Source of the DNA: a virus
Virus record (IMG/VR): IMGVR_UViG_3300035034_003774
Direction: 5' to 3' (one strand)
DNA length: 64,000 nt
Made by a program: the position numbers and the translations under genes
Shown here: in pieces, positions 1 through 64,000 of the stretch
Numbering within the stretch: position 1 is the stretch's first letter
Layout: each line of letters starts with the position of its first letter
The notes under the pieces: generated by a model
The model's database searches: none
Seen by the model: the letters and a program-made list of their open reading frames with translations, nothing else
Told to the model about the DNA's origin: nothing

Positions 1-263
1 ATATTCTCGCATTCATGTTAATTGCAAAAGCACCACCAGAATAGGTGTTGTGTCTAATGATCTTGTTAAACTTTGGAACATCGTCCCAAGACTTTGGGTC
101 ATTAGTATCTTCTATTACTGCTCCGAATTCTAAAATCTGCAAGTCCTCAATAGGTCCATCTTTTCCTGGTACCCCTGTGGTCTCAATGTCAATCACTACA
201 TATTTCATATTGTTGTCTGTTTGTTTAACAACAAATTTATATCATATTATTGAATTGTGCAAA

Positions 264-291
264 TAAAAAAGGCCCGACTCACGTCAGGCCT
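264..291 (-). terminator. rho-independent terminator after GHKL ATPase gene
   Basis: hairpin GGCCCGAC-TCAC-GTCAGGCC (271-290); on minus strand followed by TTTTTTATTT. Confidence 0.5.
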
Positions 292-312
292 AATAAACTT
301 ATATGCTAAATA

Positions 313-1953
313 TTAGCAGAGCTTAGTAAATATTCTCGACATTCTTTCGAATCTCTGCTCGAACATTTCACTCATTTCCTCTTTTCTCATTTCATCAACT
401 TCTTCCTTAAGCATCTCTTCTTGAGATCGTCCAAGTGAAAATAGAAGCTTCATAAGATTGCTCTTCACTTCATCGTTTGATGGTAAAAACACATCATAGT
501 AGAACTCATGATCAGTGTTAAGCATTACAGAGATAACGCCATTACCTTGGTTGACAAATCTACATATGTCACCCTTGATTCCCTGGCTTTCAAATCCATA
601 GTCAAATATTTCTATAGACCTTCTCTTTACACCTTCTGGATACTCCCTCTTCTTTGTATCCTTTTTATCTTTTGGCGTATCATTAGTTTTCGACTTCTCT
701 ATTTTCTTTCTTTTTTGACGATCAGTCATAACAGCTTCTGGTATTATTTTTCGACCTCTGCTATTAATCTCTTTCTTTGTGCTATCACAAGCTCTCTTAA
801 CATCACCTTCTGGGTCTGTAGCATCACCTTTCTTATCCGCCTTATTGTTAGCCTCGATAGACCTTATAATAGGGCTAAAAAGAGCTTGCAACTTATCTCT
901 AAGACCTTGTGGGATTATGATTTCATTCTTTTGTAGAGAAACCTGGAAGAATTTATCCTGATCTCCTGATAAGAAAATCTCAGCTCTAAAACCATTCTTC
1001 TCATTATGCTTTGTAAACAAGTCGAGGCTCTTAGCTTTTATGATTTGTCTATTGTTTCTTAGAATATAGAAACCTTGATTGGCTATATTTCTATTGGTAA
1101 GTTTTGATCTTTCCTTAGAAATATTCTTTATGTAATAAACACGAATCTTAAGGTCAAGATCAATATCTTCTCCTTCGTGCTTAAACTTAAAGTTGTACAT
1201 CTGATTTGGAACTGATGCATTAAATAAAGAAGAATCTCCAGTACTTAACGCCATTGTATCAGCTGGCTCCAGTTTCTTGTCATTTATTGAAATGATCATT
1301 TCATCATCATCCTTAATGATGTATCTGTAAACTTCAGATAAATGCTTCCCAAGAATGTTGCAAAATTGATGGTGGCTGCTGTTGGTGATTCTATCAATCT
1401 TATCCATATAGATGATCGTTCCAGTTTCAGCTCCTTTAGTCATTTGCTTGAATAACTCCACCTCTTCGTCATTACAAATTGCAATAGGCGCCACTGATTT
1501 ACCAACCTCTCTAAACTTATCAAGATCATAAACACCAATATAGTATTCATCATCCTCATGTTTAGTGATTACTGTAAATCTTCTGGAGATTGAATTGGCT
1601 GCTAATTTAAGCCCACACCCAAAAAGACCAAGGTCTTGGTTTGTGATCTCCCTACCCGAAGAACCTGGGTGCAAAGCATCTACAAGTTCATTATACTGCA
1701 TACCACTTCCATCATCTGAAATAGATATGTACTTATAATCCTTGTCAATCTCTATTAACACTCTGGTTGCACCTACATCTGCATCCATTGAATTATCCAC
1801 AATATCAGCAATGGCCTCATAATTGGTGTAGCCAATGTTTCTTGTAGATTCGAAAAATTTTGGTTTTGGAGCTACCGAAACGTAGTCTCCCTCGTTGAAT
1901 CTGCTCGTAGCAGAATTTAATACAGCTCCTGCTGTCTTTCCATTATTACTCAT
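313..1953 (-). CDS. GHKL-family ATPase (HATPase_c_3 / MORC- or Hsp90-like ATP-binding fold) with lysine-rich C-terminal region
   Basis: N-box EAIADIVDNSMDA, G1 box ISISDDGSGM, G2 box GLFGCGLK in first 130 aa; long K/E-rich C-terminal tail. Confidence 0.6.
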   Translation of the reverse strand: MSNNGKTAGAVLNSATSRFNEGDYVSVAPKPKFFESTRNIGYTNYEAIADIVDNSMDADVGATRVLIEIDKDYKYISISDDGSGMQYNELVDALHPGSSGREITNQDLGLFGCGLKLAANSISRRFTVITKHEDDEYYIGVYDLDKFREVGKSVAPIAICNDEEVELFKQMTKGAETGTIIYMDKIDRITNSSHHQFCNILGKHLSEVYRYIIKDDDEMIISINDKKLEPADTMALSTGDSSLFNASVPNQMYNFKFKHEGEDIDLDLKIRVYYIKNISKERSKLTNRNIANQGFYILRNNRQIIKAKSLDLFTKHNEKNGFRAEIFLSGDQDKFFQVSLQKNEIIIPQGLRDKLQALFSPIIRSIEANNKADKKGDATDPEGDVKRACDSTKKEINSRGRKIIPEAVMTDRQKRKKIEKSKTNDTPKDKKDTKKREYPEGVKRRSIEIFDYGFESQGIKGDICRFVNQGNGVISVMLNTDHEFYYDVFLPSNDEVKSNLMKLLFSLGRSQEEMLKEEVDEMRKEEMSEMFEQRFERMSRIFTKLC

Positions 1954-1963
1954 AAAAAATTTA

Positions 1964-1986
1964 CTTTATGAATCGAAATTAATTAA
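1964..1986 (-). promoter_or_regulatory. conserved upstream motif B (core AATTAATTAATTCCAAT, plus-strand spelling) 20-40 nt upstream of GHKL ATPase start
   Basis: 17-nt core identical to 12470-12486; both flanked by CGA..TCG and both sit just upstream of minus-strand start codons. Confidence 0.4.
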
Positions 1987-2089
1987 TTCCAATTCGTGTT
2001 TAAAAAAATGTCCAAGTTAAAAAACTCAAACGATATTGCAAATATACTCCCTTTTTGGGAAACCTGCAAGAAAAAACTAATATTTCTTT

Positions 2090-2563
2090 TTATTTTTTGT
2101 AAAAAATATTTTTCTCTTTAATTTTTTTCGCAAAAAACATTGAGAGAAATGCTGCTATTACCATTCGTATAACTATACTTAATGGGTCTATTGTCTTGTC
2201 AAAGAACTCTACATCATCATTTAATAGCACTGTCAGACTTGTATTAACTAAACTAACTATAAGAAAAAATGCAACAAAAGGCATAGCGTAATCTTTAAAA
2301 GTTAGCTTTTTCTCATCACAAGATAAAACCTCATCTATATCTATATGAATTACATTTTTTGACTCCTTTTTACTTAAGTGATCATGGTCCTTAGCAGCTT
2401 CGTAACATTCAGGGTTATCGTTGCAATACCTCACGTTTTGCTCCATAATACCCTCTGGAAGTCCATGCTTATATCCAATATCTTTTGTATGTACAGATAT
2501 TTTATCGTCTGGCCTTCTGCTGCTACATATATGACAGGTCCATGTTAAATTACTAATTTCCAT
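2090..2563 (-). CDS. hypothetical membrane protein with N-terminal Cys/His cluster
   Basis: CHICSS...CNDNPEC motif then hydrophobic helix. Confidence 0.3.
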   Translation of the reverse strand: MEISNLTWTCHICSSRRPDDKISVHTKDIGYKHGLPEGIMEQNVRYCNDNPECYEAAKDHDHLSKKESKNVIHIDIDEVLSCDEKKLTFKDYAMPFVAFFLIVSLVNTSLTVLLNDDVEFFDKTIDPLSIVIRMVIAAFLSMFFAKKIKEKNIFYKK

Positions 2564-2855
2564 TTCTTTCCTTTACTTTTTTATATAAATCATGCTGTTG
2601 CTTTAAATACTTTGTAGTTTCAATTGTGTAATTTTTTCGTACACTTAGAAAGGGGAAGTCTTCATATAACACTTCTTCTCCCGAAACTATAAGGCGCACA
2701 TAACCCAGTTTACCAAGAGCTGTTTTATGAGTGTTTTCAGATTTGTAAACATCATATACATTCCCTTCATCATCATAAGCAATTTCTTCTTCATTAAAAA
2801 AGAATAGCTCTTTCTTATTAGCGACCTTACCTTCTATAAACTTTTCACTCATCAT
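2553..2855 (-). CDS. hypothetical protein
   Basis: ORF in co-directional block, start/stop overlap with neighbours. Confidence 0.3.
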   Translation of the reverse strand: MMSEKFIEGKVANKKELFFFNEEEIAYDDEGNVYDVYKSENTHKTALGKLGYVRLIVSGEEVLYEDFPFLSVRKNYTIETTKYLKQQHDLYKKVKERNGN

Positions 2856-3175
2856 TCCCCCTCTCTTTGAATTCCATCAATAGTGGTCAATCTGTGGTTG
2901 TAAAGAAGTTTCTCAGCAAGAATCTCAGTTTCCTGACCCCCAACCTGATGCTTTGATGTTTTAAAGATGTCGTTTTCATAACCAGGAGCATCTTCTGTTT
3001 GCTCAAGATAATAATAAAAAAGTCCTCTCCTGACTTTTACAAACCACCTTTCAAGACCATCTTCGTTTTTCTCTAATAGGATAATATACCTATCCATTGA
3101 TCTTAACTTAAATACAATGGCCAAGGCTACCGCAATGGTAATGCCTGTGATTATTAAATAAACTGCTAATTCCAT
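2852..3175 (-). CDS. hypothetical membrane-anchored protein
   Basis: N-terminal TM helix; ATGA overlap with upstream gene. Confidence 0.3.
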   Translation of the reverse strand: MELAVYLIITGITIAVALAIVFKLRSMDRYIILLEKNEDGLERWFVKVRRGLFYYYLEQTEDAPGYENDIFKTSKHQVGGQETEILAEKLLYNHRLTTIDGIQREGE

Positions 3176-3180
3176 AATTT

Positions 3181-5124
3181 TTATATTACAATTTTAAAAT
3201 CAATTTGTTTCTTCGTCATATTAACCTTCTGGACCTTTACAAGGACCTCATCTCCAAGTCGAAGAGTTCCTCCGTCATTGAAGTTGTTAATGCAGTAGTT
3301 CTCTTCATCAATAAATAGCTGACTATCAGAAAGAGTATCCTTTCCTACCATGCCTTCACATCCATTTTCGATAACTTCTACAAATACACCGAAGTCTTTA
3401 ACTCCAGATATAGTTCCTGGGAATACCTGACCAACCTTATCCTTCATATACTCACACTGCTTATACTTCACGGATTCTCTCTGAGCTTTCGCAGCTCTAT
3501 TCTCCATGTCACTACAATGATTACATTGGTCTCCAAGCTTAGATACGTTACCATCCTTTCCGTTTACATACTTCCATAGTAATCTATGAGCAATAACATC
3601 TGGGTAACGTCTAATAGGACTTGTAAAGTGACTGTAGTGCTTAAACCCAAGTCCATAGTGTCCAATAATTTGTGTAGAATAAACAGCCTTTGACATTGAC
3701 CTAATTGCAAGTATTGAGATCATTCCTTCTTCTCCTTTTCCTTGCGCCTCTTTCAATAGCTTGTTCAAAGAATCTTTAGTCTTTTCTATGTTATCAGAAA
3801 CTTTTAAGTTATATCCAAATACTGATGCAAGAGCGGCAAGCTCTTCAAGTCTTTCACGATCTGGCAAGTCATGAGTTCTGTATACAAATGGCTTACTTTT
3901 ACCATGAGCAAACTTAGCAACACTTCTATTAGCAAGAAGCATATACTCCTCGATTAATTGGTGAGCTTCATGTGACTCATGAAAAAATACATCTACTGGA
4001 GTTCCATCATCATCAAGTATGAACTGTGGCTCTCTTCTATTGAAGGATACCGCTCCATCTTTAAATCTCTTCTTTCTTATTTTTTTTGCAATTTCATTGA
4101 GAATGATTATACACTGCTCTTTTTTGGCATTTTCAATTTTATCAATCTTTGCATTTTCAGAGCCATCAATTATCTCCTGAGCCTCTTCATAAGTATATCT
4201 ATGATCAGAGTTGATCACAGTCTTCTTGAAATTGCTTTTTACAACCTTTCCCTCTGGAGTTATCTCAAAAATAACAGAGAAACAAAGCTTATCCTCATTA
4301 GGTCTTAATGAACATATTCCATTAGAAAGCCTCTCTGGAAGCATTGGTATGGTCCTGTCAACAAGATAAATTGATGTAGCTCTCTTAAAAGCTTCCTTAT
4401 CCAGTTCGCTTCCTGGCTTTATATAATGAGCAACATCTGCAATGTGAACACCTATTTCATAATTACCATTATCCAAATCTTTGAATGATATGGCATCATC
4501 GAAGTCTTTTGCAGAGTCTGGGTCAATAGTTACTGTAAGCGTATCACGCATATCCCTTCTACTTAGAATCTCCTTTTCTGTGATCTCCATAGGAATTTCC
4601 TCCGCCTCAACCTGCACATTCTGAGGAAAGTCATATTCAATATTGTTTTTGAACATGATATTCTCCATCTCGGCCTCATGAGACTCTGGTTTTCCAAATA
4701 CTTTGGTAACTATACCAACTGGACTGTTGTCATCTTCTTTCCAGTCTTTAATTCTTACGCCAACCATATCGCCATCTTTGGCTCCATTAAGATTTCTTGT
4801 TGGAACAAATATGTCGACACGCATCTTACCTCCAGCAGTTCTGACAAATGCAAAATTCTTTTTCTTGTTAATCTCTATCACTCCAGAAAAGTCTGTGCTT
4901 GCTCTTTCACGAATTCCTTTGACAACACCTTGTCGTCCATCTCCTTTTCCACTATTATCTGAAATAATGTCAATGTGAACTACATCTTTATGTAGGGCGT
5001 TTCCAAGGTTATCTTTGTGAATGAAAATATCATCCTTTGCACCTTTGGTTTCTGTCACTATTAAATAGGCGTGACCGTTTCTTAGTAAATCAATTGTACC
5101 TACGGCCTGTTTTTTATCTGCCAT
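3181..5124 (-). CDS. rnr: RNase R / RNase II family 3'-5' exoribonuclease
   Basis: N-terminal cold-shock-like region, RNB catalytic region (DFDDAISF, HYGLGF..YSHFTSPIRRYPD), C-terminal S1-like domain. Confidence 0.8.
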   Translation of the reverse strand: MADKKQAVGTIDLLRNGHAYLIVTETKGAKDDIFIHKDNLGNALHKDVVHIDIISDNSGKGDGRQGVVKGIRERASTDFSGVIEINKKKNFAFVRTAGGKMRVDIFVPTRNLNGAKDGDMVGVRIKDWKEDDNSPVGIVTKVFGKPESHEAEMENIMFKNNIEYDFPQNVQVEAEEIPMEITEKEILSRRDMRDTLTVTIDPDSAKDFDDAISFKDLDNGNYEIGVHIADVAHYIKPGSELDKEAFKRATSIYLVDRTIPMLPERLSNGICSLRPNEDKLCFSVIFEITPEGKVVKSNFKKTVINSDHRYTYEEAQEIIDGSENAKIDKIENAKKEQCIIILNEIAKKIRKKRFKDGAVSFNRREPQFILDDDGTPVDVFFHESHEAHQLIEEYMLLANRSVAKFAHGKSKPFVYRTHDLPDRERLEELAALASVFGYNLKVSDNIEKTKDSLNKLLKEAQGKGEEGMISILAIRSMSKAVYSTQIIGHYGLGFKHYSHFTSPIRRYPDVIAHRLLWKYVNGKDGNVSKLGDQCNHCSDMENRAAKAQRESVKYKQCEYMKDKVGQVFPGTISGVKDFGVFVEVIENGCEGMVGKDTLSDSQLFIDEENYCINNFNDGGTLRLGDEVLVKVQKVNMTKKQIDFKIVI

Positions 5125-5144
5125 GTTTATTTTAATCTTTTTTA

Positions 5145-5173
5145 GTTATACGCATATTGCGAAAAAATGTTTC
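5145..5173 (-). promoter_or_regulatory. sigma70-like promoter GAAACA-N17-TATAAC upstream of rnr
   Basis: minus-strand reading GAAACATTTTTTCGCAATATGCGTATAAC; member of a repeated promoter family in this window. Confidence 0.5.
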
Positions 5174-5562
5174 TAATTTGGGACTGTGGTGTAATCAATA
5201 CTTCCAATCTCCTTTCCATTGACGATCACTTTATCTTGGTGATCATCATTGACAATCCAGCCTCTATCTTTTAATGTTCTAATCTCTAAATCAAAGCAAG
5301 CAAGAGGCCTGTACTTAAGAATCTCACCATCGAACTTCTTGTCTATAGAGAGTTTTATTAATCCCTTTGTCATATCATCATACCAACCTGGATTTACTAA
5401 ATGAGTCCAGTAATAAACATTAGATAAATGCTGATGAGTCATTCCTTCGAAATTATTAAATCTCTGTCCAGTAAAACTCTGCCAAACAATAGGGTTTTTA
5501 ACACTATATTTTACTAATCTTTCTTTATGCATTTTCTTTCTCTTTTTCTGATTCAACAACAT
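5173..5562 (-). CDS. hypothetical protein
   Basis: ORF, K-rich N-terminus. Confidence 0.3.
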   Translation of the reverse strand: MLLNQKKRKKMHKERLVKYSVKNPIVWQSFTGQRFNNFEGMTHQHLSNVYYWTHLVNPGWYDDMTKGLIKLSIDKKFDGEILKYRPLACFDLEIRTLKDRGWIVNDDHQDKVIVNGKEIGSIDYTTVPN

Positions 5563-7099
5563 TTTCTGCTCTCATCTGAGGGAAAAATAAAACATCCTGA
5601 ATAGAGTCTTGATTAGTTAAAATCATCACAAGACGATCAATTCCGATTCCCAGGCCAGCTGTAGGTGGCATTCCGTACTCAAGGGCTCTTAAGAAATCTT
5701 CATCCAGAGCCATAGCTTCATCATCACCAGCTCCAGCAAGCTTAATTTGTTCCTCAAACCTTTCTCTTTGATCAATTGGGTCATTAAGCTCTGAATAAGC
5801 ATTAGCGATCTCCTTGCCATTGATGATGAGTTCAAATCGTTCAACAAGACCCTCTTCTGTTCTATGCTTCTTAGCCAATGGAGACATCTCAATTGGGTAG
5901 TCATATACAAATGTAGGTTCAATTAACTCAGGCTCCACAAACTCCCCGAAAATTTCATCAAGAAGCTTACCTCTACCCATTGTCTTATCAACATTAAGTC
6001 CTTTTTCTTTACACAAATCAAATAGACCCTGTTCTGTCAAGTTCTTAACATTAACTTGGGCGTATTTTTCAATAGCCTCAAAGAAAGTAATTCTTTCATA
6101 TCTATAAACCATACTGACATCACTTCCATCTTTAGCCTTAAAAGTTCCATGATTTAAAGCCATTGAAGCCACTGACTGAATCAATCTCTCACATACGTCC
6201 ATCATCCACATATAATCTTTATATGCAGCATACATTTCAACTTGAGTAAACTCTGGGTTATGGTATCTGCTCATTCCCTCATTTCTGAAGTCCTTAGCAA
6301 ATTCAAATACTCTTGGGAAACCACCAACTATCAACTTCTTTAGATAAAGCTCATTTGCAATCCTCAAATACAACTCCATATCTAGTTTGTTGTGGTGTGT
6401 CTTAAATGGCTTAGCTGATGCTCCACCATGAACTGATTGAAGTATTGGAGTCTCAACTTCAAGAAAACTACTTGATAAAAGGGAGTCTCTAATTGCTTGA
6501 ACAATCTTTGATCTCTTTATAAAAGTTTTTCTGACTTCTGGATTTACCACAAGATCAACGTACCTCTGACGGTATCTTGCCTCCTTCTTTGTAAAGGCGC
6601 CATGCTCATTTCCATCTTCATCTCTTTTTACCACTGGCAGTGGCTTAACAGACTTTGATAACAGAATCATTTTACTTGCCTTAAGAGTAACTTCTCCAGT
6701 CTTTGTCCTGAACATCTCACCCTCAAAACCAACGTGATCACCAAGATCAAGAAGTTTCTTAAATACCGTATTATACATTGCTTTATCCTCTTCGGGGCAA
6801 ATTTCATCACGCATAACATATACTTGAAGCTGGCCAAAATCATCTTGTATTTTACAAAAAGAAGCCTTACCCATTATGTTTCTCATCATCAATCTACCAG
6901 CAATAATGACTTTCATTGGTACATTTTGTCCAACCTTCTCAACTTTCTCGAAATGACGAATAACTTGAGTTGTTTTCAAATCTTTTTCACGACCCTCAAG
7001 GTACATTTTAAACTCCTCTGCTGGATATGGATTAATACCAAGTTCTCTTAGCTTGTTAAGAGACTCACGTCTAATTACTTCTTGTTCTGATAAACTCAT
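5525..7099 (-). CDS. lysS: lysyl-tRNA synthetase, class II
   Basis: full-length similarity to bacterial LysRS: N-terminal OB anticodon-binding region, class II motifs (FEVETP, HNPEFT, GLGIGIDRLVM). Confidence 0.9.
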   Translation of the reverse strand: MSLSEQEVIRRESLNKLRELGINPYPAEEFKMYLEGREKDLKTTQVIRHFEKVEKVGQNVPMKVIIAGRLMMRNIMGKASFCKIQDDFGQLQVYVMRDEICPEEDKAMYNTVFKKLLDLGDHVGFEGEMFRTKTGEVTLKASKMILLSKSVKPLPVVKRDEDGNEHGAFTKKEARYRQRYVDLVVNPEVRKTFIKRSKIVQAIRDSLLSSSFLEVETPILQSVHGGASAKPFKTHHNKLDMELYLRIANELYLKKLIVGGFPRVFEFAKDFRNEGMSRYHNPEFTQVEMYAAYKDYMWMMDVCERLIQSVASMALNHGTFKAKDGSDVSMVYRYERITFFEAIEKYAQVNVKNLTEQGLFDLCKEKGLNVDKTMGRGKLLDEIFGEFVEPELIEPTFVYDYPIEMSPLAKKHRTEEGLVERFELIINGKEIANAYSELNDPIDQRERFEEQIKLAGAGDDEAMALDEDFLRALEYGMPPTAGLGIGIDRLVMILTNQDSIQDVLFFPQMRAENVVESEKEKENA

Positions 7100-7329
7100 C
7101 TTTTCAATAATTTTTTTAGTCTACTATTTTCTGTTTGCAATTTTTCATTTTCATCTAACACCCTCTTCAACTGATCTTCAGCTGTATCAAGAGCTCGGTA
7201 AATAGCTTTGGTAGTTTGAAAGAGCTTTCTTACATCTGGGTGAAACTCAACTTGAGAGTTCATTCTAATGTCGGCCTTAATGACCTCTCCCTTTCTCTTC
7301 TTATTCTTTTTGTTAATCCTTTGTCTCAT
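7096..7329 (-). CDS. small coiled-coil protein
   Basis: 77 aa, charged heptad-like sequence. Confidence 0.3.
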   Translation of the reverse strand: MRQRINKKNKKRKGEVIKADIRMNSQVEFHPDVRKLFQTTKAIYRALDTAEDQLKRVLDENEKLQTENSRLKKLLKR

Positions 7330-8204
7330 TATTCTTTAAGTTCAATTTTCATCCCAGTCATAAACTCAAGGCTATTTTGGTTTGGAGTCAATCCAGAAAC
7401 CTGACCATCGCCAGTCTCTATGATCATCCAATCACCATCTTCCTTTTCTGCTACATCAATAGTAAAGAAATTACTATCTATCTGGAAGGCTATTCCATTA
7501 ACAACCGAATGAACAAAGTCATTTGGAGTGTTGAATTTACCTTTTTGATTTGAATTAGGGGTGCAGGATATTAAACGATTATCATAATAAAACAATCTCC
7601 ACTCGTTCACATTATCATCATCTCCCTTTTTGAGGTCAATAAACTCTTTGAATACGAGACCCTCACTAAATAAGATACCTCTGTGTTCAACAAAAGCCTC
7701 TACCCTCTTTAATAGCTCATCTCCAGCTATTCCAGCTGGCATTCTAAATAGATTGGGCACATTCTTTGCAGACTTAACAAAATCCTTCATCAAGAAATCT
7801 TTGTCTCCAAAAAAATCAGATATATTATTGAGTATGTCTGCATCCCAATCATTTTTGATAAATATAGCTTTTGAAGTGTAATCCTTGGTATAGTCATAAG
7901 ACTCTGGGAAGTGATGGCAATTTTTATATTGCTCTGGAGAATTGACCAAGCTATAACCCATTCCTTTTAATAGATTATACAGGTCTGTGTATTCAGACAT
8001 GTTCAACATCCAACTTCTTAGCACCAAAGATACATCACCCTCTGTCTGAGAAGGAATGTCTGTACTGAGCGAACCTCTAACAAACTTATCATGATCGAAA
8101 AGGTAACAATCAAATCCAAGTAGCTTTGCAGCCCTATGCTCTTCCATAAAGTCGCTATCGACCTTACTTCCTTCAAGGGGATTACATGGGAAAAGTATCT
8201 TCAT
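7329..8204 (-). CDS. putative ATP-grasp fold enzyme
   Basis: C-terminal FFTIDVAEKEDGDWMIIETGDGQVSGL resembles ATP-grasp C-terminal strand; weak overall. Confidence 0.35.
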   Translation of the reverse strand: MKILFPCNPLEGSKVDSDFMEEHRAAKLLGFDCYLFDHDKFVRGSLSTDIPSQTEGDVSLVLRSWMLNMSEYTDLYNLLKGMGYSLVNSPEQYKNCHHFPESYDYTKDYTSKAIFIKNDWDADILNNISDFFGDKDFLMKDFVKSAKNVPNLFRMPAGIAGDELLKRVEAFVEHRGILFSEGLVFKEFIDLKKGDDDNVNEWRLFYYDNRLISCTPNSNQKGKFNTPNDFVHSVVNGIAFQIDSNFFTIDVAEKEDGDWMIIETGDGQVSGLTPNQNSLEFMTGMKIELKE

Positions 8205-8222
8205 AATTTCTATTTATCTTAT

Positions 8223-8251
8223 GTTATACGCAAATTTACGAAAATTGTTTC
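8223..8251 (-). promoter_or_regulatory. sigma70-like promoter GAAACA-N17-TATAAC
   Basis: minus strand GAAACAATTTTCGTAAATTTGCGTATAAC, 20 nt before ATG at 8204. Confidence 0.5.
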
Positions 8252-8277
8252 AAAAAAAAAACAGGTCCGAAGACCTG
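8252..8277 (-). terminator. rho-independent terminator after MORN-repeat gene
   Basis: hairpin CAGGTC-CGAA-GACCTG (8262-8277) followed on minus strand by 10 T. Confidence 0.6.
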
Positions 8278-8302
8278 TTTATTAAAATATTTAGTTTTTT
8301 CC

Positions 8303-8857
8303 TTATTGATGGCGTGCTACAAGACCCTTATCATCGTTCCATGTCCAGCCTTCTATTAGCTCACCTCTTTTATATTCTTCAGACACAAGAAGTCGCCCTT
8401 CATCATCGTATTTAAAGCATTCACCATGCTTATCACCCCTCTTGTACTCTCTTTGAATTAGCAGATCACCATCTTCGTTGTATTGAGTCCACGTTCCATG
8501 TTTTCCTCCATTCTTAAATTCATACTCAGAAATAACAGAGCCATCCTCATTGTAAACAAACCAGTTACCATGCTTTTTTCCATTGTTATAAAAGCTGTAG
8601 CTAAGTTCTTGTCCATTCTGATAATATCTCACCCAGTCTCCAGACTTTCGTAAATATTCATCGTATGTACCACTTAGGCTTTTCTCGCCATCTTCATAAT
8701 ATTCGTTATACTCATAAGTATCACCATCAATTCCAGGAATAGCAATGAGCTCGTGTTTTGTGTTGCCATTTTCGTAAGTAGCTTTCTCAATGATGTCGTT
8801 AGAAAAAGCAAAAGCAGAAGTAAGACAAACAAATAATGTTATAATAAATTTTCTCAT
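8303..8857 (-). CDS. secreted MORN-repeat (MORN_2-like) protein
   Basis: signal peptide MRKFIITLFVCLTSAFAFS; repeated G-KHG-W-Y-EDG units. Confidence 0.55.
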   Translation of the reverse strand: MRKFIITLFVCLTSAFAFSNDIIEKATYENGNTKHELIAIPGIDGDTYEYNEYYEDGEKSLSGTYDEYLRKSGDWVRYYQNGQELSYSFYNNGKKHGNWFVYNEDGSVISEYEFKNGGKHGTWTQYNEDGDLLIQREYKRGDKHGECFKYDDEGRLLVSEEYKRGELIEGWTWNDDKGLVARHQ

Positions 8858-8992
8858 AATCTCTTATTTTTAGTTTTGTAATATTAACTCAATGTTAAGA
8901 GTTCTATACATAAATATACTCAAAATTAAGTAATTATTAAATAAAAAACAAGAAAACCAATGAATTATTTAAAATTTAGGCAAAAAACAATG

Positions 8993-9898
8993 TTAAGAAA
9001 TTGTTTCTAACTCACCTGGATGTACTGGAGTTCTCTTTAGTTTTTCGAAGAATTCTCCTCTAAATTTTCCTTTTGAAGCAAGATCACTTATCTTGAGATA
9101 CATATCTCCGTTTTGCAGACTTCCTTTAGGGTTAAAAGCCGCATACTTTCTTCTTCTTAATACTTCTGGAACTTCTTGCTTGAAGTGTACCTCTTTTATC
9201 GTATCACCCTCAAGACCTGAATGCTCTGTCATAAGAGTGTGGTCCAGCTTTACTGATTCATTCAAGTCTGGAGCTCCTCCAGTATGAGAGTCCATTGTTG
9301 GAAAATAAACCCAATCAGAATCAAAAGGTTCATATTCAAACATGATTGGTTGAGAGTCCATTTTTTTGTCTCCATCAAATATACAACACACAAAGCTCCA
9401 ACCTTTATAGTGATTTTTGAAGAAATCAAGTAGCTCATCAGAAATGTCTGGGCCATAAACTCCTAACCTATCTATAAGAGCATCAATATCATTAGTTGAT
9501 ATTACCTTGTATATGCCAAGACTAAACTCTTCAATACTCTTACTTTTAAAACCTCTTTCTATACCAAGACTTCTGGTTAAATTTACCTTTGTTCTCCTTT
9601 CTATTTCATCCATAAAGTCATTATACTCTGTTGTATCATAAAACCAATCCTTACTTAGTTTGCCAGGTATTGGAAGAATCATTGAGTTTACTTTACCAGA
9701 TTTATTCTCTGCCTTGTTTTTGTAAGAAATTAAATGCCTACCATTGTCAAGAGGCATTGATAAAATCTTTGTTTTTGTTAATTCTGCTTTTGCTGATACT
9801 ATACACATATTTTCTAATTTTAGATTAATGATTATAAAGGTCTTCACTATATAGCTTGCTACTACTGTATCCAAGCTTCTTAATTTGACCACATTCAA
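8993..9898 (-). CDS. hypothetical protein
   Basis: 301-aa ORF. Confidence 0.3.
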   Translation of the reverse strand: MNVVKLRSLDTVVASYIVKTFIIINLKLENMCIVSAKAELTKTKILSMPLDNGRHLISYKNKAENKSGKVNSMILPIPGKLSKDWFYDTTEYNDFMDEIERRTKVNLTRSLGIERGFKSKSIEEFSLGIYKVISTNDIDALIDRLGVYGPDISDELLDFFKNHYKGWSFVCCIFDGDKKMDSQPIMFEYEPFDSDWVYFPTMDSHTGGAPDLNESVKLDHTLMTEHSGLEGDTIKEVHFKQEVPEVLRRRKYAAFNPKGSLQNGDMYLKISDLASKGKFRGEFFEKLKRTPVHPGELETIS

Positions 9899-10178
9899 GG
9901 GCTATTTTAGCACCTTCTTTTCTTTTTACGAATCGGTTTTTACTTGTCAAAAACCCATCAACTCTTGTTCTGTTAAAATGAATCCTCATCTTATCATGAT
10001 CTCCATTGTTTTGATAATCAGGATAAAATGCTGCCGATGCCTGACTAATACAGTGAGCATGGCCGAGGCCAGAGAATACTATGCCATATTCAATATTTCT
10101 TGGCTTGTGGGCCACATTTACTTCTTTCTCTGGGAACCAGATTGAAGCGCACAATATTCTTTCCTTGGTTAAATCCAT
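9825..10178 (-). CDS. hypothetical protein
   Basis: ORF overlapping the 3' end of upstream gene in another frame. Confidence 0.3.
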   Translation of the reverse strand: MDLTKERILCASIWFPEKEVNVAHKPRNIEYGIVFSGLGHAHCISQASAAFYPDYQNNGDHDKMRIHFNRTRVDGFLTSKNRFVKRKEGAKIALECGQIKKLGYSSSKLYSEDLYNH

Positions 10179-10184
10179 TATTAC

Positions 10185-10610
10185 TTAAACTATAATTTCT
10201 CCTTCCTTTTTGAACTTATCTCTTAATCTTATTTTCTTTCTTAGAACCTCGATCTCTTTATTAATTCTCTCTCTCTCATCAAGCTTTAGCTGTAGATTGA
10301 TGTCGAGATTCTTGATGCCTATTATGAAATTGACTTCCATTTTAATGAATTTGCTTTTAAACTCATTATCAGTATCCATCAAGTTTTGATGAGTATTCTT
10401 ATAGTGACATATTGTTGAGTGATCTACGTCCAATATCTTACCTATTCTATATGGTCCTTTGTCAGTGTTCCTTTCAAGCACCAAAGATACCATTCTCTTT
10501 GCATCTACATACTCAGGCTTTCTGGACTTCTTTAAGACATCTTCTTTGCTAAATCCAAGAACCTCCTCCGCAATATTAAAAACTATATCAGCATCTCTAT
10601 CCATTATCAA
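10185..10610 (-). CDS. DnaA domain-IV-like helix-turn-helix protein
   Basis: KEDVLKKSRKPEYVDAKRMVSLVLERNTDKGPYRIGKILDVDHSTICHYKN matches the Bac_DnaA_C signature (SRKRE..AR..MYL.R..T......IG..FGGRDHTTVIHA). Confidence 0.5.
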   Translation of the reverse strand: MIMDRDADIVFNIAEEVLGFSKEDVLKKSRKPEYVDAKRMVSLVLERNTDKGPYRIGKILDVDHSTICHYKNTHQNLMDTDNEFKSKFIKMEVNFIIGIKNLDINLQLKLDERERINKEIEVLRKKIRLRDKFKKEGEIIV

Positions 10611-10858
10611 AATCCTATTACTTTAATGTAACCTTTATTGTTATAATCTCCCACCTTGTATTGAAACCCGTGTCTATCAAGAACAGCTCTAGTAAGTTTA
10701 TGCATCTCAGCTGAATTACCAGTTATTATGTCATGAGGACACGGTGTAAGAAATATATGATTCTCAACAATCCTATCTATGTCTGCATGTTTCTCTCCAT
10801 GCAGGTCCAGAGTTGTTTTTTCCGATTGTCTTACCTTATTCTTTTTCCTTCTAGCCAT
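10607..10858 (-). CDS. Smr (small MutS-related) domain protein
   Basis: TLDLHGEKHADI motif characteristic of Smr nickase domain. Confidence 0.5.
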   Translation of the reverse strand: MARRKKNKVRQSEKTTLDLHGEKHADIDRIVENHIFLTPCPHDIITGNSAEMHKLTRAVLDRHGFQYKVGDYNNKGYIKVIGF

Positions 10859-10861
10859 CTC

Positions 10862-11368
10862 CTACTCCGTGAATATGTGAGATACTTTATGCTTAATCTC
10901 TATAATTGCAGTGATTACTTGTTTCATTAAAAAATCTTCATCAACGCAAAACATTTTTGCGGCCTCATTGACAGGTAATGCATCAATTGCAACCGCATTA
11001 TAAAATACCCTGGTCTTAGAAGGTAGTTCCCTGATCATCTCAATCACAACTTCTGTTTGAATATCTTTGTTATGAAGATCAATATTTTCCTTTTTATTGG
11101 ATATAATCCCTGGCCTTACAATGATTTCGTTACAACAGTAATTAACCGCTATAGACCTTGACCACTCTTCAAAATTAGAAGGTATATCACCAGACTTAAG
11201 CTTATTAAATATAGTTATGAATATATTTTCCGTAAACTCCTTAGCTTCTTCCTCGCTTTCGGCGTATCGCATAGATATAGCATGAATCCTTCCATATTTA
11301 GATTTAAACACCTCCTTTTGATAAACTTTATCTCCAGAAGCAGCTTTTTCTAATGTAGAACGATTCAT
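10862..11368 (-). CDS. ECF-type sigma-70 family factor (regions 2 and 4)
   Basis: region-2-like KEVFKSKYGRIHAISMRYAESEEEAKEFTENIFITIFNKL and region-4-like LPSKTRVFYNAVAIDALPVNEAAKMFCVDEDFLMKQVITA. Confidence 0.45.
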   Translation of the reverse strand: MNRSTLEKAASGDKVYQKEVFKSKYGRIHAISMRYAESEEEAKEFTENIFITIFNKLKSGDIPSNFEEWSRSIAVNYCCNEIIVRPGIISNKKENIDLHNKDIQTEVVIEMIRELPSKTRVFYNAVAIDALPVNEAAKMFCVDEDFLMKQVITAIIEIKHKVSHIFTE

Positions 11369-11589
11369 TACTTATCCATTTTTTTTCTACCCTTAATTCT
11401 TGATCTAATAATCTCTGTTACAAGAAATATAACTACACCCCATGCAAAAAAGAAGAAGTGAAGAGCGAAAATTAATAAAATGACAAGCAGATGAGACATC
11501 CACGTCTTTTTATATCTAACGTAGTATACTGCAGTGATTATTACTGCTATTAGCGATACTATCCAAATTGGTAATCCTGATACAACCAT
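11368..11589 (-). CDS. small membrane protein
   Basis: two predicted TM helices. Confidence 0.35.
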   Translation of the reverse strand: MVVSGLPIWIVSLIAVIITAVYYVRYKKTWMSHLLVILLIFALHFFFFAWGVVIFLVTEIIRSRIKGRKKMDK

Positions 11590-11612
11590 GTTTTAAATTT
11601 TTTGATTCTTTA

Positions 11613-11641
11613 ATTATACGAAATATAAAAGTTTTTGTTTC
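11613..11641 (-). promoter_or_regulatory. sigma70-like promoter GAAACA-N17-TATAAT
   Basis: minus strand GAAACAAAAACTTTTATATTTCGTATAAT, 23 nt before ATG at 11589. Confidence 0.5.
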
Positions 11642-11686
11642 AAAAAAACTGATTTTATAGATCAGCTTTCAATGTGATTTTTATTC

Positions 11687-12436
11687 TTACCCAGCCATTA
11701 CGTCATCACCGCCTGGATTTGCCGAAGGAGAACCTTTAATATGGCCAGGGCTAATAGATTCAGATTTAGAAGGGCTTGAATCTATTCTTCCTTTGCTGAT
11801 TTTTTCCAATAGAACTCCAAGCTTTTCCTGCCTTTGCATTAATTCCTTAAGTTCCTTTAGAAATTCTTCCTCTTCTGATGTAGCATCACGAAACCCTTCA
11901 TCATAATCTTTGTTATTAGACTTCTCTTCAGCAGATTGATTAATCTTCTTAATCCTTCCATTAATTATAGAGAAAACTTCTTTGAACTCTTTTACAATTT
12001 CTTCTTCTTCATCCTCATTCTCTTCGAGCATGTTTATCTCATTAATATCAACTGGCTGGCTGAAATCGTATTCATTTACAGTTTTCTTGAAGTTCTTCAT
12101 AACGTTCATTCTGACTACGTTATTTTCAGCCCAAACATCATTAGAAGCAGCTTCAAGAACTTTTTCTTTAAGACCATCTACAGATGAGATGTCAAACCCA
12201 GAGTGCATCATTATAGCCCCTAAAACTTGAATGCCTACATTTCTATCCTCTTCATTTGTATCTGCCTTTGAGATCATGTTATTAATATCAACGATCTTAT
12301 CTTTTAAAACTTCTCTTGGTATGGGTTGTATTTTTTTGTCATCACCATACTCCTTAACTCCACAGAAGCTGTAAATATTTTCTTTCCACTCAAGAGCAGG
12401 GTCACCCCCGTATATTTGTTCATTCCACCAACCCAT
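11687..12436 (-). CDS. hypothetical acidic protein
   Basis: 249 aa, E/D-rich centre. Confidence 0.35.
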   Translation of the reverse strand: MGWWNEQIYGGDPALEWKENIYSFCGVKEYGDDKKIQPIPREVLKDKIVDINNMISKADTNEEDRNVGIQVLGAIMMHSGFDISSVDGLKEKVLEAASNDVWAENNVVRMNVMKNFKKTVNEYDFSQPVDINEINMLEENEDEEEEIVKEFKEVFSIINGRIKKINQSAEEKSNNKDYDEGFRDATSEEEEFLKELKELMQRQEKLGVLLEKISKGRIDSSPSKSESISPGHIKGSPSANPGGDDVMAG

Positions 12437-12462
12437 TATTATATGTTTTTAAATATTCATTG

Positions 12463-12488
12463 CGAATTTAATTAATTAATTCCAATCG
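12463..12488 (-). promoter_or_regulatory. conserved upstream motif B (AATTAATTAATTCCAAT) plus ATTCGCAAT element upstream of 11687-12436 gene
   Basis: identical 17-nt core to 1967-1983; adjacent ATTGCGAAT (12459-12467) also seen at 5153-5161 and 52903-52911. Confidence 0.4.
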
Positions 12489-12500
12489 AGCAAAATAAAG

Positions 12501-13700
12501 TTAGAATTTATACCTATCCGATCTGGTTCTATTTCTAAATTTTGGCTTTTTTTTCATTAACTCATCGTCAAAATCATTGGCCACAAACCACCAGACAAGT
12601 CCAGTAGTTATGATAACAATAATTACCATAGACCATATAATGCTCGAAACTGGAGGGTCTACCGTTAAGTAATTGAATTCTGAAAACTCTTTCCTTACAA
12701 ATTTCTTATCCAGACTTCCATACAAGAATTCGCTTATATCTTCAAGATTCAACTTATCCTGATTTAACACAAACTTCCTAGCTTCTACTTTTACAATAGA
12801 ATGTTCAGCCCAAGTAAATGGATGGACCCAGTTAACATTATTATCTTTGTCTACTCCTATTGCGAGCACAAATTCATTTTTATTTCCACCTTTCCAATAA
12901 GCTTCCTGAAGTATCCCCGATCTCTTGGGCTTATTCTTGAATATCAATATAAATGCCTTCAACTGTTTTTTAGGACCAAGCTTTGCATTTAGTATTTGCA
13001 TATTTTTCTCAGCTACTTCTTGAGTCTTATCTCCATCTCCCAGGATGCTAATCTGCTTAAAACCTTTATATATCTTGGGATAATCATAAAGGCCATGCTT
13101 CTCTTTTTGCTCTTCAGTTACATCTTCAAAATCAAACACGGTGTGCGCAGCTTGCACTCTATTCTCATAAGTATGCTCAGTTACTATGCACTCAATCAAA
13201 TCTCTTTTCTTAGTCCAAAAGGAGCTGTATATGCCATTATCATAAGTGTGGTAATTTGAGTGCTTACCAGTCTTTTTTTCATTTCCCCACTTACTCTTAA
13301 TTCTATTATACTCACTTTTGCTAATTCTTACAGAGCTTCCATGTTTATTTATTATTCTCCAGCGTGGAGGATGATTTTCAATGTAAGAGCAGTCATAAGT
13401 TCTGGTGCAATATTTAGTGCCTCCATTTGAGTTTGTTCCACATGGATAGCTTTCTGTACAAGTTCTATGTATGTATTCATCATATGCGCCTTCATACTGA
13501 ACCTTATAAGCAACGTCTCCCCAATACTCCGTATCAGACGTCATTGATGTTTCTATGATCAGCTTAGCTATCAGAATAGTTAAAACAGAAACGCCAAACA
13601 ACATTAAATACTCCCACCAAGCTATTTTACGCTTATCAAAAAAGATAAACATAACAATAGTAGCTAACACTGGTATCAACATTAAAAACCAAATATTCAT
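12501..13700 (-). CDS. membrane protein with Cys-rich ectodomain
   Basis: N-terminal 2 TM, C-terminal TM, cysteine-rich middle. Confidence 0.35.
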   Translation of the reverse strand: MNIWFLMLIPVLATIVMFIFFDKRKIAWWEYLMLFGVSVLTILIAKLIIETSMTSDTEYWGDVAYKVQYEGAYDEYIHRTCTESYPCGTNSNGGTKYCTRTYDCSYIENHPPRWRIINKHGSSVRISKSEYNRIKSKWGNEKKTGKHSNYHTYDNGIYSSFWTKKRDLIECIVTEHTYENRVQAAHTVFDFEDVTEEQKEKHGLYDYPKIYKGFKQISILGDGDKTQEVAEKNMQILNAKLGPKKQLKAFILIFKNKPKRSGILQEAYWKGGNKNEFVLAIGVDKDNNVNWVHPFTWAEHSIVKVEARKFVLNQDKLNLEDISEFLYGSLDKKFVRKEFSEFNYLTVDPPVSSIIWSMVIIVIITTGLVWWFVANDFDDELMKKKPKFRNRTRSDRYKF

Positions 13701-13707
13701 AATATTA

Positions 13708-13992
13708 CTATTTTATTTTCTTCTTAAGATCAGAAATCTCTTTATCACTGAATTTACTTTGATGCTCAATTAATATTCTCATCTTGATTTCTTTTTCAGA
13801 ATAATCACCCCCAATCCATCCAGCTGAATTAATAATAAGAGAATTATTGGCTGCATCCACTTCTTTTTCCGTCATAGGAGTAGTCAATCTATTGATTATT
13901 CTATCCTTTTCTTCCTTTCGTTTTTTTTCCGCTTCAGCTCTTGACTCTGCAATCTTTCTTTTTATGTAATTGATTATTTTCATCATAAGCAC
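13708..13992 (-). CDS. hypothetical protein
   Basis: 94-aa ORF, possible GTG start or ATG at 13986. Confidence 0.3.
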   Translation of the reverse strand: MLMMKIINYIKRKIAESRAEAEKKRKEEKDRIINRLTTPMTEKEVDAANNSLIINSAGWIGGDYSEKEIKMRILIEHQSKFSDKEISDLKKKIK

Positions 13993-13995
13993 ATT

Positions 13996-14020
13996 AAAAA
14001 AGGGGCATAAAGCCCCTTTT
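13996..14020 (-). terminator. rho-independent terminator
   Basis: GGGGC-ATAAA-GCCCC hairpin flanked by A-run and TTTT (symmetrical); on minus strand followed by TTTTTT. Confidence 0.55.
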
Positions 14021-14026
14021 GATTAA

Positions 14027-14581
14027 TTAAAATATCTCTATATCATCTTCCTTTCCAGACTTAAATGTCTCTTCGGTTTTTGTGCTTGTGACTATGACAT
14101 TATCCATAGGTTCTCGATCTCCTACAAAGAAACTTCCAGGAAATGTTACGAGCATCTTGTTATACTCCTCCTCTACGGCAACCATCTCTTTTTGCCTTGT
14201 AGCAAAATCTGTCCTTTGAGCCTCAATTGTATTCATGAGGTTATTGAACATTGTTGCGTCGAAATTAGGGCTATGCTCCTGAACCCAGGACATCATTTGA
14301 CCTTGGCCGTCTGAATATCTATTATCCATAAGCCCAGTGTATATTTCTTTAAAAGACTCCTGATACTTATCAACCACTCCTGCTTGCTGACTAATAATTT
14401 TCCATACAGCATCAAAATCTGCTTTATTAGATTTTATCTTCTTATCAACCTGAACTTCAAGTTGATTTGCGTGGTTGTTGTAAGAAATTGACATAGAAAC
14501 ATATATTGTTCCCAGTATCAACGCTATCGCTCCAAATATGACATAAGACTTATTCTTTTGCCAAAAACTTTTATTTTCCAT
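14027..14581 (-). CDS. membrane-anchored protein (LemA-like architecture)
   Basis: single N-terminal TM then soluble helical domain. Confidence 0.3.
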   Translation of the reverse strand: MENKSFWQKNKSYVIFGAIALILGTIYVSMSISYNNHANQLEVQVDKKIKSNKADFDAVWKIISQQAGVVDKYQESFKEIYTGLMDNRYSDGQGQMMSWVQEHSPNFDATMFNNLMNTIEAQRTDFATRQKEMVAVEEEYNKMLVTFPGSFFVGDREPMDNVIVTSTKTEETFKSGKEDDIEIF

Positions 14582-14608
14582 TTTGCTATAAATTTATGAT
14601 TTCTCAAT

Positions 14609-14637
14609 GTTATACGCAAAAATAAATAAAATGTTTC
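14609..14637 (-). promoter_or_regulatory. sigma70-like promoter GAAACA-N17-TATAAC
   Basis: minus strand GAAACATTTTATTTATTTTTGCGTATAAC, 27 nt before ATG at 14581. Confidence 0.5.
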
Positions 14638-15023
14638 TATTTAACTATTTTAACATGAAATAAATCTTTATCAAAGTCAAAATCTGGAACAGACTTTTCA
14701 AATGCTGACTTAAGACTTGATATAGGGTCCTTATATAATAACCGAACCCCACCCATAGGAAGTCCAAAGGGAGCGCCTTTGTAATTGGTGTATAGATTAT
14801 GTGAATTCTTCTTGCCCTTTTTCACTTCAAGGCCTGTAAGTTCAATAGCCTCTTTCTTTGATATTGAGTAATCTGAATCCGTATTGAATGACTTTATAGA
14901 CTCCATGAACAAAGCGCATCCACTTAAGTCTTTTTTCTTATCGTATTTAGCAATTGCTTTATCAAGCTCTGCTTGTGTGTAGGTAGTTAAGAACACTCCT
15001 ACTTTTGTATTAATTTTTTTCAT
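14637..15023 (-). CDS. hypothetical protein
   Basis: 128-aa ORF. Confidence 0.3.
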   Translation of the reverse strand: MKKINTKVGVFLTTYTQAELDKAIAKYDKKKDLSGCALFMESIKSFNTDSDYSISKKEAIELTGLEVKKGKKNSHNLYTNYKGAPFGLPMGGVRLLYKDPISSLKSAFEKSVPDFDFDKDLFHVKIVK

Positions 15024-15035
15024 AGCTCCTATTTT

Positions 15036-15449
15036 TTATAGAAGCTCTTCAAAATCTTTTCTCCAGGAGGTGTTGTTTTTGACGTTAACAGAGCTTCCAT
15101 TACTATATTTTAGGATTAAATCATGTTCTACGGAATCGTCATCTATATGTATATCAATGCCGATATTATTAACCCATGAGAACTTGTACTTCCTATTAGT
15201 AAATAGAATTTTTTCTTCTGGAAGTTCTATTTTTAGAGATTTTAGCATATTATATACAGCGATATGTTCATTGCCAAGACCCTTGTCAAAATCTATTGGC
15301 CCATACCTTCTTGTTATAATATAAACATCGTATTCACCAGAATTTAATAGTTCAATGAATAGTTTTATAACTGAATCTTTCTCTGGATTAACATCTCCAA
15401 AAAAGTGATCACTAAGTGTACCGTCAAAATCGAAAGAAATCTTCTTCAT
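15036..15449 (-). CDS. HAD-superfamily hydrolase (small phosphatase/nucleotidase-like)
   Basis: motif I FDFDGTL (DxDGT) at N-terminus; first gene of the minus-strand block. Confidence 0.55.
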   Translation of the reverse strand: MKKISFDFDGTLSDHFFGDVNPEKDSVIKLFIELLNSGEYDVYIITRRYGPIDFDKGLGNEHIAVYNMLKSLKIELPEEKILFTNRKYKFSWVNNIGIDIHIDDDSVEHDLILKYSNGSSVNVKNNTSWRKDFEELL

Positions 15450-15482
15450 AGTCTTTAAATATACAAAAAATAAGCATTATTT

Positions 15483-15511
15483 GCAACATAAATCATTAAT
15501 TTGCGTACAAC
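15483..15511 (+). promoter_or_regulatory. plus-strand promoter GCAACA-N17-TACAAC in divergent region
   Basis: TTTGCAACATAAATCATTAATTTGCGTACAAC keeps the conserved CG before the -10. Confidence 0.4.
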
Positions 15512-15546
15512 AGAGTATGAATAATTTCAAATTACAATAAATAACA

Positions 15547-16047
15547 ATGGTAGAGACAGAGTGTTTTTGTGTTAATGAAAAGTGTAGAGAATACGGCAAC
15601 ACAGTTGTGGTAAAGGATTATGACTACACAGAAGGTATGCAAAACTTTTGCTCAAGCTGTGGAGTAAGGTTAAAGGCGAGGCCTAATAAAAGTAATGGCC
15701 TAAACATAGAAGATGTTAAGAAAATACTAAATAATATAAATTTCGCAGAATACTCATGCATAGACATGGGCTGGGAATTCCAGATTAAAATTGAAGGTGA
15801 TCTATATCTAATTAGAACATCCTTTAAAAGAAAGGATATTAATAGCGGGAAACTCGGCAAAGGTTGGGGCCGTTGGCACACAACTCCAGTTAAAGGAGCA
15901 AGTGAAACATCTATAGTAATGACTGCGTGGGTTTGTGTTAAAATGATAATCGAACACGAGTTGCTTGAAGGGTTTGAATACAAAGGCAAAAAAGTATTCA
16001 ATCCTCACAAGACTATTGATCAACTCGTATATCCAAATAAATTATGA
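15547..16047 (+). CDS. zinc-ribbon containing protein
   Basis: CFCVNEKC...CSSCG N-terminal Cys4. Confidence 0.35.
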   Translation: MVETECFCVNEKCREYGNTVVVKDYDYTEGMQNFCSSCGVRLKARPNKSNGLNIEDVKKILNNINFAEYSCIDMGWEFQIKIEGDLYLIRTSFKRKDINSGKLGKGWGRWHTTPVKGASETSIVMTAWVCVKMIIEHELLEGFEYKGKKVFNPHKTIDQLVYPNKL

Positions 16048-16442
16048 GTGAATCTGTAGTGTACAAACTAAGTAAAGAGGCGATCTCTATTGTTGATGAT
16101 AAAATTGACATGATGGACCAGTGGCTCATGCAAATGAGTGACGAGGAACTAAGTAAGTGGCATATAATATGCGATAAAGTACATGATCAAAGAACTGAAG
16201 AAGAAATTGACATTATTGATAAATATGCTATTGTTCTTTACTACAGAGAGCTTGATGTTGAGGAGTTGTCAATAAACTCAGAGTTAATAGCCGACATAAC
16301 CTCCAGATTTTGTGTAAATATTATAGTTGCATCCCTAAGAAGAAGAGGTATCGTCAAGACTGAGGAACCACTTTTACTGTATAAATCAAGAAAGATGGAG
16401 CTTACTGAAAAAGGAAAAAAAATTAACGAAGAAAATAAATAA
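16044..16442 (+). CDS. hypothetical protein
   Basis: ATGA overlap with upstream gene. Confidence 0.35.
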   Translation: MSESVVYKLSKEAISIVDDKIDMMDQWLMQMSDEELSKWHIICDKVHDQRTEEEIDIIDKYAIVLYYRELDVEELSINSELIADITSRFCVNIIVASLRRRGIVKTEEPLLLYKSRKMELTEKGKKINEENK

Positions 16443-16443
16443 T

Positions 16444-16472
16444 GAAACATTTTCATTTTATTTTCGTATAAT
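16444..16472 (+). promoter_or_regulatory. plus-strand promoter GAAACA-N17-TATAAT
   Basis: TGAAACATTTTCATTTTATTTTCGTATAAT, 21 nt before ATG at 16493. Confidence 0.5.
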
Positions 16473-16492
16473 AACAGCTAAATTTATTTAAC

Positions 16493-16792
16493 ATGACAAA
16501 TAAAGAATCAAAAATATCAAACAGAGCAAAGATGCAAACACTAATCAGTCAAAACACTTCGATGGCTGCTGGAGACTTTCATGCTGATCAGCTTGATGTT
16601 AATTCCCTTGTCATGGACATTAAAAAGCATTTCAACATTTCTACCAAAGACAATAGAAGTGATGGGGTGGTAATTAGTAAATTAGTTAAATCAAGCACCA
16701 GGAGACTGCGTGGGCGAACCAGTGCAAAAGAATTTAATCAAAAAAAGTTTTTAAAACTATTTTTTGAATCATTTGAAATAGAAAGAGTATGA
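16493..16792 (+). CDS. hypothetical protein
   Basis: 99-aa ORF. Confidence 0.3.
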   Translation: MTNKESKISNRAKMQTLISQNTSMAAGDFHADQLDVNSLVMDIKKHFNISTKDNRSDGVVISKLVKSSTRRLRGRTSAKEFNQKKFLKLFFESFEIERV

Positions 16793-17085
16793 CACCAAAA
16801 ACTGAACAAATAGATCACAATCTATCTCTACTTAATTTTGATAAAATTGAGAAGGCTATGAGAGCTGTTGACTGGAAGTGGAAAGACCCAAAGACCAATG
16901 AGGTAAGGATTCCAGAAAAAGACGAACTCAAGAGCATGGCAGAGTATTGTATGAATATGGCCTGGGAATCTCCAAAAAACTTCTTTTCCACTGGAGGGTT
17001 TGAGGCTGAGTTGATAAATGGAACTATGGAAATTAGATTCATCCTTGACAGGGCGAACTTTCTATCTAAATTATTCGAAAAATAA
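16789..17085 (+). CDS. hypothetical protein
   Basis: 98-aa ORF, overlaps upstream stop. Confidence 0.3.
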   Translation: MTPKTEQIDHNLSLLNFDKIEKAMRAVDWKWKDPKTNEVRIPEKDELKSMAEYCMNMAWESPKNFFSTGGFEAELINGTMEIRFILDRANFLSKLFEK

Positions 17086-17436
17086 ATGAGCTTTTCAAAA
17101 AATAAGGAAACTGAAATACAGGCTTTGTTTGATGTAATCAAGGAAAAAACTAAAGATAAGTTTGACCTTGATGTCGAAAGCATTGATGATGTGAAAACAA
17201 AATCAAGGAAGAGGCCTCTTGTTTACTTCAGGAAAATGATGATGATCATTCTTGGAGAAACGTATTGCAGTAGCCCTCACAATTATAGCCAGGAAGATAT
17301 AGCAAAAGTCGTCGGAAGAGACAGAACATCGCTAATACATCATAGTAAAATTCACCTTAATGAATACAGTAGGTATAAAGACTATAAGGACGAATATGAC
17401 CAAATCAGAGCGGACTGGGAAAATAAAATTAAATAA
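17086..17436 (+). CDS. DnaA domain-IV-like helix-turn-helix protein
   Basis: KTKSRKRPLVYFRKMMMIILGETYCSSPHNYSQEDIAKVVGRDRTSLIHHSKIH matches the Bac_DnaA_C pattern. Confidence 0.5.
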   Translation: MSFSKNKETEIQALFDVIKEKTKDKFDLDVESIDDVKTKSRKRPLVYFRKMMMIILGETYCSSPHNYSQEDIAKVVGRDRTSLIHHSKIHLNEYSRYKDYKDEYDQIRADWENKIK

Positions 17437-17499
17437 TATTTGGTTTTATATTGAAACTTTTATAATTTTGTAACGTATTTATATACACAAGCATTAATT

Positions 17500-17794
17500 T
17501 GAGAATAACAAATTGTTGTAATGTTAGCACAGGGGTTCGACTCCCCTCAGTTCCACAAAGCAAATAAAAAATGGGGCTGTACTTGGCAATTAGACTGCAT
17601 TAGACCACGGTTTGTTTAGAATTTTATGCTTATCCATAATAAATGGAAATGATTTAACAAAATCTCTTGCCCTTGAGGCAGTCCTCAACAGCGAGAGAGC
17701 TGAAACTACAGCAGTAGCCCCAGTGGCTATGGCAGCGTAGTCAGTACGTGATTTAGAAAGCTCTGGCAAATAATAGTAGCCAGAGCTTTTTTTA
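17500..17794 (+). ncRNA. ssrA: candidate circularly permuted (two-piece) tmRNA (ssrA-like)
   Basis: T-arm AGGGG-TTCGACT-CCCCT (17531-17547) and acceptor 3' strand CAGTTCC + A73 (17548-17555). 18 nt downstream GGGGCTG (17573-17579) pairs with it to give G1-C72, G2-C71, G3:U70, G4:U69, C5-G68, U6-A67, G7-C66 (AlaRS identity G3:U70/A73). GGCAATTAGAC resembles tmRNA GGATTCGAC. GC-richer island with Ala-rich ORF ...AETTAVAPVAMAA-TAG (17699-17740). Terminates in strong hairpin 17761-17794. Start boundary uncertain. Confidence 0.4.
17761..17794 (+). terminator. rho-independent terminator at end of tmRNA-like locus
   Basis: GCTCTGGC-AAATAATAGTA-GCCAGAGC followed by TTTTTTT. Confidence 0.6.
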
Positions 17795-17835
17795 TTTAAA
17801 GTTATTAACATGTTAATAACTTTTTAAAATTTGAT

Positions 17836-17864
17836 TAAACATTTTTCATTTCTCTACGTATCAC
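17836..17864 (+). promoter_or_regulatory. possible promoter TAAACA-N17-TATCAC upstream of sigma factor gene
   Basis: keeps conserved CG before the -10 but the -10 is weak. Confidence 0.3.
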
Positions 17865-17899
17865 ATATAATTAAAATAATAATATAAGAACAGGACAAA

Positions 17900-18781
17900 A
17901 TGAGGCAATTAAAAATTACAAAACAAATCACCAATCGTGAGACACAATCTTTTAGTAAATATCTAACGGAGGTAAACAGTATAGGTGATGTAATTTCTCC
18001 CGAAGAAGAGATAGAGCTAACCAGGAGAATAAAGGAAGGAGATGAGAAGGCTCTTGAGAAACTTGTTACAGCAAATTTAAGATTTGTTATTAGTGTTGCA
18101 AAACAATATGGAAATATGGCACCTCTTCCCGATCTTGTAAATGAAGGGAACTTAGGACTTATCAAAGCTGCTAACAGATTTGATGAGACCAGAGGGTTTA
18201 AGTTTATATCATATGCGGTGTGGTGGATTAGACAATCAATAATGCAATACTTATCAGATCATGGCAAAATGATCAGGCTCCCATCTAATAGAGTAAACAT
18301 GATTCAAAACGTCAGAAAGGCGGATAACTATTTAGAACAATTACTCCAGAGAAAGCCTACTTACTTAGAAATTTCAGAACTATTATCTGAGAAAGACACT
18401 AAGTACACAGAGAAAATGGTGAAGAGTTTAATGAAGAATGATCAAAAAGTTTCTTCAGTAGATGCTCCAATAACAACAAGTGATGAATCTGGAAGCATGC
18501 TAGACCTAATGGAAGGTGATGGAGGTCAGGATGCAGATAAAGTAACCAATAAAAGCGATCTTATGATAGAGGTTGAGAGAACGCTTGATTTATTACCAGC
18601 GAGACAAAAGGAGGTTCTGGTAATGTATTTTGGACTTCTTGGAACTCGTCAATGTAGCCTAGAAGAAATAGGAATTAAATACGATCTCACAAGAGAACGT
18701 GTTAGACAGATAAAAGAAAAAGCTTTAAGAAGAATTAAAGTAATCTCCAGAAATAGCAGCCTTAAAGAATTTATACAATAA
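17900..18781 (+). CDS. rpoD: RNA polymerase sigma factor, short Bacteroidota-type sigma-A (RpoD-like)
   Basis: MRQLKITKQITNRETQSFSKYL N-terminus typical of Bacteroidota sigma-A; regions 2 (YAVWWIRQSI), 3 and 4 (EEIGIKYDLTRERVRQIKEKALRRI). Confidence 0.85.
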   Translation: MRQLKITKQITNRETQSFSKYLTEVNSIGDVISPEEEIELTRRIKEGDEKALEKLVTANLRFVISVAKQYGNMAPLPDLVNEGNLGLIKAANRFDETRGFKFISYAVWWIRQSIMQYLSDHGKMIRLPSNRVNMIQNVRKADNYLEQLLQRKPTYLEISELLSEKDTKYTEKMVKSLMKNDQKVSSVDAPITTSDESGSMLDLMEGDGGQDADKVTNKSDLMIEVERTLDLLPARQKEVLVMYFGLLGTRQCSLEEIGIKYDLTRERVRQIKEKALRRIKVISRNSSLKEFIQ

Positions 18782-18794
18782 TAAAATTACCCAT

Positions 18795-19400
18795 ATGAAA
18801 AAGCCTATACCTTTAAGAGGGAAAATATTTATGTGGATACTGGGACTTTCGGTTTTAGGGACCCTAATCTGGTATTTATGGAATGGACAGGTATTATCAT
18901 GGATAGGAATATTGATATTTGTTATTATAACATTTATTTTTGATAAAAGAGCGCAAAATAAAAAAAGAGGTAAAAATCTAAAGCTTGCTCTTGATGTTCA
19001 TGGAGTTTGTGATGAAAATCCAGAATTCTTTTCTAAGATGACCCAACTATTCGTTGAAAACGGACATGAAGTTCACGTACTAACTGGAAGGCGAATGTCA
19101 GATGGAGCTCTTGAGGAGATAGATGATCTTAATATACACTATACACATTTTATGTCAATAGCTGACTATCATACCGAAAAGGGTACAAAAATGTGGGAAG
19201 ACGAAAATGGAAACCCATGGCTTGACGATGTGGACTGGGACCGAACAAAGGGAGATTACTGCAGAGACAATAATATTGACTTCTGCATTGATGATACTGA
19301 AAGGTATGTACAATATTTTGAAACACCTTTTGCTCACATAAAAATTCAGAAGAACGAAAAGGTTGCTAAAAAATCTGAACCTAAACGCAGAAAAAATTAA
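18795..19400 (+). CDS. membrane protein with cytoplasmic domain
   Basis: two N-terminal TM helices. Confidence 0.35.
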   Translation: MKKPIPLRGKIFMWILGLSVLGTLIWYLWNGQVLSWIGILIFVIITFIFDKRAQNKKRGKNLKLALDVHGVCDENPEFFSKMTQLFVENGHEVHVLTGRRMSDGALEEIDDLNIHYTHFMSIADYHTEKGTKMWEDENGNPWLDDVDWDRTKGDYCRDNNIDFCIDDTERYVQYFETPFAHIKIQKNEKVAKKSEPKRRKN

Positions 19401-19403
19401 GTC

Positions 19404-19577
19404 ATGATATTACTAAAAATACTAACAATATATTCTGTTTTATGCATTGTCTGGCTATTTATTTTAGTCTTCCTTCCAAATGGATGGATAATTAAAAAGT
19501 ACCCCAAAGAATGGGAGGAAGAGGAAAATAATGAACTTGATAGGAAGTTCAAAGAATACGATGAAAACCAGGAATAA
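19404..19577 (+). CDS. small membrane protein (57 aa, below ORF-track cutoff)
   Basis: ATG 19404, MILLKILTIYSVLCIVWLFILVFL hydrophobic helix, stop TAA inside loop of the following terminator. Confidence 0.3.
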   Translation: MILLKILTIYSVLCIVWLFILVFLPNGWIIKKYPKEWEEEENNELDRKFKEYDENQE

Positions 19578-19590
19578 TCCTGGTTTTTTT
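19568..19590 (+). terminator. rho-independent terminator
   Basis: CCAGGA-ATAA-TCCTGG followed by TTTTTTT. Confidence 0.6.
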
Positions 19591-19603
19591 ATTTAATTTA
19601 AGA

Positions 19604-20338
19604 GTGTTTTTTACTACCTTTTATAAAATTAAAGGAATGAAAAAAGAACACTTCAAAGAGCTGCTTACTGACTTGTATACTGCATACAATCCAGACTTTG
19701 TTAAATACGTACCTCAGCTTGTTGAAAAATATCATAGACTTGAATTCGATGCAATTCAAAATGCTCTCATAAAGTATAACCATGAATCTTACGCTCACTA
19801 TGACCCAGAAAAGGCTACAGATGAATACATTCACCAACTAATAAAAGATTATAGTGAAGAGAACCGATCTCTTAAGAATTTCACAGTTGAAATGGAGATT
19901 ATAAGACGGGAGAAAGATAAGGCAAATAAGTCTGAGGAAGAAAAAGCTCTTGAGGAAGCTGCTAGAAAGAAGACTGAAGAAGAGCTTACTGGAGTTAAGG
20001 CAAAGCTTTCTGAGACAGAGAAAAAAATACAAGATGCTCAAGAAAGGCTAAACGAAAGGCTTGCCAAAATAAACAGTCAGCTTGAGGATACAGAACCTGT
20101 AGTTCAGAACACATCTCTATATGATGGTGTAGAAATATCAATAAAATCAAATTATACAGATTCAGAACTTGATCTTCCTAACAAAGAAGTTCTTGCTGGA
20201 CTTGGTAAAGGGACCAGGCTTATTGTTAAAGATAATAACGGTAAGATGATCGGAGTGGTGATTGAGGAGATACTATATGATTGCATTTCTCATCCAGCGG
20301 GTATTCCTATTGTAGAAATTATAATCAGCAAGGGTTAA
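19604..20338 (+). CDS. coiled-coil protein
   Basis: central charged coiled-coil (EEKALEEAARKKTEEELTGVKAKLSETEKKIQDAQERL). Confidence 0.35.
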   Translation: MFFTTFYKIKGMKKEHFKELLTDLYTAYNPDFVKYVPQLVEKYHRLEFDAIQNALIKYNHESYAHYDPEKATDEYIHQLIKDYSEENRSLKNFTVEMEIIRREKDKANKSEEEKALEEAARKKTEEELTGVKAKLSETEKKIQDAQERLNERLAKINSQLEDTEPVVQNTSLYDGVEISIKSNYTDSELDLPNKEVLAGLGKGTRLIVKDNNGKMIGVVIEEILYDCISHPAGIPIVEIIISKG

Positions 20339-21036
20339 TGGCTAGTAAAAAATACATAGAAATAGAGGGGGTTAAATGCGAAATTAAAAACCCAGACAAA
20401 GAGGCTGTTACTTTGTATTACCAGGATAGTTTAAGGGAAGCTATATCAGATTATGAAAGATCAGTATCCAGATGGACTGAATCAAGAAGAGCTTATAGAG
20501 ACGGGCTAAAGATAAATGTGATCACAGCTCCATTTACTCTGGGATGGCTAAAAAAGCCAGAAGACCCAGACGAATACCTCGTTATCACAGGTCGTATAAC
20601 AATGGATGAGCTGAAAAAGAAAAGGGCGAAAGAATCTGCTAAAAACAAAAATAAAACCAGGAAAAAGTCAACCAGAAAAAAAACGGCCACTAAATCAAGC
20701 AACACAAAACCCTCAAAATCAGCATCTAATAAAAAAACGGCCACTAAATCGGCCATTTCCCCAAAAACGGCCAAAAGTTCCCCAAAGAAACCTGAAACAA
20801 AGGGCTCATCAACTACTTCTAAAAAGACTTCTAAGACTACTACAGCTAAGAAAACGGCAACGAAATCGGCAACCACAAAAGCTTCTAAATCAAAGGCTAC
20901 AAAGAAAACGGCAAAGAAATCGGCAACGAAAAAGAAGACTGCAGCAAAGGGCTCACAAAGGGCTCAGTCTAATTCCACAAAAAAGAAAAAAGCTGCCCCA
21001 AAAAAGGCAGCTTCTAAAAAAGGTTCTAAGAAATAA
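20338..21036 (+). CDS. histone H1-like lysine/alanine-rich DNA-binding protein
   Basis: C-terminal ~140 aa of KKTATKSA / TKKSATKKK repeats; internal ATG at 20338 preferred over the 20281 overlap start. Confidence 0.5.
   Translation: MASKKYIEIEGVKCEIKNPDKEAVTLYYQDSLREAISDYERSVSRWTESRRAYRDGLKINVITAPFTLGWLKKPEDPDEYLVITGRITMDELKKKRAKESAKNKNKTRKKSTRKKTATKSSNTKPSKSASNKKTATKSAISPKTAKSSPKKPETKGSSTTSKKTSKTTTAKKTATKSATTKASKSKATKKTAKKSATKKKTAAKGSQRAQSNSTKKKKAAPKKAASKKGSKK
20640..21030 (+). repeat. intragenic imperfect tandem repeats (AAAACGGCNACNAAATCGGC) encoding the K/T/A repeats
   Basis: recurring aaaacggccactaaatc / aaaacggcaacgaaatcggc units. Confidence 0.5.
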
Positions 21037-21237
21037 TTAACTTTCCTTCTTGGCAGCTCTCTCCATCATCTTTGCATTGAGAAGACTTACTGCAGAGCTA
21101 TCATTACCAGCTTCGCATGTCCAAGTAGGTTGTTTGTTTTTAAATGGCTCCAGAAGATTCTTATTCTCCTTAACATGACTTTCTTTTGTGAAAAGCATGT
21201 TACCATTCTCTCCTTCATATAATACGTATTTTGCCAT
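21037..21237 (-). CDS. hypothetical small protein
   Basis: 66-aa ORF at the convergence point of the plus and minus blocks. Confidence 0.3.
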   Translation of the reverse strand: MAKYVLYEGENGNMLFTKESHVKENKNLLEPFKNKQPTWTCEAGNDSSAVSLLNAKMMERAAKKES

Positions 21238-21267
21238 AACTATTTTTCTATAAATAGTTATGAAAAT

Positions 21268-22386
21268 TTACCTCAAAAATAACTTCTGAGTGTAGCCATG
21301 AATCTTGAGTAAATATATTCCAGGATTAAGCCCTGATACATCTATTTGATTGGATTCTCCACTATCAACCTTTTGCCCCATCATATTATAAAGCTCAAAA
21401 TATTGCTTATCTGAAAAGTAAAAGTGATCATTATCGCCCTCTTTTGTATAGACGTAAAATATCTGTGACTCATTTTCTATAGATATTATATCAAAATATT
21501 CATATTTTCCGTCATAATCAGTCTGCTTAAGTCTATAATAAGAAGTTGAAACAAGGGGCTCTTGATCTATGAATTCGTACTTAATTTCAACACTGCTATT
21601 GCCAGCTCCATCAATTTTTCCAATCTCTTGCCACTTCATTCCAAACTCACTCCTCTCAATAGTGAAGTAGTCATTGTTTCTTTCTGAAGCAGTACTCCAA
21701 TTTAACACATTTACCTCTCCATCGGCGTATCCATCAAAACTAATCAATTCAATTGGCAATGGTGAACAAGTTACCTCACCAATGACTAGATTATCAAAAA
21801 ATGTTTCATCATTCCCTGTTCCGTCCATTCCATCTCCTACAACCACGTCATCTCCAGTATTCCAAAATAAACCTACATTATCAGGGCCATCATTTGACCA
21901 AACAATACTATTATCAACCATCAACATCCCAATTCCGTCACATGGTGTATAAACGAATCTATAACGCCTGTAAGTATCATCATTTGGAATTGAGTAAACA
22001 TTTCCTGAATTGATAGTGTCATTATCCGTTATGTAAGTTACTCTTAATTGACTGAACCCAATAATTTTCAAACTCTCTCCTCTTTCAAAAAAATTACCAG
22101 AGTTTTCTTCTCTACGATAATCAAAAGAAACATCAATCCCACCTACATCGAATGTTGGACTTCCAGGTATAACCATATCTAAATCAGCTTTGGGTAGACC
22201 TGCATTCAATCCATTTGTTCCTCCAGTTCCTCCAGGGCTAGATGTAGCACTAGCAGAGATAGAAGTTGCATTAGGACCAACCGTAGCTACAGTCACAGGA
22301 TTACTATCAAAATCAAACTGACTAATAATTTGTGCGTAATTAAAGGTGGTCATCAATATAAATAATAAACTCAATAATATTTTCAT
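21268..22386 (-). CDS. secreted protein with type IX secretion (Por) C-terminal sorting domain
   Basis: signal peptide MKILLSLLFILMTTFNYAQ; C-terminal ~80 aa ...YRLKQTDYDGKYEYFDIISIE...LYNMMGQKVDS...LNPGIYLLKIHGYTQKLFLR typical of T9SS CTD. Confidence 0.55.
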   Translation of the reverse strand: MKILLSLLFILMTTFNYAQIISQFDFDSNPVTVATVGPNATSISASATSSPGGTGGTNGLNAGLPKADLDMVIPGSPTFDVGGIDVSFDYRREENSGNFFERGESLKIIGFSQLRVTYITDNDTINSGNVYSIPNDDTYRRYRFVYTPCDGIGMLMVDNSIVWSNDGPDNVGLFWNTGDDVVVGDGMDGTGNDETFFDNLVIGEVTCSPLPIELISFDGYADGEVNVLNWSTASERNNDYFTIERSEFGMKWQEIGKIDGAGNSSVEIKYEFIDQEPLVSTSYYRLKQTDYDGKYEYFDIISIENESQIFYVYTKEGDNDHFYFSDKQYFELYNMMGQKVDSGESNQIDVSGLNPGIYLLKIHGYTQKLFLR

Positions 22387-22452
22387 TGTTAATTGTTTTT
22401 AATTATAAATAGAATGTTAAAATCTAAATATAGTACAAATAAACCATAACTA

Positions 22453-22481
22453 ATTATACGTTATAAAACAAATTATGTTAC
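22453..22481 (-). promoter_or_regulatory. sigma70-like promoter GTAACA-N17-TATAAT
   Basis: minus strand TGTAACATAATTTGTTTTATAACGTATAAT; placed immediately after the terminator T-tract. Confidence 0.5.
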
Positions 22482-22506
22482 AAAAAAAGGTGAGCAATAG
22501 CCCACC
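22482..22506 (-). terminator. rho-independent terminator
   Basis: GGTGGGC-TATT-GCTCACC hairpin then TTTTTTT on minus strand. Confidence 0.5.
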
Positions 22507-22538
22507 CTCTCTTAATTCTTAACAATGTTATAAAATAT

Positions 22539-23933
22539 TTAGCAAACACTTTCTTCAGCAGACTCTTGATCTATTTCTCTGATCAAACCACCTTCTTTAT
22601 CGCTTAGGTCCCAATATCTTTCGATGTAATCAATAACTCTCTGCGGGTCTACATCTTTGTGAAATGCTATGTTAGGCCCATGGTTATCAAGATGAACAGA
22701 ATATATCCCATCCCACTCACTATTCTCAATTCCAGTTGCAGTATTTACACCGCACTCATTTGAACCGCACTCAAAGTTTTTCTGACTTCTTATAGTAAAA
22801 GGAGGTCTGGTCCCATCCATTTTCCTGGGACAATGAAAATGCACAATTGAATGGGCTTTATCACCAAGTTCATCGTAAATCATTTGCTGAGTATGCTCAC
22901 CAACTGAAGGCTTTCCTCCCATGGCAATTATCTCACCACCTTCTCTGAATATCTTTGCCATCCCATTTTCAAACACATCATTGTGATCTACTTTTCTAAT
23001 AGATGATATACGATCAAAGTCTTCTCCCTCAACCTTACATCCGAAGTGACCAGAAGTCTTTCCTCTAAATGGCTTATATGCACCATTATTAATTAAGTGC
23101 CTTAGCACTGGAGCAAAGTTATGTGGTATTTTCTTAAGAGAAGAAAGCTTCATTATCTCAGCAGGCTCACCCTCTGTTAATCCAGTTCTATTAAACGTAA
23201 GCTGAATTCTTGAGACGATCATCTCAGAAAATGTCTTTAAAGCTTCATCTCTTGTATTTTCTTTGTAAGGATATTCTTCTGGAGTGATCACCAAATTAAT
23301 CTTATCCTTGATGTCATTTGCGAAAACAAGATTTGAACTATTTTTCTTTAAAGACTCAAGACCTCTTCTATATGTCTCGTCATGACCAACTCCAGCCGTT
23401 GTCTTAAATGATGCAAGGAAAATATCCTTTCGATTCTTTCTAATTTTAGAAAGAATCTTATCATCAGCCTCCATATTTACTGTTATTTTATCCTTAGAGG
23501 ATAATCTTTCTTGATCTTTTCCAAAACTGGTAATACTTCTGTAACTAACGTCTAATTCATCTGTCCTAACAAGACTGGTTGGCTTGAAATCACATACGGC
23601 TGCAGCCATTACAATACATCTTGTGTCTGCCTGATAAATTAGGTAGTCTACAAGTTTTGATAGGTCTTCGTTGGTTTCTAATTTGGACAAACCAGCTTTA
23701 TGATAAATATCATGGTATTCATAATAGCAGGAGTAATCTCCAACACAACCTTCTGCCATTTTTGTAGGCAACACATGAACTTCGTAATCATCAATAGCTC
23801 CTGCGTCAACAATAGCTCCTGCAATGTACTCAGATAAAGTATCTCCCACCTTTCCATAAGCTGGTGCACAAACTGAAAAATGAGGTGCTATATGCACCAT
23901 TGTACCGCCTGTAATAATATAAATCTTCTTCAT
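22539..23933 (-). CDS. protein with N-terminal phosphopantothenate-cysteine ligase (CoaB/DFP)-like Rossmann domain and uncharacterised C-terminal domain
   Basis: IYIITGGT...APAYGKVG and ...CIVMAAAVCDFKP parallel the CoaB motifs ITAGPT..SSGKMG and ..IGCAAVADYRP. Confidence 0.4.
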   Translation of the reverse strand: MKKIYIITGGTMVHIAPHFSVCAPAYGKVGDTLSEYIAGAIVDAGAIDDYEVHVLPTKMAEGCVGDYSCYYEYHDIYHKAGLSKLETNEDLSKLVDYLIYQADTRCIVMAAAVCDFKPTSLVRTDELDVSYRSITSFGKDQERLSSKDKITVNMEADDKILSKIRKNRKDIFLASFKTTAGVGHDETYRRGLESLKKNSSNLVFANDIKDKINLVITPEEYPYKENTRDEALKTFSEMIVSRIQLTFNRTGLTEGEPAEIMKLSSLKKIPHNFAPVLRHLINNGAYKPFRGKTSGHFGCKVEGEDFDRISSIRKVDHNDVFENGMAKIFREGGEIIAMGGKPSVGEHTQQMIYDELGDKAHSIVHFHCPRKMDGTRPPFTIRSQKNFECGSNECGVNTATGIENSEWDGIYSVHLDNHGPNIAFHKDVDPQRVIDYIERYWDLSDKEGGLIREIDQESAEESVC

Positions 23934-23935
23934 AA

Positions 23936-24202
23936 TTAATGTTTATGTTCGTGATTGCATTTTCTATGATGTCTATAGTCTTTAATACCTATGACAAGTG
24001 TGATAAATCCTATTATAGCCCAGAATATAGCGAAAATAGGATTGTGCATTATTGAATCAATCCAACTAACTTCCTCAGTTCCGTGAGAATGATTGGTAGA
24101 ATATGTTACCAACAGCATTGACTGTATGAACTGCAGTACATGAAACATTCCATGAACCAGATTCAATGCACCAACTGAAATTATTATTAAAGACTTTTTC
24201 AT
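23936..24202 (-). CDS. small membrane protein with His-rich C-terminus
   Basis: two TM helices, HHRKCNHEHKH tail. Confidence 0.3.
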   Translation of the reverse strand: MKKSLIIISVGALNLVHGMFHVLQFIQSMLLVTYSTNHSHGTEEVSWIDSIMHNPIFAIFWAIIGFITLVIGIKDYRHHRKCNHEHKH

Positions 24203-24639
24203 TTATCAGCTTTGCTTTTTTCTATTTCACTTGGAATAACTCTATCCTCAAAAAATTGAAGCATTAGATCATATTGAAACTTCATCGTAACATTAACCTC
24301 CTTTAAGGAATCATTTTTATCCTTAAGTCTTTCGATCTCGTTTTTCATTCCAGCACGCTCTTCAACCTCCTGCTTTATAAACATCCCTGATGTCAAAAGA
24401 GTATCACCAACCTCATGCTTATAGTTCGTATAATAATATGTGGTTCCAGAATAACTTCTTATCTTAACCTCATACTTATACTTATCACTCGTGGAGCATT
24501 GGCCACAATCCTCCTCCTTGACGTCATCGTTAGCATTTACCTGCTCAACTACAAGTGTCTTCTCTATCATGGATACACTATCTTCGCAGGAAGATAAAAC
24601 CACGGCTAATGCACATAAAAATAAAAATTTAAACTTCAT
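24199..24639 (-). CDS. putative lipoprotein
   Basis: signal peptide with LSSC lipobox-like cysteine. Confidence 0.35.
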   Translation of the reverse strand: MKFKFLFLCALAVVLSSCEDSVSMIEKTLVVEQVNANDDVKEEDCGQCSTSDKYKYEVKIRSYSGTTYYYTNYKHEVGDTLLTSGMFIKQEVEERAGMKNEIERLKDKNDSLKEVNVTMKFQYDLMLQFFEDRVIPSEIEKSKADK

Positions 24640-25465
24640 CGTTTTCTGTATTTAATATAGGTTCAGCATCCTCAAAGATAACCTCTGCCTTGTTAGTAAT
24701 TTTGTTAAATATTGGGTATTCTACAACCTTAATCGAACTTCTCTCCTTAACAAGATCAGGATTAGTTCTAGCATGATGTTTTTCAGGAAGGCTATCAAGC
24801 TCTTCAGTTGTAAATGGCTCTGATGTCTTAATTCTTTTCACATAAACACCACGCTTATATTTAACTGGAAGGTCGTTCCAATTAACACCCTCCTCAAGCA
24901 TTAGCTTATCTTGCATCTGAGACCCATTCAACCCATGCAACTGACTGGTAGGGTTACCATGAGAAAAATAACTTTGAGCAAGCATTGAAATACTATTCTT
25001 TACAGCGTCATTCTCACGCCACAATAACTGAACAACTGCATCATGAAGAGTTGGTGTCTGATAGATTCTTGCATCAAATACAGCGTTCTTATTATGATCT
25101 GGAAGAAGCTCTCTCCTTCTGTCATTAAAGAAGTTTACCAACTTACCTGGTAGCTTAGATAAAATCTTCTGCTTCCTACCATCGTGATATATTGAACTCT
25201 TTCTGTCAGGTGAGTACAGAATTAGAGTGATCTCATCGCTCTGTGTGTATCCTACAACCGCATTAGTCTCCTCAACCAAGAATTGAGTGGTTTCAGTCAT
25301 TAATTGATTTAAACCCTCATCAAACGGCTTATCCAAGCCTCTAGTCCATTTACTGAAATTGTTTCCATCCAGTCTAATAATAACTGGTAAGGTGGGAATC
25401 ATTATTTCTGGAGAAAAGTTTTTTTCCAGCCACTTACACCAGTCACCCATTGTTTCGAAATCCAT
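24629..25465 (-). CDS. Thg1-like protein (tRNA-His guanylyltransferase family, 3'-5' nucleotide addition)
   Basis: VIIRLDGNNFSKWTRGL, GYTQSDEITLIL, conserved Thg1 core over ~250 aa. Confidence 0.6.
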   Translation of the reverse strand: MDFETMGDWCKWLEKNFSPEIMIPTLPVIIRLDGNNFSKWTRGLDKPFDEGLNQLMTETTQFLVEETNAVVGYTQSDEITLILYSPDRKSSIYHDGRKQKILSKLPGKLVNFFNDRRRELLPDHNKNAVFDARIYQTPTLHDAVVQLLWRENDAVKNSISMLAQSYFSHGNPTSQLHGLNGSQMQDKLMLEEGVNWNDLPVKYKRGVYVKRIKTSEPFTTEELDSLPEKHHARTNPDLVKERSSIKVVEYPIFNKITNKAEVIFEDAEPILNTENDEV

Positions 25466-25467
25466 AT

Positions 25468-25851
25468 TTATTTCTTTTTTAATATATTTACACTCTTCAT
25501 CACATTAAAAGGAGTATAAGAATGAGCGACAAAATTAATGAAATACTCTTTATCTTCTATTCTAATCGAACAGGATAAATTGGCATGATACATCTTTGAA
25601 TCTGATACATCATTACTACCTTCACTCATTTTTATAGTTAAATTATAGCCCTCTTCTGGTATTAGCAATCCTTCCTGTAGAGACGCATAATTATCAGTCT
25701 CAAATATAAAAGTTGATTGTGAAAACTGACTCCTCTTTACATCTGAAAAATTTTTTACAAAACTTTCATCTAATAAGTCGAGGAATGACTCTACTTTCTT
25801 AAACCCCTCCAAGGTCTTTGCAGATATTACGATATTTCTTTTTTCTGACAT
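25468..25851 (-). CDS. hypothetical protein
   Basis: 127-aa ORF. Confidence 0.3.
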   Translation of the reverse strand: MSEKRNIVISAKTLEGFKKVESFLDLLDESFVKNFSDVKRSQFSQSTFIFETDNYASLQEGLLIPEEGYNLTIKMSEGSNDVSDSKMYHANLSCSIRIEDKEYFINFVAHSYTPFNVMKSVNILKKK

Positions 25852-25875
25852 ATTTCTATTTATTCTTCAAGATCA

Positions 25876-26415
25876 TCAAATAAAAACCAGATCATCAAAT
25901 AAAAACCAGTGATCTTTATTTTTACTCAAATTATAAGGAACTTCTTCTTCTTTTTCCTCACTCCAATCAAACCATGGATTAGAGTTAACGCTTGTTTGGT
26001 TCCAGGCTACAGCATCAATATCTTCATCCTGGATGAATGACTCAATAATATCAGCTTGTTCAAGTATTGATGACTTTCCTTCATAAGTCTTGTCAAAACT
26101 TCTCATTGCCTTGATAATTTTGTCAAAATTCTCTCTTTTAACAACAACTCTATCAAAAGTAGTTGCCATAACAATCCTCTCATCAATAGGGACATCTTTG
26201 TTATTAGCAAGTTCCCAAATCTCTTTAACACCATTTGGGTCCATTAAAGAGGTTCTTGATAATTTCTGAGTCGGGTCCCATGGAGCACTTTTTAATGCTA
26301 AGTGTTTCTCCTCCATTAATCCCCAAACTGCCATAGCACTTCTAAATGCATTCTTAACATCTTTTGTGTGATTTGACTCTTGATTTTTAAAAGCAACTAT
26401 TTCTGTATAACTCAT
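25876..26415 (-). CDS. hypothetical protein
   Basis: 179-aa ORF. Confidence 0.3.
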   Translation of the reverse strand: MSYTEIVAFKNQESNHTKDVKNAFRSAMAVWGLMEEKHLALKSAPWDPTQKLSRTSLMDPNGVKEIWELANNKDVPIDERIVMATTFDRVVVKRENFDKIIKAMRSFDKTYEGKSSILEQADIIESFIQDEDIDAVAWNQTSVNSNPWFDWSEEKEEEVPYNLSKNKDHWFLFDDLVFI

Positions 26416-26879
26416 TGAGCGTATTTTATTAGTGTAATTAATTCTTCAAATTCTTCTACTTGTGGCACATCATATTTATCGCACACAACATCTATATTAC
26501 CTTTTCTCCAGAATCCATCTGGACAATACACAACAAGCTTACCACTCCTTGCATACATACCAAACTCAAGTAATGATATGGGAGATATTGTATCTGGGGC
26601 CAAATATAAGATAATTAAATCAGAAGCTTCAAGCCCATCAAGTTCCCACTCTACCTGCTCCTTAAACTTAACATTATCAATTGATTGTTCCCAAGATGAA
26701 TCCCAGTCTTCTCTTCTTGGGTTTATGATAATCTTCTTAGTATCTTTTACGGCATCTATTATTTTAGCTTGCCAATCCTCAGCCTTACCCATCTCAATTG
26801 AACCTGCAAGAAAAATCTTCTTATAGTGCTTTGGCTTATCAAATAGCTTTGCTGGAGGTGTTAATACTATCGCTTCCAT
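26412..26879 (-). CDS. nucleoside 2-deoxyribosyltransferase-like (NDT/DNPH1-Rcl fold) protein
   Basis: KIFLAGSIEMGKAEDWQ N-terminal motif and ...LLEFGMYARSGKLVVYCPDG catalytic Glu region. Confidence 0.5.
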   Translation of the reverse strand: MEAIVLTPPAKLFDKPKHYKKIFLAGSIEMGKAEDWQAKIIDAVKDTKKIIINPRREDWDSSWEQSIDNVKFKEQVEWELDGLEASDLIILYLAPDTISPISLLEFGMYARSGKLVVYCPDGFWRKGNIDVVCDKYDVPQVEEFEELITLIKYAQ

Positions 26880-26919
26880 GTTTATCTTTATATGGTTATA
26901 ATATTTTATTCATACTTCT

Positions 26920-26948
26920 ATTATACGCTACAAATATAATAATGTTAC
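26920..26948 (-). promoter_or_regulatory. sigma70-like promoter GTAACA-N17-TATAAT
   Basis: minus strand TGTAACATTATTATATTTGTAGCGTATAAT, immediately after the terminator T-tract. Confidence 0.5.
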
Positions 26949-26975
26949 AAAAAAAGGCGCCAAATATATGGCACC
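26949..26975 (-). terminator. rho-independent terminator after SPFH gene
   Basis: GGTGCC-ATATATTT-GGCGCC then TTTTTTT on minus strand. Confidence 0.55.
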
Positions 26976-26998
26976 TTTTCACTACTGAACAGAGTAAG

Positions 26999-27940
26999 TT
27001 ATGATTCAGTAAGCAATTCCTTTCCCTTACCTTTATTATCATCAACTTTATCAGAAGCAATTGAAGCAGCTGTATACTGATCAATAACACCTTCTCCTTT
27101 AGCTGAATGAGGCATGAATATAACATTATTATTATCTCTGGCAATATCTCTCATAGTATCAAAGTACTGTGTAATCTCAACAAATCTCATTACATCTTCC
27201 TGCTTGATTCCAGTGTCCTTAGAGAATGTTCCAATTGAGTCCTTGAATCCTTCGATTATTGCATCTCTTTGTTGAGCAATACCCTTACCTTGAAGCGCTT
27301 TTGATTCAGCCTCAGCCTCTGCTGCTTTAACCTTTCTAATCTTTGCAGCATCACCCTCTTCTTCTGCAGCTCTCTTATCACGAGTTGCAGCATTAATTCT
27401 ATTCATTGCCTCCTTAACACTCTGATCTGGGTCAATATCAACCACAAGAGCATTTTTAATGACATAACCATAGGCTTCAATTGCATGAGAAAGCTGCTTC
27501 ATTACAGCGCTTTCAATATCTTCCTTATTCTCATAAACCTGGTCCAATTCTTTTCTTGGAACTTCTGCACGAATTTCATTAAATACATATGATCTAATCT
27601 GACGCTCGAAATCTGATAATTCATATACAGAATTAATAATAGACTCATCATTGTCCCTTACATAATACTGGACCGCCACTTTAATGTGAACAGAAACCTT
27701 ATCCTTTGTGATAGTTTCAACATCTACACCTATTTCATCAATTCTAAGGCTTTGTCTATAAGCCACTCTTTCTATGAAAGGTATTTTTAGTGTAAGCCCA
27801 GACCTTCTCAAACCCTTAAACTTACCAAACCTCTCAATTACCGCAACTTCTTTCTGTTTTGTGATTACTATAGAAGAAATCAACGCAATAAACGAAATGA
27901 ATCCTAATATACTAAGTGTAACAATACTTCCAACTCCCAT
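26999..27940 (-). CDS. SPFH/band-7 (stomatin/prohibitin-like) membrane protein
   Basis: N-terminal TM then SPFH domain (VAVIERFGKFKGLRRSGLTLKIPFIERV...), C-terminal coiled coil. Confidence 0.7.
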   Translation of the reverse strand: MGVGSIVTLSILGFISFIALISSIVITKQKEVAVIERFGKFKGLRRSGLTLKIPFIERVAYRQSLRIDEIGVDVETITKDKVSVHIKVAVQYYVRDNDESIINSVYELSDFERQIRSYVFNEIRAEVPRKELDQVYENKEDIESAVMKQLSHAIEAYGYVIKNALVVDIDPDQSVKEAMNRINAATRDKRAAEEEGDAAKIRKVKAAEAEAESKALQGKGIAQQRDAIIEGFKDSIGTFSKDTGIKQEDVMRFVEITQYFDTMRDIARDNNNVIFMPHSAKGEGVIDQYTAASIASDKVDDNKGKGKELLTES

Positions 27941-28051
27941 TTTCTATTTTTTTTGATTAATAATGACAAATGTAACTAATTATTATTTACGAAAGAAAAT
28001 TTTTGTCATAATTATTCTTTCTCTGCATTAAAAATGCTAATTTATGCTGCG

Positions 28052-29023
28052 CTATGTTAATGGCAGATTTCTCCTTTCTCTTAATACGTGGTTCTTAATG
28101 ATTGGAACACCTTTCTGAATCATTTCAAAAAATGTTTCTAAATCTTCTATCTCTGGAATTATTACATTATTATGTATTGCCGCCTCTGCATTAAAGAAAA
28201 AGTACATACTCATAAGTGGTGATACAAAAACATCCGCAGACTTTTCTTCTGGATACATATGAAAGTCTCCGAACATTCCTTCTGCAGCAGGTATTACTCT
28301 TGTCTGAACGTGGCTCTTTCTATGTCCGTTTTGACTAAAAGAATGAAGACAAGCGTCTTTATATTCTTTGAAAGAATCCATATAGTCAACAAGGCTGCAG
28401 CTTCCATAGAAACCACCTTGCCTACTAATTTTAGCCATATTCTCAAGCGCAAGATAGTGAGAAAGGTTTTCTTCTATCTCGGTTCCAAACCCAATGCATG
28501 CCAACATCTTTATTGGAACACCTACACCCTTTACTGCCGCAAGAGTAATAGTATCCTCCATCATTGTGCCACTTCCATCTTCGTCTCCAACCATTATAGA
28601 GTCAACGCCCCCATCCACAAGAAGTATAGCTCCAATGTCAAGATGCCTTACAAGTGTGTTTAGTGAATTTGTATATTCCTTAAGTGTTTGATCTCTTTTG
28701 AATGTCCATACATTTACATCCAACCCTTTTGCTTCCTTAAAGTAAGATGATAAATACATCTCTGGGAAGTTCTCTGAGGCGGAATGAATATTGCCAGTAA
28801 CTCCAACACAAGTATTTGTCATCGGAACTACTTCAGTAAAATTAGACATGGTATCCCAGGGACTATGAGTATAGTTCCCCAAATGAACATTAACTCCCAT
28901 TTTCTGCAAACTGGAGTGAATGGGTATTCCTGCAAATACATCATATCCCCCACCCATTCCAAGGATTAGGACATTTTTTGCCTGCCTCAATTTAAAGGCT
29001 ACTGATACTGGTAAATTAAGCAT
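28052..29023 (-). CDS. hypothetical protein (conserved-looking, glycine-rich Rossmann-like N-terminus)
   Basis: NVLILGMGGGYDVFAGIP...LLVDGGVDS. Confidence 0.3.
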   Translation of the reverse strand: MLNLPVSVAFKLRQAKNVLILGMGGGYDVFAGIPIHSSLQKMGVNVHLGNYTHSPWDTMSNFTEVVPMTNTCVGVTGNIHSASENFPEMYLSSYFKEAKGLDVNVWTFKRDQTLKEYTNSLNTLVRHLDIGAILLVDGGVDSIMVGDEDGSGTMMEDTITLAAVKGVGVPIKMLACIGFGTEIEENLSHYLALENMAKISRQGGFYGSCSLVDYMDSFKEYKDACLHSFSQNGHRKSHVQTRVIPAAEGMFGDFHMYPEEKSADVFVSPLMSMYFFFNAEAAIHNNVIIPEIEDLETFFEMIQKGVPIIKNHVLRERRNLPLT

Positions 29024-29025
29024 AA

Positions 29026-29283
29026 TTAAATAATTTTTATAGACATTATTACATATCCCTTCTTGAGTCCGAAATCTCCATCTTCAGCCCTGAGTATATT
29101 AGTTACTTTAACCGCAACTTCACTACCAGTGTATTCGCTTTTTTTTGGCTCATATTCTCTCAATCCAAGAGTATCTCCAGTCTTGAAGTCTCTGTCATCC
29201 TTTCTAATCTCAAATGTCTTGAAACCATAAACTATAGAGTTATAATGATCTGGATGAATCTTTAAGTTGTGATAATTACTCAT
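29026..29283 (-). CDS. ASCH / PUA-like (DUF3850-type) small RNA-binding fold protein
   Basis: HPDHYNSIVYGFKTFEIRKDDRDFKTGDTLGLREYEP matches the ASCH pattern. Confidence 0.45.
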   Translation of the reverse strand: MSNYHNLKIHPDHYNSIVYGFKTFEIRKDDRDFKTGDTLGLREYEPKKSEYTGSEVAVKVTNILRAEDGDFGLKKGYVIMSIKII

Positions 29284-29893
29284 TGAGTATAACCTTTCTA
29301 TTTTTCAACTCAAAAAATGATCTTGCACAAGCCTTAACATCATCAAGAGCATCGTGAGCTCCTTCAAACTCTTCATCAAATAACTTAACGTGAAGTTCAG
29401 TTAAGGTTGGCCATTTATATGTACCATATCTAAATGGAGGCATCTTGCAAAATCCTGTAGTCTCCTGCATTGTGCAAACTTTTCTTGGCTGATTTTCTGG
29501 AGCGACATCAACTCTTATAAATTCAGCACCAATAACATTAATATCAAAATTCATGTTATGAGCAATTAAATAATCAGCTTTTTTCATGTCTTCTAAAAAC
29601 TCTTCAATCGCTTCTAATAATGGTATACCAAATTCTTCACATCTCTCAGTTGACATATTGTTCTCAACGAAAAAGTTAGGATTTCTATTACCTTGCTTGG
29701 TCAGTTCCTCAACCGTTGGTATTGTCCAACCATCTGGCTTTATAAGGTGGCTCTTTTCATTGATGAGATTCTCATTCTCATCATATAATTGCCATCCTAA
29801 TTGTGTAACTCTTGGCCAATTATCCAAGTCGTAAACGGGTGCTTTAAAGTTTTTAGCCATCCCGTTTGTCTCTGTGTCAAAAAATAAATACAT
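29276..29893 (-). CDS. DEDDh 3'-5' exonuclease (DnaQ/epsilon-like)
   Basis: Exo I FFDTETNG, Exo II LIAHNMNFD, Exo III GAHDALDD. Confidence 0.65.
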   Translation of the reverse strand: MYLFFDTETNGMAKNFKAPVYDLDNWPRVTQLGWQLYDENENLINEKSHLIKPDGWTIPTVEELTKQGNRNPNFFVENNMSTERCEEFGIPLLEAIEEFLEDMKKADYLIAHNMNFDINVIGAEFIRVDVAPENQPRKVCTMQETTGFCKMPPFRYGTYKWPTLTELHVKLFDEEFEGAHDALDDVKACARSFFELKNRKVILNE

Positions 29894-29943
29894 AATTATA
29901 GTTTTGTTGTCTATGGTGACAAATGTAAGGAAAATTTAGATAA

Positions 29944-30618
29944 CTAAGAACTTTTGGATAACTTTTTAATTTTATCTCTTAATATTGAGGCTTTTTCAAA
30001 GTCTTCTTCTCTAATAGCCTTTTCAATACTCAATTCTAAAGACGAAATATCATCTTCTTGTGGCATAAATAAATCAAAACCAGTAGGAGATTTGAAGGTC
30101 GATCTTTTTTCCAAATACTCTTTTAATTCTTCCGCAGCTTCATTAAATGCCTCAACACTACTTTCCTTACTGGATACGTATTCGTTAAGATACTCCTTAT
30201 TCATTAGTATCCAATTGTTAATGCCCTCATTTATCGTCGATTCAATTTCAGACTTTTGCCACCATTCTTCAAAATCCCAGGAGTTTATACCCTTATCTGA
30301 TTTTACTTTTTTAGAATATTTTGATGAAAAGTGTTTAACCTTTTTTTCGAATGTGTTTATAAAATTAGAAATAATTACATCTCCACTTAATGTTCTGTAT
30401 CTATCTACACTTCTAAACTCTGGATAGTAAATGTGTTCAAAATCATCAATCAAAAAATCAGCAACATACTTTTTCCCATCAATAGTTATATTAAGCTTTA
30501 ATAAAGACTGTTTATTAAAATACTTATACTTAAAATCTAAAATATCAAATTCAAGCGGTATTAACCTAACTTCGTTTTCTGATTCTTGCTTTCTTACCCT
30601 CTTTGTATACTCCCCCAT
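29944..30618 (-). CDS. hypothetical protein with C-terminal UVR domain
   Basis: EKAIREEDFEKASILRDKIKKL matches UvrB/UvrC UVR motif. Confidence 0.4.
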   Translation of the reverse strand: MGEYTKRVRKQESENEVRLIPLEFDILDFKYKYFNKQSLLKLNITIDGKKYVADFLIDDFEHIYYPEFRSVDRYRTLSGDVIISNFINTFEKKVKHFSSKYSKKVKSDKGINSWDFEEWWQKSEIESTINEGINNWILMNKEYLNEYVSSKESSVEAFNEAAEELKEYLEKRSTFKSPTGFDLFMPQEDDISSLELSIEKAIREEDFEKASILRDKIKKLSKSS

Positions 30619-30700
30619 TGTCTCTTAAATTAATCTCTTTGATAAAATTAATGAAAAAAAATGTCAGTAACAAATTTTTACTTTTATATAAAACAAATAA

Positions 30701-31483
30701 TCACCCCCTTTTAACTATCAAGCTAACAAATTGATTAAACACCTCTGAAAACTCTGGCACCTCATTTATAATAGGCATAACACCATCAATTATTTCCTTT
30801 GGAATATCTTTATAATAAGCTTCCGCTATAGAACCTGCCATTGCAGCTATTGTGTCTGAATCTCCCCCTATTGAGATAGCCTTCCTGATACAGTCTTCAT
30901 AATTATCTGATTCCAGAAAAGCAATTATTGACTCTGGGACAGAACCCTTGCAGCTTACATCAAACTCATATGTAGGACGAATCTCATCAATAGTTCTATC
31001 AAGATCATACTTGAACTCATTTTCAATCATCTGCTTGATGACTTCCTTGCTCGAACCAGTTCTGGCCATATAAATAGACGCAGCAATTGCTTGAGCACCT
31101 TTAATACCTTCTGGATGGTTGTGAGTAACCTCTGCTGATAGCTTCGCCTGTTCCATAACCTCATTGAGGGTGTCAAAAAGCCACCCAACTGAAGACACCC
31201 TCATAGCAGAACCATTGCCCCAGCTATCGTAAGGACCAGCGTTGTCATCATCAAGCCAAGCAATAAATGACGAGCCATATCCAGCAAGTGGATGAGCTCT
31301 ACCGTACTCCCTGATCGTATCAGCATAATCCTTACCATTCATTATAGCATCAGCTACAGCAATTGTAAGCGTTGTATCATCTGTATATCTACAGTCATCT
31401 CTAAACAAAGGGAATTCAGTGTGCTTCACGTTTATCCCTTCATACACAGACCCTATTACGTCTCCACAAATCGCTCCTAACAT
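30701..31483 (-). CDS. ADP-ribosylglycohydrolase (ARH/DraG family)
   Basis: MLGAICGDVIGSVYEG N-terminal motif, later DSDTIAAMAGSIAEAYY. Confidence 0.6.
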   Translation of the reverse strand: MLGAICGDVIGSVYEGINVKHTEFPLFRDDCRYTDDTTLTIAVADAIMNGKDYADTIREYGRAHPLAGYGSSFIAWLDDDNAGPYDSWGNGSAMRVSSVGWLFDTLNEVMEQAKLSAEVTHNHPEGIKGAQAIAASIYMARTGSSKEVIKQMIENEFKYDLDRTIDEIRPTYEFDVSCKGSVPESIIAFLESDNYEDCIRKAISIGGDSDTIAAMAGSIAEAYYKDIPKEIIDGVMPIINEVPEFSEVFNQFVSLIVKRG

Positions 31484-31845
31484 TATAGTAATTTTGAACC
31501 GTAAATATAATCACTTGGGTTAACAAATAATCCACCGTCATGATGTTCCGCAACCATTATCATAACTTCACTTTTCACCCCTTTAATAACCGATGGCTTA
31601 AGGTTCATAACAAATGGACACTGTATACCAATCAAATCATTTGGCTCATGTGTCTTCCCTAAGTTTGTAAAAGCAGTTTTTTCGAAATTTATTTCCTCAC
31701 CATTTTCATCAATATCATCAAACTGAACTCTCAATTCAAGTCCGTAGCTATTAGGAACTTTCTTGGCCTCATTTATAATTCCAATTCTTATATCAAGTTT
31801 CTTCTCTATTTCAAGGAACTCACTAAATTCAATTTCTTCTTTCAT
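31483..31845 (-). CDS. hypothetical protein
   Basis: 120-aa ORF, ATGA overlap. Confidence 0.3.
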   Translation of the reverse strand: MKEEIEFSEFLEIEKKLDIRIGIINEAKKVPNSYGLELRVQFDDIDENGEEINFEKTAFTNLGKTHEPNDLIGIQCPFVMNLKPSVIKGVKSEVMIMVAEHHDGGLFVNPSDYIYGSKLL

Positions 31846-31856
31846 TTCGTATATTT

Positions 31857-32057
31857 TTAATCTTCAACACCAATTTCTCTAAGATAATTATGAAGGTTAT
31901 CCATAGCATCTTTTGCCTTTAAACAAAGCTCTTTCAATTTTTGATCACTGCCATCCATTGAATCTTCTCTGTATCCATAGTTTTGAACCCAATATCCAAA
32001 ACCTTCATTTTCAAGCTCCCCATACAACTGGTCTTTATCCTCGTCTGTTAATGGCAT
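31857..32057 (-). CDS. hypothetical small protein
   Basis: 66-aa ORF. Confidence 0.25.
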   Translation of the reverse strand: MPLTDEDKDQLYGELENEGFGYWVQNYGYREDSMDGSDQKLKELCLKAKDAMDNLHNYLREIGVED

Positions 32058-32061
32058 AATT

Positions 32062-32379
32062 TTAATTTTTATCTGATTTATATTCTATTATCCTAAACCT
32101 AAGGCTGTATTCATCAACCTCAACTTTATAGCTATCTTTCATCTTGTCATTTACACAACTGAGAACATACGATAAATAAGTAGGGTCTCCATTGATTATT
32201 CTAAAATGCTTTTCATCTTCAGTCATAAGCTCCCACTCTTCATTAACAGATTTTTTAAGCTCTTTTAGAGTGAATTCATAAGTATAATCATCAGGGTCAT
32301 GAAATTCTCCCCCAACTCTCTTTGGTTTTGTGTTAAACCAGTTGCTATCATCTATCACTTTCATGTCAAAATTGTCCAA
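32062..32379 (-). CDS. hypothetical protein
   Basis: 105-aa ORF. Confidence 0.3.
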   Translation of the reverse strand: MDNFDMKVIDDSNWFNTKPKRVGGEFHDPDDYTYEFTLKELKKSVNEEWELMTEDEKHFRIINGDPTYLSYVLSCVNDKMKDSYKVEVDEYSLRFRIIEYKSDKN

Positions 32380-33355
32380 TTAAATTCTCTTTAACATAAC
32401 CACCATCAATACCAGTTACTTCTGAAAAATCTATATCACCATATCTTTCTCTATCTTTCAAGCAGCTGTGTAAAACCTTTTCCTTAGCTTCCTCTAAAGT
32501 CTTAACTCCAGAGCCCAGTGAAATAGAATATGTTCCGCCCATTCCGCAATTATAACTCATGGTTCCTTTTCCCCAGTGAGGAATAGGAGTGACTATAAAT
32601 TCACCGTTCTCATCTTCATAACCAAATTCAAGCTGAAATCTGTGCCAAACTTTTGACCACCACCTTGAATACCTCTTGGTATATTTAGTGTAATCAATTC
32701 TGCACTTATATTTTCCTTCAGGCATTTCAATTTCATCATTACCCTTAAAAACAACTTCACGCTCAACCTTGTCCTTTCCTTTTAGAAATCTTACAAAATC
32801 AAAATTACCATGCCTCCATTTTGGGATTCCATTATGCCACTCGTCTGGGTCAGTCCAAAATCTCCACCACATTTGATAATGATGAAAACTTAAGTCGATT
32901 TCTCTGCTTGCTGTTCTAATCCATCCCTTATCTTTAGTTCTCGATCTACCCTTGAGCTTTTTGTTTTTATTCATTTTGGCGTAGTACTCTGCTGTCGCTC
33001 CAGATGGTTTGTCAGTTACATATTCACCATATTCACCAGCTTCTCTTGTTTCTTTTTGCATTGCCTCTCTAATAGCACTTGCTTCTTTGTCAGAAAACTG
33101 ATTATATTCCTTTGTATAAATCCACTCAGGAAACAATCCTTCAAATGATATATAAAAAGTAAATAATAGCCAAAATGTAAAAGTAACCTCACCTTCACTG
33201 CCATTTACATTAACTCCCCAATGAAAACTTGGATTTGAACATACTTGAGCTCTTAAGCTCTTATTTCCATCTCCAATGAACCATACCCATCTTGAGTTAA
33301 CCCAGGATTTTTCGTTTTCTTCTTTTGCGTAATTTTTATAACTTATCCAACCCAT
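32366..33355 (-). CDS. hypothetical Trp-rich protein
   Basis: 329-aa ORF. Confidence 0.3.
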   Translation of the reverse strand: MGWISYKNYAKEENEKSWVNSRWVWFIGDGNKSLRAQVCSNPSFHWGVNVNGSEGEVTFTFWLLFTFYISFEGLFPEWIYTKEYNQFSDKEASAIREAMQKETREAGEYGEYVTDKPSGATAEYYAKMNKNKKLKGRSRTKDKGWIRTASREIDLSFHHYQMWWRFWTDPDEWHNGIPKWRHGNFDFVRFLKGKDKVEREVVFKGNDEIEMPEGKYKCRIDYTKYTKRYSRWWSKVWHRFQLEFGYEDENGEFIVTPIPHWGKGTMSYNCGMGGTYSISLGSGVKTLEEAKEKVLHSCLKDRERYGDIDFSEVTGIDGGYVKENLIGQF

Positions 33356-33358
33356 TTT

Positions 33359-33592
33359 TTAAATATTAATTTTATAACCTAATGATTCTTGTGTATTTGG
33401 ATTAATTTCACAATAAATTTCAAAACAAACACTACTGTACTCACTTGATACCTTTATAGGATTCATAATCTCTTCATTTTCTTTTAGTTCAGATAACTTA
33501 GATTTATGATTATCAACAGCATTTAATAATTCTCTCAAAGTTTGTTCTGTAATAACTATTTTTCCTCCAGATATTTCTTCAATTCTTGACAT
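33359..33592 (-). CDS. hypothetical small protein
   Basis: 77-aa ORF. Confidence 0.25.
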   Translation of the reverse strand: MSRIEEISGGKIVITEQTLRELLNAVDNHKSKLSELKENEEIMNPIKVSSEYSSVCFEIYCEINPNTQESLGYKINI

Positions 33593-33602
33593 ATAATTAT
33601 TT

Positions 33603-33974
33603 TTATTTTTCTATATAAACTGTAAACTTCACATGATCTGTACATGTTTGGTGATATACAGAATCAAACCTATCTCCAAACTTCTGCTTTATAGCTTCAA
33701 AAACAAAAAACCAATGCTCAGGGTCAGATTCATCAATACCGATTTCAGAATAACAATGAACACCATCTTCTCTTGGCTCACAAGTATAATGACTTGGGAG
33801 GAGTTTTTCCATATATTTAGTTTCTTCAATCATCATGAAACATTTCTTTTTGATGTGCTTCAACCTCAATTTTACCAGACCTAATGTCTTCCCTAACTCT
33901 TTCAATAGCTTCACCAAGCCAGTTAGTTCCTTTCCATTTTGATCTATCCTTAGCACGAGGGTCATCAGCTGCAA
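33603..33974 (-). CDS. hypothetical protein (5' end overlaps NADAR gene; true start may be internal)
   Basis: 123-aa ORF overlapping 33826-33974. Confidence 0.25.
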   Translation of the reverse strand: MQLMTLVLRIDQNGKELTGLVKLLKELGKTLGLVKLRLKHIKKKCFMMIEETKYMEKLLPSHYTCEPREDGVHCYSEIGIDESDPEHWFFVFEAIKQKFGDRFDSVYHQTCTDHVKFTVYIEK

Positions 33975-34359
33975 GACCTATGCCCCAAATAAAATCTTTT
34001 GGACTTGCCTCTACAATTGTTCTGTCTCCAGTAAACAATAGCTCTTCAAGCATATCTTTATTCTGAGTAAACTTAGCAACATTACCATCGTATACAATAT
34101 CACGACAATAGGCTTCCCAAATCTTCTTATCAAAATTTTTCACCTTTCTGCCAAGAGCCTTTTGATCTCTTGGATTTTTTGAATTCATTACTTGCTCCGC
34201 AATGTCATAATCATGGAACATTAGAGCTTTCTTATACATCATGTATTGCTCGCAAGTATTGAAGGTAACTCCATCAATTATGAATGTTGACCTAGCCCAT
34301 TGGCTGAAACTACCACCCCAAAAGAAAGCAAACTCTTCTTTATTTTCTACTTCCTCCAT
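33826..34359 (-). CDS. NADAR / YbiA-like (DUF1768) N-glycosidase family protein
   Basis: FFWGGSFSQW...FNTCEQYMMYKKALMF...GDRTIVEASPKDFIWGIG matches the NADAR signature. Confidence 0.6.
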   Translation of the reverse strand: MEEVENKEEFAFFWGGSFSQWARSTFIIDGVTFNTCEQYMMYKKALMFHDYDIAEQVMNSKNPRDQKALGRKVKNFDKKIWEAYCRDIVYDGNVAKFTQNKDMLEELLFTGDRTIVEASPKDFIWGIGLAADDPRAKDRSKWKGTNWLGEAIERVREDIRSGKIEVEAHQKEMFHDD

Positions 34360-34376
34360 TTTTTAATTTTTATAAT

Positions 34377-34916
34377 TTAATCCCACCTTGAATTTGTGGT
34401 TTTTGTATTTTTGATTTCACTCTCAGTTGTTTCTCTTATAACAAAACCAGAGCCATCACACAATTCACATTGGTCTTCATCACCAGAATATTTCCAATGA
34501 ATTTCATCCCCATCAATTGTAAAGTGATTCATAAAATTTCTTGAATCCCATATGTTATCAGTAAGTTGAAGGGTTTCTATTTCTAAAATTTTGTGATATA
34601 AAATGTCATCATTGTCTTCCTCATTCTCGATGAACTTCTCAACAATTTCTTTAACCTTTTTAAATTCTTCCTCGGTGATTTCACTAACTCCAGATTCATA
34701 AAAATAAATTGGGTCACTCATGTGACCATCAAAATGACTATAAAATGTGGTGTTATAAAACCCACCATATGTCTTGTTGTTCTTTTTAAAAGTTTTACCA
34801 AAAAGGGCAAATCCGTTTTCATTCGCTTTATTTAAGATGTCTTTCTTCTTTTTCTTAAGCTCTTTGATTTCTTTTTCTACTGAGTCATACTCAGCTTGTA
34901 ATTCTGATTTTTTCAT
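34377..34916 (-). CDS. hypothetical protein
   Basis: 179-aa ORF. Confidence 0.3.
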   Translation of the reverse strand: MKKSELQAEYDSVEKEIKELKKKKKDILNKANENGFALFGKTFKKNNKTYGGFYNTTFYSHFDGHMSDPIYFYESGVSEITEEEFKKVKEIVEKFIENEEDNDDILYHKILEIETLQLTDNIWDSRNFMNHFTIDGDEIHWKYSGDEDQCELCDGSGFVIRETTESEIKNTKTTNSRWD

Positions 34917-34930
34917 TTGTTTTTCTAATT

Positions 34931-35323
34931 TTATAAATCGTAAAATATTTTTGCATCACAATAATCTTCATCTCCATCATCTGGCATATTTAATACGCAA
35001 AACCTCCCGTATATTATATGAAATTCATATCCGTTAGTACAGGTAATGGAAATAGACTTTCTGTCCTTTTTTTTCTTGAATATGGCCATAAACCTATAAT
35101 GATATTTATAGCTATCTATCTCAAACTTTTTGTATTCGCCAAAAACATTAGCTTTTACAAAGCCAAATTTGGTATTAACCTTTATCTTGCCTGACGTATC
35201 ATTATCAATAGGCTCACAATCATCAGAGTTCTCTATCATTTCGTATGTAGAGTAACTTGAAAAATGCCTTACGTCTGTGCAGCTTGACAGGGCCAAGATC
35301 AATATTATAGCAATTCTAATCAT
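34931..35323 (-). CDS. putative lipoprotein
   Basis: signal peptide ...LALSSC. Confidence 0.3.
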   Translation of the reverse strand: MIRIAIILILALSSCTDVRHFSSYSTYEMIENSDDCEPIDNDTSGKIKVNTKFGFVKANVFGEYKKFEIDSYKYHYRFMAIFKKKKDRKSISITCTNGYEFHIIYGRFCVLNMPDDGDEDYCDAKIFYDL

Positions 35324-35817
35324 ACTATTTTTTCTTTTAAAGCACTCATGTCTTCACGAAGTTCATCTTCAGCATCCTCATATCCAGCTTCTTTATGGAA
35401 TTTCTTAAAAATATCATCATCCTCCTGTATAACACTAATCATAGAGTATATAATATCCATTTCTTCTTCTTTTAAAGAAACTTGGTTTAATTCACTTTCG
35501 TCTATTTCAACGAACTCAAGTTCATGATTAAAGGAATGCTGTCCCTGGATAAAATAACCCCCTTTTGCGAATCCATAAAAATCCTTTGTTTCAAGATATA
35601 CATCGTAATCAACCATAGCGCTCTTACCAGAGTCAAAACTTCCAGTATCAGGGTCTGCCATTATATACATTCCCTCATAACCTTCTAACTCAGGCTCTCT
35701 CTCTGCTTCGTTAGCATCGGAAAGATACTGTATTGTATTTGCATCTAATTTAATCTTTCTCTTTTTCATTTTCGTGTAATTTACATATTTCACCCCAATC
35801 AACCACAACTGGCTCAT
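35320..35817 (-). CDS. hypothetical acidic protein
   Basis: 165-aa ORF. Confidence 0.3.
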   Translation of the reverse strand: MSQLWLIGVKYVNYTKMKKRKIKLDANTIQYLSDANEAEREPELEGYEGMYIMADPDTGSFDSGKSAMVDYDVYLETKDFYGFAKGGYFIQGQHSFNHELEFVEIDESELNQVSLKEEEMDIIYSMISVIQEDDDIFKKFHKEAGYEDAEDELREDMSALKEKIV

Positions 35818-36544
35818 TAGTTGTATAATACTGAAGGTTTAACACACTGCAGTTTATCAATCTAGTCACCTTTCCGTCCTCATGAGGAATGTCATCAATT
35901 CCATACGCCTCATGAATATGTCCAAAAGAACAAATCTTAGGCTTAATTTCTTTAATCCTGTTTGTTAGATCAACACAACCAACCATGTCGCCATTTCTAC
36001 ACCTTTCAAGAAATGTTCCTGATGGAGGGCCATGAACTACAACAATATCAGTACCCTCTTCTATGAGGTCCCAGTGCTGTTTAATTCCATTGGCAACATC
36101 CTCCTGCCCATTACACCTAACAGCGTTAAATGCCCAGTTATGAAACCAAGGTGTCCATGGACTACCGAAAATCTTAATACCCTCAATCTCTATTGTTTCA
36201 TTCTCAAGATACACAATGCCTTCTGGTATAATATCTCTTGGGTTTTCACCTGGAGTAAGACTTCTATTTCTCTTATGAGTTGGCTCAAACCAAAAATCGT
36301 GATTTCCAGCAATAAAAATCTTATGTTTATGAGGTAGTTTTTCATACCAATCTAAAAACTCCTTTATCTCACTTCTTTGTCCTCGCAATGAAATATCACC
36401 GCAACAAATGATCATATCTCCATCTGGTATTTCAGATTCATAGTGAAGTCCATGAGGGTCACTGAAAAAAACTATTTTAAAATCTTTATCTTCCATTGTC
36501 CTAGTTTCCATACTCAGCACTAACTGCTCCATGAAGAGATTCAA
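35750..36544 (-). CDS. calcineurin-like metallophosphoesterase
   Basis: FFSDPHG, ICCGDIS, FIAGNHDF, VVVHGPP motifs. Confidence 0.6.
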   Translation of the reverse strand: MNLFMEQLVLSMETRTMEDKDFKIVFFSDPHGLHYESEIPDGDMIICCGDISLRGQRSEIKEFLDWYEKLPHKHKIFIAGNHDFWFEPTHKRNRSLTPGENPRDIIPEGIVYLENETIEIEGIKIFGSPWTPWFHNWAFNAVRCNGQEDVANGIKQHWDLIEEGTDIVVVHGPPSGTFLERCRNGDMVGCVDLTNRIKEIKPKICSFGHIHEAYGIDDIPHEDGKVTRLINCSVLNLQYYTTNEPVVVDWGEICKLHENEKEKD

Positions 36545-36689
36545 GCGTATCCTTTACATCTTCTATCTCCATCCCCGCATTGATCATCTTATCAGCACAC
36601 TCTATAAATGTTTCATAACCAGTGCTCCACCACCCCTTATATCCAGGTAGATCATTTTCTATCCAACTAATTAATTCTTCTCTATTCAT
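36501..36689 (-). CDS. hypothetical small protein
   Basis: 62-aa ORF. Confidence 0.25.
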   Translation of the reverse strand: MNREELISWIENDLPGYKGWWSTGYETFIECADKMINAGMEIEDVKDTLESLHGAVSAEYGN

Positions 36690-37243
36690 ATTCTTATGTC
36701 TTCATCTTCATCAATAGCATCAACTTCTCTTAAATGCTTATTTACTCTATCAACAGCAAGCATATGATGTCCAGCACCACCTCTAACTGATTCAAGCTGC
36801 CTATAAGCACTTGACGATACGTGAGCATATACTGGGTCACAAAACATGGTGATAATATTCATATTTGGAAACTGGTCCCACATATGACGAGTCTGGTTAT
36901 ACTCATAATCATAATCATGACCATTCCTCAAACCTCTTATCACAACTACCTCGTCGTAACCCTCCTCTTCCTTTTTTCTAACAAAATCTGTAAGAAAACC
37001 AATATATCCCTCCACTCTCTTAGATGGAAGTTGTTGTCTTAGAACAGATAGTTTCCCCTCTAAAATATCCTGCATCGCACTTTGGGCTGATTCAGAATTA
37101 CGAATATCAGATGGTACTTTCGATCTATTTACGCCAACAGCTACAATAACTTCATCAAACAACCTTTCAGTCTTCTCAAGAATATTTTGATGACCGACTG
37201 TGAATGGGTTAAAACTTCCAGGGTATATTGCTAATCTTTTCAT
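36686..37243 (-). CDS. H-x-G-H cytidylyltransferase-superfamily nucleotidyltransferase (phosphopantetheine adenylyltransferase CoaD-like or NadM-type NMN adenylyltransferase)
   Basis: LAIYPGSFNPFTVGHQNILEK..FDEVIVAVGVN and later VSSS.YR motif. Confidence 0.55.
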   Translation of the reverse strand: MKRLAIYPGSFNPFTVGHQNILEKTERLFDEVIVAVGVNRSKVPSDIRNSESAQSAMQDILEGKLSVLRQQLPSKRVEGYIGFLTDFVRKKEEEGYDEVVVIRGLRNGHDYDYEYNQTRHMWDQFPNMNIITMFCDPVYAHVSSSAYRQLESVRGGAGHHMLAVDRVNKHLREVDAIDEDEDIRI

Positions 37244-37830
37244 TTATATTCGCTTAAAACAACTATTGTTATCGAAAAAATATCTTTAAAGGACTCTGGG
37301 TTAATAAACTTCCCAGTCATTGGATGAACGCATTCATTTGATTCAAATAGGTCCTTAATTTCTTCATCCTCTAACATACATCCATGCATATCAAATTCAT
37401 CAATACCAAACTCTATTTTAACCTTTCCCTCCTTACTGAGCTTGTGGTTAAATATCTTTTTAGCCATTTCCATTTGATCTTCAAACGTACTAATATTAAA
37501 GAGCTTTCCATACCTTGATGCTGTCAAGTAGGTATTGTTTTTATTATGCTTATTGTCATCATAAATGTACTGAAGAGTGTGTTCAAAATCCATTTTAGAA
37601 ACCTCTTCTACACTTAGTTTTTTATTCCAAGAAAGCCAGTCTTTACCAAATTTGTTTTCCATGAATTTTCTTATCTCCTCCTGAGCTCCTCGCATCTTAA
37701 GGCACAGTTCTCTGAGTTCATCATCCTGTATGCCCTCCAATTCCATGTAATCCAAAACGGCATAGTCAGGACCCTCATTTCTCATGATGTTCCTGACCTG
37801 CTCGTTTGTATATGTAATATCTTTAGACAT
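37240..37830 (-). CDS. hypothetical protein
   Basis: 196-aa ORF. Confidence 0.3.
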   Translation of the reverse strand: MSKDITYTNEQVRNIMRNEGPDYAVLDYMELEGIQDDELRELCLKMRGAQEEIRKFMENKFGKDWLSWNKKLSVEEVSKMDFEHTLQYIYDDNKHNKNNTYLTASRYGKLFNISTFEDQMEMAKKIFNHKLSKEGKVKIEFGIDEFDMHGCMLEDEEIKDLFESNECVHPMTGKFINPESFKDIFSITIVVLSEYK

Positions 37831-38558
37831 TACCTTTTCTTAGCTCTGGTAAGTATTCTGTCAACACAACCATAGTCTTTCGCCTCTCTTGCGGTCATCC
37901 AATAGTCACGATCACAATCCTCCTCAATCTTATCATACTTTTGACCTGTGTGCTTAGCAATAAGCTCATATAACTCCTTCTTAAGTTTCATGATCTCACG
38001 AGCAGTAATCTCTATATCAGATGCCTGACCTTGAGCTCCACCAAGTGGTTGATGCTGCATAAACCTTGCATGAGGAAGAGAACATCTCTTACCATCAGTT
38101 CCAGCACAAGCAAGAACGTAAGCCATTGATGCTGCTATTCCTGTATTTACAGTTGCAATGTCAGAGCTAACATACTGCATTACATCATATATACCAAGAC
38201 CAGCGTATACACTACCTCCTGGTGAATTAATATAGAATGTGATGTCACTACTTGTGTCTATAGACTCAAGGTATAGCATCTGTGCATTTACAATGTTAGC
38301 CACCATATCATCAATCCCTGTACCAAGGAAGATGATTCTATCCATCATTAGCCTTGAGAAGACATCCATCGCTACGGCATGCATTTGTCTTTCTTCAATA
38401 ATATTTGGTGTCATAGCAAAAGGTGTTTGCGCTATTGATTGTGGCATAAACACATTGTTGTTTATGATTTTTGAATATCTATCAAGTGTTAAACTTGAGA
38501 TTCCTTTGTCTTTCGCAAATAGCTGAAAGTCTTTTGACATACTCTTAGTATCCTTCAT
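37830..38558 (-). CDS. clpP: ATP-dependent Clp protease proteolytic subunit
   Basis: FYINSPGGSVYAGLGIYDVM...GIAASMAYVLAC...FMQHQPLGG (Ser-His-Asp triad context); ~45-aa N-terminal extension. Confidence 0.85.
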   Translation of the reverse strand: MKDTKSMSKDFQLFAKDKGISSLTLDRYSKIINNNVFMPQSIAQTPFAMTPNIIEERQMHAVAMDVFSRLMMDRIIFLGTGIDDMVANIVNAQMLYLESIDTSSDITFYINSPGGSVYAGLGIYDVMQYVSSDIATVNTGIAASMAYVLACAGTDGKRCSLPHARFMQHQPLGGAQGQASDIEITAREIMKLKKELYELIAKHTGQKYDKIEEDCDRDYWMTAREAKDYGCVDRILTRAKKR

Positions 38559-38582
38559 TGTTGTCTCTTTTTTATTTGTTTA

Positions 38583-39017
38583 TTATTTCTGTCCAGTGGA
38601 ACCAAATCCGCCTTCCCCTCTTTCTGTTTCTTCAAGCTCTTCTGAAGCTTCAAACTCTGCTCTTTCATACTTAGCAAAAACTATTTGAGCAATTCTATCT
38701 CCTGGCTCCACCACAAATGGCTCGTTTCCATTATTAATTAAAATAACGCCAACATCACCCCTATAGTCTGCGTCAATAGTTCCTGGAGAATTGAGAACTG
38801 TTACACCCTTCTTGTATGCAAGTCCTGATCTTGGACGAACCTGACATTCATACCCTGAAGGTATCTCAAGCTTTAGGCCCGTCTTTATTAATTTTCTCTC
38901 CCCTGTAAGTATAGTAACATTCTCTTCAATATTAGCTCTTACATCCATCCCAGCAGAGTTCTCTGTCTCGTACTTTGGCAAGTCATTTTTTGACTCATTG
39001 ATTACTTTTACCTTCAT
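38583..39017 (-). CDS. dut: dUTP diphosphatase
   Basis: [41 protein letters not shown]-terminal GGFGSTG. Confidence 0.85.
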
Positions 39018-39256
39018 CGTCTCTCTGTATTTAATTTATTGTGTTTTACATAAAATTTTGCAGCCTCAAACTTCTTTGATTCTAGCCAATCATCAAAAGA
39101 CATATTAAGTGTCTTTATTTTATTTTTGTCACTCTTATACTCCTCAAAGTATTTTTTTTGAGCTTCTCTGGTATCTATTAGAAACTCGATGTTGACAAAA
39201 CCAAAATCTTCGGATGCTTGTTCTGACTTTTGCATATACTTCTCCATATCACTCAT
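39014..39256 (-). CDS. hypothetical small protein
   Basis: 80-aa ORF. Confidence 0.3.
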
Positions 39257-39267
39257 AACAACTTACT

Positions 39268-40110
39268 TTATATCCCAAGGCCTTCTTCTATTACAAAACT
39301 TTTTTCTTGCAATATCATAGAAGTATATGCTATGTGAGGCATTTTGCTACTTATGTTAGAAATTTGGTTTTCGTTATGGTGATAAGTTAGCAGGTTTTTA
39401 AACTTTTGCTTAACTGGCTCCAGAAGCTCAAAATTACAATGAGGGTTCTGATCATGAACAAGATCAGTCATATCATGAAATATGAATACATTATCTGGCT
39501 TTTCATAAACAAATGAATAATCCTCTTCTGGCATAAGATCAGTTATAGGAACATTAATATCCCCACTATATATCACAACAGCATAGTCATCCTTAGTCTG
39601 AATATGAAATAACAACCCAGAATTAGGGAAATTATTAACTGGCCAATGGTGAGCTGATGTATCTATCTTTGTGATGCTTATGTTCTCATCTTCAAGAAAC
39701 ACATTCACTTCATTTATTACATACTGATCATGAGGGTGTCCGCAAATATCAAGATACTGCCTAACTCTATCAGACACATTCTTATGACACTCTATGACTG
39801 TTGTTTTATTATGAATAAAAAACCTGTCATATATCAAAGTGCTAAGTCCATTAATGTGATCTTCATGAGTATGAGTTATAAAAACCCTATCAATACTATC
39901 TAAGAGATTTGATTTTCTAAGTTTAGAATAAGCAGTATATCCACAATCAATTAAAAACCTCATTCCGCCATTTGTTGTAAAAAGAGCACTTGCTGTGCCT
40001 TCTTCTGTATCAAAAGCTCCTCCTATACCAAGAAATTCTACTTGTAAAATTTTGTTGCCACTTGGTTTTAAAGCTGCGTCAATACCTTTCCTAATACTAA
40101 TCTTAGACAT
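39268..40110 (-). CDS. metallo-beta-lactamase fold hydrolase (RNase Z / nuclease-like)
   Basis: FITHTHEDH (HxHxDH) zinc motif. Confidence 0.5.
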   Translation of the reverse strand: MSKISIRKGIDAALKPSGNKILQVEFLGIGGAFDTEEGTASALFTTNGGMRFLIDCGYTAYSKLRKSNLLDSIDRVFITHTHEDHINGLSTLIYDRFFIHNKTTVIECHKNVSDRVRQYLDICGHPHDQYVINEVNVFLEDENISITKIDTSAHHWPVNNFPNSGLLFHIQTKDDYAVVIYSGDINVPITDLMPEEDYSFVYEKPDNVFIFHDMTDLVHDQNPHCNFELLEPVKQKFKNLLTYHHNENQISNISSKMPHIAYTSMILQEKSFVIEEGLGI

Positions 40111-40167
40111 ATCTCTCTTTGTTTGTTAGTTCAAAATTACTTATAAAAAAACAACCGACCAAATGTT

Positions 40168-41376
40168 TTATACTTTATCTACAAGGAAAAGTCCAAGTGT
40201 TTTCATACCAAGTTCTAAATCCTCCTTCAATGTACTGAACATCACTTCATTTTCTGGATTTCCCTTGATCTGATGAGTTTCATAAAGCTTGTTAATCTTC
40301 TTGCAATAATCTATGAGCGCATTAAACAATATATTTGGCTGAAGGTTATATAAAGACTTCATATATGCATATTGAAGCTCTGTACTATTGAATTTATCAA
40401 CCTTCATTGCTCGAACTCCAGCGGAAGTTAATCGTGCAAGCGTGTAAGAAACATATAAGCCTGGAGAATTTTTGGCATTATCAATTAACTCTACATTAAC
40501 CTTCTTATCTTTAGATGGGTCCACCTTAAGTATAAAACCAGCTAGAACATTATAAGAAAGATCATAATCGTTATCAAACTTATCAAGACAATCCTTTAAT
40601 ATATCATCAAAATAAATAACATTTCCATCACGACTTGACATTTTAAGCTCTTTAACTTCTCCGTCTTCTGGGTCTTTCTTCATCACCTTAACAAGACCAA
40701 GCCCAATGTGGTTTGTCAATGGACAAATCTTTTTAAGCATATTAAAATGACCATTCTGTTCGTTTCCAGTTAAATATAATGTTGGAGCATTTAGCTTGTC
40801 TGCAAGTGCTACATCTTGATACAAATAACTACTTGAGCCATCACTCTTAACTCCAACTACTTTCTCATCCCCTATGTGAAACACTTGAGTGCCTTCATAG
40901 CTACCTTCTCCTGGCTTTAACAAACTTCCTTTGTACTCCATAGAAGAAGCATAATAAACATCACTTACATGCAGATCGAATGTATCACAATAAGTTCTAT
41001 ACATATGATATGCTTCATGCTTTTCTACATCTCCTTCTAAAGTATCTCCAAGAATGGATATAAACTTATCAGCAACTCCCATTGACTGAAGTGTCTTGGC
41101 TATAATGAAATTGGACATATGCCCAATGTGTAAGTGCTTATTAAGATTTGGGCTAAAACCATCACAATACTTATATTGAGAGAATTTCTCAAAACACTCA
41201 GAAATATCAAAGTTTTTTGGAACCAATATGTTTGTGTACGGAGAACTGTCTTCAAGACGAAAACCCCAGGACTCAGCCCAGTCTTTAATTTCACTGTTGG
41301 GCTTACCATATACGCAGAATCCGAATTCACCATCTCCAGGTATAACTCGAATGTTATTTATGTTTATTTTCTTCAT
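40168..41376 (-). CDS. class I aminoacyl-tRNA synthetase, arginyl-tRNA synthetase-like (truncated N-terminus)
   Basis: HIGH motif (LHIGHMSNF), KMSSRDG (KMSKS-like), C-terminal NSPGLYVSYTLARL resembling the ArgRS DALR anticodon-binding domain. Confidence 0.5.
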   Translation of the reverse strand: MKKININNIRVIPGDGEFGFCVYGKPNSEIKDWAESWGFRLEDSSPYTNILVPKNFDISECFEKFSQYKYCDGFSPNLNKHLHIGHMSNFIIAKTLQSMGVADKFISILGDTLEGDVEKHEAYHMYRTYCDTFDLHVSDVYYASSMEYKGSLLKPGEGSYEGTQVFHIGDEKVVGVKSDGSSSYLYQDVALADKLNAPTLYLTGNEQNGHFNMLKKICPLTNHIGLGLVKVMKKDPEDGEVKELKMSSRDGNVIYFDDILKDCLDKFDNDYDLSYNVLAGFILKVDPSKDKKVNVELIDNAKNSPGLYVSYTLARLTSAGVRAMKVDKFNSTELQYAYMKSLYNLQPNILFNALIDYCKKINKLYETHQIKGNPENEVMFSTLKEDLELGMKTLGLFLVDKV

Positions 41377-41959
41377 CTATTATTTTTTTTATAGCTTTTT
41401 TCTTATTCATTTTTAGTACGTACTCTGAATGCTCTTCAAACATACCTTTTGCCTTAGCTGCATTAACTCCCTTTTCAAGTCTTGGATAAAAGTTAACAGC
41501 AGTTCCAATAGTCATGTGAAAACCAAAATAAGGCTTCTTGCTCAACCCCAACTCTTGCCTTATTGAATGGAGTTGGTCTCTAAATTGATATGGTACGGTT
41601 AACCACCAATCCTCGAAATTACCTTGCCTATTCTGAATCCCCAAGAAAGGGTCAACATGCACAGTTACCTCGATCTCTTTACCATTCCATTTTTTCTTAA
41701 CCTCTTCCCACTTTCCATTTGTTTCTGAAGCTCTATCATTTACAAGAGTAACGTGAGCTCCCCTAATTGGTTTTTGCAAAATTAGATTATACCTCTTCTT
41801 TATGAACCAAGCATAATAATCTGTAATACCCTTGTGATGATTATCTGACTCAAATAATATCAAAGCAGATTTCTTCCACTCAGAGTGACGCTCCTGCTTT
41901 GAGGTTATTACTTCTGGGTCAAAAACTATCTTTCCCTTAAATTTTACGCAATTATCCAT
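41354..41959 (-). CDS. 2H phosphoesterase (LigT / 2'-5' RNA ligase-like)
   Basis: two H-x-T-x motifs (AHVTLV and FHMTIG). Confidence 0.5.
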   Translation of the reverse strand: MDNCVKFKGKIVFDPEVITSKQERHSEWKKSALILFESDNHHKGITDYYAWFIKKRYNLILQKPIRGAHVTLVNDRASETNGKWEEVKKKWNGKEIEVTVHVDPFLGIQNRQGNFEDWWLTVPYQFRDQLHSIRQELGLSKKPYFGFHMTIGTAVNFYPRLEKGVNAAKAKGMFEEHSEYVLKMNKKKAIKKIIDEENKHK

Positions 41960-42015
41960 TTTTACTCAAAAAAAAAGACCCACTTAAAGTGAGCCTTATA
42001 TAAATTTTAATTGGC

Positions 42016-42483
42016 TTACTTCTTCTCTATTTTCCAAACACCCAGCCCCTTTGTATTAAATACAGAGTACCTATCTTCATAAGCGAGTATAGCTCCGTTA
42101 CTAAGTGTAAATCCTACACTAAAATCTTCACCCTCCACACTGAACTTTGCACCATCATTACCAATTGGTTCTACAGACATTCCCACTATAGTTGTGGTAT
42201 CTTGGTTAAATGTCAACAGACCACCTTTATAAAATTCAGCCTCACTAATTATGCAATTAAGACCAGCTATCTTCCTTCCATTTGGTAGGTTGACGCTATC
42301 ATCTAATTGACAACTCCTGATTTCAAGACCATATCCAGGAATTTCCTTAGAACCCACAAGATATGGAATATTGTCACCTATGGCCTGATCTGTCTCTGGC
42401 TTATAAAAAGCGACATAAGTACTATCTTGCGAAAAACTGCAAAAAGATGTAAGTGTAATCAAAAGTAGTAGTAAAGTTTTCAT
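42016..42483 (-). CDS. secreted hypothetical protein
   Basis: signal peptide MKTLLLLLITLTSFCSFSQ. Confidence 0.3.
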   Translation of the reverse strand: MKTLLLLLITLTSFCSFSQDSTYVAFYKPETDQAIGDNIPYLVGSKEIPGYGLEIRSCQLDDSVNLPNGRKIAGLNCIISEAEFYKGGLLTFNQDTTTIVGMSVEPIGNDGAKFSVEGEDFSVGFTLSNGAILAYEDRYSVFNTKGLGVWKIEKK

Positions 42484-42486
42484 GTT

Positions 42487-43056
42487 TTATTTTTTTAATA
42501 GTTCATCAGCCTTTTCTTTAACGACTTTCATATCAACTTCAAGACCCTTAAATCCTCCCATGATCTTACCAATGTGGTTCGCACCCCCATCAACTAACTC
42601 CTGTAACTTAGCATCAATTTCCTGCTCAGTCATTTGCTTTGGAAGATAAGATTGAACCACTTCAAGCTCCATTTCTTCATTCCAGTCTTGTGGTGGAAAA
42701 TCCTTTGAAGCATTTGCATCAATAACACTCATAAGAGATTTCTCAAACTTCTTTAAAACTTTAATAACCTCTTCATCAGAAGGTTCTTTAGAATCTTTTG
42801 TAGCATCCCCCTTAACAAGTCCAAGGAAGTTCTTCTTTTCCATTTTCTTCGCTTTGAAAGCGTCGATGAAATCTTTGTTTATTTTTTCAATTAAAGTTGA
42901 CATATGTTTTTTATTTAAAGCGAATTTAATACAAAATTTGGTATCTGCAAAATTATTTATTTGAAATGTTTTTGCCATCAATACGTCTTTGAATGGTGAA
43001 CTCTCTCTTTCCACCGCAGAACTTACTCCACTGCTTACTTCCAATAAGTTCTTCAA
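42487..43056 (-). CDS. GatB/YqeY-domain protein
   Basis: C-terminal ...VQSYLPKQMTEQEIDAKLQELVDGGANHIGKIMGGFKG resembles the YqeY/GatB C-terminal domain. Confidence 0.45.
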   Translation of the reverse strand: MKNLLEVSSGVSSAVERESSPFKDVLMAKTFQINNFADTKFCIKFALNKKHMSTLIEKINKDFIDAFKAKKMEKKNFLGLVKGDATKDSKEPSDEEVIKVLKKFEKSLMSVIDANASKDFPPQDWNEEMELEVVQSYLPKQMTEQEIDAKLQELVDGGANHIGKIMGGFKGLEVDMKVVKEKADELLKK

Positions 43057-43288
43057 GGAAATCTGGAGTTATAAATCCATGCCAAAAAAAAGAATCTCCT
43101 TTATTTATGTTCTTCTCATAACCCCAACTAAGGACAAGGTATCCTTCATCTTTGAATCTGTACTTATCCATTTTCTCTAGGTTGTCTTCACTCTTATTTT
43201 TAAGTTGAGACACATCTACCTTATAGATAATATTTTGAAGAGGCTTTTTATTACGCTCTACACCTTTATTTGCATGTTCTTTTCCCAT
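42953..43288 (-). CDS. hypothetical protein (overlaps upstream gene 3' end)
   Basis: 111-aa ORF. Confidence 0.25.
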   Translation of the reverse strand: MGKEHANKGVERNKKPLQNIIYKVDVSQLKNKSEDNLEKMDKYRFKDEGYLVLSWGYEKNINKGDSFFWHGFITPDFLEELIGSKQWSKFCGGKREFTIQRRIDGKNISNK

Positions 43289-43322
43289 AGTAAGTTTTAC
43301 GCAAAAAAATAATTATGTTACA

Positions 43323-44456
43323 TTATTCATCATTCCAGCAATGACATCCATGATCTGCGTTATGACATGAACTACACACTCCAATAGATACGTTAATTAT
43401 TTTCCTTCTTTGAGAATCGTTAAGTCCTGGTACGTTTTCTTTTAATTGATCATAGAAGTATCTATAATCAGAAAACATTTCATCCATTGTTATTTCTCCC
43501 TCTGGGATGTATTGCTCAGCAATAGAATCATCTTCTTCTGCCCATACAGCAACTTCCCCATCATTCATAAACATAAGGTCCCTTCGATCAATAGGTTCTT
43601 TTAAAACAAGTTTTTTAAAGTACTTAAAGAACTTACTTCCTGGAACCTTAAATAGAGTGTCATGCTTTTCAGATAATCCACCCATTTTAGTCTGGTAGAT
43701 AGTCTGTACGCACATACCCCTTCCAAAGCCTTCATTCTTAAATACTTTGTAATGAGTAGGCATACCTATCATTTCATTTTTAATAATGTTTCCAATGGCG
43801 CTATTAATTATTTGAATTCTATTTACAGCAATCTTATGATCTGGTCTTAGCTTCAAAATTAATTCATCATGAGAAATAAAAACAAAATCATCCTCCTCAA
43901 AATCATAATCATCAATAAGAGCGTTAACAATTTTGATAATATTGCTATGCTGCCTTCTCTGGAGTCTCTTTGGATTTGTATTACCAAATACATACTGCCT
44001 AAATGACTTAGACTTAGAGAGAGTGTGATGAATATCAAGGTCCCTACACAGTCCCTCCCAAGAATCTCCAAGAGCATCAGAAGAATCAAATGTCTTTAAT
44101 GCATTATAATTAGCAGACTTAAAGTCAATAGAAATAAGATAGGTATTATCGTTATTTCTAAGATCATCCTTAGTCCTAAGTTTATCTGGCAAACTCCAGT
44201 CCATAAGATTCTTATATGCTTCAGAATTTACAAGGTAATCCTTCATTCTTGGAAGTGCATACTCAAGCTTGTATGACTTAGCGCTCTTATAGCCAAGTTC
44301 TTCACAATCCCTCTCGTATTGCTCATATTCTTTTACGAGATTTGGAAGGCCTGCATAAAAAGAGTCTCTAGCCAAGGTATCAATATAATACTGGGCATGC
44401 TCCTTTACAGGTATGTTTACCTTAAATAATTTTTGAAATTCTGTTAAATCTTTCAT
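43323..44456 (-). CDS. hypothetical protein with C-terminal Cys/His cluster
   Basis: CSSCHNADHGCHCWNDE tail. Confidence 0.3.
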   Translation of the reverse strand: MKDLTEFQKLFKVNIPVKEHAQYYIDTLARDSFYAGLPNLVKEYEQYERDCEELGYKSAKSYKLEYALPRMKDYLVNSEAYKNLMDWSLPDKLRTKDDLRNNDNTYLISIDFKSANYNALKTFDSSDALGDSWEGLCRDLDIHHTLSKSKSFRQYVFGNTNPKRLQRRQHSNIIKIVNALIDDYDFEEDDFVFISHDELILKLRPDHKIAVNRIQIINSAIGNIIKNEMIGMPTHYKVFKNEGFGRGMCVQTIYQTKMGGLSEKHDTLFKVPGSKFFKYFKKLVLKEPIDRRDLMFMNDGEVAVWAEEDDSIAEQYIPEGEITMDEMFSDYRYFYDQLKENVPGLNDSQRRKIINVSIGVCSSCHNADHGCHCWNDE

Positions 44457-45724
44457 TTATATTTTTTTCTAATGCTTTGATCTAAATAAAAATCTTTCCT
44501 AATCTTAACAAGAGTGTCATTGATGAGTTCTCTTGGAACTTGGTCTGGTAAATCTGAATTATCAAACAAAGTGTCAAGTTCGTTCATTTCTTTTTCAGCC
44601 CAATCAAGTAATTCCTCAAGATCAACCTTACCCTTCCTTACATCAAGAAGCTCCTCACGATTAGGCCTACGAATGGTCATCGTTCCAGTCTCAGCAATTT
44701 CTCTCGCAATCTGTAGCAACCTCTTACAATGCATAAGGTTTTTTCCATCATAACTTTGTCCATGCTCCTTATTATCAACATAGCGCTGCTCATTACGATT
44801 TTCCAACCACGTTTGATAGTTGGAGTAATCCTTACAAGACTTTGTATAAGAATCCTTGTTGTAAATAAGTTGAGTCACTGGCTGCTGACCCTTGGGTATA
44901 GAACTAAGTCTAAGTTGATTTGACTCGGAAGTGCTTTTTCCAACCCCAGTCTTAGAAACTCCTTTATAACCAAGACCCATTGACTTTTTAGCTTCTTTAA
45001 ATATTTTCTTGTTATGCTCTCTATTCTCTTCCGTCTCAAGTTCAGAAAAGCATATATGAGCATCCCAATCATAAAATAAAGCATAAACATCCCTTGCATT
45101 TGGTATTTTTGTGACTCCACAAAACTTCTGCTCCATCCCACAATTGTCAAGATACTTTTTAAGAGACTGTGTGCCGTAACCAGTTTCATCAATTACATAA
45201 CAAAAATCAATCGGCTCCTTTCGGGTAACACGATCACGTTCCCAATTCTGCATCTTATCAAGACCCTTAGCCTTCTGAATTTGCTTTTTAGCATATCCAG
45301 CAAAACTATATCTACATATCTTTGTTAAAAGCTGATCTCTTATATCAACAGCATGCTGATAAGCTTTGTGCTGTGTTATAATACAATCTTCTGGACTATA
45401 AAAAAGCTCAAGAACTGTTGGATTATTGCTATGAGCTAGTTCAAGAAATCTCTTGATTTCAAAACCAGTATAATCAGCATGAACCCTCACTTGATCAGAG
45501 TACTCAAAATCAAGACCATAAATTTTATCTTGCGGAAGGATATAAATAAAGGCTTTATCTACATCTGACTCTGGAGTCGATGTTCCATGAGCCTGAGAGC
45601 CTGTAATGGCTTCAAATAAAATGCAGTCATTATCTTTTAATAAATTATAAAACTCAAGGGCTTTACGCTCCTTGAGTTTCATTTTTTTATTATTATCCTC
45701 CAAATCTTTATTAATTCCTGTCAT
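44453..45724 (-). CDS. Pol-beta superfamily nucleotidyltransferase
   Basis: GSQAHGTSTPESDVDKAFIY = GS-x9-12-DxD NTase signature. Confidence 0.45.
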   Translation of the reverse strand: MTGINKDLEDNNKKMKLKERKALEFYNLLKDNDCILFEAITGSQAHGTSTPESDVDKAFIYILPQDKIYGLDFEYSDQVRVHADYTGFEIKRFLELAHSNNPTVLELFYSPEDCIITQHKAYQHAVDIRDQLLTKICRYSFAGYAKKQIQKAKGLDKMQNWERDRVTRKEPIDFCYVIDETGYGTQSLKKYLDNCGMEQKFCGVTKIPNARDVYALFYDWDAHICFSELETEENREHNKKIFKEAKKSMGLGYKGVSKTGVGKSTSESNQLRLSSIPKGQQPVTQLIYNKDSYTKSCKDYSNYQTWLENRNEQRYVDNKEHGQSYDGKNLMHCKRLLQIAREIAETGTMTIRRPNREELLDVRKGKVDLEELLDWAEKEMNELDTLFDNSDLPDQVPRELINDTLVKIRKDFYLDQSIRKKYK

Positions 45725-45732
45725 AATATTTT

Positions 45733-45761
45733 TTTATACGAAATAATTATTTGGATGTTTC
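45733..45761 (-). promoter_or_regulatory. sigma70-like promoter GAAACA-N17-TATAAA
   Basis: minus strand TGAAACATCCAAATAATTATTTCGTATAAA; -10 lies only 8 nt from the annotated ATG 45724. Confidence 0.45.
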
Positions 45762-45775
45762 AATATATCGAAGAT

Positions 45776-47242
45776 TTAGTTGGTGCTATCCATATCACCC
45801 TTCATAGAGTCTTCATCTGGTCCTCCGACCATTCCGTCTCCATACTCTTCTGAAGGAGCGATTGACTGCTCTGAAGATTTATTCATGTAATCATCTTCAC
45901 ATACTTCCAAATCTTCGTCAACATCTTCTTCCTCCCACAAATCTTCGTCAACATCTTCTTGCTCCGAAAGATCAAAACCAGTTGACTTCTTAACCTCTCC
46001 TTTCAGATTTCCATCCTTAAGGTAATGAGCATTTCTTATTGAGTCTATTGTTTTAAGCTCACTCTTTATCTCACTAATAATCCAATTAACATCGTATTCC
46101 TCGATACCAAGGGTATCAACCTTACGCATTATCTGTCTTACTGCGCTATATACATGCGAACCAGTTAGTTTAGAATTGTAAAATAAATCCACAATCTTAC
46201 TATTAGTAAACATCTCTGCAGATGGGTGATTTTTACCAAACTTAAAGTTATACTTAAGTGACTTCAAGATAATGTTTTTAATATTACCTTTTGTAATAGA
46301 ATCAAAGCTCATGATCTTATCAAAACGCCCTGGTCTCTGAGCTGCAAGGTCAAGCAATTGTATAGAGTTTGTTGTAGCAATAATTCCAACTCCATTAGAA
46401 ATCTTATCAGTACCATCAAGAGCGTCTAAGAATGTTCCAAGTGATCTTGATACTGCTCCCTTGTTTCTTGAACCTAATGATAAATCAATATCATCAAATA
46501 TAATCAAACACGGAGAAAGTAATTCAGCTAACTCAATCTTCTCCTTAAGAGCATCACAAACTACTGTCTTAATAATTGTAACTCCCTGCTTCTTAAGAAT
46601 GTTTGAAATTGCAAGAGTAGACTCTGTTTTACCTGTACCAGGAGTACCGCAGAAAAGGTATCTCATAATATCACCCTTCTTTTCATACAAACCTGTAAAT
46701 AACTGCAGGTCTTGCATGATAGTCTCTGGAAGGTAGATGTCTCCGTAATCTCTTCTCTCAAGCGCTCTAACATCCCAAGCTAACTCATTATAAGGCATTG
46801 TAAAATAAGAACCCTTAAGGTTAGACTGAGCAATTGCACTATAGATGATCTTCTTATAAAGAAACTCAGAGTTAACGTAAGTTGATTTATTTGAAGTAAA
46901 AGATACCTCACTAACCCATTTTCCATCAACCATATATCTTGATAAAACTACAAAAAGAGTAAACTCATCTTTATAGTCCAAAATAATCTTTACGTTGATG
47001 CTTCCACTTGCTCGCTCTGGAAGGTTCTCATCAAATACATTTCTTGAAGAAACGAAGCCTACAACATGCAGGCCTTGCTCTTTTTGTTTTTTCTTGTTGT
47101 CATTTAGAATGTTAAAGTAATCAAACAAGATTTTTAACATTGGGGTATTAATTTTCTGACCCATGCTAACTCTTGACATGTACTCATTCTTTTGCTCAAT
47201 AATCGCTTCTTTTTTGAGCTGATCAAAATTCATGTTTTCCAT
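45776..47242 (-). CDS. AAA+ ATPase with acidic C-terminal repeat tail
   Basis: Walker A GTPGTGKT, Walker B IIFDDID, second region of homology (PGRFD); C-terminal EDVDEDL repeats. Confidence 0.75.
   Translation of the reverse strand: MENMNFDQLKKEAIIEQKNEYMSRVSMGQKINTPMLKILFDYFNILNDNKKKQKEQGLHVVGFVSSRNVFDENLPERASGSINVKIILDYKDEFTLFVVLSRYMVDGKWVSEVSFTSNKSTYVNSEFLYKKIIYSAIAQSNLKGSYFTMPYNELAWDVRALERRDYGDIYLPETIMQDLQLFTGLYEKKGDIMRYLFCGTPGTGKTESTLAISNILKKQGVTIIKTVVCDALKEKIELAELLSPCLIIFDDIDLSLGSRNKGAVSRSLGTFLDALDGTDKISNGVGIIATTNSIQLLDLAAQRPGRFDKIMSFDSITKGNIKNIILKSLKYNFKFGKNHPSAEMFTNSKIVDLFYNSKLTGSHVYSAVRQIMRKVDTLGIEEYDVNWIISEIKSELKTIDSIRNAHYLKDGNLKGEVKKSTGFDLSEQEDVDEDLWEEEDVDEDLEVCEDDYMNKSSEQSIAPSEEYGDGMVGGPDEDSMKGDMDSTN
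45908..45960 (-). repeat. intragenic direct repeat (23-nt unit x2, period 30) encoding duplicated EEDVDEDL
   Basis: caaatcttcgtcaacatcttctt at 45908-45930 and 45938-45960. Confidence 0.6.
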
Positions 47243-47285
47243 TTTATCTTTTTTTGTTGTCTCCTAATTGTTAGAAATTCTAATT

Positions 47286-48065
47286 TTATAAAATCTCTGA
47301 TTTAAAATTGTCCATATCCAAGTTCATCCTGTAGGATTTTTTACCTCCATACCTGTTTTTGATGATCTTGAGTGTAAAATTACTTCTTTTTCTCCAGAAC
47401 AGCAAAGAATCTACAATCTTTTTCAAAAGTTTTTTCCAAAAACCTGGCTTAGGCTCTCTGTTAATGCTTATTACGCAATCACTTTGTTGAAGTATTTTTT
47501 TAGAATTTGATAAACTCTTTAACAAATCCTTAGACATAAACTCATCCATCAACTCATTTACCTCTTCTGGCTTTTGATGGGCAGTAAAAACTGGCATATT
47601 AATACACTTCATTAAAATTGACGTAACCCCCTTTGTTTGAGATATTAAACTAATTTTAGAAATAACCGAATCCTCACTTGAGATGTCTGAGCTATCATTA
47701 ACATATGGAAGGATGTCAAAGAATACATACTTCAAATCCATCTGACTCTTAACCTCATCAATACTTTTATTAACCACAGACATCCAATCTGAATCATTCG
47801 GTATTTGGTGTGCATCAATAATTCCAAGATTTCCCGTTATTGATTCTGGTTTCTCCTCGTTATTTAAAAACTCTTTAAAGAAATCATTTATCTTAACTGA
47901 GTCATGGTTAAAACTAAAATACAATACGTTTTCACCTTGCTTCATAAGATCAATGGCTTGAGAAACTGGGACCATTATACTTTCTTCCATCGGAAGAGAT
48001 AGTATTGTTACAACAGAATTCATACCCAACGTCTTTGATGTGTAAATTTTACTATAATCACTCAT
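47286..48065 (-). CDS. hypothetical protein
   Basis: 259-aa ORF between the AAA+ and kinase genes. Confidence 0.3.
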   Translation of the reverse strand: MSDYSKIYTSKTLGMNSVVTILSLPMEESIMVPVSQAIDLMKQGENVLYFSFNHDSVKINDFFKEFLNNEEKPESITGNLGIIDAHQIPNDSDWMSVVNKSIDEVKSQMDLKYVFFDILPYVNDSSDISSEDSVISKISLISQTKGVTSILMKCINMPVFTAHQKPEEVNELMDEFMSKDLLKSLSNSKKILQQSDCVISINREPKPGFWKKLLKKIVDSLLFWRKRSNFTLKIIKNRYGGKKSYRMNLDMDNFKSEIL

Positions 48066-48255
48066 GATCTAATTTTTCATTAACTAATTCAACTAACTCC
48101 TCAAGTATCTCAAGTTGAATATCTCTATCAACTTGATCGAATCCAGATAGACCTCTTCTACCATCCATGCTATTCAACATTGAAAATACTATGTCTTCAG
48201 ACTTTGTTAAGTCAATTTTTTCATCTGTATTTTCAAACTTTTCTAATAAATCCAT
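48058..48255 (-). CDS. hypothetical small acidic protein
   Basis: 65-aa ORF. Confidence 0.25.
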   Translation of the reverse strand: MDLLEKFENTDEKIDLTKSEDIVFSMLNSMDGRRGLSGFDQVDRDIQLEILEELVELVNEKLDHE

Positions 48256-48258
48256 TTT

Positions 48259-49971
48259 CTATTTTTTATTTAAAAGTGCAACTGTATTTCCTTCCCAGAC
48301 AATTATTCCAGAATTGGACTTATTTAAAACGCTCTGAGAAGTGATAATATCACAAGTCATCTCCCCAACCTTTTCAAAGTCCTGAGTTCTGTATAACTCA
48401 ATTCTATCATCCATTGGCATAAACAATATCCCATCCTTATCCTTTCTTCCAGAGCTATCAACATTAGGAATAAAAGCAAAGTGACTAATAATATCGAAGT
48501 CTCTCTGAGATACTTTTAACTTGAGGTTATCAATCTTAAACATCTTATATCTTAACTTCTTCTTTTCCTCATATTGAAGCATGCCTACATTTCCAACTTG
48601 CTGTATGCTATGTATATTTCCTATTGAGGATGATACAAGTGAAATATTCCTACCTGAATTATACATTATATTCTGCTTACCTCCAGAATTATGTATAAGA
48701 CCATTATGTGTATTAAACGCCTTTCCAAACACTCCGACCCTCTCTGTATGAACATTATCTGCACCAACCTGATCAATGTATACTTTATACATTACATCAT
48801 CACCGATAACAATTAATATGTTCTCCATTTGTATAGTCTGGCAATTGTGTGGAAACGTGAAGTTTGTTAGTTTCTGCGTCTTATTTTTGTTATAATGATA
48901 AAGTGAATCACCCTTCTTTAGTAATACATTTTCCTCACCAATATATGCCTCATCCCACCCACTCTTAGTAATTGAGTGTTTAAGATTTACGTATCCTTTG
49001 TTTTTAGAATTATAAATATGAAATTCTTTACCTGTCTCAACAATACCTTGATCATTTAAGAAAAAGACATTAACTATGTCAGAGTCTTGCGTGATCATAG
49101 AAATTATTAGATCATTTTGCTCATACTTCTTAACCATCTTAGGTTTATTAAGAGGGCTCGTAGCAATCACTGAATCATCAACCCCAGTGAGCGAAAGAAG
49201 AAATCTTTCTCCATTCAAATACATCTTTTTAAATTGGCTCATGAAGTTCTTGTCCTGTATTGGCTCATAACACTTAGGAATCTTTATATCTGAGCTATTA
49301 ACAAATACTGGTAGCTTATTAATCATTCTATCTCCAAGCTTCTTATAATCCTTATGCATTCCCTTGAAAGGGTGCAAGAAAGCAAGCATATTAAAAGATA
49401 ATATAGATAAGGCAAAAAAGTCACTATCCTCACTTACACGACCTTGATATAAATAATCTCTTACCTCTTCGAGCAATATATGAGAATGAGGAAATCCAGT
49501 AGTCTGATAAGAGTCTGTATCAATTAGCTTTATCACCCCTTGGTTGTTAACCAATATGTTAAATGGGTTAAAGTCTCCAATTACCACATTTTCTTTGTGA
49601 GCATATTTTACAGCAGCAATCAACTTCTCAATTACCTTCATTTTTACCTTCTTAGTAATTCCATTGTTCTTGCAGAACTTTTTATTATAAAAATTAGAAA
49701 GAGAGAAAAATGTTTGATCAATATACTTCATCGTATACCCAATAACAACTCCCTTATTGTCATAGATTAAATCAATTGGAGCAACGAAGTAATTAGGGTC
49801 CAATCTCTTTAGGAATTGAAACTTCTTCTGACTTATTGGTGTAATACCATCGTGGTAAATCTTGGCAACTGTATTTGAATCAATTTCATATACAACCCCT
49901 TCACCGCCCTGGTTAATTTCTTTTGAGGGGTCAATGTTTATTTTCCCCTTATTTGCTACTGCTGTTATCAT
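48259..49971 (-). CDS. protein kinase-like (Ser/Thr kinase fold) protein
   Basis: glycine-loop-like QGGEGVVYE, VAKIY lysine, catalytic-loop-like IGDFNPFNIL, DFG-equivalent IDTDS. Confidence 0.5.
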   Translation of the reverse strand: MITAVANKGKINIDPSKEINQGGEGVVYEIDSNTVAKIYHDGITPISQKKFQFLKRLDPNYFVAPIDLIYDNKGVVIGYTMKYIDQTFFSLSNFYNKKFCKNNGITKKVKMKVIEKLIAAVKYAHKENVVIGDFNPFNILVNNQGVIKLIDTDSYQTTGFPHSHILLEEVRDYLYQGRVSEDSDFFALSILSFNMLAFLHPFKGMHKDYKKLGDRMINKLPVFVNSSDIKIPKCYEPIQDKNFMSQFKKMYLNGERFLLSLTGVDDSVIATSPLNKPKMVKKYEQNDLIISMITQDSDIVNVFFLNDQGIVETGKEFHIYNSKNKGYVNLKHSITKSGWDEAYIGEENVLLKKGDSLYHYNKNKTQKLTNFTFPHNCQTIQMENILIVIGDDVMYKVYIDQVGADNVHTERVGVFGKAFNTHNGLIHNSGGKQNIMYNSGRNISLVSSSIGNIHSIQQVGNVGMLQYEEKKKLRYKMFKIDNLKLKVSQRDFDIISHFAFIPNVDSSGRKDKDGILFMPMDDRIELYRTQDFEKVGEMTCDIITSQSVLNKSNSGIIVWEGNTVALLNKK

Positions 49972-50803
49972 CTTCTTGTTCTTTTATGACGAGTCTGATC
50001 ATGCTTAGATCATCTTTATGCACTGATTTGTGAACCTTTCTTATAATGTTTAATTTCTTAGAAAGCATTATCTTATTGTTCAAGAACTTATCATCCTCAA
50101 ATAGATATTCAATTACATCTAAATCCCCCTCAATATTTGTAAAGGTAAGAACTCCGTCAGTAGATATTACAATATTCTTCGGGTCAGTAAACTTGCGCTT
50201 GCCAACGTATTTTGCATACCACATGTCAAAATAAGACTTGTCCAAATATATATCATCCAGTTCATATGCAATGTAGTCTGGCATATCTTGATACTTATCT
50301 GGGCTTATTGATTGAAACTTGTCATTCTCTATAACTTCAAGCTCCTTATCACAATAAATAAGGCCATCTCCAACATTTGTCACAATTGCTTCTCCATGAA
50401 CCTTGTCATACATTAATAACATAAAAGTAGATAGCATATCTCCAGTACTTAATCGTAAAATACCTTTTACATCTATCAACTTTTCGACAAACTTCTTCAT
50501 CAAGTCCTTCGCCTTCTCTTCAATCGTATTTCCGTAGATAGCACCCTCCTCTGTGATCTGCCTAAAAACCTTGCCCTGCAAAGAAGATGCAAAGTGAGAC
50601 TCTCTACCACCACTACATCCATCAAACACAACTCCAAGAAAGAATCTTCCGTGATCTACGGTAGTGGTAAAGTCTTCACAAAATACTGGATGGTCTTCAC
50701 CCTTTCTGATGACTGACCGAACTACTAACTCTCTTTTTGTTTGTTTCTCCATCTCCGTAGACGACCCACTGGAGTGATTCGACTTTTGTTTTGATAAGCT
50801 CAT
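49949..50803 (-). CDS. PP2C-family Ser/Thr phosphatase-like protein
   Basis: GVVFDGCSGG (cf. GVFDGHGG), TNVGDG (cf. NVGDSR), VISTDGV (cf. TDG). Confidence 0.5.
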   Translation of the reverse strand: MSLSKQKSNHSSGSSTEMEKQTKRELVVRSVIRKGEDHPVFCEDFTTTVDHGRFFLGVVFDGCSGGRESHFASSLQGKVFRQITEEGAIYGNTIEEKAKDLMKKFVEKLIDVKGILRLSTGDMLSTFMLLMYDKVHGEAIVTNVGDGLIYCDKELEVIENDKFQSISPDKYQDMPDYIAYELDDIYLDKSYFDMWYAKYVGKRKFTDPKNIVISTDGVLTFTNIEGDLDVIEYLFEDDKFLNNKIMLSKKLNIIRKVHKSVHKDDLSMIRLVIKEQEDDNSSSK

Positions 50804-50951
50804 ATTCTGATTGTATTTTTAGGAAGTCAAAAGGATATATTTCTCCTCCGTTCTGCTTTTCTTCTATTGCAGAAAAATAAGCATCCTCAGCCAACTCAAG
50901 CTCTGGCTTAAGTTCAGCTATTTTCTTAATTATTTCAGTTCTACTTTTCAT
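50697..50951 (-). CDS. hypothetical small protein (overlaps PP2C start region)
   Basis: 84-aa ORF. Confidence 0.25.
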   Translation of the reverse strand: MKSRTEIIKKIAELKPELELAEDAYFSAIEEKQNGGEIYPFDFLKIQSEYELIKTKVESLQWVVYGDGETNKKRVSSSVSHQKG

Positions 50952-51205
50952 TTCTTTGGCCTAAGTCTCTTTTTATCTGGAAAGACTCTCTCTATAAAGT
51001 CATACCTATTCATTAAATCAAGAGCCTCTTCATCCGTCTTATACCACTTATAATCTTTTATAAACCCTCCATAAGATTTGACTATAGTGCCTAAATATTT
51101 TTTCTTACCCATAACAAACCTCATAAAAAGTGGATATAAAAATCTACTTAATATATAAAGTCCGCAGAGGAACAAAAAAAGCAATAAGACTAATTTAGTT
51201 ATCAT
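50948..51205 (-). CDS. small membrane protein
   Basis: N-terminal TM helix, basic C-terminus. Confidence 0.3.
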   Translation of the reverse strand: MITKLVLLLFLFLCGLYILSRFLYPLFMRFVMGKKKYLGTIVKSYGGFIKDYKWYKTDEEALDLMNRYDFIERVFPDKKRLRPKK

Positions 51206-51213
51206 AATATTAT

Positions 51214-51239
51214 AAAAAAGGGAGCCACGAAGGACTCCC
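51214..51239 (-). terminator. rho-independent terminator after vWA gene
   Basis: GGGAG-TCCTTCGTGG-CTCCC then TTTTTT on minus strand. Confidence 0.5.
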
Positions 51240-51269
51240 TTTCACCTTCTAATATATTAATATCAACTC

Positions 51270-51980
51270 TTAGAAATTAACAGTAGATATTGCATTACCT
51301 CCAGCACTTGCAGAAGAGACAGAGCTTGAAATGAAATTAATCATTTTCTTGATGTCGTCTGCAGAGTCAGAAATAGTAGCAACGTTTTTGATACCCATAT
51401 CATCAGCTGCTTGTCTAAAAGTATCTTCCATTCCTTGCTGACCTCCAATACCAAATAAAATTGATTCGAATGAAGCAAAGTTTCTTTCTTCAGAAAGAAG
51501 ATCAGTAATGATGTCCTTAACATCACTTGCGCTCCCTGGCTGATTGTTTTCACCATCTGTGATCACAAAAAGAAGAGTCTTACAGTTTACACCCGCATTT
51601 TCAAGACCCTCTCTATAATCAAGAGCATTTTTAAGAGCAACCTTAGTTCCTTCATACAAAGAAGTAAGCCCTCCTATTGAGTTAGTGAAATCAACTGGAG
51701 CCAATTGATTAATTGGTTGAAACCCTGTTTTCACATTAACTTTTGTTTCAAACTCTACGATTGAAACGAATAGCTTTTCAGCAACATGTGAGTTCTGCAT
51801 TCTTTGAGTAAACTCATTGATGCCTTTGTTTAGTTCATCAACGTATGAGCCAACAGACCCAGATACGTCAACAGCGAATACAGCGTTAATCGTATCTTCA
51901 ACTTCTACGTCATCTGGGTTAAAGTTCCCAAAATTGTAATCAAAATCAACGTTGTTTTCACTTTTTTCTGATGTTTCCAT
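51270..51980 (-). CDS. von Willebrand factor A (vWA, TerY-like) domain protein
   Basis: MIDAS motif AVDVSGSVGS (DxSxS) ... T ... ITDGENN. Confidence 0.6.
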   Translation of the reverse strand: METSEKSENNVDFDYNFGNFNPDDVEVEDTINAVFAVDVSGSVGSYVDELNKGINEFTQRMQNSHVAEKLFVSIVEFETKVNVKTGFQPINQLAPVDFTNSIGGLTSLYEGTKVALKNALDYREGLENAGVNCKTLLFVITDGENNQPGSASDVKDIITDLLSEERNFASFESILFGIGGQQGMEDTFRQAADDMGIKNVATISDSADDIKKMINFISSSVSSASAGGNAISTVNF

Positions 51981-52001
51981 TATTTTATGTTTTTATTATT
52001 T

Positions 52002-52030
52002 AAAAAAACTGAGAGGACTAAGCCTCTCAG
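52002..52030 (-). terminator. rho-independent terminator after pncA-like gene
   Basis: CTGAGAGG-CTTAGT-CCTCTCAG then TTTTTTT on minus strand. Confidence 0.65.
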
Positions 52031-52038
52031 TAAGTTGT

Positions 52039-52887
52039 TTATACTGCAGTAGTAGCTCCAGATCGTGAATTAATATTCTCAGCAGTTGTTGTTGAGAACT
52101 TTACTCCAAGATTTTTAGCCTCATCATAAATGGGTTGAGCTAATTCTCCAAAAGTAGGAGTTGTGCCTGGTCCATTTGGTCCGCCTGGTACGTCTGACAT
52201 ACAGTCCTCAAGAATTATAAACTTTTTAGCAAGAGTAGGAGCTTTTCTTACTACCTGCTTAAGCGTATTGGCAACACAGTGCGACTTAGCTTGGCCTGCA
52301 AGGTAAACTGTATCATACTTCTCAAGAATCTGCTGAAGCTTGAGGTTGTACTGAGTCTCTGGTATGTTTTGAATTGGTACCTGAGCTTCAAATGCACCGA
52401 AATGCTCTGTATCTGGATGCACTCCCTTTGCTACAAAGTGAACTGACTTTCCACGACCTCTCTGCCAATTTGTAATGGCACCATCAATTTTTTCATCAAG
52501 AGAATGACCCCATGAACCAATTCTACAGTGCTCTGGCCATATTACGTGAACATACTCACCTTCATCTTCAAGACTTTGTATGTAATCCATAGCATGCTGA
52601 GGTTTAACAGCATTCCACTTACCATCTTTAATATCCTGAAGTGAAATTGAAGTGAATGGCGCTGGATGATTACCATCCTTATCTTTCCAGTAACCTGGAT
52701 GAGCGATGTCATTTACTTGGTGAGAGTCAAGAGTACATCCAATGTATTCTATCTCATCACTATTATTCAAAATCCATTGAGACAATCTTTCGTTGTCATC
52801 TTCGGCTCCAGGTACATATAGCGACCCCTGAGGGTGGCAAAAGTCACGCTGAGCGTCAATTATTAAAATTGCTACTTTCTTTTTCAT
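52039..52887 (-). CDS. pncA: nicotinamidase/pyrazinamidase (isochorismatase-family cysteine hydrolase) with insertions
   Basis: IIDAQRDFC, WPEHC, K, SHCV (catalytic Cys) in PncA order. Confidence 0.6.
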   Translation of the reverse strand: MKKKVAILIIDAQRDFCHPQGSLYVPGAEDDNERLSQWILNNSDEIEYIGCTLDSHQVNDIAHPGYWKDKDGNHPAPFTSISLQDIKDGKWNAVKPQHAMDYIQSLEDEGEYVHVIWPEHCRIGSWGHSLDEKIDGAITNWQRGRGKSVHFVAKGVHPDTEHFGAFEAQVPIQNIPETQYNLKLQQILEKYDTVYLAGQAKSHCVANTLKQVVRKAPTLAKKFIILEDCMSDVPGGPNGPGTTPTFGELAQPIYDEAKNLGVKFSTTTAENINSRSGATTAV

Positions 52888-52902
52888 AACTTATTTATTT
52901 AT

Positions 52903-52911
52903 ATTGCGAAT
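52903..52911 (-). promoter_or_regulatory. ATTCGCAAT upstream element before pncA-like gene
   Basis: minus strand ATTCGCAATATAAATAAATAAGTT-ATG; same nonamer at 12459-12467 and 5153-5161. Confidence 0.3.
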
Positions 52912-52919
52912 TTATTTAC

Positions 52920-54017
52920 TTATTTTTCTTTTTCCAAATCTTTAGCCCTTAATTTTTTAAGTTTATTTAAAAGTTCCTTTTCTTCATCACTATAAGATTC
53001 TGGAATATCTATCTCAAGTTTTATGATAAAATTACCAAAAGAGCCTTCTGGGCATGATGAATGGTTAAAGTCATTTGGAAGGTTCAACATAGGCATTCCA
53101 TGTCCTTTCATTCTAAATACCTTTCCATTCTGAGAGCCTGGAGATACTTTTATCTTTGTGCTTTTCCCATGTATTGTAGGAATAGTTATCTCAGTTCCTA
53201 GAGCAAGGTCTTCATAGCTTACTTTTTGTCTATAAGATATATCCATGCCATGTCTTTCAAACTTCTTGTGATCAACCTCACTTATAACAAAGTGAACATG
53301 ACCTCTTGGGGCTCCCATCTCTCTTGAATAATGACCTTTGTGATGAACCGATACGTGCTGACCACCTTGAACTCCTCTTGGGAATGTTATGTGCGCAGTT
53401 TCGCTTTCTCTATTCAGACCTCCATTGCAATTTGAGCAAGCCTCGTCAATAATAATTCCTTTACCGCTACATGCACCACACTTCACTGTTTCTTGCATAT
53501 TAAATGCTCCAACCTGTCTAACTGCTATTCTTTCACCAGCACCTCCGCAGGTACTACAAGTATGATATGAATTTCCATCCTTAGCTCCAGTACCATTACA
53601 GCTTGCACAAGTTTTTTCTACAGAAAACTTAACATCCTTCTCACAACCATTATACATTTCCTCAAGAGTAAGAGATATTATAACCTTCATATCTCTTCCT
53701 TGAGCTCTATGCCTTCTTTGGCTACCCCCACGGCCATTCATCATGTCCTTCATGATGTCCTCCATGCTTCTTCCTCCAGTCATATGACTAGCCCTTTCCC
53801 AGTCATGGCCATACTGATCATATGCTTCTCTCTTTTTAGGGTTTCCAAGCACATCATAAGCTTCATTTATCTTCTTAAACTTTTCTTCAGCATTTTCATC
53901 ATCAGGGTTTTTATCTGGATGGTATTTGACTGCAAGTTTTCTGTAAGCTTTCTTTATACTCTTATCAGTAGCACCTCTGTTAACTTCTAATATTTTGTAA
54001 TAATCTTCTTTCATCAA
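52920..54017 (-). CDS. dnaJ: DnaJ (Hsp40) chaperone
   Basis: J domain DYYKILEV...[13 protein letters not shown], four CxxCxGxG zinc-finger repeats, C-terminal substrate-binding domain. Confidence 0.85.
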
Positions 54018-54037
54018 TCTAAAAACTTAAATTTTAA

Positions 54038-56758
54038 TTACAACCTTGGGTCAAGTTCATACTCCTTCTTCTCCTCAAGAACCATCTCTGCACAAGCCTG
54101 AACATAACTCTTGTTTTCTTTTCCTATCTTGTTGTAAGGAATTTCAAGAAGTCGCTTACCAATTTCCCACTCTTTAACAGAAACCTCCAACTTCTTAAAC
54201 GTTTTCTTACGACTAATAAGTTTTGAAAGTTTTTGTGGCATAAGGTAATCTGGTCCATAAATAATTGTTAGATACCTTGGGTTCCTAACTTTTATAGATG
54301 GAGCAACACCCTCGGTATACACATCCATAGGTTTAAGCATAATACCTTCCATTTCCTCTACATTAGTAGTGTTATCATAGAATTCTTTAAGCTTTTGAAT
54401 TTCTTCCTCCGAATTGATGTCGATGACAACAAATTCATCATCATTAACAGCGCTATAAACTTCCTCATTAGTAGAGTTGAAGAATAGCTTCTCAGAGCCA
54501 TCATCAAACACTTGCTTTAAGATAGAGAATGGCTTAAAATGAACATCTCCATCCGAACCATAAAGCTCTATCTGTTTTGAATATATTTCAGAAGCCTTCT
54601 TAAGATCATCCAGATTGGAGAACTCTCTATCAAAATCTCTAATACATCTGTAAGTCATAGCTCTATTTGAGCCGAACTTCTTGTCTAAACTTTTTCTTGA
54701 GGCCTTGTGCTGTACATTCTCATAATCAGACTCAGCATAAGGGCCATTAAAAATTTTATTGAACTCTTCTTCAAAACCAGTCTTCCTAAGAAAATCAATC
54801 TCACTATGAATAGCCTTATCTACAGTTACAAAATTCTTTTCAATCATGCCTCTACCCATTGCAGACCAAGGGAGAAGCTCAGCATCAAGAATTAATAACT
54901 CTGTCCCACTTTTGAATGCTTCCTTAACAAATGGAAGTTCATAAAGAGGTTTATACGCATCTGTTAGATCAAGTTTCTCTGGCTTAATTCTAAACCCACC
55001 TCTTGATGTAGAGTAGTTTTTATCTGGGTCAGAAAATAAGTATATATTAGCTCTTGAGCCCATGTACTTAGGCTGGGCCACCACTTTAGAAATACCTTTA
55101 CTTTTAAAGTAGTTTACCGCCTGATCTAAAGACTCAAGCTCACTATCCTCAAGAATGACTTCTTTATTTTCATCCTTTGAGATCACTTTATTCGCTGGAC
55201 AAATTGTTCCAGAAACAAAATTAACACCCCCCTCTGAAGCATAATAAATTCTTCCACGATCTCTACCTTCAAGATCATCTAAACTAACCTTTGGGGGTGG
55301 AGTGTAGAAAAAGTCATTAAGCTCTTTGCTATTAATCTTTTCATTGTACTTAGAGGAAACCTCCTTAATGAATGGTCGACCCCATGTATTAACAACAACA
55401 GAAGTTAGCTTACCTCCAGATACACATCCAGTATCAATATTTATCTTATTAGACTTAATCCCAACCCTATCAGTTGAAACATGCCCAAATACATGAGTTG
55501 GATATGATCGAGAAGATTGATTCCTGAAATAACTAAAGAACTTATACTTACTGTATAGGTACTCCGCCTTATCATCAAACTCCTGACGCTTTGGATAAAC
55601 TACAGTCATCTGGTTTCTTTCAGAGTTCTTGCCAAGCTTACCTAAATATTTCTGATCACAAGGAGCATGAGTAACAATGAAGTCATCTGACTTTAGAAAT
55701 GGCTTCATGACATCAAATATGTCATAAAACTTTTGCTTAAGCTCATCATCATCTCTAAAAAGCTCAATACTATCAAAATAAGTGTCAATAACGTCTTGAG
55801 GCGGAAGGTCTTTTACTCTTATTCCAGAATTATTATCTGAACCTTCAGATTCAAGATAATGAAGGTATTTGTAAACAAAGTTTTCATGATTACCCTTCAC
55901 CATGTGGAACCAGTCCATGTTATCATGCACAAACTCAATAACTGCACGAACATCATAACCTTTATCAACAAGATCGCCCACAAGAACTATTTTCTTCCCG
56001 CTTTCTTGACCAGTTATTTTACCGTTCTCAATTTCAAAATCATTCTTTTCAAGAAGTTTGATAAACTCATCGTAACAACCATGAATATCACCAATGATTA
56101 CATATTCTCCTTCTGGGAGCTGGCAATCTTGGTATCTATCATAGTTTGTTATGTTTATATCAACCTTATCAAGATTATGAGATTTGATTTTGTAAATATC
56201 TCTGAAATGTTTTTTACTAAGTTCAGACATAACTGTCTTTCTCATGTAATCAACTTGACGATGAGTTGTTCGCTTGTTCTCCTCACTATCTTTATCAATA
56301 AATTTCTCATAAGCTGACCTACCCTTATAATCAAACATAACAACAGCGATGTTATAATTATTCTTATAGGCTATATCCTTGATCTCATCTCTAAAGCTTT
56401 TCTTAAGCCCAGTTGAGTCAACTACAACAAAATCAGAATTTATTGGATACGATGTAAGAGCATCAACCTTTGATTTAAGTACATCAAAAGCTGGAACACT
56501 TGCGTGCATCATTCTTTTATCACTTTTAGAAAGCGAATCATCTCCAAGAAATTCCTTTCTAATGTCATCAGAAGAAATTCTATGTATTGAAACATCGCCC
56601 TGAGCCTTTAGCGAAGGGATTAGCTTGTTTTCTGTAAAATATGTCTTACCACACCCACTTGGACCAACGAGTAATACGATGGTGTGCATCCTCAAGTCGA
56701 TATTAACGACTTTGGACTCTCTGGGAGTATTCTTTACTTTGAATGTCTCTTCTTGCAT
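54038..56758 (-). CDS. polynucleotide kinase-phosphatase (Pnkp-like)
   Basis: N-terminal P-loop kinase (LLVGPSGCGKTY), central calcineurin-like phosphoesterase (GDIHGCYDEF, GDLVDKG, GNHE), and a ~400-aa C-terminal domain with a possible KYMGSR motif I. Probable true start at internal Met24 (MHTIVLLVG). Confidence 0.6.
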   Translation of the reverse strand: MQEETFKVKNTPRESKVVNIDLRMHTIVLLVGPSGCGKTYFTENKLIPSLKAQGDVSIHRISSDDIRKEFLGDDSLSKSDKRMMHASVPAFDVLKSKVDALTSYPINSDFVVVDSTGLKKSFRDEIKDIAYKNNYNIAVVMFDYKGRSAYEKFIDKDSEENKRTTHRQVDYMRKTVMSELSKKHFRDIYKIKSHNLDKVDINITNYDRYQDCQLPEGEYVIIGDIHGCYDEFIKLLEKNDFEIENGKITGQESGKKIVLVGDLVDKGYDVRAVIEFVHDNMDWFHMVKGNHENFVYKYLHYLESEGSDNNSGIRVKDLPPQDVIDTYFDSIELFRDDDELKQKFYDIFDVMKPFLKSDDFIVTHAPCDQKYLGKLGKNSERNQMTVVYPKRQEFDDKAEYLYSKYKFFSYFRNQSSRSYPTHVFGHVSTDRVGIKSNKINIDTGCVSGGKLTSVVVNTWGRPFIKEVSSKYNEKINSKELNDFFYTPPPKVSLDDLEGRDRGRIYYASEGGVNFVSGTICPANKVISKDENKEVILEDSELESLDQAVNYFKSKGISKVVAQPKYMGSRANIYLFSDPDKNYSTSRGGFRIKPEKLDLTDAYKPLYELPFVKEAFKSGTELLILDAELLPWSAMGRGMIEKNFVTVDKAIHSEIDFLRKTGFEEEFNKIFNGPYAESDYENVQHKASRKSLDKKFGSNRAMTYRCIRDFDREFSNLDDLKKASEIYSKQIELYGSDGDVHFKPFSILKQVFDDGSEKLFFNSTNEEVYSAVNDDEFVVIDINSEEEIQKLKEFYDNTTNVEEMEGIMLKPMDVYTEGVAPSIKVRNPRYLTIIYGPDYLMPQKLSKLISRKKTFKKLEVSVKEWEIGKRLLEIPYNKIGKENKSYVQACAEMVLEEKKEYELDPRL

Positions 56759-56763
56759 ATCTA

Positions 56764-56792
56764 TTTATACGTTAATTTTCTAAAATTGTTAC
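56764..56792 (-). promoter_or_regulatory. sigma70-like promoter GTAACA-N17-TATAAA
   Basis: minus strand GTAACAATTTTAGAAAATTAACGTATAAA; -10 only 6 nt from the annotated ATG 56758, supporting a downstream true start. Confidence 0.45.
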
Positions 56793-58093
56793 TTAAACTT
56801 GACAATAATTCCCTGACTCGGTGAAACACCTTCAACAACATCTCCAATTCCGAACCATTCAATAAGCTCAAGTTTGTCCTTAATTGGATATAAAACACCA
56901 TTCATGAAGTCCTTAAACTGCTTATCATCCCATTCAAAATCATGATCTTCATGACGCATCCCTTCCATAAAGTAATTGTCATTAAACCTTACGTCTGGAG
57001 TTGTTACAATTAGAGTTCCTATATTAGGAACATCAAGCATTTCTTTAAGCAGTTCTGTAGCTTTATGTGGCTCCATATGCTCAATAACTTCAGTGCATAT
57101 AATATCAATCTTTTGGTTGTTTCCATCTCCAGACTCAAGAAACTGATCTACTGTTTTATAGAACTCTACATTCTTAAGACCTTTTCTCTTGACTCTTTTC
57201 TCAGCCTTCTCTCTAACATCGTCATCAATATCAACAGCAAAATAATTAAGGTCCTTCATAAATCTGTTAAACCTACTTATATACTTACCTTCACCGCAAC
57301 CAACATCAAGAATGCTATTTCTAAAATCAAGTCTCTCTTGAATTGCCATCTGACGAGCTTGCCATGTATCTCCATACTTTATCTCAATGTCTTTCTGAGT
57401 ATTTTTTGACAAATCCTCTTGAACGCTTTTAAATGTCTTGAAGTTGATCAAGAATCTTTTCTTAAACAAGTATCTCACAAAATATGGAGCATCAATAATA
57501 TTCATGCATCTAACATACTTCATAGCATTTTCTTCATTGACATACATTGGCTCGTTATTAACGATTGCCTGGAATATTCCAAATAGACTGGCGAAATTTA
57601 AAAGCTCATATATAGACTTCTTTGTAGTAATTTTGATTTGATAATTCTTCCCACTAACCACCTCGTGTTCTACTTTATAGTCTGGGAAATAATCATTAAA
57701 TGCATCAATGTACCTTGAGTTCCATACATAAATCATATTAATAAAGAACACACTTTCGTTACCGCCTTCATCTTTTTTGGTGCCATCTACAATTGAATAC
57801 TCATTAGATTTAAAAGCACTCCTAAGCATATCATCAATAGCGCTTACTACAAAAGTAGCAGAGTTATATCTGGATGTGTTAAGGTATTCAAAAGTCTCCC
57901 CCTCATGAGATGGAAATGAAACTTCATCACTACCATCCTTGAAGAATAAATTATACTCCTGTTCACTACCTTTGGTGTAATAACCAAATATAGTACCCTG
58001 TCTCATAGTTTTGGCTTGAAGTCCTGTAGCAGGATTCTTACTAATAATAAATGAAAAGTCTTTATTATCACTCTTTAATTGTACAATACTCAT
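56789..58093 (-). CDS. Hen1-like RNA 3'-terminal 2'-O-methyltransferase (SAM-dependent MTase in C-terminal half)
   Basis: motif I ILDVGCGEGKY, post-I YFAVDIDDD, motif II DIICTEVIEHM; adjacency to Pnkp-like gene as in the bacterial Pnkp/Hen1 operon. Confidence 0.5.
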   Translation of the reverse strand: MSIVQLKSDNKDFSFIISKNPATGLQAKTMRQGTIFGYYTKGSEQEYNLFFKDGSDEVSFPSHEGETFEYLNTSRYNSATFVVSAIDDMLRSAFKSNEYSIVDGTKKDEGGNESVFFINMIYVWNSRYIDAFNDYFPDYKVEHEVVSGKNYQIKITTKKSIYELLNFASLFGIFQAIVNNEPMYVNEENAMKYVRCMNIIDAPYFVRYLFKKRFLINFKTFKSVQEDLSKNTQKDIEIKYGDTWQARQMAIQERLDFRNSILDVGCGEGKYISRFNRFMKDLNYFAVDIDDDVREKAEKRVKRKGLKNVEFYKTVDQFLESGDGNNQKIDIICTEVIEHMEPHKATELLKEMLDVPNIGTLIVTTPDVRFNDNYFMEGMRHEDHDFEWDDKQFKDFMNGVLYPIKDKLELIEWFGIGDVVEGVSPSQGIIVKFK

Positions 58094-58094
58094 T

Positions 58095-58343
58095 TTATGA
58101 CTTATTTATTTTTTTATTACCACCCTTATTAACCCCCAAAGTTTCATCATAATTTTTAAAAACGTCATTCGACTCTTTTTCTATGAATTCAACTAAATAT
58201 TTAAGAGCTTGTTCTGAATTCATTCCATTTTCCCCTACCTTACCTTTCTCTATAGCTCCTTTAACTGTTTTTGCAGCAACTGAAAAAGCTCCTACAGAAG
58301 CCATCGCTTGATCAAGTAAGTAATCCTTAGAATGTTCATCCAT
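58095..58343 (-). CDS. hypothetical small protein
   Basis: 82-aa ORF. Confidence 0.3.
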   Translation of the reverse strand: MDEHSKDYLLDQAMASVGAFSVAAKTVKGAIEKGKVGENGMNSEQALKYLVEFIEKESNDVFKNYDETLGVNKGGNKKINKS

Positions 58344-58351
58344 AACAATAT

Positions 58352-58380
58352 TTTATACGTTGATAAATTAAAAATGTTAC
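58352..58380 (-). promoter_or_regulatory. sigma70-like promoter GTAACA-N17-TATAAA
   Basis: minus strand GTAACATTTTTAATTTATCAACGTATAAA. Confidence 0.45.
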
Positions 58381-58381
58381 T

Positions 58382-59098
58382 TTATCTTCCAGTTTTATCT
58401 GGATTTGCTGGAGTAGTTTTCTTTATTAGCCTTTCAACGTTGTCTGATATGTTATTTTCATCATACTTGCTATTAAGGTGATCTAGTAACTTTTCGTGAT
58501 CTTTTCTTAGAGCTTCATCCTTGTTGTAATTCTTATCAGTCAGGAATGGATTGTACATCTTCTGAATTATCCTTGATACGTTATAAGCATCATCTCCACC
58601 TCTATGAGCAGTACCCTCAAATCCCATGTTCATAAAATTAAGTGCTTGAGAAACTCCAAGGTCAGTGTTTATACCATAAGTAAAACTAAATAAAGGTTTG
58701 ATATTGAAGTGGGTTCTATGAAACGGGTTTCTAATTTTTTTAAGATCACAATCTCTCTGAAACTGATGTTTATCGTACATCCCCCAACTAAACCAAATTC
58801 TATCTCTCGACTTATACTTCTTTTCAAGTATATCACAAGCCTCAGCAAATGAAACACCATGCTCATCAATATAGTCTTGAGTCAATGTTGTAAGCTCTGT
58901 ACAAAAATCGCTAATCTCAGAAAACTCTGGCTTAACAATTATTGTATCCTTAAGAACAATCTCCTTTGTGTTAAAATCAACTCCAGATATTCCTATCTCT
59001 ATTATCTCGTTGTACATACCCTTTGGCGGTCTACCTTTCCAGCAAGTTGCTTCAAGATCAATAACCAGAGCAATGTCTCTTTTCATTTTTCTTCCCAT
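58382..59098 (-). CDS. DEDDh 3'-5' exonuclease (ERI-1 / 3'hExo-like RNase)
   Basis: Exo I ALVIDLEATCW, Exo II WFSWGMYDKHQF, Exo III GTAHRGGDDAYN. Confidence 0.55.
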   Translation of the reverse strand: MGRKMKRDIALVIDLEATCWKGRPPKGMYNEIIEIGISGVDFNTKEIVLKDTIIVKPEFSEISDFCTELTTLTQDYIDEHGVSFAEACDILEKKYKSRDRIWFSWGMYDKHQFQRDCDLKKIRNPFHRTHFNIKPLFSFTYGINTDLGVSQALNFMNMGFEGTAHRGGDDAYNVSRIIQKMYNPFLTDKNYNKDEALRKDHEKLLDHLNSKYDENNISDNVERLIKKTTPANPDKTGR

Positions 59099-59373
59099 TT
59101 TATGTCTATTTCTTTTTTAAACTTATAATACCAATCACATGCTCTTTCATCATCAAAATCTTCAAAATCTATAGGCTTTAATTTTTTCCACAAATATCTT
59201 ACCTCAAGATTCCCGACCTTTTTGTCATAGGGTCCCCACCCATAGTCAATAGGGTCGTTAATAACATCTCCAAAATGAGCTCTATACCTTAATGAAGTGT
59301 TTGTTATGAAATAATGAAGCCATATCTTAAACCTATCCTCCCTACTCAATTTTATTTTAGACTTATAAATCAA
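59083..59373 (-). CDS. hypothetical protein
   Basis: 96-aa ORF. Confidence 0.25.
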   Translation of the reverse strand: MIYKSKIKLSREDRFKIWLHYFITNTSLRYRAHFGDVINDPIDYGWGPYDKKVGNLEVRYLWKKLKPIDFEDFDDERACDWYYKFKKEIDIKWEEK

Positions 59374-59376
59374 TTT

Positions 59377-59580
59377 TTATTCTTTTTCTTCGTCATTTTC
59401 ATCACCTTCTTTGTCCTCCAACATTACTTCAAGTATGGAGGCGTTATTAGCGATGGAATTACGCATTTTTTTGGCATATTCAGACCATTTATCTACATCA
59501 CCTCTATTCCAGTTTGTTCTTACAGATTCTCTTAAGTTTTCTATAGCCTTTTTAACAATTTTTTCTTCTAAACTATTCAT
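59377..59580 (-). CDS. hypothetical small acidic protein
   Basis: 67-aa ORF. Confidence 0.25.
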   Translation of the reverse strand: MNSLEEKIVKKAIENLRESVRTNWNRGDVDKWSEYAKKMRNSIANNASILEVMLEDKEGDENDEEKE

Positions 59581-60097
59581 TTATTACCTGTTTTCTCATG
59601 TTCTTAACCCATTTAGAATTTCCTATATCACCATCCTTAGCTTCAACTAACTCGCAGTGATTCTCTTTCTCGTTTATGATATATGCTGGAAAGCCTGTAG
59701 CAATTGATTCTGCCTTCATATCCATTCCATCTTTATGTGGAAGTTCATGCTTCCCACCTCTTATTAATTCTATGCTACCATTTCCCTTGGTCCACGAAAG
59801 AGGCATGAATAACAAATTTTTATCATCCAAAAAGCTATAGCGCATCATTACAATTCCGTAAGTCCATTTGTGTCCATATCTCATATCGTCATCAATATAT
59901 TCAAATATCATTTCAAGCCTTGGATACGGAAGCCCCTCTCTTATTCCTGAGTTTGGAATTGTAAAATGTCTCTGATACGCTGTATCAACAAGTGAATTAA
60001 AAATTTCAAGCCTTTCAACTTGACTCTCTAATTCCTCCACTCTTTCCTCTTTCTCATCTAATAGATCAGACAACCTTTCTTCTGCTGTTTTTTTCAT
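59573..60097 (-). CDS. hypothetical protein
   Basis: 174-aa ORF. Confidence 0.3.
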   Translation of the reverse strand: MKKTAEERLSDLLDEKEERVEELESQVERLEIFNSLVDTAYQRHFTIPNSGIREGLPYPRLEMIFEYIDDDMRYGHKWTYGIVMMRYSFLDDKNLLFMPLSWTKGNGSIELIRGGKHELPHKDGMDMKAESIATGFPAYIINEKENHCELVEAKDGDIGNSKWVKNMRKQVINE

Positions 60098-60639
60098 CTC
60101 TTTAGTTTTATGTATCCTGGTGGGACCTCATCAACAAGGTAAACGCCATTTTGTGAAATATATATTTTATGACCATCAGCCCTAAGTCTCATAGCCTCTA
60201 CTTCAAGTATTACAAACTTCCCTCTCCTGGCACCAACTTGTGATGCAACTTCAACACTCGGACTTAAATGAACATGATGTCTTTTCATTTTATTAAGACC
60301 ACTCTTCATTATAGCATCTACAGATTTCTCTGGAGCGCCATGGTAAAGAATTCGTGGAGGCTTAACTTCTTCAAATTCAATTTTAACATCAATTGAATGT
60401 CCTTGATTAGCTCTTATTTTTGTGAGGTCCTCACTGAAGGAGAACCTTTGCTTGTCACTATTATCGACAACACACTTTAGCTCATCAAGTGTAAATTCAA
60501 CCTTATGCTTTGCTTTTTCAATAAGTACTTTAACATCGGTCCAGCCATTGTCTTCAATGGTTATACCAATATCTTCTGGGCTATGTCTAAGCCAATATGA
60601 AATAGACTTACTTATCTTTTTTTCTTTTTTCTTTTCCAT
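60094..60639 (-). CDS. kptA: RNA 2'-phosphotransferase Tpt1/KptA
   Basis: ISKSISYWLRHSPEDIGI..DNGWTDV, RFSFSED..IRANQGHS, ILYHGAP, HHVHLS. Confidence 0.75.
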   Translation of the reverse strand: MEKKKEKKISKSISYWLRHSPEDIGITIEDNGWTDVKVLIEKAKHKVEFTLDELKCVVDNSDKQRFSFSEDLTKIRANQGHSIDVKIEFEEVKPPRILYHGAPEKSVDAIMKSGLNKMKRHHVHLSPSVEVASQVGARRGKFVILEVEAMRLRADGHKIYISQNGVYLVDEVPPGYIKLKR

Positions 60640-61174
60640 CTAATTTATCCATTATTTCCAAAATAATCTTTTCCTTAGCACCTGGACCTATACCTTTAAC
60701 ATTGGTATACTCTATGTTGTTGTCAGTAAGAAAATCTACAATAGCATTATCAACTTTCTTAGCACCCTCTGAATCCTGATACCTCCCTTCTTGTTCGTAT
60801 GGAACTGCGTCATCTCTTAAAATAAGATAATTCATATTATCATACTTACCATATTCCTTAAGTACCAAGTTCTTTAACTCTTTGCACTTGGTGGTGTCAT
60901 ATATACTTGAAAATATAAATGGAGAATCGGTGATGATCACGTCAACCTCATCCTTCATAGTAAAAAGCTGATACTGCTGCTTTCCAAAGATGTAGATTTG
61001 ACTCTGAACAGCTTTCTCAGATTTTTCCCTAAGTTTCTTCTTAATGTATTCTGGTGATATTTCTGCAGAAATATATCTTCTCTTAAGTTCAGAGAAAATC
61101 TCTGATGTTAGAATTGATTTTCCCACTCCTGGGCCTCCTATTAAATTTACAACTATTGCGTCTTTTTTGTACAT
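60608..61174 (-). CDS. P-loop NTPase, small kinase-like (start reassigned to Met at 61174)
   Basis: MYKKDAIVVNLIGGPGVGKS Walker A at N-terminus. ORF-track start 61273 would read through the upstream terminator hairpin. Confidence 0.45.
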   Translation of the reverse strand: MYKKDAIVVNLIGGPGVGKSILTSEIFSELKRRYISAEISPEYIKKKLREKSEKAVQSQIYIFGKQQYQLFTMKDEVDVIITDSPFIFSSIYDTTKCKELKNLVLKEYGKYDNMNYLILRDDAVPYEQEGRYQDSEGAKKVDNAIVDFLTDNNIEYTNVKGIGPGAKEKIILEIMDKLDGKEKRKKDK

Positions 61175-61182
61175 GTATATTA

Positions 61183-61213
61183 AAATAAAAAAGAGCCCCT
61201 TTTGGAGACTCTT
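61183..61213 (-). terminator. rho-independent terminator after UVR-domain gene
   Basis: AAGAGTCTCC-AAAA-GGGGCTCTT hairpin then TTTTATTTTA on minus strand. Confidence 0.45.
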
Positions 61214-61262
61214 GTGATTTCGCTCTCCTTGGAGCAAAAATAACGAAAATATTTTAATAGTA

Positions 61263-61673
61263 CTAATTAACATCGTTTAATTTATCCCTGATCTTTGCAG
61301 CCTTTTCGAAATCTTCACTATCAACAGCCTTTTCAAGCTCTTTATGTAACCAATCTGCACTATTTTTTATATTTTCTAAATTTAGACATCTTAGCTCTTC
61401 AATTTTAGTATCTGGGAAGAACCCGCTTATAGCATTTGCTGTTATGTTACCAGTAAGTTCAATTAACAAATACTTCTCCCCCTTCTTCATTTTAAGTTCA
61501 TCCCTAATTTCATCACTTGAAAGGTTTGTGGTGAATATTATTCCAAAACTCCCAATTCTCTCTGTAGTAACAGCTATATGCTTGTTTATATAAGCCGTCT
61601 TAACTGCGATGTAACTATCAGAAACACCCTCTTGATCAATTATGAATAAATATGTCTTCAACTCCTCTGGCAT
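61263..61673 (-). CDS. hypothetical protein with C-terminal UVR domain
   Basis: EKAVDSEDFEKAAKIRDKLNDV. Confidence 0.35.
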   Translation of the reverse strand: MPEELKTYLFIIDQEGVSDSYIAVKTAYINKHIAVTTERIGSFGIIFTTNLSSDEIRDELKMKKGEKYLLIELTGNITANAISGFFPDTKIEELRCLNLENIKNSADWLHKELEKAVDSEDFEKAAKIRDKLNDVN

Positions 61674-61675
61674 AA

Positions 61676-62197
61676 CTAAACTTTATCGTTTAAAGATAAT
61701 TTGTAATTACTAAACTCCTCCTGACCTGTAACTTCCACTATAATTTGATCTCTAATTACTTCTGGAATTTGTTTTATGTTGAAACTTTTGAAATCCTCTT
61801 CATTATCAAACTCAACCTCCATCACAACTAGCTTTATGTCGTGGTAGTCATCTATCTCCCAATTAAACCCTCCGCTACGATAAACATGGCGAGTCTTTAG
61901 TATTTCAGTATGAGGTTTCTGTAGCATTTTTCTAAAATCATCCTGACTTATGCGCTCTTCCATTTCCTCAAACACACCAGTTGATATTGGCTTTTTTATA
62001 CACTTAACATAACTCCTATCAACAATGGGAGATGAACCTTTCTTACTAAACTTTTCGTGCATTCTAAACCTTACAACCTGATCTTCAAGATCAATGTATA
62101 TCTGGTGAATTAAAAAGTTATCATGCTCACGATGCCCAAGTGTAGGAACCCTCTTAAGCAAGTACTTTCTTTCTATTTCTAAATTATCTTTATTCAT
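61676..62197 (-). CDS. CYTH-domain triphosphate tunnel metalloenzyme
   Basis: N-terminal LEIERKYLLKRVP (EIERKFLV signature). Confidence 0.5.
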   Translation of the reverse strand: MNKDNLEIERKYLLKRVPTLGHREHDNFLIHQIYIDLEDQVVRFRMHEKFSKKGSSPIVDRSYVKCIKKPISTGVFEEMEERISQDDFRKMLQKPHTEILKTRHVYRSGGFNWEIDDYHDIKLVVMEVEFDNEEDFKSFNIKQIPEVIRDQIIVEVTGQEEFSNYKLSLNDKV

Positions 62198-62198
62198 C

Positions 62199-63734
62199 TT
62201 ACTTTTTTCTATAGTCCATATTTAATTTTGTCGATCTTACGTAAGCTCTAATCATTTTAATTTCAGGAACTGTCTTTTCATAACCATAAAGCTCCTTCAT
62301 CGTCTTTCTCATCGAAGAGTCGCTTGTATTAAAAACGATGTCTTCCATTTTTATTTGAGATGGATGATCGTAACCGCAAGCATGTGAAACTTCCATAATA
62401 TCCTTTCTAAGAGTTTTTATAAATCGACCAACTCTCTCAGACTTATCCTCTACATTCACACCCTTTTCAAGCCACCAGTTATGAGTTGCAATTCCAGCAG
62501 GACATCTACCAGTGTGACAAACCTTTGCTTGTATACACCCAGCAGACATCATAACTTCTCTTGCAATATTAATTAGATCAGCACCCATAGCAAATGCAAC
62601 TGCAGCTCTCGTTGGATGCCCAAGCTTTCCAGATGCAATCCAAGTCACATCACTTTCAATTTTCTTGTCTTTAAAAATCTTGTACACCTTAGAAAATCCA
62701 TCCTTAAGCGGAAGCGACATGTTATCAGCAAAAGCTGAAGGCGCAGCTCCAGTTCCTCCTTCTCCACCATCTATTGTAATAAAATCTGGACCCTTTCCTG
62801 TTGATTTTATAATTTCCGACAACTCTTCCCAGAAGTCAGTTTTACCAACCGCCGACTTAATACCCACTGGAAGTCCAGTTAACTCAGCTATTTCTTCAAT
62901 AAGGTCAACAAGTTCTGATGTATTTTTAAATGCTGTGTGATAAGCTGGAGAATGAACCGTCTTACCCTCTTCAATGCCTCTTATTTTAGCGATCTCAGCA
63001 TTAACCTTCTTACCTGGTAGTATTCCGCCTTTTCCTGGCTTAGCACCTTGAGATAGCTTTATCTCAATCATTCTTATGTCTCTATTAGACTTTGTTAATG
63101 AGTGAAGTGCGTCGATGTCAAAAACACGCTTTCCATCCACTGTCTTACCACAGCCAAAATATCCTGTTCCAAAGTGAAATACAACATCAGCTCCATTTCC
63201 ATGATATTTTGTAGAGAAACCTCCTTCTCCAGTATTGTGATAAGCTCCAGCTATGTATGCCCCTCTGTTATTTGACTCTGTTGCCTTTTTCCCAAGTGAA
63301 CCATAACTCATTGCAGATATATTAACAATAGATAGAGGTAAGTAAGGTTTATCTCTTAATCTTCCTATAACCTTAGCGCAAGGAGCAAAATCTTCTGGCA
63401 TCGCTTCGTTTCTTTTAAATGGAAATGAACTTGTGTTTACAAAGAAGTGGCCATTTTCATAAAAGTTGGCGTCCGAGCCAAATCCAGTTAGATTATTCTC
63501 TCCTTTGGCGGAAGAGTATATGTAGCTTCTCCAAACACGATCAAAAGGTTTCTCCTCTCTATCGTGAGCAACCCAATACTGCCTTAGCTCTGGTCCAATC
63601 TTTTCCAAAAAATACCTTAACCTACCCACTAATGGGAAGTTACTTATAATTGTATGCTTCTTATTAAAGATGTCGTAAACTGCTACTAAAGCAATTACTG
63701 CAATTATCGAAAATACTACTGTCATTGTGCTCAT
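62199..63734 (-). CDS. FMN-binding glutamate synthase (GltS central domain) family protein, membrane anchored
   Basis: N-terminal TM; IEIKLSQGAKPGKGGILPGKKV; GADLINIAREVMMSAGCIQAKVCHTGRCPAGIATHN. Confidence 0.6.
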   Translation of the reverse strand: MSTMTVVFSIIAVIALVAVYDIFNKKHTIISNFPLVGRLRYFLEKIGPELRQYWVAHDREEKPFDRVWRSYIYSSAKGENNLTGFGSDANFYENGHFFVNTSSFPFKRNEAMPEDFAPCAKVIGRLRDKPYLPLSIVNISAMSYGSLGKKATESNNRGAYIAGAYHNTGEGGFSTKYHGNGADVVFHFGTGYFGCGKTVDGKRVFDIDALHSLTKSNRDIRMIEIKLSQGAKPGKGGILPGKKVNAEIAKIRGIEEGKTVHSPAYHTAFKNTSELVDLIEEIAELTGLPVGIKSAVGKTDFWEELSEIIKSTGKGPDFITIDGGEGGTGAAPSAFADNMSLPLKDGFSKVYKIFKDKKIESDVTWIASGKLGHPTRAAVAFAMGADLINIAREVMMSAGCIQAKVCHTGRCPAGIATHNWWLEKGVNVEDKSERVGRFIKTLRKDIMEVSHACGYDHPSQIKMEDIVFNTSDSSMRKTMKELYGYEKTVPEIKMIRAYVRSTKLNMDYRKK

Positions 63735-63782
63735 AAAAAAACCGCTTTCTTTGGTTATACGAAAGCGGTTGTAAAATGTTGC
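63735..63782 (-). promoter_or_regulatory. terminator hairpin with embedded promoter (GCAACA-N17-TATAAC) directly upstream of the gltS-family gene
   Basis: 9-bp stem ACCGCTTTC/GAAAGCGGT (63741-63769) with the -10 TATAAC inside the loop, A-run 63735-63740 abutting ATG 63734, -35 at 63777-63782. Confidence 0.45.
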
Positions 63783-64000
63783 AACAAAATCAAGCTAATT
63801 GCTTGATCTTATTGAGAAGTGACTTAATTCTAATTCTTGTTTCTTCATTACCAATAATATACATTATGTCTGGCAATTGAGGGCCTGGAACACCTCCAGT
63901 CAATGCAAGTCTAAGCATTGGCATAGCCTTTCCAAGCTTTATGTCTAAGCTTGAGGACGCTGAGTCAAGACTTTCTCTTATGTTTTCTTGAGTCCAGTCA

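Follow-up and report, generated by a model that had tools for sequence, protein, structure and literature searches.

What does a protein phosphorylation triad do in the genome of a huge phage, and which of its neighbors work with it? The window analyzed here, a 64,000-nucleotide stretch of IMG/VR virus record IMGVR_UViG_3300035034_003774, carries a run of minus-strand genes (45776-51980) that an initial annotation, made from the sequence alone, read as a TerY-P-type triad (vWA protein, PP2C phosphatase, Ser/Thr kinase) with an adjacent AAA+ ATPase. All of the listed ORFs are present at their positions, and Pfam searches place each of the four assigned domains (vWA, PP2C, protein kinase, and AAA+) above its cut-off. 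The viral origin is backed by syntenic relatives: the 462-kb uncultured phage LR756500 and IMG/VR contigs that reach 501 kb. A megablast search of GenBank phages with this region gave no match, and relatives were found at the protein level only. The idea of a TerY-P-type triad in a huge-phage genome thus stands, while the AAA+ ATPase and small ORFs drop out as parts, and a nicotinamidase gene with its NAD+ context had been missed. The conserved unit is four genes (nicotinamidase, vWA, PP2C, and kinase) and starts one gene upstream of the 45776-51980 interval; we regard the four gene identities, the catalytic and metal-binding residues, and the conserved order as established.

Identity of the cassette genes and their neighbors

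The vWA gene (51270-51980, minus strand) encodes a TerY/YegL-type protein of 236 aa (Pfam VWA_2, 28.3 bits, cut-off 27) that shares 29% identity with E. coli YegL across 124 aa (BLASTP, E = 5e-6) and whose homologs carry the JGI name "YegL." Its MIDAS is intact, with residues D38, S40, S42, T106, and D142 invariant in homologs. The AF2 model (pLDDT 86) has a vWA fold and matches integrin I domains in Foldseek, with the ArnAB structure 8s05 also among the matches. A Ser-rich motif near the C terminus, FISSSVSSAS here and WLSSSLRSVS in YegL (common form [FW][IL]SxSxxSxS), falls within the last helix of the model (residues 207-225).

The PP2C-family Ser/Thr phosphatase (49949-50803, minus strand; Pfam PP2C_2, 31 bits, cut-off 24) retains all four metal-binding Asp motifs of its family, and G..H...ED, FDG, GDG, DG, and DD are invariant in 38 homologs. 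Judging from homolog N termini, its true start is probably Met18, at 50752. The PP2C and kinase ORFs overlap by 23 nt, and the persistence of a similar overlap in two other loci (L001 and L007) suggests translational coupling.

The kinase gene (48259-49971, minus strand) encodes a protein that begins with a YegI-type Ser/Thr kinase domain (residues 1-253) and, past a disordered linker, ends in a seven-bladed beta-propeller (residues 280-570). Pfam Pkinase matches only the N-terminal ~250 aa (37.7 bits, cut-off 31.7), and identity to E. coli YegI is 26% over 213 aa (E = 7e-13), with the motifs VAKIYH, (V/I)GD, and LID(S/T)DS in common; the atypical YegI motifs appear in the window kinase as IGD and DTD. 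The catalytic residues are intact, and the G-loop, K37, D133, N138, D151, and D153 are invariant in homologs. Structural modeling, which the initial annotation had proposed as a check, gave an AF2 model (pLDDT 85) for which Foldseek returned CDK2/ASK1 kinases and the Vps18 propeller. When the propeller domain was searched alone, 102 clusters were found among 1.84 billion representatives, all of the same kinase-propeller architecture or fragments of it; the propeller is family-specific and confined to this kinase architecture.

Directly upstream of the triad lies a 282-aa protein (52039-52887, minus strand) that we predict to be a nicotinamidase of the PncA/Pnc1-like type with an isochorismatase fold, a prediction supported by source annotation (JGI and NCBI both label the family, with 1108 homologs, as nicotinamidase) and by pncB adjacency in two bacterial loci (L042 and L074). 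It aligns to yeast Pnc1 (2h0r; E = 1.2e-9) across the motifs IIDAQRDF, LDSH, WPEHC, VAKG, and SHCV, and it scores 23.4 bits with Pfam Isochorismatase, under the cut-off of 27. The catalytic Asp, Lys, and Cys are kept (equivalent to Pnc1 D8, K122, and C167) and conserved in 30 homologs. The protein also keeps the Asp/His/His zinc ligands, its LDSH and WPEHC aligning to Pnc1 D51, H53, and H94.

Terminator-like hairpins with U-runs bracket the vWA gene. One (52008-52031, minus strand; 9-bp stem with 5 GC; -13.8 kcal/mol, z = -4.1) separates it from the nicotinamidase gene and was found by a consensus scan. The other, which that scan missed, directly follows the vWA stop codon (51216-51243, minus strand; -15.7 kcal/mol, z = -4.4, with no shuffle folding equally well), in keeping with the earlier suggestion that this gene has its own terminator. 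These hairpins argue against strict co-transcription of the nicotinamidase, vWA, and remaining genes in the window.

The other genes of the original interval fare differently. The AAA+ ATPase (45776-47242, minus strand; Pfam AAA, 60.5 bits, cut-off 21.2) has the acidic repeat tail ascribed to it (EDVDEDL twice in the C terminus), and one small ORF (85 aa) does have an N-terminal hydrophobic helix, consistent with a membrane anchor; the other (84 aa) overlaps the PP2C ORF. In the window and its closest relatives, the triad, AAA+, and small ORFs all run in one direction with little space between them, as would be expected if they acted together. However, the AAA+ gene accompanies RlaP, and does so only in the clade nearest to the window (L004, L048-L052, and L070); neither LR756500, nor L053-L069, nor any bacterial locus has it downstream of the kinase. 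The 84-aa ORF occurs elsewhere only in L048 and L049, and the 85-aa ORF has no homolog in any other locus compared. We accordingly rejected the AAA+ ATPase as a component, since synteny ties it to RlaP and not to the triad. The AAA+, a 259-aa protein, and both small ORFs are neighbors particular to this clade, and the unit as first drawn, in which they act with the triad, is very improbable.

The cassette in huge phages and in bacterial NAD+ operons

The order nicotinamidase-vWA-PP2C-kinase recurs in LR756500, in 19 of 23 informative phage loci, and in nine bacterial loci. The nicotinamidase gene lies directly upstream of the vWA gene in the same 19 of 23 and nine loci, and it is the most tightly linked partner of the triad. 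The LR756500 kinase is 34% identical to that of the window, identity falls to about 30% across huge phages, and phage and bacterial kinases are intermingled in the kinase tree; two kinases (L067 and L068) have YegI-like C termini in place of the propeller. The cassette is common to Bacteroidota and their huge phages, with gene flow of the signaling module between the two. The kinase-propeller gene also stands alone in ~20 bacterial loci, PP2C and kinase only are paired in two, and nicotinamidase family members occur alone outside the cassette, so the parts can work independently.

On Bacteroidales chromosomes the four-gene block sits inside NrtR-headed NAD+ salvage operons with the order nrtR-pncB-pncA-vWA-PP2C-kinase-nadE. 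In L074 this order is followed by a NUDT9-like Nudix gene; in L042, on a 5.1-Mb Bacteroidales contig, the same order was confirmed with Pfam up to nadE; and in four loci (L005, L007, L016, and L017) nrtR lies directly upstream of the cassette. The regulator of the bacterial loci has the Pfam domains NUDIX and NrtR_WHD, and its NCBIfam NtrR score is 169 bits, under the equivalog cut-off of 400. Upstream of nrtR, five loci have a pair of G[TC]GT-N7-ACAC palindromes whose positions are fixed and 53 bp apart, and L074 has a single palindrome there (background frequency, 0.03 per kb); the pairs are putative NrtR operators. The bacterial neighbors are NAD+ salvage or housekeeping genes, with a ParE-like toxin gene and a Dam-like methyltransferase gene adjoining two cassettes. 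The association with tellurite-resistance and defense islands expected from the TerY-P literature is not seen among the neighbors of this cassette.

In the phage, the gene neighbors are RNA-repair or chaperone genes. Host-manipulation, translation, and RNA-repair genes abound around the cassette in the window, which also encodes an ADP-ribosylglycohydrolase. One other phage (L065) encodes a full-length PncB at a distance of 6.6 kb from its kinase gene. The window contains no PncB, NadE, or NUDT9 homolog, no NrtR, and no NrtR box (GTGTA-N7-TACAC, one mismatch allowed); its two G[TC]GT-N7-ACAC matches (42105 and 52263) both lie inside genes, at about chance level. A NadE-like match in LR756500 (28% over 166 aa) was too weak and was set aside.

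Possible functions of the cassette

TerY-P/YegL-PphC-YegI triads are widespread, but to our knowledge their substrates and outputs are not known. NrtR operons in which a triad separates pncA from nadE point to a concrete, testable output, NAD+ salvage, and the position of the block inside a host NAD+ operon suggests that it is probably a switch tied to NAD+ recycling and not a stand-alone triad. We tentatively favor the reading, quite possibly correct but short of probable, that the cassette is a phosphorylation-gated nicotinamide-recycling module by which the phage sustains NAD+. Kinase and PP2C would form a reversible switch with the propeller as its input domain and the vWA protein as substrate or adaptor; the Ser-rich motif in the last vWA helix would correspond to the element that sets the affinity of the MIDAS in integrin I domains. 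As its output, the switch would control the conversion of nicotinamide to nicotinate and hence Preiss-Handler NAD+ resynthesis, and in the phage nicotinamide would be kept flowing to NAD+ via host PncB, NadD, and NadE. Its sources might be NAD+-cleaving host defenses, ADP-ribosyl transfer, and Tpt1-type RNA repair. We infer the coupling of triad and nicotinamidase from gene order only. A more specific version, in which the propeller kinase and PP2C sense NAD+ breakdown or infection state and switch the nicotinamidase on through the vWA protein, countering NAD+-depleting immunity in phages and serving as a native Preiss-Handler regulator in Bacteroidales, strikes us as doubtful. Against NAD+ recycling in general, NADases would be freed from product inhibition once nicotinamide is removed, which could harm the phage; PncB, NadE, and NrtR are missing from the window, where palindromes are at chance level; and TerY-P-like triads are documented as defense systems.

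The initial annotation had itself considered cargo defense (superinfection exclusion) and host takeover. If the cassette were a TerY-P-like cargo defense, the propeller kinase would sense a competing phage and the switch would trigger an effector: the nicotinamidase would destroy nicotinamide, starving the NARP1 or NARP2 pathway of rivals (both start from nicotinamide) and relieving NADase product inhibition, and in bacteria the cassette would be induced by ADP-ribose through NrtR. We judge this unlikely, even though antiphage activity of stand-alone TerY-P-like modules has been reported (Gao 2020, cited in PMC11090510 and PMC7699616), CoCoNuT restriction systems occur together with TerY-P (PMC11090510, PMC7699616), toxin and methyltransferase genes lie beside two bacterial cassettes, and the NrtR/ADP-ribose link would suit a response to NADase activity. 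PADLOC gave weak matches of the kinase to the kinase models PD-T4-6, MkoA, and mad6, a single marginal match of the PP2C (PDC-M21C, E = 0.008), no model matching the vWA protein, and no TerY-P or system-level match; the E. coli K-12 proteins YegL, PphC, and YegI give no TerY-P match either, so this null is not evidence against TerY-P membership and is a weak argument against defense. Also against defense are the bacterial neighbors, which are housekeeping or NAD+ enzymes and not defense islands, and a kinase that lacks the OB-fold or zinc-ribbon C terminus of described systems. A nicotinamidase would also be a weak effector for abortive infection. Finally, the gene order is conserved over deeply divergent huge phages, unlike patchy cargo, and such conservation favors a role in infection over sporadic cargo.

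Phage kinases can also act on the host directly, as T7 gp0.7 does in phosphorylating host proteins. The cassette kinase might do the same, regulated by PP2C and vWA, with the nicotinamidase as an adjacent auxiliary metabolic gene. Its predicted catalytic competence, the host-manipulation genes nearby, the hairpins separating cassette genes, and the existence of solitary kinase-propeller genes would all fit. Nevertheless, the tightest link in phages and bacteria alike is that of nicotinamidase and vWA, the conserved PP2C-kinase overlap suggests translational coupling, and the same proteins on bacterial chromosomes cannot serve takeover, which makes this distinctly improbable.

In its more specific version, nicotinamide recycling would, if correct, mark the first case of bacterial NAD+ salvage under Ser/Thr phospho-control, give a TerY-P-type triad a physiological function, and represent a previously undescribed phage route. 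NAD+ depletion and reconstitution are a central bacteria-phage battleground, to which a regulated, nicotinamidase-based module in phages would contribute a new kind of participant, and the presence of the cassette in both huge phages and Bacteroidota hosts offers a tractable comparative system.

Comparison with known systems

The triad is a divergent member of the TerY-P/YegL-PphC-YegI type, judged by its sequence: it has the order vWA, PP2C, Ser/Thr kinase that the initial annotation recognized (original description in Anantharaman et al. 2012, cited through PMC11090510 and PMC4978471), with catalytic and MIDAS residues intact. Its vWA protein, like YegL, combines a MIDAS with the C-terminal Ser motif, and its kinase, like YegI, has (V/I)GD in its catalytic loop and D(S/T)D replacing DFG, with a Lys and an Asp aligned to the two residues that proved essential in YegI. 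The view that such triads are experimentally uncharacterized is outdated, given the published TerY-P-like antiphage systems and the biochemistry of E. coli YegI and PphC (bioRxiv 10.1101/819920, 10.1101/303594). The PP2C has no BLASTP-detectable similarity to PphC. The kinase C terminus is a seven-bladed beta-propeller, whereas those described are the YegI membrane/zinc-ribbon region, a CoCoNuT-linked zinc ribbon, and the OB fold of Gao 2020 (PMC11090510). Also unlike described TerY-P, the cassette is carried by huge phages, and the genes linked to it are for a nicotinamidase and NAD+ salvage in place of Ter, McrBC/CoCoNuT, or DNA processing.

The bacterial loci resemble NrtR-regulated Preiss-Handler operons (nrtR-pncA-pncB-nadE) in having nrtR, pncB, a PncA-type nicotinamidase, nadE, a Nudix ADP-ribose-type hydrolase, and palindromes upstream of nrtR (PMC2330246). 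They differ in the three signaling genes between pncA and nadE, an insertion not described in the NrtR survey (PMC2330246). The phage, unlike these operons, retains the nicotinamidase and triad only, with no NrtR.

Sulfolobus ArnB is a vWA protein controlled via Ser/Thr kinases and a phosphatase in the ArnA/ArnB system, and the regulation proposed for the cassette would likewise act on a prokaryotic vWA protein through Ser/Thr phosphorylation. ArnAB is archaeal, however, with an FHA/zinc-ribbon ArnA partner and archaellum expression as output, and at the sequence level nothing beyond the vWA fold connects the two.

We found no literature on nicotinamidase together with vWA, kinase, and phage; a PncA-like gene without known function is mentioned for phage G. 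Among phage systems, NARP1, NARP2, and NARP3 use Adps/Namat, Nampt/Nmnat, and PnuC/NadR-like enzymes, with neither a nicotinamidase, which the NARP papers do not mention, nor a kinase/phosphatase switch, and none of these families (Adps, Namat, Nampt, Nmnat, PnuC, NadR-like) appeared among the part of the window ORFs scanned with Pfam. Unlike the NARPs, the cassette alone cannot make NAD+ and would need host PncB, NadD, and NadE. The cassette resembles all three in comprising phage genes that would act on NAD+ cleavage products, with the proposed purpose of sustaining NAD+ in infection.

Four-gene cassette and its conserved extent

ORF calling on the minus strand of 45776-51980 recovered exactly the genes listed in the initial annotation, and four of them exceed curated Pfam cut-offs for the domains it had proposed: vWA (51270-51980; VWA_2, 28.3 bits, cut-off 27), PP2C (49949-50803; PP2C_2, 31 bits, cut-off 24), kinase (48259-49971; Pkinase, 37.7 bits, cut-off 31.7, N-terminal half only), and AAA+ ATPase (45776-47242; AAA, 60.5 bits, cut-off 21.2). 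The PP2C and kinase genes overlap by 23 nt, and homologue N-termini make Met18 the likelier PP2C start. The terminator suspected for the vWA gene is real, since a hairpin with a U-run (51243-51216, minus strand; -15.7 kcal/mol, z -4.4) directly follows its stop codon; a second hairpin (52031-52008, minus strand) lies just upstream of the gene.

Across 75 loci surveyed by iterated HMM searches, the gene directly upstream of vWA is nearly always a homologue of 52039-52887 (minus strand). Roughly 230 homologues of the kinase are on record, and about 1100 of the upstream protein. Judged by sequence, the upstream gene encodes a nicotinamidase, since the protein aligns to yeast Pnc1 (E 1.2e-9) with the catalytic Asp/Lys/Cys and zinc-binding Asp/His/His residues preserved. 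Source databases give the family this name, and the Pfam Isochorismatase score is slightly under threshold. The order nicotinamidase-vWA-PP2C-kinase is conserved in 19 of 23 informative phage loci, with insertions in some; nine bacterial loci carry all four genes and two carry PP2C and kinase only. Solitary nicotinamidase genes of this family also exist.

The wider unit originally proposed, with the AAA+ ATPase and small ORFs as members, was not borne out: placement of the AAA+ gene 3′ of the kinase is confined to the clade of the window, where RlaP always accompanies it, and the small ORFs are not conserved across loci. Within the AAA+ block (45776-48255, minus strand), the ATPase shows weak similarity to IetA, proteasomal ATPases, and CDC48 and ends in an acidic EDVDEDL repeat, the 259-aa protein upstream of it has only a weak DnaB_C/RecA-like match, and no homologue of the 65-aa ORF turned up in the surveyed loci. 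An 85-aa ORF of the region has a hydrophobic helix at its N terminus.

TerY-P-like triad with a beta-propeller kinase

The yegL-pphC-yegI genes of E. coli K-12 form a TerY-P triad (bioRxiv 10.1101/819920), and assignment of the vWA, PP2C, and kinase genes to this type stands on YegI and YegL alignments and conserved residues. The kinase is 26% identical to YegI across 213 aa (E 7e-13); its catalytic loop reads IGD (VGD in YegI), both replacing HRD, and LIDTDS (LIDSDS in YegI) replaces DFG, while a Lys and an Asp align with the two demonstrated essential residues of YegI. The G-loop, K37, D133, N138, D151, and D153 are invariant in 34 family members, and PP2C retains every metal-binding Asp motif. 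The vWA protein is 29% identical to YegL (E 5e-6), has homologues labeled YegL by JGI and invariant MIDAS residues in the homologue alignment, and shares with YegL a C-terminal [FW][IL]SxSxxSxS motif. An AF2 model (pLDDT 86) places this Ser motif in the last helix (residues 207-225). The best structural matches of the model are integrin I domains, in which the last helix gates MIDAS affinity; the vWA helix is its counterpart.

Residues 280-570 of the kinase are predicted with high confidence to form a seven-bladed beta-propeller of roughly 28 strands, and Foldseek matches of the kinase model include the Vps18 propeller. Queried alone against 1.84 billion representatives, this domain returned only 102 clusters, nearly all of them 550- to 590-aa proteins with the propeller in the same position, or fragments. 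Described TerY-P kinases, in contrast, have a zinc ribbon or OB fold at this place (PMC11090510). Two viral contigs carry canonical YegI-like triads with a zinc-ribbon or membrane C terminus and without nicotinamidase (L067, 6534-9908; L068, 3586-9917); the vWA proteins of these triads terminate in a P.GW motif, like E. coli YegL, and the vWA partners of propeller kinases have an invariant terminal Phe. This small sample hints that the vWA tail may covary with the kinase C-terminal domain. About 20 kinase-propeller genes are solitary (L031, 7953-9716; L035, 7962-9656; ∼18 other bacterial loci), sitting in Bacteroidota chromosomes, e.g., adjoining rplS, and vWA, PP2C, and nicotinamidase genes are all absent within 8 kb of them.

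Phage genome and bacterial NAD+ salvage operons

The window comes from the genome of a huge phage with a Bacteroidota host. We found no nucleotide-level relative among GenBank phages; LR756500, a 462-kb uncultured phage, has a full-length kinase homologue (34% identical), and closer relatives are IMG/VR and Logan contigs of 66 to 538 kb. Seven of these (L004, L048-L052, L070) share ∼15 collinear genes with the window, including Hen1, Pnkp, DnaJ, the cassette, AAA+, RlaP, and YqeY. The window also encodes an aminoacyl-tRNA synthetase, RNase R, ClpP, a tmRNA with tag peptide (17465-17831, plus strand; ARAGORN prediction), and a T9SS C-terminal sorting domain protein (Por_Secre_tail; 21268-22386, minus strand), which points to a Bacteroidota host. 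The tmRNA gene lies in the only plus-strand block, where GC skew changes sign (about 14 to 21 kb).

Flanking the cassette on the minus strand is an RNA-repair island (41354-45724 and 54038-58093) comprising Hen1 (56789-58093), Pnkp with a ligase domain (54038-56758), RlaP nucleotidyltransferase (44453-45724), YqeY (42487-43056), and a weakly matched 2H-phosphoesterase (41354-41959); a Thg1-like gene occupies 24629-25465. In the 195-kb relative L070 (2090-6209), an oppositely oriented LAGLIDADG endonuclease gene splits Pnkp into separate kinase and ligase parts. A metallo-beta-lactamase-fold protein (39268-40110, minus strand) scores below threshold against Apyc1, an anti-Pycsar nuclease (33 bits, cut-off 50).

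Because some MAG labels may reflect mis-binned phage, we checked bacterial loci for chromosomal origin: L042 is a 5.1-Mb contig, and in L005 and L007 the flanking genes encode TonB receptors, gliding/T9SS proteins, and ATP synthase. The cassette is embedded in NAD+ salvage operons. L074 has the order nrtR-pncB (NAPRTase)-nicotinamidase-vWA-PP2C-kinase-nadE-NUDT9-like Nudix, L042 matches it as far as nadE (Pfam-confirmed), and L005, L007, L016, and L017 have an NrtR-family gene immediately 5′ of nicotinamidase. Upstream of nrtR, five loci carry a pair of G[TC]GT-N7-ACAC palindromes in fixed positions, at a spacing of 53 bp, and L074 carries one (background rate, 0.03 per kb). The second of the pair overlaps a TAnnTTTG box, which is the Bacteroidetes -7 promoter element. 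In the Bacteroidales chromosome L005, AAAACTCGA is repeated in tandem ∼12 times between nrtR and the gene for nicotinamidase (5165-5275). Phage locus L065 has full-length PncB near the kinase; in the window we found no PncB, NadE, or NrtR and no NrtR-type operator-like sites beyond chance expectation. An ADP-ribosylglycohydrolase (30701-31483, minus strand; Pfam E 4e-36) gives the window a second gene with an NAD+/ADP-ribose link. Phage and bacterial kinases interleave in a neighbor-joining tree, which suggests that they have been exchanged repeatedly.

Possible roles and comparison with known systems

We are highly confident in the gene identities and context taken by themselves. As a mechanism, the kinase and PP2C would govern whether the Ser motif in vWA helix 7, or nicotinamidase, is phosphorylated, with the propeller providing input and the vWA MIDAS engaging a partner; the output would be control over nicotinamide recycling. 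The likeliest use to a phage would be sustaining NAD+ when nicotinamide is released by host NADase defenses, ADP-ribosyl transfer, or Tpt1-type RNA repair. That the triad switches recycling for this purpose is a tentative reading with somewhat less than an even chance, drawn solely from gene order; solitary kinases, solitary nicotinamidases, and the hairpins separating genes in the window count against it, and nicotinamide removal could favor NADases too. A TerY-P-like cargo defense is unlikely, though the likeliest rival, and a host-takeover kinase with nicotinamidase as an incidental neighbor is somewhat less probable again; given the clade-limited AAA+ gene and unconserved small ORFs, a wider unit is highly improbable.

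Literature searches turned up no report that connects nicotinamidase with vWA and kinase. By three core features the triad belongs to the TerY-P/YegLKI class, but it departs from described versions in kinase C-terminal domain and genomic association. Operons of pncA-pncB-nadE under NrtR control are well known in other phyla; the NrtR survey mentions no vWA or kinase insertion (PMC2330246). To NARP pathways, none of which uses nicotinamidase, the likeness is one of proposed purpose only.

Follow-up and report, generated by a model that had tools for sequence, protein, structure and literature searches.

A probable Hen1–Pnkp RNA repair cassette in a very large uncultivated phage

Phage T4 employs its Pnkp and Rnl1 to repair tRNA that a suicide nuclease of the host, the PrrC anticodon nuclease, has cut: the ends are healed and sealed. 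Its phosphatase is of the HAD type and its ligase, Rnl1, is a separate protein; the repaired junction is clean and carries no methyl mark, and T4 lacks Hen1 and Tpt1. The bacterial unit that the Shuman laboratory named the Hen1-Pnkp cassette (PMC3675462, PMC6097658) contains a ligase that depends on the Hen1 N-domain (PMC3675462, PMC4411300). Phage versions are already published: Hen1/PNKP was noted in the jumbo phage XacN1 and read as tRNA repair (PMC5852040), and jumbo-phage RNA repair kits include KptA, RlaP, Thg1 and calcineurin-like phosphatases (PMC7824862; the word Hen1 is absent from the main text of that survey).

Here, we analyzed a 64-kb stretch of viral DNA (the window). For its RNA repair genes, we established to which families they belong, that their active sites are intact, how they are arranged, and how they are linked in comparison with other loci. 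These results make it likely that the phage carries a complete Hen1–Pnkp cassette that heals, methylates and seals RNA, together with accessory repair enzymes, in a predicted unit with Tpt1 and an exonuclease. Its use is probably counter-defence against RNA-cutting defences of the host, which is plausible for a phage.

Source of the window and its repair locus

The source genome is a very large uncultivated phage, and its host is probably a member of the Bacteroidota. Several ORFs of the window match PHROG families, and its genes are small, dense and nearly all on a single strand. Its relatives are IMG/VR viral contigs of 66-519 kb, and cases of genes interrupted by homing endonucleases occur among relatives. 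Proteins of 635-642 kb uncultured phages share 43-47% identity with a neighbouring nuclease, which also matches staphylococcal and listerial phages. All this speaks against the alternative that the window is part of the genome of a small-celled bacterium or archaeon and holds an ordinary cellular Hen1–Pnkp operon, an origin that we regard as highly improbable. Such an origin would fit the NCBI labels of two relatives (Nanoarchaeota and Paceibacterota MAG contigs) and the presence of sigma-70, ClpP, DnaJ and a tmRNA-like locus in the window. No structural phage gene was found in the 64 kb, which counts for a cellular origin and against a phage-borne cassette.

The preliminary description had named seven genes in this region, encoding Hen1, Pnkp, an exonuclease, Tpt1, a P-loop kinase, a UVR-domain protein and a CYTH enzyme. 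All seven are present on the minus strand in the ORF list, at the coordinates given there. Their catalytic motifs are intact upon inspection, and profile searches of each ORF gave family matches far beyond chance. The locus comprises the following features.

62199-63734: Glu_synthase-like gene, in the same upstream unit as CYTH and UVR
61676..62197, minus strand: stand-alone CYTH/triphosphate-tunnel enzyme, NeuTTM-like (E7xE9xK11)
61263..61673, minus strand: UVR-motif protein, ferredoxin-like N-domain and C-terminal UVR motif (UVR, E=1.3e-8)
61191..61213, minus strand: terminator-like hairpin with T-run, between the UVR and kinase genes
60608..61171, minus strand: AAA_28 P-loop kinase, 187 aa (corrected start), first gene of the predicted transcription unit
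60094..60639, minus strand: Tpt1/KptA NAD+-dependent RNA 2'-phosphotransferase (PF01885, E=5e-47; R18, H19, R65, R120)
59083..60097, minus strand: three ORFs of 96, 67 and 174 aa, no family match
58382..59098, minus strand: ERI-1/KapD-like DEDDh 3'-5' exonuclease (D14, E16, D109, H165, D170)
58095..58343, minus strand: small ORF of 82 aa, end two bases ahead of the Hen1 start codon
56789..58093, minus strand: Hen1, 434 aa (PF22032, 4XRP_C match, invariant columns, motifs)
54038..56758, minus strand: Pnkp, 906 aa (Pfam, TIGR04075 and PDB matches, motifs)
52920..54017, minus strand: DnaJ (J domain, zinc finger, C-terminal domain), same predicted unit as Pnkp
52039..52887, minus strand: isochorismatase-fold protein resembling nicotinamidases (D11, K154, C204; D54/H56/H63), closes the predicted unit
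52008..52031, minus strand: strong terminator-like hairpin (9 bp stem, T7), after the nicotinamidase gene

Four ORFs without a Pfam match were absent from the preliminary description (58095-58343, 59083-59373, 59377-59580 and 59573-60097). The first is weakly conserved in the closest relatives. The other three are a lineage-specific insert; they were not detected in contigs L001 and L006, where Tpt1 and the exonuclease have no ORF, or just a short gap, between them.

Hen1 and Pnkp as a single module

Pnkp consists of three fused parts, namely a 5'-OH polynucleotide kinase, a binuclear metallophosphoesterase and an ATP-dependent ligase domain. The kinase part matches AAA_33 (Pfam, E=3.4e-8) and has its P-loop at residues 32-39. 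The phosphatase part, with metallophosphoesterase residues D224/H226, D262, N290/H291, H364 and H426, matches the C. thermocellum Pnkp phosphatase (4J6O, E=9e-16). It carries GDLVDKG (with K266) in place of the C. thermocellum GDLVDRG, so the end product of the phage phosphatase could differ. The ligase domain matches PNKP_ligase (PF16542, E=5.6e-30) and, in the PDB, the Rnl structure 4XRU_B (E=7e-52), with K564 in KYMGS, E804-K809 and K823 as its characteristic residues. Hen1 combines an N-terminal ligase-activating domain (Hen1_N, PF22032, E=4.2e-67) with a 3'-terminal ribose 2'-O-methyltransferase (class I methyltransferase domains in Pfam; SAM motif D263-G269; metal ligands E335/E338/H339 and H381/H384). 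It aligns over its full length to Capnocytophaga gingivalis Hen1 (4XRP_C, E=1.8e-43). The ligase lysine K564 and the Hen1_N domain, the two features on which the preliminary description had made its repair interpretation depend, are thus both present, and the Hen1–Pnkp pair is genuine. Both proteins score far under the NCBIfam equivalog cut-offs (Hen1, 80.5 bits against 340; Pnkp, 225 bits against 750 for TIGR04075, which covers residues 20-454), placing them in a clade whose fused form lacks biochemical characterisation.

We infer the substrate and activity of the phage pair from characterised bacterial systems. The Pnkp kinase domain would place a phosphate on the 5'-OH and the metallophosphoesterase domain would take off the cyclic phosphate, while Hen1 would add a methyl group to the 2'-OH of the 3'-terminal nucleotide. 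K564 of the ligase domain would be adenylylated, the ligase being activated by the Hen1 N-terminal domain, and would seal the nick into a 2'-O-methyl junction resistant to re-cutting. Likely accessory steps are 2'-phosphate removal by Tpt1 using NAD+, 3'-end trimming by the exonuclease, the adding back of nucleotides by RlaP and Thg1, and the clearing of ADP-ribose by-products by an ADP-ribosylglycohydrolase.

The gene order, first described as inverted relative to the bacterial operon, is in fact the usual one: Hen1 lies upstream of Pnkp and co-oriented with it in all 81 bacterial loci (80/80 scanned ones and, in addition, Paenibacillus durus), as well as in about 30 of the 36 viral loci of the clade. 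We compared nine related phage contigs. Hen1 is followed by a long Pnkp including the ligase domain in five of them (the window, L001, L003, L006 and L002; the L002 contig ends inside Pnkp, so that only the Pnkp start is visible). In the four contigs without Hen1 (L125, L126, L131 and L132), the same slot holds a kinase-phosphatase only, of 465-514 aa. Hen1 and the Pnkp ligase domain are therefore jointly present or absent in 9/9 contigs and form one module, a result that is new here and agrees with published work in which the ligase depends on the N-domain of Hen1.

Neighbours of Hen1–Pnkp across the 81 bacterial loci are RlaP (39 loci, within 8 kb), RtcB (23), Ro60 (13), Tpt1 (10) and ADP-ribosylglycohydrolase (4); WYL regulators also accompany the bacterial homologues, and the P. 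durus locus sits in a defence island. This environment argues against a programmed use of Hen1–Pnkp, in which it would join or 2'-O-methylate phage RNAs, or modify host RNAs during takeover, rather than repair damage. We consider such a role very unlikely. Hen1 in eukaryotes marks the 3' ends of small RNAs, which would favour it, as would the richness of the lineage in translation-related genes (YqeY, Thg1 and the tmRNA-like locus in the window, a GluRS-like gene in its relatives). On the other side, the 64-kb window yielded neither tRNA genes nor Rfam intron matches, and all characterised bacterial Hen1–Pnkp systems target ribotoxin-type breaks (PMC4411300, PMC3675462).

Borders of the predicted unit and its accessory genes

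The cassette is predicted to belong to a nine-kilobase transcription unit, in the order NadR-like kinase, Tpt1, three small ORFs, ERI-1-like exonuclease, small ORF, Hen1, Pnkp, DnaJ and nicotinamidase. Its genes overlap or are separated by at most 38 nt, and DnaJ is directly downstream of Pnkp, or one to two short ORFs away, in each related contig covering the position. Both terminator-like hairpins, called by pattern matching only, have equivalents at the same place in L001 and L006. Conservation of this predicted hairpin-bounded unit in three diverged phages, with only 62-70% Hen1 identity, is a second new result.

The hairpin upstream of the kinase bears on the proposal, made in the preliminary description, that all seven named genes form one dedicated RNA-end repair machine. 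In such a machine, the P-loop protein would phosphorylate RNA and CYTH would be an RNA triphosphatase. The named genes are indeed contiguous, co-oriented and tightly packed, the entire block is syntenic in L001, L003 and L006, and in one unrelated viral locus (L007) a stretch of 10 kb combines Hen1–Pnkp with RlaP and two CYTH genes. Nevertheless, the positionally conserved hairpin cuts off CYTH and the UVR gene, which with the Glu_synthase-like gene are predicted to form a separate neighbouring unit outside the repair machine. CYTH, UVR and the kinase are retained unchanged in the four relatives lacking Hen1 and the ligase domain, and in the 81 bacterial loci the 8 kb around Hen1 showed none of them. 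The kinase also occurs apart from the block, in L128 with none of the other block genes detected nearby, in L127 with only an AAA-ATPase, and in L130 beside a different repair module. These three genes are conserved backbone genes of the phage lineage, and a single seven-gene machine is unlikely.

The folds point the same way. The P-loop ORF was called at 60608-61273 (AAA_28, E=1.4e-13, Pfam); since its homologues are 182-193 aa long and the hairpin lies inside the N-terminal extension, the kinase almost certainly starts at the internal ATG 61171. Its fold resembles that of NadR ribosylnicotinamide kinases and nucleoside kinases, and the matches to its model are to NadR and to thymidylate or nucleoside kinases rather than to Pnk. 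The CYTH assignment holds at the family level (Pfam E=2.8e-5, barely over the gathering score), with a family profile matching NeuTTM, an inorganic-triphosphatase type (2FBL, E=6e-15). The UVR protein gave no RNA-related fold match and no sign of an RNA-end function.

The Tpt1 and exonuclease assignments were likewise right at the family level. Tpt1 clears its NCBIfam equivalog cut-off (240.4 against 239 bits), and the exonuclease matches RNase_T (Pfam, E=1.8e-8), KapD (NCBIfam, E=1.7e-18) and human ERI1 (1W0H, E=2.5e-16); relatives keep it whether or not they have Hen1. The canonical Hen1–Pnkp pathway leaves no 2'-phosphate and so offers no evident task for Tpt1, which counts against our preferred reading. 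It is possible, if less probable, that the operon holds two modules, Hen1–Pnkp for RNA repair and an independent NAD+/ADP-ribose module of Tpt1, the NadR-like kinase, the nicotinamidase and a distant ADP-ribosylglycohydrolase; the latter module might salvage NAD+ or strip the ADP-ribose or 2'-phosphate marks of NAD+-consuming host defences. Consistent with this, the Hen1-less relatives keep Tpt1, kinase and nicotinamidase, the nicotinamidase-like profile matches yeast Pnc1 (2H0R, E=6e-16), and JGI names the kinase homologues nicotinamide riboside kinase. In XacN1, a nicotinate phosphoribosyltransferase gene lies 4 kb away from Hen1, and jumbo phages are known to counter NADase defences with genes for NAD+ synthesis and ADP-ribose processing (PMC7824862). 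However, neither an NMN adenylyltransferase nor a phosphoribosyltransferase was seen in the window, so a complete salvage route is not supported. The Hen1-less relatives also keep Pnk-phosphatase and exonuclease beside Tpt1, which makes RNA end-healing the common theme.

Bacterial loci argue further for functional coupling of Tpt1 to repair. Tpt1 follows Hen1–Pnkp directly and co-oriented in 10/81 of them, with or without ADP-ribosylglycohydrolase, which co-occurs with Tpt1 in 4/4 cases and lies downstream of it. P. durus shows the arrangement Hen1–Pnkp–Tpt1–ADP_ribosyl_GH. The co-location of Tpt1, thought undescribed, thus has bacterial precedents, and KptA/Tpt1, RlaP and Thg1 are part of the published jumbo-phage kits (PMC7824862). 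In comparison, the exonuclease, DnaJ, kinase and nicotinamidase are tied to Hen1–Pnkp only inside the phage lineage, where common descent alone can explain the synteny.

The repair kit likely extends past the interval to three genes that the preliminary description did not include.

44453..45724, minus strand: RlaP (RNA-ligase-associated Pol-beta nucleotidyltransferase)
30701..31483, minus strand: ADP-ribosylglycohydrolase
24629..25465, minus strand: Thg1-like 3'-5' nucleotidyltransferase

In 33 of the bacterial loci, a member of the RlaP family immediately precedes Hen1. Nine other viral loci have Thg1 no more than about 7 kb away from Hen1, and in L004 the two genes are direct neighbours.

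Comparison with known systems

The phage locus shares with the bacterial Hen1–Pnkp cassette two co-oriented genes, a Pnkp made of P-loop kinase, lambda-phosphatase-type metallophosphoesterase and KxxG-lysine ligase, and a Hen1 with a ligase-binding N-domain and a Mn-type 2'-O-methyltransferase (EVIEH and RHxDH motifs). It differs in its phage genome, its scores far below the TIGR04074/TIGR04075 equivalog cut-offs, the PF22032 type of its Hen1 N-domain, GDLVDKG for GDLVDRG, and an operon that adds Tpt1, exonuclease, DnaJ, kinase and nicotinamidase. Among solved structures, those most closely related to the ligase domain and to full-length Hen1 come from the Capnocytophaga gingivalis Pnkp1–Rnl–Hen1 complex (PDB 4XRP/4XRU; PMC4411300), whose Rnl has the identical KYMGS lysine motif. 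There, however, Rnl is a separate protein, Pnkp1 is T4-like and hen1 is far from the other two genes, whereas the three phage activities are fused and adjoin hen1.

The Bacillales cassettes found here (Paenibacillus, Cohnella, Listeria, Brevibacillus) belong to the same clade, with Hen1 35-41% identical, fused Pnkp, Hen1 first, the GDxxDKG variant and accessory Tpt1, RlaP and ADP-ribosylglycohydrolase. They have extra RtcB, Ro60/TROVE and divergent WYL regulators, and no homologue of the phage exonuclease, DnaJ, kinase or nicotinamidase was detected in these loci. The phage has RlaP and the glycohydrolase at a distance of 8-23 kb rather than next to the cassette.

Xanthomonas jumbo phage XacN1 (ORF197-199), Stenotrophomonas CM1/RAS14 and Vibrio RYC/sm033 also encode Hen1, an Rnl-type ligase and a kinase, but their Hen1 is only 28-31% identical to that of the window. 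Kinase, Hen1 and ligase are three ORFs in XacN1, and RYC has Rnl together with a 717-aa Hen1 fusion protein. Neither inspected locus (XacN1, RYC) has a Tpt1 annotation, and a database search found the fused three-domain Pnkp in no GenBank phage record. T4 is a precedent for the same logic, in which a phage mends tRNA broken by its host, but it differs from the window phage in its HAD-type phosphatase, separate Rnl1, unmethylated junction and lack of Hen1 and Tpt1. Finally, the Runella slithyformis ligase–HD-Pnk–Tpt1 cluster (PMC6097658) and the jumbo-phage kits (PMC7824862) resemble the phage locus in encoding Tpt1/KptA beside end-healing and sealing enzymes, but with HD or HAD phosphatases and other ligases. 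The phage locus is a good new example of an already known type of system, rather than a new type.

The Hen1 and Pnkp proteins

The interval 54038-62197 is filled by co-oriented minus-strand ORFs that overlap or lie at most 38 nt apart, the single exception being a 91-nt gap between 61171 and 61263. Profile searches confirmed every family that the preliminary description had named here, and the catalytic signatures of Pnkp, Hen1, Tpt1, the exonuclease and the CYTH protein are intact.

Genes of the block (window coordinates)
54038-56758, minus: Pnkp, 906 aa
56789-58093, minus: Hen1, 434 aa
58382-59098, minus: ERI-1-like exonuclease
60094-60639, minus: Tpt1/KptA
61263-61673, minus: UVR protein
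61676-62197, minus: CYTH protein

The Pnkp protein comprises three domains, kinase, metallophosphoesterase and ligase, fused in one ORF according to profile searches. The 5'-OH polynucleotide kinase domain matches AAA_33 (E=3.4e-8, residues 28-175), with the Walker A motif GPSGCGKT at residues 32-39, and the alignment to TIGR04075 spans residues 20-454. The central phosphatase domain matches C. thermocellum Pnkp (4J6O, E=9e-16), and the binuclear metallophosphoesterase motifs DxH, GDxxDxG, GNHx, H and GH were all found, at residues 223-227, 261-267, 289-292, 364 and 425-427, respectively. The second of these motifs (window 55960-55980) reads GDLVDKG, compared with GDLVDRG in C. thermocellum Pnkp. 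The C-terminal ligase domain matches PF16542 (E=5.6e-30) and the Rnl ligase of Capnocytophaga gingivalis (4XRU_B, E=7e-52, residues 519-906), while the C. thermocellum ligase domain reaches only E=1e-16 against it. Its motif I lysine, K564, lies in a KYMGS sequence that aligns with the identical KYMGS of C. gingivalis Rnl, and the EGIMLKP and IKVRN motifs are conserved.

The Hen1 protein carries the Hen1-specific, ligase-activating N-terminal domain (PF22032, E=4.2e-67, residues 3-232) and aligns over its full length with C. gingivalis Hen1 (4XRP_C, E=1.8e-43). Its C-terminal half matches SAM-dependent, metal-dependent methyltransferases (Methyltransf_25/31, E of about 1e-11 to 1e-12; 3JWI, E=1e-12), and the motifs DVGCGEG, EVIEH and RHEDH are invariant among 17 homologues. 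The preliminary description had made the pairing of these two genes depend on a ligase lysine and a Hen1 N-terminal domain; K564 and PF22032 are both present, and the Hen1–Pnkp pair is genuine.

Both proteins score far below the NCBIfam equivalog cut-offs (Hen1, 80.5 bits against 340 for TIGR04074; Pnkp, 225 bits against 750 for TIGR04075), as do homologues from Paenibacillus, including P. durus, and several viral ones. Judged by sequence, the window pair is assigned to a sister clade and not to the C. thermocellum/Anabaena clade. In a pattern scan, GTDB species genomes yielded at least 550 relatives of this PF22032-type clade, of which the best 80 loci were fetched; the clade and the fused architecture are common in Bacillales in that scan. 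In its fused form, the clade appears to be uncharacterised biochemically. Almost all bacterial and viral members of the PF22032-linked clade share the lysine of the GDxxDKG motif. We considered whether an arginine-to-lysine change in GDxxD(R/K)G tracks the presence of Tpt1, and rejected this idea, the lysine being clade-wide and showing no correlation.

The Pnkp gene is interrupted in some homologous loci. In the related phage contig L001 (11354-15473), an insert of 1.4 kb breaks it near residue 250, where the kinase part meets the phosphatase part, and carries a gene for a LAGLIDADG homing endonuclease in the opposite orientation. L008 is split in much the same way, with a gap of 256 nt, and in two bacterial loci (L044 and L047) Pnkp is encoded by two abutting or overlapping ORFs.

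Tpt1, NAD+-related genes and predicted transcription units

The Tpt1/KptA protein matches PF01885 (E=5e-47) and exceeds the NCBIfam NF002014 cut-off (240.4 bits against 239). The catalytic Arg-His-Arg-Arg tetrad, as defined in PMC6097658, is complete (R18, H19, R65 and R120). The best solved relative of the exonuclease is human ERI1 (1W0H, E=2.5e-16), and its DEDDh set is intact, with D14 and E16 (ExoI D-x-E), D109 (ExoII) and H165 and D170 (ExoIII H-x4-D); with the KapD model it scores 66.9 bits, under the cut-off of 169. Three ORFs of 96, 67 and 174 aa without any family match lie between Tpt1 and the exonuclease (59083-60097, minus strand) and had no detected counterpart in L001 or L006, both close relatives; the 174-aa product has a charged, glutamate-rich N-terminus. 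A small 82-aa ORF upstream of Hen1 is weakly conserved, in the closest relatives only. For ten proteins searched with the PADLOC defence models, the hits were limited to trivial ones of the P-loop and methyltransferase kinds. Scanning IMG/VR with single Tpt1 and CYTH sequences returned nothing, or just an already known contig.

The P-loop protein of the block matches AAA_28 (E=1.4e-13). Its true start codon is almost certainly the internal ATG at 61171, for a product of 187 aa, because homologues measure 182-193 aa and the longer reading of the ORF contains a terminator-like hairpin. A PDB sequence search gave nothing usable, and a predicted structure was used instead. The AlphaFold model (pLDDT 78.5) found the kinase domain of NadR as its best Foldseek match (8X7F, E=2e-6, TM 0.65), with thymidylate and deoxynucleoside kinases close behind; the NadR model TIGR01526 gave 25 bits against a cut-off of 341. 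The family has at least 479 metagenomic homologues, named "nicotinamide riboside kinase" by JGI. The predicted fold is that of a small-molecule kinase and not of a polynucleotide kinase.

An isochorismatase-fold protein is encoded at 52039-52887. Its family profile matches the yeast nicotinamidase Pnc1 (E=6e-16), and the catalytic Asp/Lys/Cys and metal-binding residues are present. Tpt1 uses up NAD+ and gives off nicotinamide (PMC6097658); the predicted unit also encodes a nicotinamidase and a NadR-like kinase, which hints at a link between Tpt1 and NAD+ metabolism. A complete NAD+ salvage route is not visible within the window. In Xanthomonas phage XacN1, a gene annotated as nicotinate phosphoribosyltransferase (L120, 492-1904) lies about 4 kb from the Hen1 and ligase genes, another instance of a phage Hen1 with NAD+ salvage genes nearby.

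The CYTH protein has the motifs EIERK (ExExK, residues 7-11), E78/E80 and E127/E129, and scores 24.5 bits against a Pfam threshold of 23.2. A PDB search with the single sequence found nothing, and a family profile was needed to match 2FBL over its full length (E=6e-15), a structure from Nitrosomonas europaea deposited merely as "hypothetical protein NE1496". We take NE1496 to be NeuTTM, the N. europaea inorganic triphosphatase, and not an RNA triphosphatase. The AlphaFold model of the UVR protein (moderate pLDDT of 71) has a ferredoxin-like N-terminal domain and a C-terminal UVR hairpin, with no significant fold match in the PDB (best E=0.02). Another gene of the window, at 29944-30618 (minus strand), encodes a 224-aa protein that likewise has a UVR motif at its C-terminus, and a ClpP protease is encoded at 37830-38558 (minus strand, E=2e-74). 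Since UVR motifs occur in Clp adaptors such as McsA, the two UVR proteins might be protease adaptors. A 511-aa protein with an FMN-binding Glu_synthase domain (62199-63734, minus strand, E=1e-75) heads the CYTH–UVR unit, and in several relatives a GluRS/GlnRS-like tRNA synthetase gene precedes it.

Terminator-like hairpins followed by a T-run were found in two places: one separates the UVR gene from the AAA_28 gene downstream of it (61213-61191), and the other immediately follows the nicotinamidase-like gene (52031-52008). L006 and L001 carry hairpins of other sequence at both equivalent places; all are pattern matches, whose weight comes solely from this conserved position. This arrangement predicts a unit of about 9.1 kb with the order AAA_28, Tpt1, three small ORFs, exonuclease, 82-aa ORF, Hen1, Pnkp, DnaJ and nicotinamidase. 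The Glu_synthase-like, CYTH and UVR genes would form the preceding unit. The seven genes had been described as one unit, which is only partly right: AAA_28, Tpt1, exonuclease, Hen1 and Pnkp share the predicted unit, and CYTH and UVR fall in the preceding one.

Three further accessory families are encoded in the window, outside 54038-62197.

Putative accessory repair genes outside the block
44453-45724, minus: RlaP, Pol-beta nucleotidyltransferase core (PF10127, E=6.5e-23; match confined to the model's N-terminal half)
30701-31483, minus: ADP-ribosylglycohydrolase (E=4e-36)
24629-25465, minus: Thg1 (E=7e-23)

Phage relatives and bacterial neighbourhoods

The relatives are contigs from IMG/VR, the largest of 519 kb. 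In the related contigs listed below, the block has the order Glu_synthase-like, CYTH, UVR, AAA_28, Tpt1, exonuclease, Hen1, Pnkp, DnaJ, nicotinamidase-like, vWA, PP2C and protein kinase.

Related phage contigs carrying Hen1 (identity to the window Hen1)
L001: 195 kb, 70%
L002: 8,975 bp, 69%; covers kinase to the start of Pnkp and ends inside Pnkp
L003: 43 kb, 49%
L006: 67 kb, 62%

Four further contigs (L125, L126, L131 and L132), found via their AAA_28 protein (59-63% identical), share this backbone and lack Hen1. The Hen1-less relatives are IMGVR_UViG_3300020576_006967, IMGVR_UViG_3300033066_002300, a contig from JGI 3300037810 and one from Logan SRR26324625. Tpt1, the exonuclease and the kinase-phosphatase are kept in these sisters. 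Their Pnkp slot holds a protein of 465-514 aa with kinase and phosphatase only, aligning to window residues 1-484, and no ligase domain is present. Hen1 and the ligase domain are thus jointly present or absent in 9 of 9 contigs, where L002 ends inside Pnkp and its ligase domain is out of view. This covariation fits the published binding and activation of the ligase by the Hen1 N-terminal domain, and the sister phages provide a natural experiment in support of the published rule that the ligase needs Hen1.

A different module was observed downstream of AAA_28 in L130, a 350-kb relative (10976-14864): an RNA_ligase (PF09414), an HNH protein, an AAA_33 kinase (Pnk), an MnmA-like protein of the tRNA methyltransferase family and a 2H/Acb1 phosphoesterase. 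The region therefore behaves as an island for the exchange of RNA repair modules. Consecutive vWA (51270-51980), PP2C (49949-50803) and Ser/Thr protein kinase (48259-49971) genes, all on the minus strand, are kept in all relatives that extend there, a row that in our view resembles the TerY–PP2C–kinase triad. In some relatives, TerC lies beside DnaJ.

The window has a GC content of 33-39%, nearly all of its genes lie on one strand, several ORFs match PHROG families, and uncultured phages of 635-642 kb encode proteins with 43-47% identity to a neighbouring nuclease. No near-identical DNA was found in cultured phages. A cellular origin of the window was considered and judged unlikely. A 372-aa protein (21268-22386, minus strand) ends in a Por_Secre_tail sorting domain of type IX secretion, which hints at a Bacteroidota host.

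Other features of the window were observed. ARAGORN called a tmRNA at 17465-17831 (plus strand) with the tag peptide GNDLTKSLALEAVLNSERAETTAVAPVAMAA. No Rfam family matched anywhere in the window at gathering thresholds; a local search of this locus gave sub-threshold scores for tmRNA_permuted (37.9 bits against 47, E=6e-6) and tmRNA (22.7 bits), and it may be a divergent phage-encoded tmRNA. It lies in a short plus-strand island beside a sigma-70 gene (17900-18781). A metallo-beta-lactamase-fold protein (39268-40110, minus strand) matches the anti-Pycsar protein Apyc1 below threshold (33 bits against 50); it could serve in counter-defence by degrading cyclic nucleotides, or be a nuclease of the RNase Z kind.

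Other annotated genes of the window
7329-8204, minus: R2K-clade ATP-grasp enzyme
26999-27940, minus: Band_7/SPFH protein
28052-29023, minus: DUF1152 protein
42487-43056, minus: YqeY-like protein

In the window, Hen1 lies 30 nt upstream of Pnkp on the same strand. This order had been called inverted relative to the bacterial operon, a claim that the bacterial loci contradict: Hen1 is upstream of Pnkp, adjacent and co-oriented in 80 of the 80 fetched loci (the best 80 of at least 550) and in P. durus. The same order was found in about 30 of 36 IMG/VR loci. Hen1-then-Pnkp is therefore the norm for this clade, in agreement with the name "Hen1-Pnkp cassette" used in Shuman-laboratory papers (PMC3675462, PMC6097658).

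We counted neighbours by comparing every ORF of the fetched loci, bacterial and viral, with the window proteins and with bacterial representatives. Representatives of neighbouring genes were annotated with Pfam, and the limit in bacteria was 8 kb from Hen1.

Neighbours of Hen1–Pnkp in 81 bacterial loci (the best 80 of at least 550, plus P. durus)
RlaP: 39/81, usually directly upstream of Hen1
RtcB: 23/81, usually directly downstream of Pnkp
Ro60/TROVE: 13/81, upstream
Tpt1: 10/81, seven directly after Pnkp
ADP-ribosylglycohydrolase: 4/81, always with Tpt1

A gene present about once per genome is expected by chance to fall in a 17-kb stretch in about 0.3% of genomes, so the count for Tpt1 is far above chance, with the reservation that the genomes are related to one another. 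Divergently transcribed WYL-domain regulators accompany 39 of these 81 loci (best 80 of at least 550, plus P. durus). Larger cassettes occur in the Bacillales clade, with Ro60/TROVE, RlaP, Hen1 and Pnkp followed by RtcB or by Tpt1 with or without ADP-ribosylglycohydrolase. Mutual exclusion of Tpt1 and RtcB downstream of Pnkp was considered and dropped, both genes occurring together in 1 of the 81 loci (best 80 of at least 550, plus P. durus) against about 2.8 expected, which is not significant. The P. durus locus lies within a defence island and reads Hen1, Pnkp, Tpt1 and ADP-ribosylglycohydrolase, with a Band_7 gene at its edge.

Among viral loci, Thg1 is near Hen1 in nine and RlaP in two, and Tpt1 is confined to the window's own lineage. 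Outside this phage lineage, no homologues of the exonuclease, DnaJ, AAA_28 kinase, UVR protein or nicotinamidase were found near Hen1–Pnkp in the fetched bacterial and viral loci, and CYTH was found once, in the viral locus L007.

Probable RNA repair and comparison with known systems

The best-supported reading of the block is a phage-borne Hen1–Pnkp system that would heal, methylate and seal broken RNA. Tpt1, the ERI-1-like trimming nuclease, RlaP, Thg1 and ADP-ribosylglycohydrolase would act as accessory repair enzymes. By analogy, the system would most plausibly counter cleavage of tRNA or other RNAs by host nucleases during infection, a role proposed because of the T4 precedent, the biochemistry of the bacterial enzymes (PMC4411300, PMC3675462) and the reconstruction of jumbo-phage repair kits (PMC7824862).

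This reading leaves the role of Tpt1 unaccounted for, because no 2'-phosphate remains after the canonical Hen1–Pnkp route. A lead toward explaining Tpt1 may be the arginine-to-lysine change in the phosphatase motif, which is clade-wide and does not correlate with the presence of Tpt1. One explanation, which we consider rather improbable, is that the genes from kinase to nicotinamidase form one NAD+-coupled RNA repair operon serving two routes, a yeast-like one and a Hen1/ligase plug-in. In the yeast-like route, common to all members of the lineage, the Lys-variant phosphatase would open the 2',3'-cyclic phosphate and leave a 2'-phosphate, which NAD+-using Tpt1 would remove after ligation; the nicotinamidase and NadR-like kinase would deal with the released nicotinamide and restore NAD+. 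The optional module of Hen1 and ligase domain would then introduce a 2'-O-methyl junction conferring immunity to re-cleavage. If this were true, bacterial and phage Tpt1 would gain a long-sought natural substrate, and the placement of Tpt1 after Hen1–Pnkp in Bacillales would be explained. The substrate of these Tpt1 enzymes is treated as an open question in the Shuman-laboratory literature. The occurrence of Tpt1 with Hen1–Pnkp in the window, and after it in 10 of 81 Bacillales loci (best 80 of at least 550, plus P. durus), provides a setting for it.

The block is real and had been well annotated in the preliminary description, and the system itself is of known type. What is new is that Hen1 and the ligase domain vary jointly among sister phages, that a predicted operon links Hen1–Pnkp with Tpt1, an ERI-1-like exonuclease and NAD+-related enzymes, and that Tpt1 recurs after Hen1–Pnkp in bacteria too.

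Jumbo-phage RNA repair kits are already known to include KptA, RlaP, Thg1 and calcineurin-like phosphatases (PMC7824862), and Hen1 together with PNKP has been noted in the jumbo phage XacN1 (PMC5852040). The XacN1 genes are split into kinase, Hen1 and Rnl-like ligase, whereas the window Pnkp is fused. Among 50,697 GenBank phage records searched, only five hold any Hen1 and none holds a fused three-domain Pnkp. The range of the repair-and-immunise Hen1–Pnkp system, earlier bacteria and a few cultured jumbo phages, extends in its fused form to a lineage of very large environmental phages. The closest solved relatives of both the window ligase domain and Hen1 belong to the Pnkp1–Rnl–Hen1 system of C. 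gingivalis, in which the Rnl ligase and a T4-like Pnkp1 are separate polypeptides and hen1 is unlinked (PMC4411300). In contrast, the window combines kinase, lambda-phosphatase-type metallophosphoesterase and ligase in one 906-aa ORF with hen1 adjacent, and this fused Pnkp beside hen1 is the layout of the classical bacterial system.
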